A stretch of 63,495 bases of DNA, the filler included, from Octopus bimaculoides (lineage: Eukaryota): assembly GCF_001194135.2 (NCBI RefSeq). It is 6 parts of 5 records of this genome, joined end to end, with 100 filler letters (N's around TTAATTAATTAA, not from the genome) between each part and the next. Parts side by side here need not be neighbours in the genome. Positions count along the whole stretch, not along the records: positions 26,280 to 45,771 come from NC_068982.1; positions 45,872 to 50,085 come from NC_068989.1; positions 50,186 to 63,495 come from NC_068998.1; 3 more parts are not named here. One strand, given 5' to 3'. Shown one piece after another: positions 1 through 63,495 of the stretch (the stretch's first letter is position 1; each line of letters starts with the position of its first letter). A program made the position numbers and the translations under genes. The notes under the pieces are model-generated. The model made no database searches and was not told where the DNA came from. It saw nothing but the letters and a program-made list of their open reading frames with translations.

Positions 1-26050: not shown

Positions 26051-26585
26051 TTCATACTTTGAATTGCCACTAATATTACAATTTTCTCGTAATCTCTTTA
26101 TATGTTTATAAATTATTCACTTAGTTCATTTTCGGAATACACCTTGGGCCTTCACATGATCAAGCACGCACATGAGGTGNNNNNNNNNNNNNNNNNNNNN
26201 NNNNNNNNNNNNNNNNNNNNNNNTTAATTAATTAANNNNNNNNNNNNNNNNNNNNNNNNNNNNNNNNNNNNNNNNNNNNATTGAGAAACCAGTGGTTTAC
26301 CGTTAAGTTAAATGTTTTAAGAGATAAATTTTGAAAGCTGCATTCCCTCGCTTTCAGTAAATATGTTGCTTATTTTTTGGTAGTTTTTGACTTATTTAGT
26401 CTCTCGAAGCGTGAGGCATTACTACACAGTTAATGCCCTTTATATAAATTATTTATATATATTTATGAAAAAATGATGAATTTTTTTCATTATGAAATTT
26501 TTTTCATTATTTTTTTCATTATGAGGTTTTTTCACGCTGACTACTTGATAAATTCTTATAAAGAGTTTATCCTATATTATATTAT

Positions 26586-26663
<78 letters not shown>

Positions 26664-26689
26664 GTCTCTGTGTGTGCGTGTGTGTGTCT

Positions 26690-26885
26690 TTGAGATGTGC
26701 TCATCCTTCCGTCACCTGCTTGACAACCGGTGTTGGTGTGTTTTACATCCCGTAACTTAGCGGTTACCGATAGAATAAGTACTAGGCTTTACAAACAATA
26801 AGTCATGGGGTCGATTTCTCTGACTAAAACCCTTTACGACGGTGCTCCAGCATCGCCACAGTCAAATGACAGAACCTAGTGAAAA
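26690..26885 (+). mobile_element. SINE family A 3' half
   Basis: TTGACAACCGGTGTTGGTGTG...CGTAACTTAGCGGTT...GGTGCTCCAGCATCGCCACAGTCAAATGAC; another copy at 36690-36897. Confidence 0.85.
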
Positions 26886-27139
26886 AAAATTAGTAGCTGA
26901 GCATTCTGAAGGCTCGTGTACGCTTAATGTAATCCTCAGGAGAATCAGCGGGTCTCAGTGTATGTGATTAATTTGTTCCTTTGAACTACAGGTAGAAGGC
27001 ATCCAACGGGACTCTATACAAATTCTGTCTCTTCAATTTCACTCACAAAGAATGGCTTCATTCGAGTTTACAGAAAATGTTGCTTGTCCAAAACGTGGAA
27101 CAGTAGGAACGAACGTGTTACATTGTGTTTGCAAAGCGA

Positions 27140-27525
27140 ACTGTTTAACTATTGGGGCCCTGGGACATGTAACACACTGCCTACATACCAATCGTGAGAA
27201 ATTAGGCTTCTCAAAACCTGAATGCAGAAAGCTAATTCGAAGACTACAGATCCAATCCGTCACTGGAACTGACAAAATCTGTAAAACTTTCCAGAAGTTG
27301 GTCGTTTAAATATATATGAGCATATCTAGATATGTAACTATATGAATGAGAATACATACATAAAACGTACAAATCTGCACATACATACATACATACATAC
27401 ATACATACATAAGTACAAAAATACCCTGTTGTTGATGTTGAAATTTCAATGAAGGAACCTTGAATCTAGGTTAGTAACCGGTTTTCTCTATTAGCAAGAA
27501 ATCTTGAAATAAACTGAATAATGAC
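27140..27525 (+). mobile_element. 3' end of RLE-type LINE family X
   Basis: TIGALGHVTHCL.TN.EKLGFSKPE.RKLIRRLQIQSVTGT.KICKTFQK, then the same 3'UTR and a CATA tail. Confidence 0.88.
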
Positions 27526-28555
27526 ATACATACAGTCAGACAGAGAGACAGGCAGACAGACATATAGATAAATAGAGAGACAGACAGACATATGCATACG
27601 TGTTATACTTTCAAAAATTGGTTTAATTAGTCTAAGGCACCACAAGAGCAGCATTTATACCATTTCAATTCTAATTTAATCCTAAAAGAGGCCAAACAAC
27701 GTACCTATTTTTAACTTAAATATATTCCTACACGAATATAACTTTTAATTCGCTTCCTAAAGAAAATTGTTTCCTGCATTTTCCGGAACTTTTCATTGGG
27801 TTAAATAATTACCATTTCAATTCATAAACGTAACCTTAAGAGAAACTTCTCTTATAAGTGTTACCGTTAATGGTCTTGGAAAGTAAGATTTTGTTTTACT
27901 TCTCGTTGTTGTTGTTGTCACCGTCGTCGTGGTGGTGGGTGGTGGGGGTATTAAAGTTCGTGGTCGAGGGTGTTAGTTTTACATAAAAACTGTGGAAAAG
28001 CTAAAAGATATCTGTTATTTAGAAAGATCGATGACCCATGTGAGACTGTCTATTGGATTATCGCTGACCATTCTCCTTAATTGGTGTCTTTCGTGGTCAC
28101 GGATTCAAAACTACTGAAGAAAAACTATAATAACATAAGAGAAAAAAAACCTAGCTCGAATAAACAACTGGAAAATAACTGAGAGAAAATTTAAATCAAT
28201 TGGCTATGTGATTTAAAGAAAGTTCTAGTATAAGTTATGCATTATATTCACGATTTGATGGCAATTTAGGAATTCACATAGTTGTGCGCGCACTAATTTG
28301 ATAGAATTTGCTGGAGAGAGTCAGTTTATTTTGGCATAGAACCAACGTTGGAATATAGGTCCTGGGAACCAATCATTGTTCGGAGCTAAAGCAGAGATTT
28401 TGGTGTTTCATATCATTGTTTAATTCTTGGAAATTTAAGCCAATACTAGATTGAAAGTCTATTATAATTATGTTAAATTAGACAAGTTTACAGATTTAAC
28501 TACGTGTGTGTGTATATATATATATATATATGTGTGTGTGTATACATGTATGCCT

Positions 28556-28597
<42 letters not shown>

Positions 28598-29479
28598 ATG
28601 TTAATATGAATGCGTGTGTGTTATGCGTGTCTAAATATCTGTTGGGGGTGTTGTTTTTACCATAAAATATCACATATTATATCGGAGAAAGGTCATAACA
28701 AATGTTTTTAAATCGTCTCAGACGCAAATGTCCAGACTGGCACCGGTGATACAGATGTTGGTCAAATGCCAGGAAATTCTGCTGACAAGTTCATAGTTCC
28801 TCTCAGGAAAAGTTAAATAATAATTATTTAACCTTCTATGTATTTTTAAAATAGAATCGAACACTGCTAAACGCACAAGCAAAACANNNNNNNNNNNNNN
28901 NNNNNNNNNNNNNNNNNNNNNNNNNNNNNNNNNNNNNNNNNNNNNNNNNNNNNNNNNNNNNNNNNNNNNNNNNNNNNNNNNNNNNNNNNNNNNNNNNNNN
29001 NNNNNNNNNNNNNNNNNNNNNNNNNNNNNNNNNNNNNNNNNNNNNNNNNNNNNNNNNNNNNNNNNNNNNNNNNNNNNNNNNNNNNNNNNNNNNNNNNNNN
29101 NNNNNNNNNNNNNNNNNNNNNNNNNNNNNNNNNNNNNNNNNNNNNNNNNNNNNNNNNNNNNNNNNNNNNNNNNNNNNNNNNNNNNNNNNNNNNNNNNNNN
29201 NNNNNNNNNNNNNNNNNNNNNNNNNNNNNNNNNNNNNNNNNNNNNNNNNNNNNNNNNNNNNNNNNNNNNNNNNNNNNNNNNNNNNNNNNNNNNNNNNNNN
29301 NNNNNNNNNNNNNNNNNNNNNNNNNNNNNNNNNNNNNNNNNNNNNNNNNNNNNNNNNNNNNNNNNNNNNNNNNNNNNNNNNNNNNNNNNNNNNNNNNNNN
29401 NNNNNNNNNNTATATATGTATGAATGCATGTATGAACTAGAAAAGAAACGTCGCACTCTAAAAGATTGTTTCACACACA

Positions 29480-29985
29480 TAAGGGTATTATCAAATTTCT
29501 AGGTAATTTGATATGAGGAAGGCATCACTAACCCACAACACCACTCTTATTTGAAAGCGCAACGATTACATGTAGGGTTCGAATTCGCTCACTTTTCGTG
29601 AACATGGTAATGCTCGCAAACGCATCCTTATGCAAAGCATGGTGCACGTGCAAAACGTTGATGCATTGGGTATAAAAGACACCCAAATTTACCAGCCTGT
29701 CATTTGTTTCCCGGACGCAGCAAGCATTCCAAGACTGACGCGAAATCAGAGGGAGCAAGCCATCAGACGTCTCCATGCTCGCAAAACGTCCATGGGTCAT
29801 TGATAATGACTTGAACTGCAGTATTCGGATACCTGAGCAGCTGAGGAATAGAATGCAACAAACAGCACGGGTGATCGTACATGCAGTGGCCCACTGAGGG
29901 TTACAACGGCACGTCTAGATTGCAACCTACACCGACAACACTTGCAGGACGGATTCCAGAGAGCAACGGAATCAGCTTTATTTTA
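29480..29985 (+). mobile_element. Tc1-type transposon 5' fragment
   Basis: IPRLTRNQREQAIRRLHAR...NDLNCSIRI..LRNRMQQT...DRTCSGPLRVTTARLD...HLQD.FQRATESA resembles the Tc1 paired-like HTH N-terminus. Confidence 0.8.
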
Positions 29986-30157
29986 TTTGTTTACTTTTTT
30001 TTTTCACTGTCTTTCTTCCACCTTTTCTCTATCACATGACTTTGTAAATGAACTATCTGGTGTGTTTATTTTAATGACCGACCAATGTATAAAGTACGTT
30101 TCTCTGCCCTAAGTATCGGGAAGACACTCAGCAAGAAACGGAAACAGAATTGAAAGA

Positions 30158-30158
30158 A

Positions 30159-30232
<74 letters not shown>

Positions 30233-30285
30233 TGATGATGATGATGATGATGATGATGATAATAATAATAATAATGATAATAACT
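30158..30285. repeat. Compound trinucleotide (GAT)n(GAC)n(GAT)n(AAT)n
   Basis: Directly visible. Confidence 0.95.
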
Positions 30286-30525
30286 ATTGGAGTCGATTCG
30301 TTCCACTAGAATTCTTGAAGACGGTGCTCTAGTATGGCTGCAGTTTAATGATTGAAACAAGTAAAAGATAAGATTTAAAACGTCATAAAGAACAGACAAT
30401 TACTGAAATTTGTAGTTAGAATAGTTTGAGAAAATATTCTCTTGAATAGGGTAACAGAATATCAGCACTTTCAGTGAATTTCTCTCTCTTGCTCTCTTTC
30501 TCTTTCTCTTTATCTCTATTTCTCT

Positions 30526-31994
30526 CTATCTCTCTATCTCTTTCTCTCTCTCTCTGTTCTTCTCATTATTCTGAGAATACAGTCCAACTCCGACGAGCAC
30601 ACATATATAACTGTGTGAGGTGGAAGAGAATTATATGAATAAGTGAACATTGGAACTTCTTGAAAAATTAAAGTTTTGCGAGTGTAATGATGATGTAATA
30701 AATCTAATCAATAATTAATAAAACTCTCACCTGACCAAAATATGGAGCTTAGCGTTTTGTTTGAGTCAAATCTCAGGCAGTAATGTCCATTAGTTCTCTC
30801 CATGGACTTCATGCTAGGAAACCATTTTTTCCTCATTTTATAACTGTCATTTGAAGTAGGCATTGCAAGTGAGATGTGAAAACCGTTTATGCCAACTGGT
30901 TGTTAAAGAATAATGTAATTTCCCGAGCAGAGTTCATTTTCGAATGCGAACCAAGAATTTTAAATTACCAACACCTGACTATTAACATATATCTATTTGT
31001 TAAACACAGACGCTTAGATTCAAATTTTACATTTCATATTTTCCTTTAAATTTTTGGTTATAAAACATAAAACATGGAGGTACACCATAATTTTTTTTTA
31101 TGAAACTGTTTATATTGCCTAACGCCAATTTCTAGACTAAAGAATTTTTCTTCAATACGCAAATCAATAAAAACCAAACTATTAATCCAATCAAGTTATT
31201 CCCTTGAAAATTACAGAATTTCCAATTTAATTATCACCTTTGAAAATAGCAAAAGGAAGGTTGGCATCAATTCATGAGTTGGGCTCTTGTGATTTTAAAA
31301 TTTTGCAAAGGTATCGACTTCTAAAAGGCATATTAATAAATTCTTCAAAATTGATTCCCAATACTCATGTTTCAGTTTTTTCAAACTTCGTTTTTACATT
31401 TTTCAAAGAGAATTTTTTTTAACATTATCGTTAAAAGAAAAGAAAATGTACATAAATATAAAAAAATGTATTGATGAATGTCACTAAAACAGAGAACTTA
31501 TATTGGATCAAAGAATAATTATACGTTGAATGAAGCACTTTGGAATAGAGAGGAGTTAGGGGAAGGCGTAGAGTAAAGAAGACAGAAGTGTGAACAAAGG
31601 ATGAGAGAAAGGAGGTGAGGATGAAATTCAGAGGAAGAAATAGAGATTAAGATCAAATATATTAAGTTCTATAGATTTATGCTAATCAACTAAAATTATT
31701 CATTATCAACATTTCTGTCACCCTCACACAGTTGAAGAAGTATTAGAGATTTACACAGTGGTGGTTTATATGATATCAACCATTGAGCTATCTGTGTATT
31801 TGACCGAGTTCATATATACTTAATACATGCATCTATAAATGTGATGGCTAATGCATGCATTAAAATTCAAATATCTTGGAGTCATTCAATAATAGTTGAG
31901 CATATTTATTCAGCTACATAAAACCTGTTTGCATTACAAGTTTGTAGCGGCAAATATCATCTTTGAGAGTAGTCCAGTCTGAATTACACATTGA
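30526..31994 (-). CDS. Candidate spliced gene fragment, possibly C-type-lectin-like (exons 31994-31938, 31791-31722, 30895-30731, 30658-30526)
   Basis: Four AG/GT-bounded open segments with compatible phases (0-0, 0-1, 1-1, 1-stop); the join reads SMCNSDWTTLKDDICRYKL-IAQWLISYKPPLCKSL...-GINGFH...W...GHYCLRF...FWS; no homology search was run. Confidence 0.35.
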
Positions 31995-33217
31995 CTGCAA
32001 TAATGATGTTAACGTTTAAATACATGAGAGAAGAAGGATACATCAAAGTAAATATTGATTGAACGAACTTTAAAACGGTGATGTGAATATTTTAATGCTT
32101 ATCTTGTATAAATATCTTTATGAAATGGATTTATAGATTGTGTACGCATTGAGGCGGCCAAACACATGCATTTATATATGCACACATATATAAAGGGAAT
32201 GATGGGTATAATAAAATTGCATGATTTGAATACTCAAGCTTGCTAGGTATAATCAGCTATCTGAGTTTTAACTTTAGTTATTTACTTTTAATGCATTATT
32301 TTCATACATTTCTTGTATATTTAAGTATTAATAACCTTCATCATCTCTATTTTATGAGTTCCTTATATGGTAATTTTATTATTAGTAAAACTCCACACAC
32401 ATTTTAATTCCAAATCCTACATCAATATCTTTACTAAATCCATGTATTCTTTATTCGAAAGTGTCCATTTGATCATTATTATTTACGAACAGATGCAAGT
32501 CATCCATAAAGAGAGCATTATGTTACGCTTCTTGCTTTCATAATACACCCACACCTTACCTTTCTAACTAGCTGTAATAAAGGCCTTCATGCATATTACA
32601 AAAGCGTAGTGGTGACAAGCTAATCACCATGAAAGATTTCTCTATTGATCTTAATAATTCTTACCACCTAACCGGAAGAGATTAATTTTGTGTTCCATTT
32701 ACTCATACCCTTTACAATCATCTCACATTCTCTGCTGATACTACAGTCTCTAAACCTTCTTATGCTAAGAAATAACGTGATACGAGGCATACAAGGTATT
32801 GGTCAACCAGATGCTATGATAGAAAGTGCTTACCCGAAGTGCAGTGCAACGGATCGAATCCGAGAATAGTTGTTGCAAGCAAAATCGGGCAGCTTGATCA
32901 GGTACACATATAGTTTTATTATGTATTTATCTACAAATTGTTATCATTCCTAGTTGCTATTGGGATTGTTTCTATTCTCAATCACTACATTAGAATTATC
33001 TCTCTTTCATATTGTTACATTTAGATAATTCTTGCATTTCTGTGCTGTGTTGCTCTTAAGAATATCGACATCATATATCCCAGTATTCCTCTCTACGTAT
33101 CTAGGTCTGTGAATGTGTATGTGTTTGTGATATTGTCATTTTCTGAGACGTTTATTGTTCGTAGCAACAGTTGTTTTATTATTATTGTTGTTGTTGTTAT
33201 TATTATTATTATTATTA

Positions 33218-33278
<61 letters not shown>

Positions 33279-33295
33279 CATTATTATTATTATTA

Positions 33296-33481
33296 AAGCG
33301 GCGAGCTGGCAGAATCGTTAGCGCGCTGGACGAAATGCTCAGCGGTGTTTCCCCGCATTGGTACGTTCTGAGTCCAAATTCCGACGAGGTCCATAAAATA
33401 TGTACCAGTTAAACACTGGGGTCGATGTAATCGACTCATCCCCTCCCCTAAAATTGCTGCCCTTGTAACAATATTTCAAAC

Positions 33482-33556
<75 letters not shown>

Positions 33557-33557
33557 G

Positions 33558-33607
<50 letters not shown>

Positions 33608-34035
33608 GATTATTATTGAGTGAGAGAGCAGTGCATGCCATCAAAGTGGTCCTTCCCGCTCAAAAGGTCACTGAATAATGTCTGTCTAAGGATGTTGAAC
33701 GAAATACCCATGTTTCCAAAGGTGAATTATCCAAACCCAAAAGAATTCCTCTCGGCACATGGCTATGATGCTCCCCCACAACTTCTGCTCATGATCAGAG
33801 ATACACATATCGTCAGCAACCAAGGGACATGCTCAACTGGCTAAGGTCAAACAACTGACAAGCAAATCTGTAGTATTGAGCAGAATATTTTATACCAAGA
33901 CAAGAACAATGTACATGAAAACATTTCCAATCAGTTAAGATAAGAAGCCAATGGAGCCACTGCCTGATACAGCATCAAGGCATAGCCATTGCCTGGAACT
34001 GCATCAGGGAATAGTCACTGGCTGTTACTGCAACA

Positions 34036-34071
<36 letters not shown>

Positions 34072-34505
34072 GGCGGTGTGCTGACAGAATCGTTAGCTCG
34101 CTGGTCGAAATGCTTCGTGGTATTTCGCCCGTTGCTACCTTCTGAGTTCAAATTCAGCCGAGGTCGACTTTGTCTGTCATCCATTCAGAGTCGATAAGGT
34201 AAGTACCAGTTGAGTATTGGGGTCGATGTAATCAACTAGCCCTCTTCCCTAAAATTTCAGGTCTTATGCCATTAGAAGAAAGAATTATTATTATTATTAT
34301 TATTACGCAAAATCGTTAGCGCGCTGGACGAAATGCATAGCGGTATTTCGCCCGTCGCTAGGTTTTGAGTTCGAATTCCACCGAGGTCGACTTTACCTTT
34401 CACCCTTTAGGGGTCGATAAATTAAGTACCAGTTGAAAACTGGGTCGATGTAATCGATTCATCCCCTCCCCCAAAATGGCTGCCTTTGTGATAAAATTTA
34501 AAACG

Positions 34506-34549
<44 letters not shown>

Positions 34550-34551
34550 TA

Positions 34552-34609
<58 letters not shown>

Positions 34610-34760
34610 CATTATTATTGGCGAGCTTAGCGGTATTTCGCCCGCTTTACGTTCTGTATTCAAATTCCGAGGTCAACTTTGCCTTTTATGCTTTCGCAGT
34701 CGATAAACTAAGTACCAGTTACTTCCCCAAAATTTCAGTCCTTGTACCTATAGTAGAAAT
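33296..34760 (+). mobile_element. Cluster of 4 co-oriented family B SINEs plus a family E repeat in (TTA)n tracts
   Basis: SINE copies at ~33296-33483, 34070-34285, 34308-34505 and 34620-34760, each bounded by (TTA)n. Confidence 0.9.
33618..34036. mobile_element. Unclassified ~420-bp interspersed repeat (family E); second copy inverted at ~58395-58660
   Basis: CTTCTGCTCATGATCAGAGAT.CACATAT...AAGGTCAAACAACTGACAAGCAAATCTGT.GTATTGAGCAGAATATT in both copies; both abut TTA/AAT tracts. Confidence 0.85.
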
Positions 34761-34770
34761 GAATATTATT

Positions 34771-34808
<38 letters not shown>

Positions 34809-34838
34809 TTCCATCATTATTTAGTAGTAATAACAGCA

Positions 34839-34890
<52 letters not shown>

Positions 34891-36191
34891 TCAACACAAG
34901 AAGAGTTCACAACTTCTTGCGGAAGCAGAAGAGTATCAGAGGATTACGTGCCGTGCCATTTCACACCTTTAGCAAGAGGGAATGCAATGCGTCCACGAAT
35001 CTATTCCGAAAAAGAAGCAGTAATTTCCAACAAGATGAGTCGTCACGCAACGTAACATAACAACATGACAATAAAATCACGGTCGATCATGAGAAATACC
35101 AATGAATTCGGCAATATTAACAATAGCAGATGTCAACGAAAAAAAAAAAAAGCAACATCAACAACTAAAAGTGTAATCCCTCCTGCAAATCCGACAAACC
35201 TTTTAGAGAAATGACTCCGCAAAATAACAAGAAAACATGCAATTTCTAAGAAACGATGTTACTCTTCCCTGTCCCTTTCAATTGCCGTGTATTGCAACAG
35301 CGTTGAATCTGAATATCCACTTTGATCGATACTAAAATATTTTTTAAACCCGAAAAGCTAGCAGGTCTAAAGTCACAGAGAAATGTGTGAGAATGCTGGA
35401 TCTCCTAGAGGACAAATAACAACAGCAACAACAATGCAAAGAACTGCAAAAGCAAAACCATAATTAGCAACAACACAGCAGGAAAAACTGCTGTAGTTAC
35501 AACTACAAAGACCACAGCAACAGGACAACCAACAATGAAACTAAAACAAACACAATATTAACAATAACAGCTGTCCGCAACTTCACACAGCAAACATTAC
35601 AACTATGTCCTCCCAACCATCTTTCCCCCACCTCAAAAGAATGGTAGAAACTATTAGGGGCGGGATAGAAACGTTTGATCTAATATCTATAAGACAGACT
35701 CCGCGTGAGGACGACATTAAAAGTACATAGATCTATAAGGAACAAATTCTCAATCTACGTACAGCTGTTTAAATATATTCCAACGTCTAAATTGCTGGAA
35801 GATTTCTTCAGGGGATTTAAAATACACGTCAAAAAGAACAGTGAGGTAAGGAATGTTCTCCAATCTTCGGTTTAATCAATGTTGTGAATGCGAACACTTG
35901 CAGGTGTTTGGTAATAAGATCACTTGCTGAATTACCTTAGCTAAATTTAGATGTAATTAGGCATTAGAAGAACTAATCGACCGTCAAACCCTCCTCCCAC
36001 AACATTTCAGGCCTATAGTAGAAATAATAATTATTACTATCATGAAATTCCGATAAAACAATATTAAATTTTTAATAACATTACTTGCACTGTGCAGAAT
36101 CTAATCTTATTTTGTCATTTCATTTTCCTTTTAACTGAATCAACATATCAAGATATATATAAATAATTATTATGTCTAAATTATTATGTCT

Positions 36192-36363
36192 AAACATTCA
36201 GTAACAGTACTCTAGAGTAAAGATTATTCACCAACATAATGTGGCAGTCCTGATTAGGACGAATGTTACTGTTATTTAACCCCAGGAAACATTCGTCATA
36301 ATCAGGACTGCCACATTATGTTGGTAAATAATCTTTACTCTAGAGTACTGTTACTGAATGTTT
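36192..36363. repeat. Near-perfect 74-bp inverted duplication (hairpin)
   Basis: 36192-36265 is the reverse complement of 36290-36363 with about 2 mismatches. Confidence 0.92.
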
Positions 36364-36480
36364 CTCGTTCAGAAATTCAGAAATAATAATTCTCTATTTA
36401 TGAGATCAGTGCCTGTATGTCACTTTAAAAAGTATATATTTCGAACAAGAGTCTAGTGTCGCAATCTCTAGCCGACTAGT

Positions 36481-36531
36481 TATCCTGTGCTGATGAAGTC
36501 AAATAACCCAGAAACAAGTGGTACACAGATA
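36481..36531 (+). ncRNA. Minimal type I hammerhead ribozyme-like motif
   Basis: TATCCTGTG-CTGATGA-agtcaaataaccca-GAAAC-aagtg-GTA-CACAGATA: intact core, stem I with one bulge, weak stem II. Confidence 0.6.
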
Positions 36532-37199
36532 TTGGTTTGGGCTGAGTGAGGACGCTGAACTCCCGCGTTCGAAAATATAAGGACGCAGATAGTGCGTCGA
36601 TAATCAGCTCGAGACTATATTTCCTGGGGCTGAATAACAGTAACATTCGTCCTAATCAGGCTTCTACATTATGTTGGCAAATAATTTTGTGTGTCTGTGT
36701 TTGTCCACCCAACATCGCTTGACAACCGATGGTGGTGTGTTTACGTCCCCGTAACTTAGCGGTTCGGCAAATGAACCCGATATAATAAGTACTAAGCTTA
36801 CAAAGAATAAGTTCTGGGGTCAGTTTGCTCGAGGAAAGGCGGTGCTCCAGTATGGCCGCAGTCAAATGACTGAAACAAGTAAAAGAGTAAAAAGAGTATA
36901 CCTTTCATAAAAACCTTGAAAGTATTTTTCCTGACGTTCTATATTTATATGTGTATGTGCCTGCCTAGTGTGTGCGTGTGTATATGCATACACTTACACA
37001 CATGAACAGAAAACAGACAGACAGACAGACAGATTGATAGATATCGATATATAGATACGTACATATATTCAAACATAGAGTATACACGATATTTGTAACG
37101 AAAGAAAGTGTGAATAACATTTTTATTAATTGACATAGGTTGTTTAAATGCACATGATGGAAAAAATATCTCTTTTTTCTGTAGGGACCCTTGACACCG

Positions 37200-38260
37200 T
37201 CTTTTATTGCTGCAAGCAAATAACGGGTTCCAAGCAGAAGCAAAGTGTCATCATTGAGTTCTTGGCGATGGAGGAGTGCAGACAATCTGTCATCTAAAGA
37301 CGGCTACCGATTGTTTAGAGAGATTACACCGTTAAAAAAAAAAAGCGATGCTCTCAGATGGATGGAGTTTCAACAAAAGAAAACAGCATGGAAATCAAAC
37401 CCTTCAGTGACAGATTATCATTTTCGACCAATGACATGAACTGGGAGTAAGCGGACAGACAAAACACAATCCGTAAACTTAGGGCACAACCAGACTGAGG
37501 TCACAGTGCATTACAGAAAATTATGAAATATTTTATGTATCGTAAAATAAAGCGTGTACAAATTGAATACATCAGTAGTTAATCTCAGATTTCAAGGAGA
37601 GAAGTGTAGAAGTCTTCATTGATCAACAAACGATTGAATATACGTTTATTCTCCGATTTGTTGACAGGGAATGAAATGAAATTTCAGCCCATCAATTGGC
37701 GTTACATCTCTTCAAGACCTCTTGAAGAGCAAACGATTTACAAAGAAAATCGTGGCGAGATGACAAGGCGTAAATTTTCTTGCTTTTTGGCATGTGACTG
37801 TCACGTGAACAATGAGCTGTACAACGACACATTTAAAAAGCATAGCATACGCTTAAAGAGGAAGAGACCGAAAAAGAATTAGAAAATTATCCACATCCAC
37901 CATATGAAGCGTGACCAGGCATTTTTGCAACAAATTAAGTAATCCGCAGATTGAGTTGCTCAGTCGTCCAGTCGTCCAGTCATCCTGTCATCCTATCGTC
38001 TACCATCAACCGTACAGCCCGGACCTCACGCCTTCCAGCATCGTCGTATTTCTTCTAATCAAGGGATGTCTGTGGGGACAACGATTTGATAACATAAACG
38101 AGACAAAAATGCTGGGAAAATGTGAGTTCACCAGCGCATACCTGAATTTTTTCAAAGAGTATTCGAGAGTTGAGTTCAATGAGTAGTACCTTCGTATAGA
38201 GAAAATGTAACTAAACCTAATGTGCAGTTTTAACGACCAGCTTCACTTAAAAAAAGAAAT
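37200..38260 (+). mobile_element. Degraded mariner remnants
   Basis: KQ.VIIEFLAMEE...RRL N-terminal motif; C-terminal HQPYSPDLTPS...IKGCLWGQRFDNINE. Confidence 0.75.
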
Positions 38261-38662
38261 TCGTATTCACTTTTGCATTACTCCCAGTATAATTCACATC
38301 CCTGTGCATATGTATATATGTATATAATTCACATCCCTGTGCATATGTATATATACACTGATTTGTGTGTTAAATACACATACATACAAAAATAAGAACA
38401 TACAACTGAAGTGTTGGTGTAACTTTCTTTATCTGCATTTATTTGTGACAATACAACAGTATGACTTAATGCGTAGCATATATTGTATATTACTGCCGAT
38501 ATGTAAACATAATTTATCTTCCTAAATTATTATAACAAGGAGAATGCTGTGAAACGGCCGTAATTCTAAGGATAACAAGTGGTTAAATAAATATATTCAC
38601 CGTTCATACTTCCTGACTTTTTATGGTTTAAGCATATGCGTGTGCGTGTGGAGAGAGAAATC

Positions 38663-38702
<40 letters not shown>

Positions 38703-39984
38703 TAGAGTGAGTGAGAGAAAGACAGGTAGATAGAGAAAGAGACAATTTATGTATATGCAGATGTGCGTGTGTCCTTATATACGTGTTATAGAAAATTATT
38801 GCAATATTTTAATAATTATCTTTATTATCCTACCAGAATTCTACACGTATTGTTTCATACATTAATAAAACATTATTTGCGCATTGTTTTTTTTTTCTTT
38901 TTCGATTTCTACATCTTTTAAACATGTATTAATATCTGAATTTTAATGTGTAGTTTGTTGATTGTATTGTCATAATGCCATCAATGTTGTAGCATGAATA
39001 CGTGATTATATGATTTACCATTGTCATCACGTTTCAAATCGTGTGATATTACTGATTAGATTAAAATTGTTGATGAAGGCAAACTTTTTTCGTAAAATCA
39101 CAATCACAGAACTCGATGACTATCTCTTGGAGATGTTAGTTGCACTGATGATAAAACGCCATTAGTAAGCTATAAAGTGAATATTTAATTGGACATGTGA
39201 CATGTATCCAACTAAAGCATTTCGCCTCACTCGTGTTCTCCCCTGTTCTGTAAATTATTTCGTATAATATTTGAGTTAGAAGCAATCTTTCAATGCAGAA
39301 TGTAATAAATAACATAGAGTTGAATTACACAATAAATGCAATATTAAATGTGTTTATGATAATAACATATTTATAATTAACTACGTTGACAATTGTATAT
39401 TTATGATATTGATCTGAACAGTACTTTTTGTAATTATGAAAGTTTTCCACTTCTTGAGAGGAAAGTGAAAAATTTTGATGGAAAGCAAACAGAATGTAAT
39501 AATGCACTTTTATTGCACATAATCTTTTCATTTGATACACCCGGCTGATGGGGCAGTATCCTTCGATACCGTTGAGACTAACGCCTTTAATGTTTTTCTT
39601 AAATTCTTTATAAGCCAACATATGCAAAAGAAAAACATGAGCAAGGTGGGGTTCCGGGAGGATAAAGTCCTCTGAGGAAGGACAGTATGTACAGACTAGA
39701 GAAAATCTGAGCGGATGGATACAAAATGAGTGATGAGAGGGATTGAGACAACTCGGGTGGGAATGCTAGAGTGGAGGTGGTACGAGCCCAACAAGTAGTA
39801 TAGGCCGACAAAGAAAATACAGAGGTGAAAGTATCTCTTTAATCCAAACTTTGGAGGATGAATGTTTTCAGAGTAATATTTGATTACTTACCATAGGGCA
39901 ATGATATAATTCTGTCTAATATTTTATACTATGAGTATCTTGCACTGGTAGTATAGTTAAAATATTCGCTTTGCAATAATATGT

Positions 39985-40330
39985 TTCCGTATTCCGTCTC
40001 ACTACTAAGTACCATAAATGGTTAAAACCTCTGTAGTCGTGAATGACCATGGCATTGCACCGAGAAAGTTCCCCTCCAAGGTACAAGTCTGGACTAGGTT
40101 GTTTATAGAAGACCATGCATACCGGCCTCCCCTCTTCACGCCACCGATGTTATCCAAGGGAAAGGCAAAGGCCGATACAGCTTGGCACCAGTGACGTCAC
40201 AACTCATTTCTACAGCTGAATGAACTGAAGCAACGTGAAATAAAGTATCTTGCCCAAGAACATAACACTCAGCCCGGTCCAGGAATCGAACTCACTACCT
40301 CATGGTTGTGAGCCCGACGTTCTCCCATTG
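39985..40330 (-). mobile_element. tRNA-derived SINE family C, near complete
   Basis: Minus strand: GTCGGGCTCACAACCATGAGGTAGTGAGTTCGATTCCTGGACC (B box)...TTTATTTCACGTTGC...GGTGCCAAGCTGTATCGGCC; related fragment at ~46730-46920. Confidence 0.85.
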
Positions 40331-41624
40331 ATAAGTGTCTACTGTCATATCCTCGAAATAAAGCCAGTAAACTGACCATGCAGAACTTGTGTAGGTGACC
40401 ATCGGTTATATCTACTCTTGAAGAGAACCCTTGAATTCACATCCGGTTCAAAATCACCATCCGATTTGGTGGGGATTTAACGGAGTCCAGTCTGTTTCAT
40501 TTTGATAGTAGACTGAAAATTCAGCTGATTTAGCATTATTTACCACTTGGAAAATGAATGTTTTTAGCAGGGTCCAATCCGGTGCAAGTTAGGAATACCT
40601 AAACATTGATTTCAAATTTTGGATTAAGGCCAGCAATTTTGTGAAGGGGATAAGTCGATTATATCAACCCCAGGATAAAAGGCAAGGTCGACCTCGGCGG
40701 AATTTGAACTCAGAACATAAGGGCGGACGAAATGCCGTTAAGCATTTAGCTCGACATGCTAACGATTCTGCCAGGTCACCGCCTAGGGATTACCCAAATG
40801 TTAATAAATGTCTTCCTACAGCAGCAACTGTGAATTCCTTTCTCCCAATCTATTTTACGGAACGAACAAAGAACATGTGCTTAGCCCTTCTTCGTTTTAC
40901 TAAACCGTGATTCCGACCTTACTGTCGGAATCATTCACCAGATTTATATTAACTGAACGCTAGCACTATCACTGTCTTCTCTCGGGTAATTGCAATAAAT
41001 CATATACAACTATCTATCTACCTAATTCTTCCGATTAATTCATTTATACTACTACTACAACTACCACTGTTACTTCCATACTTTCCAAGTCTAACTCTAT
41101 ACCATCCTATCTACCAAGCAACAACCTTAATCGTCCATCCGTCTGCTCACCACACGTTGCTGATTAGCTTCCGTTGAACTTAGATAAATAAGTCTTATGC
41201 AGATGGGAAAATTGTTTTGAGCAAATATTCAACTACACTAATACAACTATGTAAATAAATATTTCAACTCTGAATTATATACACACCTACACATATTGAG
41301 ACACAATATAATCTAATTATGTGAGCGTCTGTATATGTGTGTGTCAGCGTGAGTATGTGTTTAATTGTGCGTGTGTGTGTGCCTGTATGTATGAGTTTAA
41401 CAAGTTCCACTTCTATGAAATTTGTTAGGTAAAAGTTCACCAATGCGTACTCAGCTCAGATTTGTTATTGTTTGTTTATTGCTTTGTTTGTTTGTTTTTT
41501 TTTATCAACCTGATTTCATTCAAATAGAATGTCTTCTCATTAATTCAGTATTTCAAAGTGTTCATTACATACAGACATACACACCCAGTCACGTGCATTG
41601 TATGTACCTCTGTGCGTGTGTGTG

Positions 41625-41657
<33 letters not shown>

Positions 41658-41995
41658 GTGTGGTGTGGTGTGTGTGTGTGTGTGTNNNNNNNNNNNNNNN
41701 NNNNNNNNNNNNNNNNNNNNNNNNNNNNNNNNNNNNNNNNNNNNNNNNNNNNNNNNNNNNNNNNNNNNNNNNNNNNNNTGTTTCTAATAACTGTCAAACG
41801 TGAATTGAAGTAACTATTTTATTTCAACAGAACAGAAACATTACAAAAAACAAGAATATAACAACTGAAAGAGTAACGAAGTTTCAATTACGAAATAAAT
41901 ATAAAAGATTAAATAACAAAAAATAATAAATCTCGAGAAAGTGTTTGTTGGTCATTCTAGAAGCATTTCAGTAGGTAAGAATTCTATTGATTTTA

Positions 41996-42054
<59 letters not shown>

Positions 42055-42598
42055 GGTGGTGGTGGTGGTGGTGGTCTTTAACAGCAATTTTGAGGGATGA
42101 GTTTTAGCCGGTTGCATTAACCTTGATTACGTAACTGTTACTTCATTTTTTCGATTCCGAGAGTAACGAACAGCTACATACTTGATAGACTTAGAAAAAC
42201 CTTTACTCATACTTGAGTTCCCTTTAACTAAACGTCACAATAGAAGCCAAACTTATCATGGCTCATTTCTTCGAAGTGGCTACATTTATACGAGAGATTC
42301 GCGTATTTATTAATAGAGCTTTCTACTGACCAGCCAAAGTGTTCAGCAACCTGATTAAGAGGATGAGCAGAATTTCTAACCTTTGTGCGAGATCAAAATT
42401 TTTTCATTCCGCGGACACGTATGACCGCCAGCAGATTTAAAGATAAGAAATTTTTGTTTCCCTGAACTAAAAAACTTGCGTAGCTAAGATATTTCCTTTA
42501 GCTTAGTCGATAAACAGTTTCCCCAAACATATAAGTTCGGAAGAATATTTAATAGACACACCTTAAAAGTTTCTTTTAGCTATGCATCTAGTGTAAAA

Positions 42599-42972
42599 GG
42601 CGCAGGAGTGGCTGTGTGGTAAGTAGCTTGCTTACCAGCTACATGGTTCTGGGTTCAGTCCCACTGCGTGACACCTTGGGCAAGTGTATTCTACTATAGC
42701 CTCGGACCGACCAAATCCTTGTGAGTGGATTTGGTAGACGGAATATATATATGTATATGTGTGTATATCTTTGTAGGTCTGTGTTTGTCCCCCCAACATC
42801 GTTTGACAACCGATGCTGGTATTTTTACGTACCCGTAACCTAGCGGTTGGGCAAAAGAGACCGATAGAATAAGTACTAGGCTTACAAAGAATAAGTCCTG
42901 AGGTCGATTTGCTCGACTAATGGCGGTGCTCCAGCATGGCCACAGTCAAATGACTGAAACAAGTAAAAGAGA
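42599..42972 (+). mobile_element. Full-length SINE family A
   Basis: A box TGGCTGTGTGG, B box GGTTCAGTCCC, internal (TA/TG)n, 3' GACTGAAACAAGTAAAAGAG; head-only copy at 51339-51459. Confidence 0.9.
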
Positions 42973-43398
42973 GACCCATACCTAAGACAGAGGCAGGGTG
43001 CTTATACACAGGTAACACTGCATATCTACGTTAATTCCAATGCAACAAAGCGATGTATATGAAGATGGGGTGATATCAAACGATCCCAGTGTGTAGACGG
43101 ACGTGCAGGAACACATGGGTGGGAGAGAACTTATTTAACAAATAAAAGTACGCTTTTAATATCCAGGAAAAACGAAGTGTCACAGCTTTCGATATGTATA
43201 TAGGATTACTGGAAAATCATAAATGCCTACTTAAATGGACAAGCGAAATCTTCTGATACTGCTCACATGAACATAAATATGCTTTGGGTTATAATCAGAC
43301 ATCAAAATAAATATATCATTATATCTCTAGCCATCAATACTTTCCATCACCAAAGTCTGAGAGGCTTGTCATGATCAAATTATTTCATAGAAACACGC

Positions 43399-43465
<67 letters not shown>

Positions 43466-43784
43466 AACATACGTACATGTCTACACAAGTAACGGTTTTA
43501 CGCTTAACATAACACATAATAATTCGTGCGTGACTGTTAGGGTAAACACAGTTTTAAATAAATTTGATTTGAATAAATTTCAGTTAGATTAATTAATTAC
43601 GTTTCACAATTATGTAATTATACGTTTATTGATGTTTAGTTAATGAAACTGTTGTTGAGCTCAATTACGGTTAAAATTATATCTGAAATTTGTGTATGTT
43701 TTCCTGCTTTTCTTGCAAATACAGTAGTTCGTGTGTGTGTGCGTGTGTTTGTATGCCTATGTGTGTGTGTATGCGTATGTGTGT

Positions 43785-43985
43785 GCATACAGATATAGAT
43801 ACATACGCACATACAGGTACACACACATACACGTACACACACACATATATATATATATATAATATATATATATATATATGATATATATGTATATATAATA
43901 TATATGTATATATATAATATATATATATATATATGATATATATGTATATATAATATATATGTATATATATAATATATATATATAT

Positions 43986-44019
<34 letters not shown>

Positions 44020-44028
44020 CACATACAT
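43785..44028. repeat. Compound (CA/TA)n microsatellite with higher-order periodicity (representative of many TA, CA, ATAC, GATA, AAT and GAT tracts in the window)
   Basis: Directly visible; e.g. also 1-235, 26585-26665, 33480-33617 and 60138-60235. Confidence 0.95.
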
Positions 44029-44147
44029 NNNNNNNNNNNNNNNNNNNNNNNNNNNNNNNNNNNNNNNNNNNNNNNNNNNNNNNNNNNNNNNNNNNNNNNN
44101 NNNNNNNNNNNNNNNNNNNNNNNNNNNNNNNNNNATATATATATATA

Positions 44148-45339
44148 CATGGTGCGGTGAATAAATTGTCGTCTAACGCAAAAATGAAAATAACACTGAC
44201 ATCTCATTTTAACAGATATATTTTCCACAATTACACAAAAATATCTTGAAATACTACTGAGTAGAATTATTCTATAAAATCGCTATTGGCTTCAACCACG
44301 GCCTCTAGACGACTTTGGAATCTCCTGCAAATCTTCTGGACGGCCTCTTTGCCTTCGATTCATCTTTGATGTTACAAGGAGTTTTGATGGTATCTCGCTC
44401 AACTGTGCTCCACACATAATATCCAAAGTGGTTGCAATCTTGGAAGTTAGGTGGCCGAATGTTTGGGGTGATGCGGTCGCAGAAATTGTCTAACAGCCAT
44501 GATTGGGTTCTCTTGATTGTGTGACATTGTGCGGAGTCCTGTTGCCAGACATAAGGTCTTCCAGCAGCCACCCCCTTGACCCAGGGCCGCACTACCTCAT
44601 CCAGGTATGTAGGCCACCCTGTTGAGTTTGAGGCCGCGTGGGAAGATGAATGCAGGCATAACGTCACCACTATTGATTACTCCAAATATCATGACGTTGA
44701 TTGGATATTTGATTTTTATCACTCTTGGCAAATGTTTTAGGGTGAGCCAACGGTTGTTCTCTGTGTTCACCACCTGATCTTGTCTGAGAAAAACCAAAGG
44801 CTGTTCGTGTTCGGTTGGAAGGGATGCGTAAATTTGTCCATAAGCTTCGTAGCGCAGTCTTTACTCTTGATAGCTTGGGGTAAGAATTGGCCCTTTATCA
44901 CTTTGTATGAAGAATTCCGAATGTCGTCATGCACTACCTGCTGATGTGAAACTTAGACGCTACCATGTCCCTGAAGATGGACCTAATTGACTTAGAGGGA
45001 TCGTTGTCAATCATGGCTTGTAATTCACTAACACAATCCGTAGTTCTTTTCTTATCTGAACAATCAGAGTGAGTTTTCCAAGCTATCTTACCTTCGTAAT
45101 CATCATTAGATTCATCCAACTCTTTCCAATCCTCTATACTGTCCTGAGATTGACACCCAAACACCTAAGCATGTCGTTTCCAAATTTCAGGTAGACTAAA
45201 TTGCGTCATGGCGCTGTTTTCTCACAGGCGGTGCCAAACTGACCCTAATATACTCTGTAGTAGACAAAATCAAAAACAAGCCGTGCGCATGAGCAAAATG
45301 AAAAATATATAATGGTGGCAATTTACCCATCGCACCCTG
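44148..45339 (-). mobile_element. Near-complete decayed Tc1/mariner element, maT/DD37D-like
   Basis: Imperfect TIRs CATGGTGCGGTGAATAAATTG / CAATTTACCCATCGCACCCTG, TA on the left; relic transposase MTQFSLPEIWKRHA..VNTENNRWL..PW..VAAGRPYVWQQDSAQCHT...PPNFQDCNHFGYYVW. Confidence 0.88.
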
Positions 45340-45344
45340 TTTAT

Positions 45345-45771
45345 GTATGCATATAGAAAGACCAGCAAACATGCCAATAGAATTCCTAGAGACAGGAAAA
45401 TCTTTATGAGACACAGAACAAAGGTCTCAAACCAGTTAAATAGAGAACTGGAGGATAGGAAAAGGGCTAAATTAAAACTAACACTGTTAGAAATAGAAAA
45501 CAAAATTAAACTCTCCCATGAAAAGGAGAGAGCAGAGAAGGAGAAGAGAGCAGTGGAAAGCATAAAAACAAACCCCAAGGCTTTCTATAGATTTGCAATA
45601 GAGACTGCTACGGTAGAGTGTAAGATAGGACCCCTATTCCTGCCTAATGGCTCACTGACTGCAGATCCCACATGGATAAGTGAAGTGCTCAGTACACAAT
45701 TCAAGAGTGTCTTCACTTCTCCTCTGAGTCACATGCAAATAAAGAACCCAGCTGATTTCTTTGACAATAGC
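45345..45771 (+). mobile_element. CR1/L2-like LINE internal fragment (EN-RT linker)
   Basis: IKTNPKAFYRF...KIGPLFLPNGSLTADP..ISEVLSTQFKSVFT; runs into a gap. Confidence 0.8.
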
Positions 45772-45872
45772 NNNNNNNNNNNNNNNNNNNNNNNNNNNNN
45801 NNNNNNNNNNNNNNNTTAATTAATTAANNNNNNNNNNNNNNNNNNNNNNNNNNNNNNNNNNNNNNNNNNNNA

Positions 45873-46231
45873 TACCTATTGTCATAGCTGTCCTGGGAAT
45901 GACAGCGAAACGGGCTGATTACTACCTAGCTCAGATACCAGGAAACCCCAAAATGGCTGAAGTTCAAAAGATAGTGCTCATGGGAACTGCCCATATCCTA
46001 CGTAAAATACTGTCTATGTGATCTCAAATTTTAAAGCAAACACATAATTTTCTTATGGTTTCTTAAACATTCACTTGAACAAAACTGTACAAATCCAAAT
46101 ATATGGTACCCTAGGCATAACACCTACATGAACTTCTAACTTGTTGTCTCTTGAGGTCTCTGGGTGAGACTTGGATCCAACTTGTACAAATGCAAAACAA
46201 AAGTCAAACATAAAATAATAATAATAATAAT
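45873..46231 (+). mobile_element. R4/Dong-like RLE LINE 3' end with (AAT)n tail
   Basis: IPIVIAVLG...IPGNPKMAEVQKIVLMGTAHILRKILSM*, a 3'UTR, then AAT repeats. Confidence 0.82.
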
Positions 46232-47171
46232 TCTTTCTACTATAAGCACAAGGCCTGAAATTTTGGGGGTGGGAGATAGTCGATTACATCGATCCCCAGT
46301 ACTCAACTGGTACTTATTCTATCGATCCTGAAGCGGCTCAAATTTCAAAGAGGAGTAGTTTTATCATAAAAGGACAGTCTTCTATTATAATTACATTCGC
46401 TTCTACGCTGTTGTTTTAAAGGAATATTAAATTCTTCCCATAAATAATCGAGATTGCAGCGATTAAAATTACATTTGACCTGCGTAGGATTCGCACTCGG
46501 AACGTAAAGGACTGCTACTAAGTACATTACTTCAACCTTCTGACGATGCCGGATATCATTTCATTTCGTTCTAATATTTGCATTTTATTTGACACCTGAT
46601 TTCCTTAACACCTCTTTCTCACTCACGATTATGTCTTGGTAACTTGCTACACATTCGATACTTGCTTTAGGTACCTATGTAGATACAAACAGAAATGGAC
46701 ACGTTTTCGGACCTCCCATCCCTGATCCGGGGTCTGATCCAAAATGTCACAGCTGGTGAGGGACAGAGGTGCACCAGCAGCCAAATGGTACTCGTATTCA
46801 GCTGGGTAGACGATAGTAAACGTGAAATGATGTGCCTTCATCAAGCAAAAATATACCGTATGGTCCAGAAATTGAAACCAAGCTCTTATAATCATGAGAC
46901 AAACTTTGTAAACAAGAGACAATATGCGTTCGCAAAATTCGTATAAACAGGCGATAAAAATGAGTGTAAGAATAAGCAAAACAAACAGTTATATTAAAAC
47001 GAAAGGTTGGGGTAAGAGTGTTACATAATATATTAAGACGCTAATTATTTTTAATTACAAAAAGATATTTTAATGAAACACACGCATACACACTCACATA
47101 CATACATACATACATACATACATACATACACACATACATACATACATACATACATACATACATACATACAT

Positions 47172-47520
47172 GAAACACACTGTTTAAATACCGATCTTGA
47201 GAAATTAGATTTCACAAAACCAGAAAGGAGAAAGCTGATTCGAAGACTACAAGCCAAGCCATCACTGTGACAGTAAAAATTTGTAAAACATTCGAGAAGT
47301 TTATCATTTATGTATATATGAGCATGTCTAGATATGCACGTATATGCATGAGAATATATACACAAAGCAAAACATACAAATCTGCACATATACATACGTA
47401 CATACATACAAAAATACCCTGTTGTTGAAATTTCAATTAAGGAGTTTTGCATCTCGGTTAGAAACTGGCTCTTTCTTTATTGGCAAGAATTCTTGAGATA
47501 AAACTGAATAATGGCATACA
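47172..47520 (+). mobile_element. 3' end of RLE-type LINE family X
   Basis: HCLNTDLEKLDFTKPERRKLIRRLQ...; begins directly after an ~80-bp (CATA)n tract. Confidence 0.88.
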
Positions 47521-49254
47521 TATTTTTAGAATTACCATAAAACCGGTTACTGATATTTTAAATATCAGTAATTGGAATTAAAACATACGTTTCAAATGGC
47601 TACATAGCAATTCTTTTTACATAGGTACCATTATCATCAGTTCATTAAAAGCCAAATACATTAAGGGAATCTAGTTCGCTCTTATATACATAAAACAAGG
47701 TTTAAAGAAAGTCACGTGATACAATAGAAAACAGCCATAGAAATAAAAGCAATCTGATATATAAAAAAAAAGCAAATTATAAAAGAAAAAAATGAGAGTA
47801 TTATCATACTTTGCACCAGTGATTCCTAAACTTTTTCTGATTACCACCCCCACCCCATTGTCACCCAGACCACATACTAACGCAGCCTCCCATACACACA
47901 CCACCACCACCACCACCACCACCACCACCACAAGAACAACAACAACAAATTTACACCTCTTTCTATTGCAAATTCAAAACAACTGTATTTCACAAACATA
48001 GTTAACCGGTTATTCTTCTGCTTTTACAATGTGAAAGAGTTCTTGTCATTATTATTGTTGACGTTGCTTTGTTTAGTGTCATGTTTTCGAAAATCTAGGG
48101 AATTCCCACGGGAATATAATGACCAGCTTCGCTAGTAAACTTTTGGGGCTTTCCTTATTTTTGTTCTGTGTACTTGTTTCAAAGAAACAGGCAACTTTTT
48201 GCAAATCCATTTTTGAATGCTATCTTCTAAACCTGAGTGTACCATTGCAAAATAGAGGGGAGTATTGCCATCCATTGCCCCACGTTTAGTCACCCCGTTA
48301 TCGCCCCATTTTTTCTCAACGCCCCCGTGGACTTTTCGACCGCATACCAGAGAGGCGTTACTGTTCACTCTGGGAATCACTGCTCTGCAGATTTGAACAT
48401 GGATGTATGCTAAGTTTCATAGAATATATGCAATTTGAAAGCAGTTGAGCGGAAACAATGACGTGAGAGGACGAATAGATCTGAATTATAGGTACATCTA
48501 AATTTGTATTTAATACAAATTTTTAACAATTATGTTGTTTTAAAACAGCTACAGAATTTTAGATTTCTAAGTAAAAGGAAGAACATTATGATGAAGTTTA
48601 AAATTAATATGGCAGATATAGTGGAGAATATGCCGCTTGATTTATTGAAGAACATATTTGCTTGTTATCGTATTTTATTCTATGAGTGAAAGCAAGAGAA
48701 ACAGAGCATAAATTCGAACGTCGAATTCGGAAACTACTATTTCTGTATATACTGACGTGGAGAAACGAGTATTAGGATAAAAACTTGACAACTAAAAATG
48801 TATTAAACACATGGTTTTAAAGCTTCAAGAATAAATCAAAGTATCAGTATATGTGCTATAATTAACACTAAGGACATATGTCCTTTCAAATTCTTGTGTA
48901 ACATTTCTTCAGTCACACACACACGCACACACACACACATATGCACGTATACATATATTTATGCATACACACACACACACACACGTATATATAAATATAT
49001 ATATACATATATATATGTGTGTTTTTATTATGTGAATCATTTATTGATACAAGCAAACACATGCGAGCGCACACTCACACACACACTCATACACGTACAA
49101 GCACTCAATTTAAATTTGACACAAACATATTTTAAAGGAAGTTTAAGAATGTGATGGGAGAATTCAATCCTGAGAGCAGAGTCAAATTTATTGGGAAATT
49201 AGTTGACGAGGACTGCAGAATAAATACATACAAACATACATACATACATTTTCA

Positions 49255-50035
49255 TCACGGTATTATCTACCAATGAGACATGATGTAGCTAGAGCACTTT
49301 ATAATGAAATTCGTTGGAAGGATAACCCAGAGGACAAAAAAAAAAAGAACCCACAGTATGTTAGAAGCCATAGCCACTCATAATAAAGAGGAGTACTGGT
49401 GGAATGTCCCAGTGAAGACATCAATAAAATGTATGCACAACAGACCTGATATAATGATTTGGGATAAAGAAGTGAAACTGTGTACAGCTGTGGAAATTAG
49501 CTGCCCAGCGAATGTTAACATAAAGCTGAAAGTTAGCGAAAAATAGAATATCTACGCTGAACTATTGAGAAATCTTTAGTTACTCTATCCAGATTACAAG
49601 TTCAAGTTTATACCTGTAATTATTGGGATCCTGAGATATATAACATACTGCCTAAATACCAATCTTGAGAAATTAGGCGTTTCAAAATCAGAAAGGAGAA
49701 AGTTAATTCGAAGACTACAGATCCAATTCATCATTGGAACTTTAAAAATCTGTAAAACTTTCCAAAAGTTCATCCTTTAAATACATATGAGCATATCTAG
49801 ATATGCAACTACACGCACGGGAATACATACATAAAACAAAACATACAAATCTGTACACATACATACATACATACATACAAACATACATACATACATACAT
49901 ACATACATGCATACATACAAAAATACCGTTGTTGGTGTTGAAATTCCAATGAAGTAATCTTGGATCTAGGTTAGAAACCGGCTCTTTCTCTATTGGTAAG
50001 AAATCTTGAAATAAAACTGAACATACTTACAGACA
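49255..50035 (+). mobile_element. RLE-type LINE family X, longest copy (restriction-like endonuclease domain)
   Basis: YYLPMRHDVARALYNEI...WWNVPVKTSIKCMHNRPDIMIWDKEVKLCTAVEISCPANVNI..K.SEK.NIY.EL (RHD and PD..(D/E)xK-type motifs). Confidence 0.88.
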
Positions 50036-50702
50036 CACACATACACACAAATGCGAACACACACACACATATATATATATATATANNNNNNNNNNNNNNN
50101 NNNNNNNNNNNNNNNNNNNNNNNNNNNNNTTAATTAATTAANNNNNNNNNNNNNNNNNNNNNNNNNNNNNNNNNNNNNNNNNNNNTAGCAGTAGGAATGG
50201 TTCTTGCTGTTAAGGGAGATGACTCCACACAAGAGTTCTCCTTCTTGAGAAATTGCATCTACATGCTTAACCACAAAAACGATTGTCGAGATTAGACACA
50301 GGTCCCAAGTCTAATGTAATATGAGATTATGTGGCGTTCATTCTATTCTTAAAGAAATTATGTAGTACAATGAACACGATTGCCATCATCATAATATATA
50401 TATTTATGATAGTGTATATGTATGATAATACATATATAATATAATTCGTTTTTGACTCTCCCGCACCGAATATATATATATATATATATATAATACAGTT
50501 CTAAATCTCTCAGAGAGATTTATGCAGCAGTGGTGCGATAAAGTAGTTGTATGCTGTCAACTTAATGTAACAGTCCCATGAAGTGAATAATACTACTGCT
50601 ATTTAGCCTTAGGAAGCAGCGCTTCCTGTTGACCCTGACACATTTCCTGTGTTCTTATGTTTACAACGGGGAGACAAACACCCCCACTTAGCTAAGCCTG
50701 CA

Positions 50703-50745
50703 TCTAGAGACATGTTTCTGAGTCTTTGCTCGTCATCAGTCTGGA
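50703..50745 (-). ncRNA. Minimal type I hammerhead ribozyme-like motif
   Basis: TCCAGA-CTGATGA-c-GAG-caaaga-CTC-a-GAAAC-AT-GTC-TCTAGA: intact core, GUC triplet, palindromic stem III (ACAUGU), stem I 5/6 pairs. Confidence 0.68.
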
Positions 50746-51884
50746 GTAGCAATCTCCAACTAGCAGGCCATACATACATACATACGCACACACATGTATA
50801 CACATACACATATGCATAGATACACAGAGTAATGGATTTAAAGAACAGAGTTATAAAGAAAAAATGTTTATTAAAGAAAAACAATTTGTGATGTCATCAG
50901 GTCCAAGAAAAATAGTTAACATCATGTGACATGAAAAGGTTTCATTTTATTACATTTGTTTAGTCAAGACTACAGTCGAACCATCGGAGATTAATGGGAG
51001 CAAGGAACAAAGTTATATTTACACTGGGAAATTCATGATTCTTGAGTCAGGCTGACCAAAACAGGAGGGAGAAAGGGACAAATATATATATATTTACACA
51101 GGGCAACCCTGACCCTGGTTAAGGTCTTTCAAACTGGAAACATGAAGAGACGAAATACAAAATTATATTTACACTGGAGACCCATGATCCTTGTCAGGTC
51201 AGCCATGTCCTGAGACAGGGCTCAAATGCTTAATTATATTTAGATTGTAAGCTTGCAGGATAAGTTATTGAAATCAGAGTTAATTGCATCACATTTTACT
51301 TTTCTCAATTAGTTAAAAAAAAAAAAAACGCAAACATTGGCGCAAGAGTAGCTGTGTGGTAAGTAGCTTGCTTACCAACCACATGGTTTTGGGTTCATTC
51401 CTACTGCGTTGCACCTTGGGCAAGTGTCTTCTACTATAGCCTTGGGCCGACCAAAGCCTCAACTGGTAATCTGTTAGCAACCTCAACTGGTAATCTAACA
51501 GGTTACATAAACTGCCCCAAAAATACTATGGAGGGTGTGGACAGACCAAACATAGAATAATTGAAGAACAAGAATAAAACAAAACAAATAAAAACACGAT
51601 GGAATGGTCACAGCTGGGACGTCTTTGATCATAGGAATATCATTGTAGGAAACATATCTGAAATGAAATGAGGTAATTTGGTAACGGAAGAGAGGGAATG
51701 ATGTGATGATGGAACACTGGAAGTTCAAGTCTTTGCAGGGTTGGGTTCAACATGTTGCAGGAGTCACAGGTGGACTTGTACACAGTTGTTGAGAGGTATC
51801 CAAGAGATACAAAGAGAGCATTTGGAAGACCTGCATAGTGGATGTGGACATAATAATAATGATGATAATAATAATAATAATAAT

Positions 51885-52082
51885 CCTTTCTACTAAAGGC
51901 ATAAGGCTTTTACATTGCCAATTACATTGACCCCAGTGTTTCACTGGTACTTAATTTATCGACCCTGAAAGGACGAAAGGCAGAGTCGACCTCGGCGGAG
52001 TTTGAACTCAGAACGTAAAGACAGATGAAATGCTGCAAAACATTTTTCCTGGCATGCTAACGATTCTGCCAGCTCGCATCCT

Positions 52083-52116
<34 letters not shown>

Positions 52117-52325
52117 TAAAAATTATGATAATGATTTCAAATTTTTGCCACAAGGGCAGCTTGTGGGGAGTGGGATTTAAGTCGATCACATCATCCCCAG
52201 CATTTCATTGGGACTTATTTTATTGACCCCGAAAGGATGAAAGGTAAAATCAACCTCAGCGGAATTTGAACTCAGAACGTAGCGATGGGCGTGATACCGT
52301 TAAGCATTCTGTCCGGCTCACTGCC
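51885..52325 (-). mobile_element. Two family B SINEs just downstream of the SIL1 stop, same sense as SIL1
   Basis: Copies at ~51885-52082 and ~52133-52325 bounded by (AAT)n. Confidence 0.88.
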
Positions 52326-52456
52326 ATAATAATAATAATAATAATAGTTATAATAATAATAAATAATAATAATAATAATAATAATAAATAATAATAATGA
52401 TAATAGCCTTAGCTGTCAGGAAGAGACCTGCTAAGAAATGGGAGCAAAATTGAACA

Positions 52457-52501
<45 letters not shown>

Positions 52502-52655
52502 CATAGGAAGGTCACATGGTCTCAGCTTGAATGTCGTTCATCATGGGTCTGCCTCAGACCAGGGCTGAGTGAAGTGATGAATGGAAGGGGGCTTTATACA
52601 ATAACAACAACAAAAAAGAACAACATATACAACACACAACAAAATGTTTCCTCAA

Positions 52656-52959
52656 TCACAATTCCACTTTGTGTGTCTGTTGTAAAGAGTTCAGAACGTC
52701 TGTGACCAAGTTGTGTAACGAGCAGAAGTACAAATCGCTCGTGGGGTCCTCATTTTTCTCTTTCGTACACAGTCCCGAGTACTCAAAACTGAGTTCGTGT
52801 AGCCTGGGTGTTAAGGGCTGAAAACTTTGATTGCAGCTGGACGTTAGAAGTTTGGAAGCGGTCAGTATTTTCTCCTGGCTGTCGTAGTCGGAGAGGTTGA
52901 GCAGCGAGGCCACTCTGTCACACCATCCAGTTAGGGTCATCTTTTCTAGAAGATTTATG
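52656..52959 (-). CDS. SIL1: SIL1 terminal coding exon 9
   Basis: TTTCAG| phase 2; INLLEKMTLTGWCDRVASLLNLSDYDSQEKIL matches [22 protein letters not shown]; ends HKVEL-stop. The nine exons total 1440 nt (479 aa + stop). Confidence 0.94.
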
Positions 52960-53989
52960 CTGAAAGCAGACAAGAAGAAACACAATATTTAGGTTGAGAA
53001 TTAAGATGAAAAATCATCATCATCATCATCTAGTGTTTTAAATCCAAGTTTTGTCCCCATTAACGGGGGTGGCCAGATCTACCCCAATGTCATAGCAACT
53101 GAGGTAGCCAGGTGCACCCCACCCTAACCATTGGGCTGACTGGTGCCCATTCTCCTTTGCTATCATGAGGCTTTTTTGGAGCTGGATTTTCTACGGGGAG
53201 CATGCCCTTGCTTTCTTTAGTTTCTAGACATGAGTGGTCCCGAGACCAAGGTCTCTACCATGATTTTTAAAAAAGTGTGCATACATTTGTGTGTGTTGGT
53301 GGGTGTACATGTATACATTTGTGAGCGCATGTATGTATTCATATCTTTGTATACGCACATATGCATGTGTGTGAGAATGTGTATGTGTGTGTGTGTATGT
53401 ACGTGAGTGTATATGTGTGTGAGAGTTTCTATGTGCACGTGCAAGCATGTTTAAAGGTTTCCTGGTGTGTGTGTGTGTAAAATGAGGTCATAGTCATCAT
53501 CAACATCACCAATGCTGGTGGCATGAAAAACAAAAACCCACCTAGCATCCACATGTAAAGTGGTTGGTGTTAGGAAGAGCGTCCATCTGTTGATGCCGTC
53601 CCAAAGAAGTCACTGGGCTCATCGGATTTCGTCAAACTGTCCAACCCATGGACATCAAGCGATGATGATGGTGATGATGATGGTAGTGATGACCCACTAC
53701 GGTTCTATGGGTTGGAAAGAGTTGCGATGGTCGTGGGCAGAAATCACAGAGTTGTCATTTAGTATGACTTTATGAAACTATCACTACTGCTGCTGCTATT
53801 ACCAATACCTCTACTACTAACTACATGTGTAGCTACTAATACAACTAAGACCACTGCCACTACTACCACTACCACTATCCCCATAAGCACCAGCTGAGCA
53901 GGACCGTAGTTTACCAAAATCTATATCATGGTACCTGTCAGTTAAAGCAGCCTAGCCAGGTGAATAATATACCCCACTTCTTCACTTAC

Positions 53990-54057
53990 CTCTCATATTG
54001 TCGGAGTTTTTCTCTATTTTTAATATTGTTGTCTTGCGAGTGAGATGCCGAAATTAC
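53990..54057 (-). CDS. SIL1: SIL1 coding exon 8
   Basis: TTTACAG|...AG|GTAAGT, 68 nt, phase 0-2; VISASHSQDNNIKNREKLRQYE (SIL1 EKLQQY motif). Confidence 0.92.
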
Positions 54058-54298
54058 CTGTAAATAAGAATAAAGGTAAGTCACACAATCGAAATCTCAA
54101 AAGCTACAAGATAAAGCTGGATAAATTTAAAACAATGTGGATCAATAAATGTCACATTTGATAGAATAATCTGAATGCTAAAGGGTTAAAGAGCAAAGAC
54201 CATCAGGGGTCGCTGCAAAGGATGCTTGAGGGCTGCATGTAGCCCCGGGGGATGTGGTTGAGAACAGTTGATATTGAGGCTTTTGTGTTTCTGCTCAC

Positions 54299-54560
54299 CT
54301 TTTCTGAGATCAAGTCTGCAAGAAGTGTTACAATCTTCACTTGAATTGCTTCTGTCTTTGACTCTGAGTAAAGCTGTGTGAATGCAGACAGACCTCCGAG
54401 GGCCAGGAAACGCTGCTGTGCATAGAGATTGTGTCGGAGGAGCACCGATGCTGCATAGAGGCACTTCTTTCGTACGGCCAGGGAAGGCTCAGTGGAAATC
54501 ATAGTGATGAGTCTCTGCATAACACCAGCATCAACTGCAGTTAACTGCACAACAGGATTA
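54299..54560 (-). CDS. SIL1: SIL1 coding exon 7
   Basis: GTGCAG|...AAG|GTGAGC, 262 nt, phase 2-0; NPVVQ...KKCLYAASVLLRHNLYAQQRFLALGGL...VKIVTLLADLISEK matches the SIL1 core. Confidence 0.95.
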
Positions 54561-54653
54561 CTGCACATTAATGAAAGAGAAAACAAAATAGATTAGTTCC
54601 TTTACTAATTAGGCAATTAAGTTTGTGTTATTAATTTGATTGGATATAAGTGC

Positions 54654-55173
54654 AAGCATGGCTATGTGGTTAAGAAGGCTGCTTTGCAGCTCATGTGGTT
54701 TGGGGTTCAGTCCCACTACATCATACCATGGGCAAGTGCCTTCCGTTATAGCCCTGGGTCAGCACCATCCGAGCATGATTGTTGCCAGGGCTGCTGATTG
54801 GCTCCCGTGCTGGTGGCACCTAAAAAGCACCATTGGAGTGTGATCGTTGCCAGCATCACCTTATTGGCACATGATAAACAACATTTGAGCATGGTCGTTG
54901 CCAGAGCTGCTAGACTGGCTCCCATGCAGGTAGCACATAAAAATCATCTTTTGAGCGTGGTCATTGCCAGAACCACCTGACTGGCCCTCGTGCCGGTGGC
55001 ACATAAAAGCACCCATTACACTCTCGGAGTGATTGGCATTAGGAAGGGTATCCCACTGTAGAAACTTTGCCAGATCAGATTGGAGCCCGGTGCAGCCTTC
55101 TGGTTCGCCAGTCCTCAGTCAAACCATCCAACCCATGCCAGCATGGAAAGTGGACGTTAAAAGATGATGATGA
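54654..55173 (+). mobile_element. SINE with internal tandem subrepeats and (GAT)n tail in SIL1 intron 6
   Basis: tRNA-like head, four GAG..TG.TC.TTGCCAG units (54771, 54836, 54887, 54953), and an AACC.TCCAACCCATGCCAGCATGGAAAG.GGACGTTAAA(GAT)n end. Confidence 0.88.
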
Positions 55174-55188
55174 TCAAAGGTTCCTTAC

Positions 55189-55310
55189 CTCTGCATTGCT
55201 GATCCGAGTACAAAAGCTGTGTCGTGTTTCACATCCGTGTCTGTGCTGTTTAGTAAGTTTACTAGGAGAGAGATTCCGCCAAGTTCGGCAAACAGCTGGG
55301 CATTATCAAT
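55189..55310 (-). CDS. SIL1: SIL1 coding exon 6 (ARM-like core)
   Basis: TTTGTAG|...AG|GTAAGG, 122 nt, phase 0-2; IDNAQLFAELGGISLLVNLLNSTDTDVKHDTAFVLGSAMQS matches MDNAQDLLSFGGL..AFVLGAAFSS. Confidence 0.95.
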
Positions 55311-55972
55311 CTACAAAGGAAACAGACAGGAAGTCCTTAACATAACTTAGACACCAACAAAAAGGGGCCCTTAAAACCAGTGGTTCACAGGCCAATGTCA
55401 CATGCCCCACCAGTTGGATGTGACAACTTTTAAAGGGGCATCAGTTACCCCAGAATGGGGTAGTCTAAGTAGGAAATTAATGAAATTTGCAATTAAGTTT
55501 CAATTAAAACTTCTTTTAAGTAAGCACATAGATACACACACACACACACACAAGTATATGGCCAGGACTGGATTTTATACTGTTATCAAGAATAGTGTAC
55601 ATTGCAAGAAATAGCAGTCAAATCTCCCTCAAATAATCACTGTACCATATTATGAAAATGAAGGACGCAATCCTAGACAGAAGAGAGTAGACATGGTTGT
55701 ATTTCATATAACCATCATGGATGGTGTACACTGCATAAACATAACTAAAAATAGCAGCTAAATCTCTCTTGAATCCCATTCTATCATCTTATGGAAAAGA
55801 AGGGTAGCAGCAAATCTCCCCCTCTCTTATTATGGAAAAAGAAGGGCACAGTGGGAAAGGTAGTCCTGAGTACTAAAGGGTGGTCATGGCTGGATTTCAA
55901 GCATATACCATGGACAGCATACATTGCACAAATACAAGAAACAACATCATGTTAGTTACAGTAATTACTCAC

Positions 55973-56116
55973 CTGATGCAAAAAGAATTCCAGTTCGGAG
56001 AGGATACTCTGAAGATCTTCCTTCTGGAGTACAGCGTAATCTTTCAGTTGATCATGTAACATGGTGACGATTTGAGCATCAGATTTTATAGATGATCTCA
56101 GCATCTCATAATCCCT
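55973..56116 (-). CDS. SIL1: SIL1 coding exon 5
   Basis: RDYEMLRSSIKSDAQIVTMLHDQLKDYAVLQKEDLQSILSELEFFLHQ resembles SIL1 KDFDELN..TDMQI..LFDLEYYVHQ; donor CAG|GTGAGT is solid; the 5' boundary (AAG acceptor) is less certain. Confidence 0.88.
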
Positions 56117-56339
56117 CTTTAGTAACGAAAGGAAATAAAATAAATACATAGAACATTAGTGATTGTGTTGTCATGGTGGTCATATCCTGAGGCACTACTC
56201 ATCCTACCACTCTCACTCAACTTGCTCTCTTTCACTTCAACTTCAGCGAGTAGGACTTTCAGTCACTCTGATTGAAAGACTCTCAAGAAATCTCTTGTCC
56301 TTCTTCATTCCTTGAAGTTCATGATTTTCCTGTTCCTTG

Positions 56340-56480
56340 ATTCAATGGAAATATGTGAAACTAAGCAATGATGAAATTGAGGTCTCAGCTTTGTATATAG
56401 AAAACCCAGGCCCTTACACCAACGGGAGCAAGCATTGCAAGCTGTGCATAGTTGAGCAGGCAAGGATATTGAAGTACTCC
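56340..56480 (+). mobile_element. Possible Penelope GIY-YIG C-terminal relic in SIL1 intron 4
   Basis: PYTNGSKHCKLCIVEQARILK resembles the PLE motif PY.NGSKRC.LCL.EK..IL. Confidence 0.45.
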
Positions 56481-56910
56481 CTCAACCTGGAGGAACATCT
56501 TAAATTCCAGGATGGGAGTATTCAGTCCCTGCTAGCACTTCAGGAGATTCCTGCTGAAATCTCATGGAATGGATTCCAGATAGCTGCCTAAAGGAGAGAA
56601 TTCCTTGCACTTAGTCCTTTGTCTGTGTGTTTCAACAACCAGCCACAAGGTCTTTTCTCTCTCCACTTTGAAGAGAGGTTGCAGGCCATCGGCCATTGTG
56701 GTCTGACAAGAGACTGAAAAGCTAAATGCTTTACAAATGTGAAACCCTGGATAAGCCCACAGATTGGCCAAAACTATGTCTATCATTGTCATCGTGGTTT
56801 TGTGGCCTGAAGCAAAGCAGGCCTTGCCATCCACTCATGAAAACACTTAGTAAATGATCCACAAGAACTCAAGCATAAACTGAGTCCTAGTTTAAACACT
56901 GTGTGCTTAC

Positions 56911-57032
56911 CTTCTTACGGCGAACTTTCGATGCGTGGTCTTCTTGATCCTTGCTTTTGTGTTGTTTGAAATGTTTCAAAGCTTGCTTCAGGTCATCAGG
57001 GGTTAAATCATTTTTGTTTTTGTACCTCATGC
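56911..57032 (-). CDS. SIL1: SIL1 coding exon 4
   Basis: TTTTGCAG|...AAG|GTAAGC, 122 nt, phase 1-0; GMRYKNKNDLTPDDLKQALKHFKQHKSKDQEDHASKVRRKK (SIL1-like LKxAL..FK). Confidence 0.9.
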
Positions 57033-57683
57033 CTGCAAAACAATAAAAATAAGCAAAAAAAAAAACAAAGAATCAGTTTCCTGTTGATTAATGCCGCAAG
57101 GTAATCAGTTTTATTTCTTGGTTCAGATGAAGACTAGACAAATAGAATGATCTAATCTTGTCAATGCTGACTGCAACTGAAAAATGTGGTGCCGAGGCTG
57201 CTAGAAGTGGTTTCTCCTTGAGCAGGTGGATATAGATTAAAATAGAAAATGAAAAAGAGCAAAACAGCTGGCATAACTCAAATAAACAGACTCTGGAAGA
57301 GACTCTATCTCTTTATATTCTCTATTTAAATCAAATGTTTTTCAAGTGATGACAAATCCTTTTTCATTTTTTTAATTCTAATCTATATACATATACATAC
57401 CTATATTTATGTATGTATATACAGATGTGTGTGTGTTGTCACTTAACCGTCAAATAATAGCAGCCAAACATCTCTCAAATCACACAATACAATCTTAAAA
57501 ACAAGGAGGGCACATTGAATAATGAATTCAAACACAATCCACTTGTATTGAGAGCCAGATTGATCATCTTTGATTGTAGGTCTGTTCAATTAGGGCCCAT
57601 TTTGAATTAAATATCAAGCAAAAAAGTGCTAATGCTGTATAAAAAGGTTAATTAAGGACAAAAAAATAATAAACCCTCTTTAC

Positions 57684-57806
57684 CTTCCCTGTTTTCAGAT
57701 TTCCAGTATTCCAAATCTTCTGCTGATTGGCCTGGCATTAGTTTCGCTTGTTTCTGACCAGTCTGTAAGTCCAGTCGTACCTGCAAACCTGGAGGGATTG
57801 CTTGTC
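57684..57806 (-). CDS. SIL1: SIL1 coding exon 3
   Basis: TTTCTAG|...G|GTAAAG, 123 nt, phase 1-1; GQAIPPGLQVRLDLQTGQKQAKL matches the SIL1 GQxxPxGxHVRLNLQTGxREAKL motif. Confidence 0.95.
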
Positions 57807-57978
57807 CTAGAAACGATAGAGAAAGCAATTAAAAATAAATAATTACATACAGAAAGCATCAACATCATCGTCATTTAACATCTGTCTTCCATGATGGTTT
57901 GACCAGAACTGACAAGCCAGAGCACAAAGCTCCACTGACATGAAACAACAACAACAACAATGTTAATGTAATATTCAC

Positions 57979-58065
57979 CTTCTTTGACTTCTTGCCACTC
58001 TTCAGATGGTTGGAATAGATCTAACTTCTTTTGTCCTTCAGAGTCAATTGTTATACTAACACCCT
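57979..58065 (-). CDS. SIL1: SIL1 coding exon 2
   Basis: CACAG|...G|GTGAAT, 87 nt, phase 1-1; encodes EGVSITIDSEGQKKLDLFQPSEEWQEVKE, matching the SIL1 FQPTxEWQ motif. Confidence 0.92.
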
Positions 58066-58112
58066 CTGTGAATAATAATAATAATAATAATAATGATGAT
58101 AATAATAATAAC

Positions 58113-58365
58113 ATTTGCCCATATTCTACGTAAAATACTGTCCATGTAATCTCAAATTTTAAAACAAATTCATAATTTTCTTGTGTTTTCTTATACATTC
58201 TCTAGAACAATACTTTGTACAAAACCAAATATATGACACCCTAGTCATAACACCAGCTTGAACTTCTGACTCGTCCTTTGAGGTCTCTGGATGAGACTTG
58301 GAGTCAACTTGTACAAATACAAAGCAAAAGTCAAACATAAAATAATAATAATAATAATAATAGTA

Positions 58366-58400
<35 letters not shown>
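58113..58400 (+). mobile_element. Short R4/Dong-like 3' end in a (TAA)n tract in SIL1 intron 1
   Basis: AHILRKILSM* plus a 3'UTR homologous to 45990-46212; AAT repeats on both sides. Confidence 0.85.
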
Positions 58401-58402
<2 letters not shown>

Positions 58403-58827
58403 AGGCAGTGGCTCTCTTGGTTTTTGATCTTAAATGGTTGGAAGTGTTATCACATACATTGTTTTGTCTTGGTATAAAAGATGGGCTAAAGCAAATATTC
58501 TGCTCAATACCACAGATTTGCTTGTCAGTTGTTTGACCTTAACCAGTTGAGCATTGGTGGTTGACAATATGTGCATCTCTGATCATGAGCAGAAGTAGTG
58601 GGGGAGCATCATAGTCATGTGTTGTGAGGAATTCTTTAGGGTTTGGATAATTACCTCTGGAAAATTTGGTAGAAATTTCTTTCTACCAAATGCACTCACA
58701 CAATTTTATTTGGCCCAGGGCTATAATAAAAAACATTTGCCCAAAGTACCTTGCAGTGGGACTGAACCTGAGACCACCAGAAAGCAAAACACACACACAC
58801 AGAGAAATCATTTGTTAACTGACTCAC

Positions 58828-59035
58828 CACCATCCTCTGTATCCTTTTTGTTCCCAGCATTGGTACCAGTACCATCATCACCATCATCATCAGTATTGAC
58901 AGCTGTCAATGCAGAAGCTGATGAAGATGGGGATGGTTCCTCCGCAGACACTTGGTGCCAGGAGTTGAGGAATAGCAGTAGTAACGTCAGTAGTAGCAAT
59001 AGAGAACAGGCAGATCTGAATGGTGGTTTAACCAT
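58828..59035 (-). CDS. SIL1: SIL1 coding exon 1 (signal peptide + acidic low-complexity linker)
   Basis: ATG at 59035; MVKPPFRSACSLLLLLTLLLLFLNSWHQVSA is a hydrophobic signal peptide; donor G|GTGAGT at 58827; phase 1 matches the next exon; upstream acceptor TTTTCAG suggests the exon starts at 59079. Confidence 0.85.
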
Positions 59036-59273
59036 TTTTATGGGTGTTGTGTCGCAGAGGTTAAAAAATCAAACCAAATCTGAAAAAAATAATAAACAGT
59101 ACAGCAGTAATTAGCAACAGTTTAACCATTTTGTGATTACCTTAATGAGCTGGTGCCAGGTTTTCCTGTTTTTTAACCCATTAGCATTCAGATTACCCTG
59201 TTAAATGTTATGTTTGTATATTGCAAGAGTGAAAGGTAAAGGGTTTCGGTTAAGGTAAAGTTAACGTCTTGAG

Positions 59274-59613
59274 CTGTGGTTCTTAACCGGCGTCCATATA
59301 AGATTTTGTGGGGTTCATGCAACGAAATAGAAAATTGGGGATGAACAATAATATTTTAAGGGTTCTTGAAAAAGTTTTGTTTTAGATGTATATATTGGTG
59401 CGTATGGCAAGAAACAGCTAGGGTCCGTTCTCCGACATTTTACATAATTCAATCTACACAAGTTATAATGTGTGAAAAACAAAATAAGAATTTTGAAAGA
59501 AGTAACTATATAAAACTAGTTTATAAACATCGAATGGCTATGTGGGGAGTCCACCAGAACAAAATAACAATCAAAAGGGTCCATAGATTTAAAAAAACGG
59601 TTGAGAACCCCTG
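59274..59613. mobile_element. hAT (Charlie-like) MITE
   Basis: TIRs CTGTGGTTCTTAACC / GGTTGAGAACCCCTG; degraded 8-bp flanks GTCTTGAG / CTTTAGAG; related fragment at ~61730-61800. Confidence 0.72.
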
Positions 59614-60134
59614 CTTTAGAGGATCTGAATTCCAAAACACTCAAGTGGTTAAGTCTAACTCTTTCACATTCTGGCAATGTTTCCAATTAAAATAACAAGG
59701 TGAAAGTCACTTTGACAACATGTACAGTTTGAGCGATTTACGGTTAATGAGTAATAAAGGTAATTGCCGGTACTACCCTCGTATATATGTGGTTTGTAGC
59801 TGAAGTTTATAAATATATATATTATATACCTTGTTCATTATATATTCACAATTAAAGAAAAAAATTAAGGGTAGGTACACTTTTAATGATTTCGTTATTT
59901 TATATACATTTCATTATTTTGATAACAAGAGCGAAACTGAATTGCTTCGTATATACATCCGTTTATATATGTGTGTATATACATTAATTTATAAACATAC
60001 ATATATTCATTTATATACACAATACACACACACATACATAATGAATTATGTATAGTATACATATTTACACTATATATATGCGAAATATACACGCACATAT
60101 ACATGTATCATATAATGATTTATACACATACATG

Positions 60135-60245
<111 letters not shown>

Positions 60246-60502
60246 ACCTATACATACACTAATATTTATACACATACGCATATATATATGTGTATTACAT
60301 TTGAACATGTAAAGTATGAGGTACAATACGAAAACATGATCATTGTTGTACAAGAAACAATCACAGGGAACATCGGAAGACAAAATTAAAACAGAAATCT
60401 TTACATACAAAGTTACCGTGTAAAAGAGTTCAAAAATAATTTACCTGGTGTTGTTTACAAACTGACGATGTTATAATTAGCTTGCGTAATATCTTTCACT
60501 CC

Positions 60503-60539
<37 letters not shown>

Positions 60540-60549
60540 NNNNNNNNNN

Positions 60550-60582
<33 letters not shown>

Positions 60583-60779
60583 TGTGTTAATCGCGGTTTC
60601 TTTCTTTCTATATTATATTCTTTTATCTGCTTGTTTTAAACTGTATTGCTTTGTCTTCTTTAATGGTAACAGGACAAAATAGCACCAAAAATAAAGAAGA
60701 AAACACCAGTAGCAGAAGCAAAAGAATGTAATGAAGGTCTATATCGGCCCAAAATTGAAATAAACTATAATAAAATCTT

Positions 60780-62250
60780 AGTAAATGAAATCCAATATAA
60801 TAATTATCTAATTCTTAGTGTTTCCGAAGAGGAAGTGTTAAGTCCAGTTGAAAATTTCTAGCCGTGATGTTTTCGTAAAAGGAGATCGAGCGAGGGAGAA
60901 GCTTGTCTTGTTAGCTTTACTCTTCCTTGTAATGTAGCAAAATATTTTGGAATAATACAGTAGCAGAGTTTCAGTGTGTGGAAAATTATATTAGGGGTCT
61001 TATTTATATACACAAGTATTTATTGCGGTTGAGGAAGCGGGTATATATGTGTATGTATATATGCCTGTGTAATTATTTCTATGTTTGATCCAAGTAAACT
61101 TGTCAGTCTGAGAGAAAGACACGTCGGCTCAGGAATTGATTCATCAGGTAACCAAGGAAGAACACGTGGTGTAAACAATATCGTAAACATGACTAACACG
61201 GAGTAAAGAAACCGGTGTAATGATTTCAAGTTACCTCCTTCGATTTCAAGTTACCGTCCCGTGAAAAGAAATCGATTTCTGGTAATCACCACCAGTTGCT
61301 TGAAATCGATTTCAAATTAGCCATTTTCTGATTTCGTTAAAATAATGAATTTAAAATTACAAATCATGATTCTAATTTTTAAAAAAAGATTTTTAAACAT
61401 TCCGTAACATTTTATGATGCACTTTAAAAATAAAAGAATGAGAAGCTTTTCTGGATTAATACGCCTACACTTTAAATGTAAACAAACTATACTTATATAC
61501 AAAGCGAAATATATTAATCAGCTTTAAATACAAACGGAATATATTTATGATAGAAGACAAAATGATATAGCAAAGCACTTTCAATGCGAACGACATGTAT
61601 TTATGTACAAAACAAAATACATTCGTATATTTAAACTATATATATATATTTATTTACAATCGTTCGTGTTCCTAACGCTAACCCATACACATTAATGATG
61701 TACTCCCTCATCTGTCTCGAGAGAAAACTCAACCGGGGCCCATATAATATTTTGTGGGGGTCCTTGTAACAAAATAGTAAACAGTGGGGTCAACAAGTTT
61801 TTTTTCTGAAATTTTTTAATAAATTATTTTTATTCATCGTTGTTATAACTCTAAGTTATATATATATATAAAAAAAAATTAAAATGTCTTTTCTATAACA
61901 GGAACAAAGCTCAACCGGTACTTTTTTCATCGACCCCGAAAGAATAAAAGCCAAAGTGGACCTGAGCGGAATTTGAACTCAGAATGTAAAAACGGACGAA
62001 ATACCGCTAAGCATTTACTACGGTGTGCTAGCGAATAATAAATTCTTTTATTTGCCTTCAGGACGACGAACAGTTGGGGAAGGATTTAAGGGGCTAGTAG
62101 TAATTTGAAATAATAGCGGATAGGGTGAAATCGAGTTTTAAATAAGCGCCGGGTACTCGATTTCAAGTAGCCGCGAAGTCAGATGAATGGGAGACAATCA
62201 AAAACCGCTGAATCGAAACAATAATACATTTCAAAAATTTCATTCAACAT
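60780..62250. promoter_or_regulatory. CpG-enriched putative promoter region upstream of SIL1
   Basis: More CpG than the flanks; clustered (T)CGATTTCAAG motifs and the palindrome TTGAAATCGATTTCAA; 1.7-3.2 kb upstream of the SIL1 ATG. Confidence 0.35.
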
Positions 62251-62599
62251 TTATTTCAGCAATAAATAAATCAAGATATAATTAAAAATTAATCAAATTA
62301 ATTTCGACTAGTTTTGACTAATTTCGACTATAATTTAATCAATGTTATTTTATTTATTTTCGTCACACCTATCCCCTCATGGTTTCTCATTCTATGTTAT
62401 ACACTGCGGAACTATCAAAATGCTTACTGCTTTTATTTCATCATAACGTTAGCGGAATTTTGCAGGAATCTTTCTTTTAAAAGTTTATCATGATTATATT
62501 TCCTTTATATTATCTATTTTCGATAATTATATTTTCTATCGCTTTTTCCTTCCATTAAAAAATTTATAGGTCATTGGACTGTGTTGATGTCAGGGCAGC

Positions 62600-62958
62600 A
62601 ACTTGAGGGGTTTCACCGACCAAAATCGAAGCGACTACTTATTTTTGTAAAGCCTGCTTGCTTATTCTATCAGAGTCTTTTGACCGAACTGCTAAGTTAC
62701 GGGGACGTAAACAAACCAATACCAGTTGTCAGGCGGTGGTGGGGTACAAACACAAGCACAGTACAACACATTTGTATGNNNNNNNNNNATATATATATAT
62801 ATATATATACAACGGACTTTTTCCAGTTTCCTTCTACCAAATCCGCTCACAAGGAGTCCGGAGTTGTTTTAGGAAGACGCTCGGCCCAGGTGCCGCACAC
62901 TGCGACTGAACCCGAAGCCCACATGGTTGGGATGCATGCAACTTATCACACAGCCCCC
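62600..62958 (-). mobile_element. SINE family A (reverse), internal (TA)n and gap
   Basis: CTGCTAAGTTACGGGGACGTAAAC and CTACCAAATCCGCTCACAAGG...GACTGAACCCGAAGCCCACATGG. Confidence 0.82.
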
Positions 62959-63495
62959 CCCCTCCCCGCCACCGTACAATTCTGTTTTGACTCATAGTGT
63001 ATACCTGGATGTTATCCCAATATACACGTCTCTGTTGGAGTAAATCTTTGCCAATATTGCATCATTTTGCGTTGCCATGTGATTCAGCGGTGAGGATTGC
63101 ATCAGTGATATTAATAAATTCCGTTGAAAGCGTTATATTGTAATATCTCAGCATGTTAGTGTCTCGACATAGTTATATGTGGATATATATTCATGCGCTG
63201 TGAATATATATATATATATATATTCGAAACGCCTGTGTTAGAATGGGGGAAGCTGATGAAGGAAAATGTTCTCAATGTGGCCTGTGTGTTTTCTGTACTC
63301 TGGTTATTATTATTTTTTTATCTACGTTTTGTTTGCAATGTCCTGTACCCAGATATGCACCTATATATACAGGTAGATGTAGGTATGCGCATACTTGTAC
63401 GTATATATGCATATACTCATTTATTATTTGTTTTTTTCATATATATATATATATATATATACATACATACATACATTCCCCCATATATATGTACA

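Follow-up and report, generated by a model that had tools for sequence, protein, structure and literature searches.

Two type I hammerhead motifs lie in the window, the whole 63,495-nucleotide stretch of Octopus bimaculoides DNA analysed here, on opposite strands and within related elements (Table 1). At locus 1, an insertion at approximately 36165-36685 consists of a head-to-head inverted arm and 1.1 direct units of an ORF-less 354-nt period, with one hammerhead (copy 1); at locus 2 the element is solo (copy 2). A SIL1-like gene ends ~1.9 kb upstream of copy 2 on the same strand.

Table 1. Features of the two hammerhead-bearing loci (positions along the window).
Feature	Position	Strand	Remarks
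Inverted head-to-head arm, locus 1	36165..36291	-	From start of TTCCT motif through 3' hairpin domain to an end beside a short (TA)n
Full 354-nt period	36288..36641	+	5'-truncated monomer end running into next monomer
5-bp hairpin with conserved 8-nt loop CAUUAWGU	36309..36326	+	RNAalifold consensus of all four segments
Tail-like extension, ~55-59 nt	36333..36391	+	Carries 3' strand of long-range helix and terminal hairpin
Predicted long irregular rod, 45 pairs	36433..36579	+	MFE; extended stem I, hammerhead at tip
Type I hammerhead, copy 1	36485..36528	+	Core 36490-36523; predicted cut 36523/36524
Small hairpin of the initial annotation, 6 bp	36582..36598	+	5/6 pairs kept in copy 2
Shared TTCCT... 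motif, locus 1	36621..36647	+	3' half supplies one side (5' strand) of the 8-bp long-range helix closing the 3' domain
Terminal redundancy (repeats 36288-36332)	36642..36685	+	40/45 identical to first partial copy
Copy 2, 277 bp, solo	50492..50768	-	Flanked by (TATG)n and (TA)n; ~-30 to +217 around predicted cut
Terminal 9-bp hairpin, copy 2	50502..50522	-	Ends 10 nt short of (TA)n flank
Shared motif, copy 2	50589..50615	-	Alignment with locus 1 motif
Type I hammerhead, copy 2	50703..50745	-	Core 50739-50709; predicted cut 50709/50708

The conserved core letters (CUGANGA, GAAA and the UH triplet) are present in both copies, with CTGATGA at 36490 (plus strand) and 50739 (minus strand) and the cleavage triplets GUA and GUC running to 36523 and 50709. 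The cores being where the initial annotation had placed them, the predicted 3' products would start at 36524 and 50708, as it proposed. Its description of the cores as intact is borne out for these letters but not for the surrounding helices: copy 1 forms one of three stem II pairs, and stem I of copy 2 has a C.A mismatch at its fourth pair. Copy 1 has a 5-bp stem I and a 2-bp stem III with a non-palindromic AAGUG loop, and copy 2 has a stem I of 3 bp, the C.A mismatch and 2 bp, a 3-bp stem II and a palindromic ACAUGU stem III. The latter is of the dimer type (self-duplex of 6 bp, -4.6 kcal/mol). The base of stem II at the core is mismatched in both copies (A.A in copy 1, C.A in copy 2), neither MFE structure contains the active hammerhead fold, and that of copy 2 buries the core. 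On these models, neither predicted ribozyme looks fully functional. A 2026 preprint reports cleavage for one of nine predicted hammerhead dimers (bioRxiv 10.64898/2026.07.22.740005).

A descriptor comprising the core, stem I and the 15.2-16.2 pair found exactly two sites in the window, both of them these hammerheads; on shuffled sequences it found 0.055 on average, and 0 of 200 shuffles reached two. Of the nine loose CTGANGA...GAAA strings in the window, seven failed the stem test and were set aside. The Rfam hammerhead models, suggested at the outset as a check, gave no match in a scan of the whole window (E<=1) or in the two local ones (E<=10), and the Rfam miRNA matches in the window, all under their gathering scores, were dismissed as microsatellites or a DNA palindrome.

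The alignment of the two copies, initially made by eye, proved significant. They are identical at 126 of 210 aligned bases (60%), and their local alignment score of 103 lies far above 500 dinucleotide shuffles (28.8 +/- 5.2, maximum 53) and above the unrelated tiles in scans of the whole window, the best of which scores 52. The initial annotation had missed ~60 further bases of homology in the 3' end of copy 2, as well as the inverted arm and the terminal redundancy of locus 1. Copy 2 and the inverted arm terminate at equivalent positions. The shared motif is as originally described, with 21/27 positions identical, all six differences transitions, and starts 97 and 93 nt past the cleavage site; an overlooked third copy lies at 36267-36288 on the minus strand. 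Its pattern has three matches in the window against 0.00 expected, and a profile search of the window recovered only the four known segments (next match E 2.3).

At locus 1, BLASTN detects a palindrome (36155-36401, 83.5%), and the inverted arm and the direct partial copy are identical at 73 of 75 positions in their proximal part. No homology was found past the end of the arm, and its prolongation beyond 36160 was rejected as a chance likeness, 300 of 1000 shuffles scoring equally. The 354-nt period, which supersedes the unit of ~200 nt first assumed, is defined by a direct repeat (36288-36335 versus 36642-36688) at locus 1 alone, over 45 overlapping bases (40 identical), copy 2 lacking 36392-36457. 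The tail-like extension occurs in the inverted arm and in copy 2, whose homology across it is equalled by 8 of 1000 shuffles, and is missing at the right end of locus 1. This right end lies 6 nt past the CAUUAUGU-loop hairpin, and the element has no detectable continuation past 36689 or beyond the adjoining SINE. The SINE-like repeat that this short end abuts may have cut it. No convincing TSD was seen at locus 1 and none of at least 6 nt at locus 2, and the window holds no true tandem with two hammerheads.

The predicted rod of copy 1 is unusually stable (MFE -45.7, z -4.0, 0/100 shuffles as stable) for a region picked post hoc; among 153 background tiles, none reached z -4 and seven reached -3. 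The copy 1 unit has a linear fold with z -3.1 (0/100 shuffles) and 59% of its bases paired, and the circular fold of the 354-nt unit reaches -90.5 kcal/mol (z -3.0, 0/60 shuffles as stable). Truncated copy 2, taken whole, is not unusually self-paired (z +0.3). When the pairs of the extended stem I were taken from the MFE structure of copy 1 itself and then scored in copy 2, 11 of 14 were retained without a hand-set gap and 15 of 18 with a hand-set gap of 2 nt, compared with 4-9 of 18 in slid registers. In the gap-free set, six changes are two-sided and all still pair, two of them being double transversions. For the 14 gap-free pairs, the covariation p-value is 0.017 at the observed transition bias of 0.6 and 0.18 at 0.8. 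Copy 2 alone does not favour the rod (-14.5 constrained versus -29.9 free), and RNAalifold on the first whole alignment gave an SCI of 0.31, with 25/300 shuffles as stable.

Folded separately, the 3' domains of the inverted arm and of copy 2 have MFE structures that share one layout. They show three two-sided changes, a number matched by 10 of 500 shuffles; their stability is about that of shuffles (z -0.6 to -1.0), and two of the five helices are not kept in register. The CAUUAWGU-loop hairpin recurs at 36662-36679 (plus strand), in the inverted arm and at 50572-50555 (minus strand), with one two-sided and several one-sided changes in the four-segment consensus. The initial annotation had instead pointed to covariation in the small GACGCA/TGCGTC hairpin. 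This hairpin is indeed largely retained in copy 2 (Table 1), but its single two-sided change falls at CpGs (CG to CA and CG to TG), a change that decay of CpGs could produce unaided. The CpG observed/expected ratio of the window is 0.62. With moderate confidence, two lineages being compared, we consider conservation of the fold better shown by the extended stem I and the 3' multi-hairpin domain than by this hairpin. Most likely, the conserved fold reflects selection while the lineages replicated, not present function of the two loci.

The element, with a GC content of 39%, shows no sign of coding. The longest ATG ORF in the 354-nt unit has 32 codons in sense and 56 in antisense, and codon periodicity is absent (differences by frame 12/32, 13/32 and 14/32). 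A coding reading of the shared motif (FLGLNNSNI versus FLRLNSSSI) was rejected because the sequence lacks periodicity and has stops and indels that shift the frame. The A/G differences were likewise judged not to stem from A-to-I editing, as neither direction is in excess (A>G 18, G>A 15, C>T 12, T>C 11).

We interpret the two loci as old copies of a non-autonomous non-LTR retrozyme of ~354 nt mobilised by Penelope-like elements, with a probability of roughly 0.6. Apart from the ~200-nt size, the non-coding hammerhead retroelement family with a conserved fold that was first proposed is upheld by the homology, the absence of an ORF, stem I and the 3' domain. The element probably represents a new family of an already known kind: type I hammerhead repeats of ~170-400 nt have been published as non-LTR retrozymes, among them mussel elements of 350-390 bp and axolotl elements of 330 and 350 bp, which match the 354-nt period in size (Cervera and de la Pena 2020, PMC7229834), and such retrozymes have been linked to Penelope pLTRs (Li, Clavereau and Pollet 2026, bioRxiv 10.64898/2026.07.22.740005). 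In the literature searched, we found no paper naming a cephalopod family of such elements. As described in these two sources, metazoan non-LTR retrozymes resemble the octopus element in their type I hammerhead, non-coding unit of ~350 nt and GC content under 45%; they share a strongly self-paired predicted RNA, a short stem III, dispersed monomers and co-occurring Penelope-like elements. Unlike them, the octopus loci have no two-hammerhead array in the window, and the octopus insertion shows an inverted arm and a tail-like end; the comparison is one of described features. In metagenome scans, over collections that hold little animal DNA, a 22-nt motif had no matches, and 12/12 of the 18-mer matches were discarded, having at most seven further matching bases and no upstream core, in a count close to chance. 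Viral contigs gave no matches to the element, and none of the collections searched yielded a further copy.

The layout of the insertion points to Penelope-like machinery, because published Penelope insertions likewise have an inverted arm that is 5'-truncated, a partial tandem, an extension at one end only, no TSD and flanking microsatellites (PMC8557442; PMC3846280). An Anolis element has been shown to begin reverse transcription internally, at two sites that set its tail (Frangieh et al. 2024, PMC11167929). The presence in the window of a broken Penelope-like element with RT, a CX4CxxC linker and GIY-YIG further favours this interpretation. Endonuclease-bearing Penelope-like elements in particular show head-to-head inverted 5'-truncated copies, partial tandems and (TA)n flanks (Arkhipova et al. 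2013, PMC3846280; Craig et al. 2021, PMC8557442). The octopus extension measures 55-59 nt, against 30-40 nt for the published Penelope tail, and the octopus loci differ from Penelope-like elements in having no ORF. As in Penelope pLTR hammerheads, there is an extra base after A9, and copy 2 has a small palindromic helix III (Cervera and de la Pena 2014, PMC4209133); unlike in them, both octopus copies carry an extra A before G12. A look for four short motifs of the element in the supplement rows of Craig et al. (PMC8557442) found none.

From the retrozyme and Penelope literature, a replication cycle can be proposed. The hammerhead is predicted to sit at the tip of the long rod, whose strands would be the 5' and 3' ends of the cut monomer, with the other half of the unit forming the multi-hairpin domain. 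An active tandem array would be transcribed as multimers, in which hammerheads with a short stem III would cut as dimers; the rod would hold the monomer ends together and host tRNA ligase would ligate them. A Penelope-like RT/GIY-YIG protein may then bind the 3' domain, nick AT-rich DNA and begin cDNA synthesis internally, immediately 3' of either of two hairpins in the RNA, and the inverted arm may arise by fold-back at the 5' junction. The two loci would represent distinct subfamilies whose divergence took place during their active period; this would account for the compensatory changes. Both loci are likely to be inactive now, or nearly so, and as loci they are decayed and ordinary.

The same insertion mechanism is invoked by a less probable account, in which autonomous Penelope-like elements left both loci behind as 3' end stumps (solo pLTRs) and no independent small RNA replicon exists. 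Locus 1 would then combine two events, a short head-to-head stump having landed just ahead of an older copy of its subfamily that was 5'-truncated, and the 354-nt period would be spurious. Both solo pLTRs and junctions of palindromic form have been described (PMC3846280), and Penelope elements are prone to insertion within or next to copies already present (PMC6765202; PMC11167929). The arms agree at 73/75 positions, compared with 40/45 and 60/68 for the redundancy, the homology of the direct partial copy to the arm stops where the other two 3' ends do, and copy 2 starts only 30 nt ahead of its core, as a 5'-truncated copy would. However, neither hammerhead is adjoined upstream or downstream by an ORF remnant, the frames being closed and the indels 1-3 nt long, and the 57 nt upstream of the copy 1 core are taken up by the 45-bp rod formed with the downstream strand. 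Moreover, at 36392 the sequence of locus 1 runs on without the (TA)n found at both outer 3' ends, and the window's broken Penelope-like element, 19 kb away, shares no sequence with the hammerhead element.

Far less probable is that the element belongs with the Schistosoma SMalpha type of hammerhead retroposon, SINE-like and transcribed by Pol III from internal A and B boxes just past the cut. Schistosoma SMalpha/W-element repeats are likewise short (~335 bp) with a type I hammerhead, and SMalpha has been characterised as SINE-like, carrying both a promoter and a hammerhead (PMC8490949, PMC6765202). By comparison with consensus patterns, an A-box-like 12-mer lies at +15/+16 (no mismatch in copy 2, one in copy 1) and a B-box-like 9-mer at +42/+44 (two and one mismatches). 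In tRNA-type promoters the two boxes are ~30 nt or more apart. Here they are separated by only ~16 nt, so that an internal Pol III promoter was rejected, and both fall within the 3' strand of the rod, whose pairing explains their conservation. The octopus element further has no poly(A) and no TSD, and its inverted arm is foreign to SINEs; compared by description, it differs from SMalpha/W-elements in having no convincing internal promoter. That the motifs are host-conserved functional ribozymes, copy 2 for instance serving the SIL1-like gene in its 3' region, is the least probable reading. In its favour, copy 2 retains every core letter as well as stem II and the palindromic stem III, and shares the strand of that gene. 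Against it, copy 2 is a solo motif of the dimer type whose stem I has a mismatch and whose core is buried in the MFE structure, stem II is lost in copy 1, and both loci have transposon-like flanks.

Within the retrozyme interpretation, we tentatively suggest that the covarying 3' domain might be a signal by which a Penelope-like RT recognises the retrozyme and starts copying. The domain would comprise the TTCCT-motif helix, the CAUUAWGU-loop hairpin and the terminal hairpin. The insertions have two kinds of end, 55-59 nt apart, each within ~10 nt 3' of a hairpin. Like the Poseidon element PAc of Anolis carolinensis, the octopus element, judged on three outer 3' ends, has fixed ends ~100-200 nt downstream of the hammerhead, two alternative end sites beside stem-loops, and AT-rich targets; in PAc, the region past the hammerhead is coding and RT starts in an AC-rich stem-loop, whereas the octopus region is non-coding (PMC11167929). 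Penelope-like elements have been proposed, not shown, as the helper of animal retrozymes, and the insertions described here add support. They also name a short RNA domain at insertion ends that can be tested with purified Penelope protein. If the suggestion is true, each kind of insertion end would mark its own RT start site, making the pair a non-coding equivalent of the PAc tail, and the proposed partnership of retrozymes and Penelope-like elements would become a defined, testable cis element.

The window is animal DNA rich in microsatellites, with assembly gaps, and the hammerhead repeat reported in it as two copies is real. Both cores lie where the initial annotation had placed them, and their predicted 3' products begin, as stated there, at 36524 (copy 1) and 50708 (copy 2). 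A descriptor of core plus stems matched only these two sites, and two sites occurred in 0 of 200 shuffles. The proposed homology of the copies also held, with 126 of 210 positions identical and an alignment score of 103 versus 28.8 ± 5.2 in 500 shuffles, as did the shared 27-nt TTCCT motif, which is identical at 21 positions, differs by six transitions and is located at +97 in copy 1 and +93 in copy 2.

The cores had further been described as intact, which applies to the core letters at both loci but not to the stems around them. At copy 1, stem I is 5 bp long, stem II pairs at 1 of 3 positions and loop III is not palindromic. At copy 2, stem II has 3 bp, stem I contains a C.A mismatch and no partner hammerhead lies nearby; stem III, the palindrome ACAUGU, is predicted to be able to form a 6-bp dimer helix. 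An unpaired base flanks stem II on each side in both copies. Penelope hammerheads are described as having an extra base after A9 and a palindromic helix III, and as cutting poorly even as dimers (PMC4209133), and an axolotl retrozyme as having a mismatch at the base of helix II (PMC7229834). A scan with Rfam, suggested earlier as a check, matched no hammerhead model, and the active hammerhead form was absent from the minimum-energy folds of both loci. Both ribozymes are probably inactive or nearly so.

Locus 1, which contains copy 1, opens with a head-to-head palindrome, and its direct strand continues through the hammerhead until the first 45 bases recur at 36642-36685, giving a period of 354 nt. 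The palindrome arms are identical at 73 of 75 positions in their proximal part, and the terminal redundancy at 40 of 45. The arms (36165-36391) form a near-perfect DNA palindrome, any transcript of which would be a long double-stranded RNA hairpin; the palindrome matches many Rfam miRNA models, all below their thresholds. The longest ATG ORF on the ribozyme strand of the 354-nt unit has at most 32 codons, and no codon periodicity was found in the unit. Homology of copy 2 reaches ~60 nt past the boundary first drawn for it (8 of 1000 shuffles). Copy 2 and the inverted arm end at one homologous point, each abutting (TA)n; the right end of locus 1 falls 55-59 nt short of that point and abuts a SINE-like repeat, after which no element sequence was found to resume. 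No convincing target-site duplication was found. A profile search of the window returned no member beyond the known segments, a metagenome scan with a 22-nt motif gave 0 matches, as did a viral scan, and the 12 metagenome matches to an 18-mer were all chance.

Coordinates of the hammerhead element and of other features along the stretch
Feature	Position	Strand	Remarks
Second SINE-like family	3466-5440, 10191, 13049, 34069-34444, 40654, 51889-52384, 61923		At least 13 copies, mostly beside (AAT)n
Broken Penelope-like retrotransposon	15500-17000	+	Frameshifts, stops; RT segment, CX4CxxC linker, GIY-YIG
Two decayed LINE-like regions	17350-19400, 23500-24800	+	Gag-like zinc-knuckle ORFs, endonuclease-like fragment
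Locus 1	~36165-36685		
Head-to-head palindrome of locus 1	36155-36401		83.5%
Inverted arm of palindrome			Begins at TTCCT motif
Direct partial copy, other palindrome arm	from 36288	+	
Hammerhead, copy 1	36490	+	
TTCCT motif, copy 1	36621-36647	+	
SINE-like family, (TG)-rich head	36689-36900	+	Adjoins locus 1; five other copies in window: 42777-42971, 1116-1325, 26718-26884, 62637-62760, 30318-30368
mariner/Tc1-like transposase fragments	44278-45164	-	Decayed; recognised by eye; one frame tested, without Pfam match
Copy 2	50768-50492	-	Flanked by (TATG)n and (TA)n
Hammerhead, copy 2	50739	-	
TTCCT motif, copy 2	50589-50615	-	
SIL1-like gene exons	52656-58201	-	Weak Pfam SIL1 match (E 0.002, below cut-off); final exon ends ...HKVEL-stop
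88-codon frame	56325-56591	+	PYxxGSKxCxLC pattern; no Pfam match

The 57 nt on either side of the copy 1 hammerhead pair into a predicted 45-pair rod, an extended stem I (z -4.0; 0 of 100 shuffles), in a region chosen after the fact; among 153 background tiles, none reached z -4 and 7 reached z -3. The fold of the whole 354-nt unit has a z of -3.1 as a linear and -3.0 as a circular molecule. When the rod pairs are defined by copy 1 only, 11 of 14 are retained by copy 2 in the gap-free part, whose register was reproduced by MAFFT, and the six two-sided changes there all preserve pairing. The count is 15 of 18 once a 2-nt gap is set by hand, 16 of 21 across all covered pairs and 4-9 of 18 in slid registers. 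With the transition share at its observed value of 0.6, simulated p values for 14, 18 and 21 pairs were 0.017, 0.005 and 0.004; with a share of 0.8 they were 0.18, 0.11 and 0.09. Folded on its own, copy 2 favours structures other than the rod.

The 3' half of the unit, a multi-hairpin domain, has the same layout in the inverted arm and in copy 2 when these are folded separately: an 8-bp helix opened by the TTCCT motif, plus inner hairpins and a terminal one. Of the six motif transitions, two have a matching change on the partner strand, the domain as a whole has three two-sided changes in 30 pairs (10 of 500 shuffles as high), and 2 of its 5 helices are out of register between the lineages. 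A 5-bp hairpin with the loop CAUUAWGU is present in all four segments (inverted arm, direct partial copy, right-end redundancy and copy 2). The hairpin said to covary (GACGCA/TGCGTC versus ACACA/TGTGT) keeps 5 of 6 pairs, and its sole two-sided change sits at CpGs. The claim of conserved RNA structure is favoured by the rod and by the layout of the 3' domain. Against it speak RNAalifold on the first whole alignment (SCI 0.31, 25 of 300 shuffles, unremarkable), in which the 5' strand had a different alignment, the other folds favoured by copy 2 alone, and the stability of the 3' domain, which is no greater than that of shuffles. Support for a fold conserved across copies 1 and 2 is moderate, short of proof, because only two lineages were compared.

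We interpret the loci, with a probability of roughly 0.6, as old insertions of a non-autonomous retrozyme of ~354 nt, each from a different subfamily. In the published model, multimeric RNA is transcribed from tandem arrays, its hammerheads release monomers and tRNA ligase closes the circles (PMC7229834). The rod would keep both ends of the cut monomer together, and the layout suggests that a Penelope-like RT/endonuclease copied the RNA into AT-rich DNA, with reverse transcription beginning directly 3' of one of two hairpins and fold-back creating the inverted arm. The compensatory changes would date back to the period when both lineages replicated. Reported marks of Penelope-like insertion are a 5'-truncated copy in inverted orientation, a partial tandem, a one-end extension and microsatellite targets (PMC8557442; PMC3846280), and the one-end extension of an Anolis element is reported to reflect two internal RT start sites (PMC11167929). 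More doubtful is a role for the 3' domain as a start signal; if this reading is true, a covarying RNA domain tells the Penelope RT where to start on retrozyme RNA.

In sequence and predicted fold, the element shares unit size, non-coding nature and self-pairing with metazoan non-LTR retrozymes, and it may work like one. A 2026 preprint (bioRxiv 10.64898/2026.07.22.740005) derives such retrozymes from Penelope pLTRs, mainly in vertebrates. We found no description of this ~354-nt family in the literature on hammerheads or retrozymes in octopus and cephalopods, and, judged from literature descriptions, it may be a previously undescribed family of this established class; it may also already be catalogued.

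The main alternative, less likely than the retrozyme reading, is that each locus is the remaining end of an autonomous Penelope element. Locus 1 would then be two adjacent insertions, and it can be read so because autonomous Penelope elements are known to insert beside existing copies (PMC6765202). As for the enzyme that the retrozyme reading calls for, the broken Penelope-like retrotransposon in the window shows that such enzymes existed in the Octopus bimaculoides genome. Its RT segment has 24 relatives among 188 candidates, bearing RVT_1 and PF26215, its linker is of the type described for the Neptune clade, and its GIY-YIG match is weak (E 4e-4, below cut-off). Its 3' end passes into a T-rich tract, no hammerhead was found downstream of it, and it has no sequence in common with the hammerhead element. 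Naiad and Hydra elements with a (TA)n preference were catalogued in octopuses by Craig et al. (PMC8557442).

Among the other features, zf-CCHC matches in the zinc-knuckle ORFs of the LINE-like regions had E values of 5e-5 and 0.01. The pattern in the 88-codon frame is reminiscent of the C-terminus of Hydra-type Penelope endonucleases. Copy 2 lies ~1.9 kb downstream of the SIL1-like gene, on the same strand.
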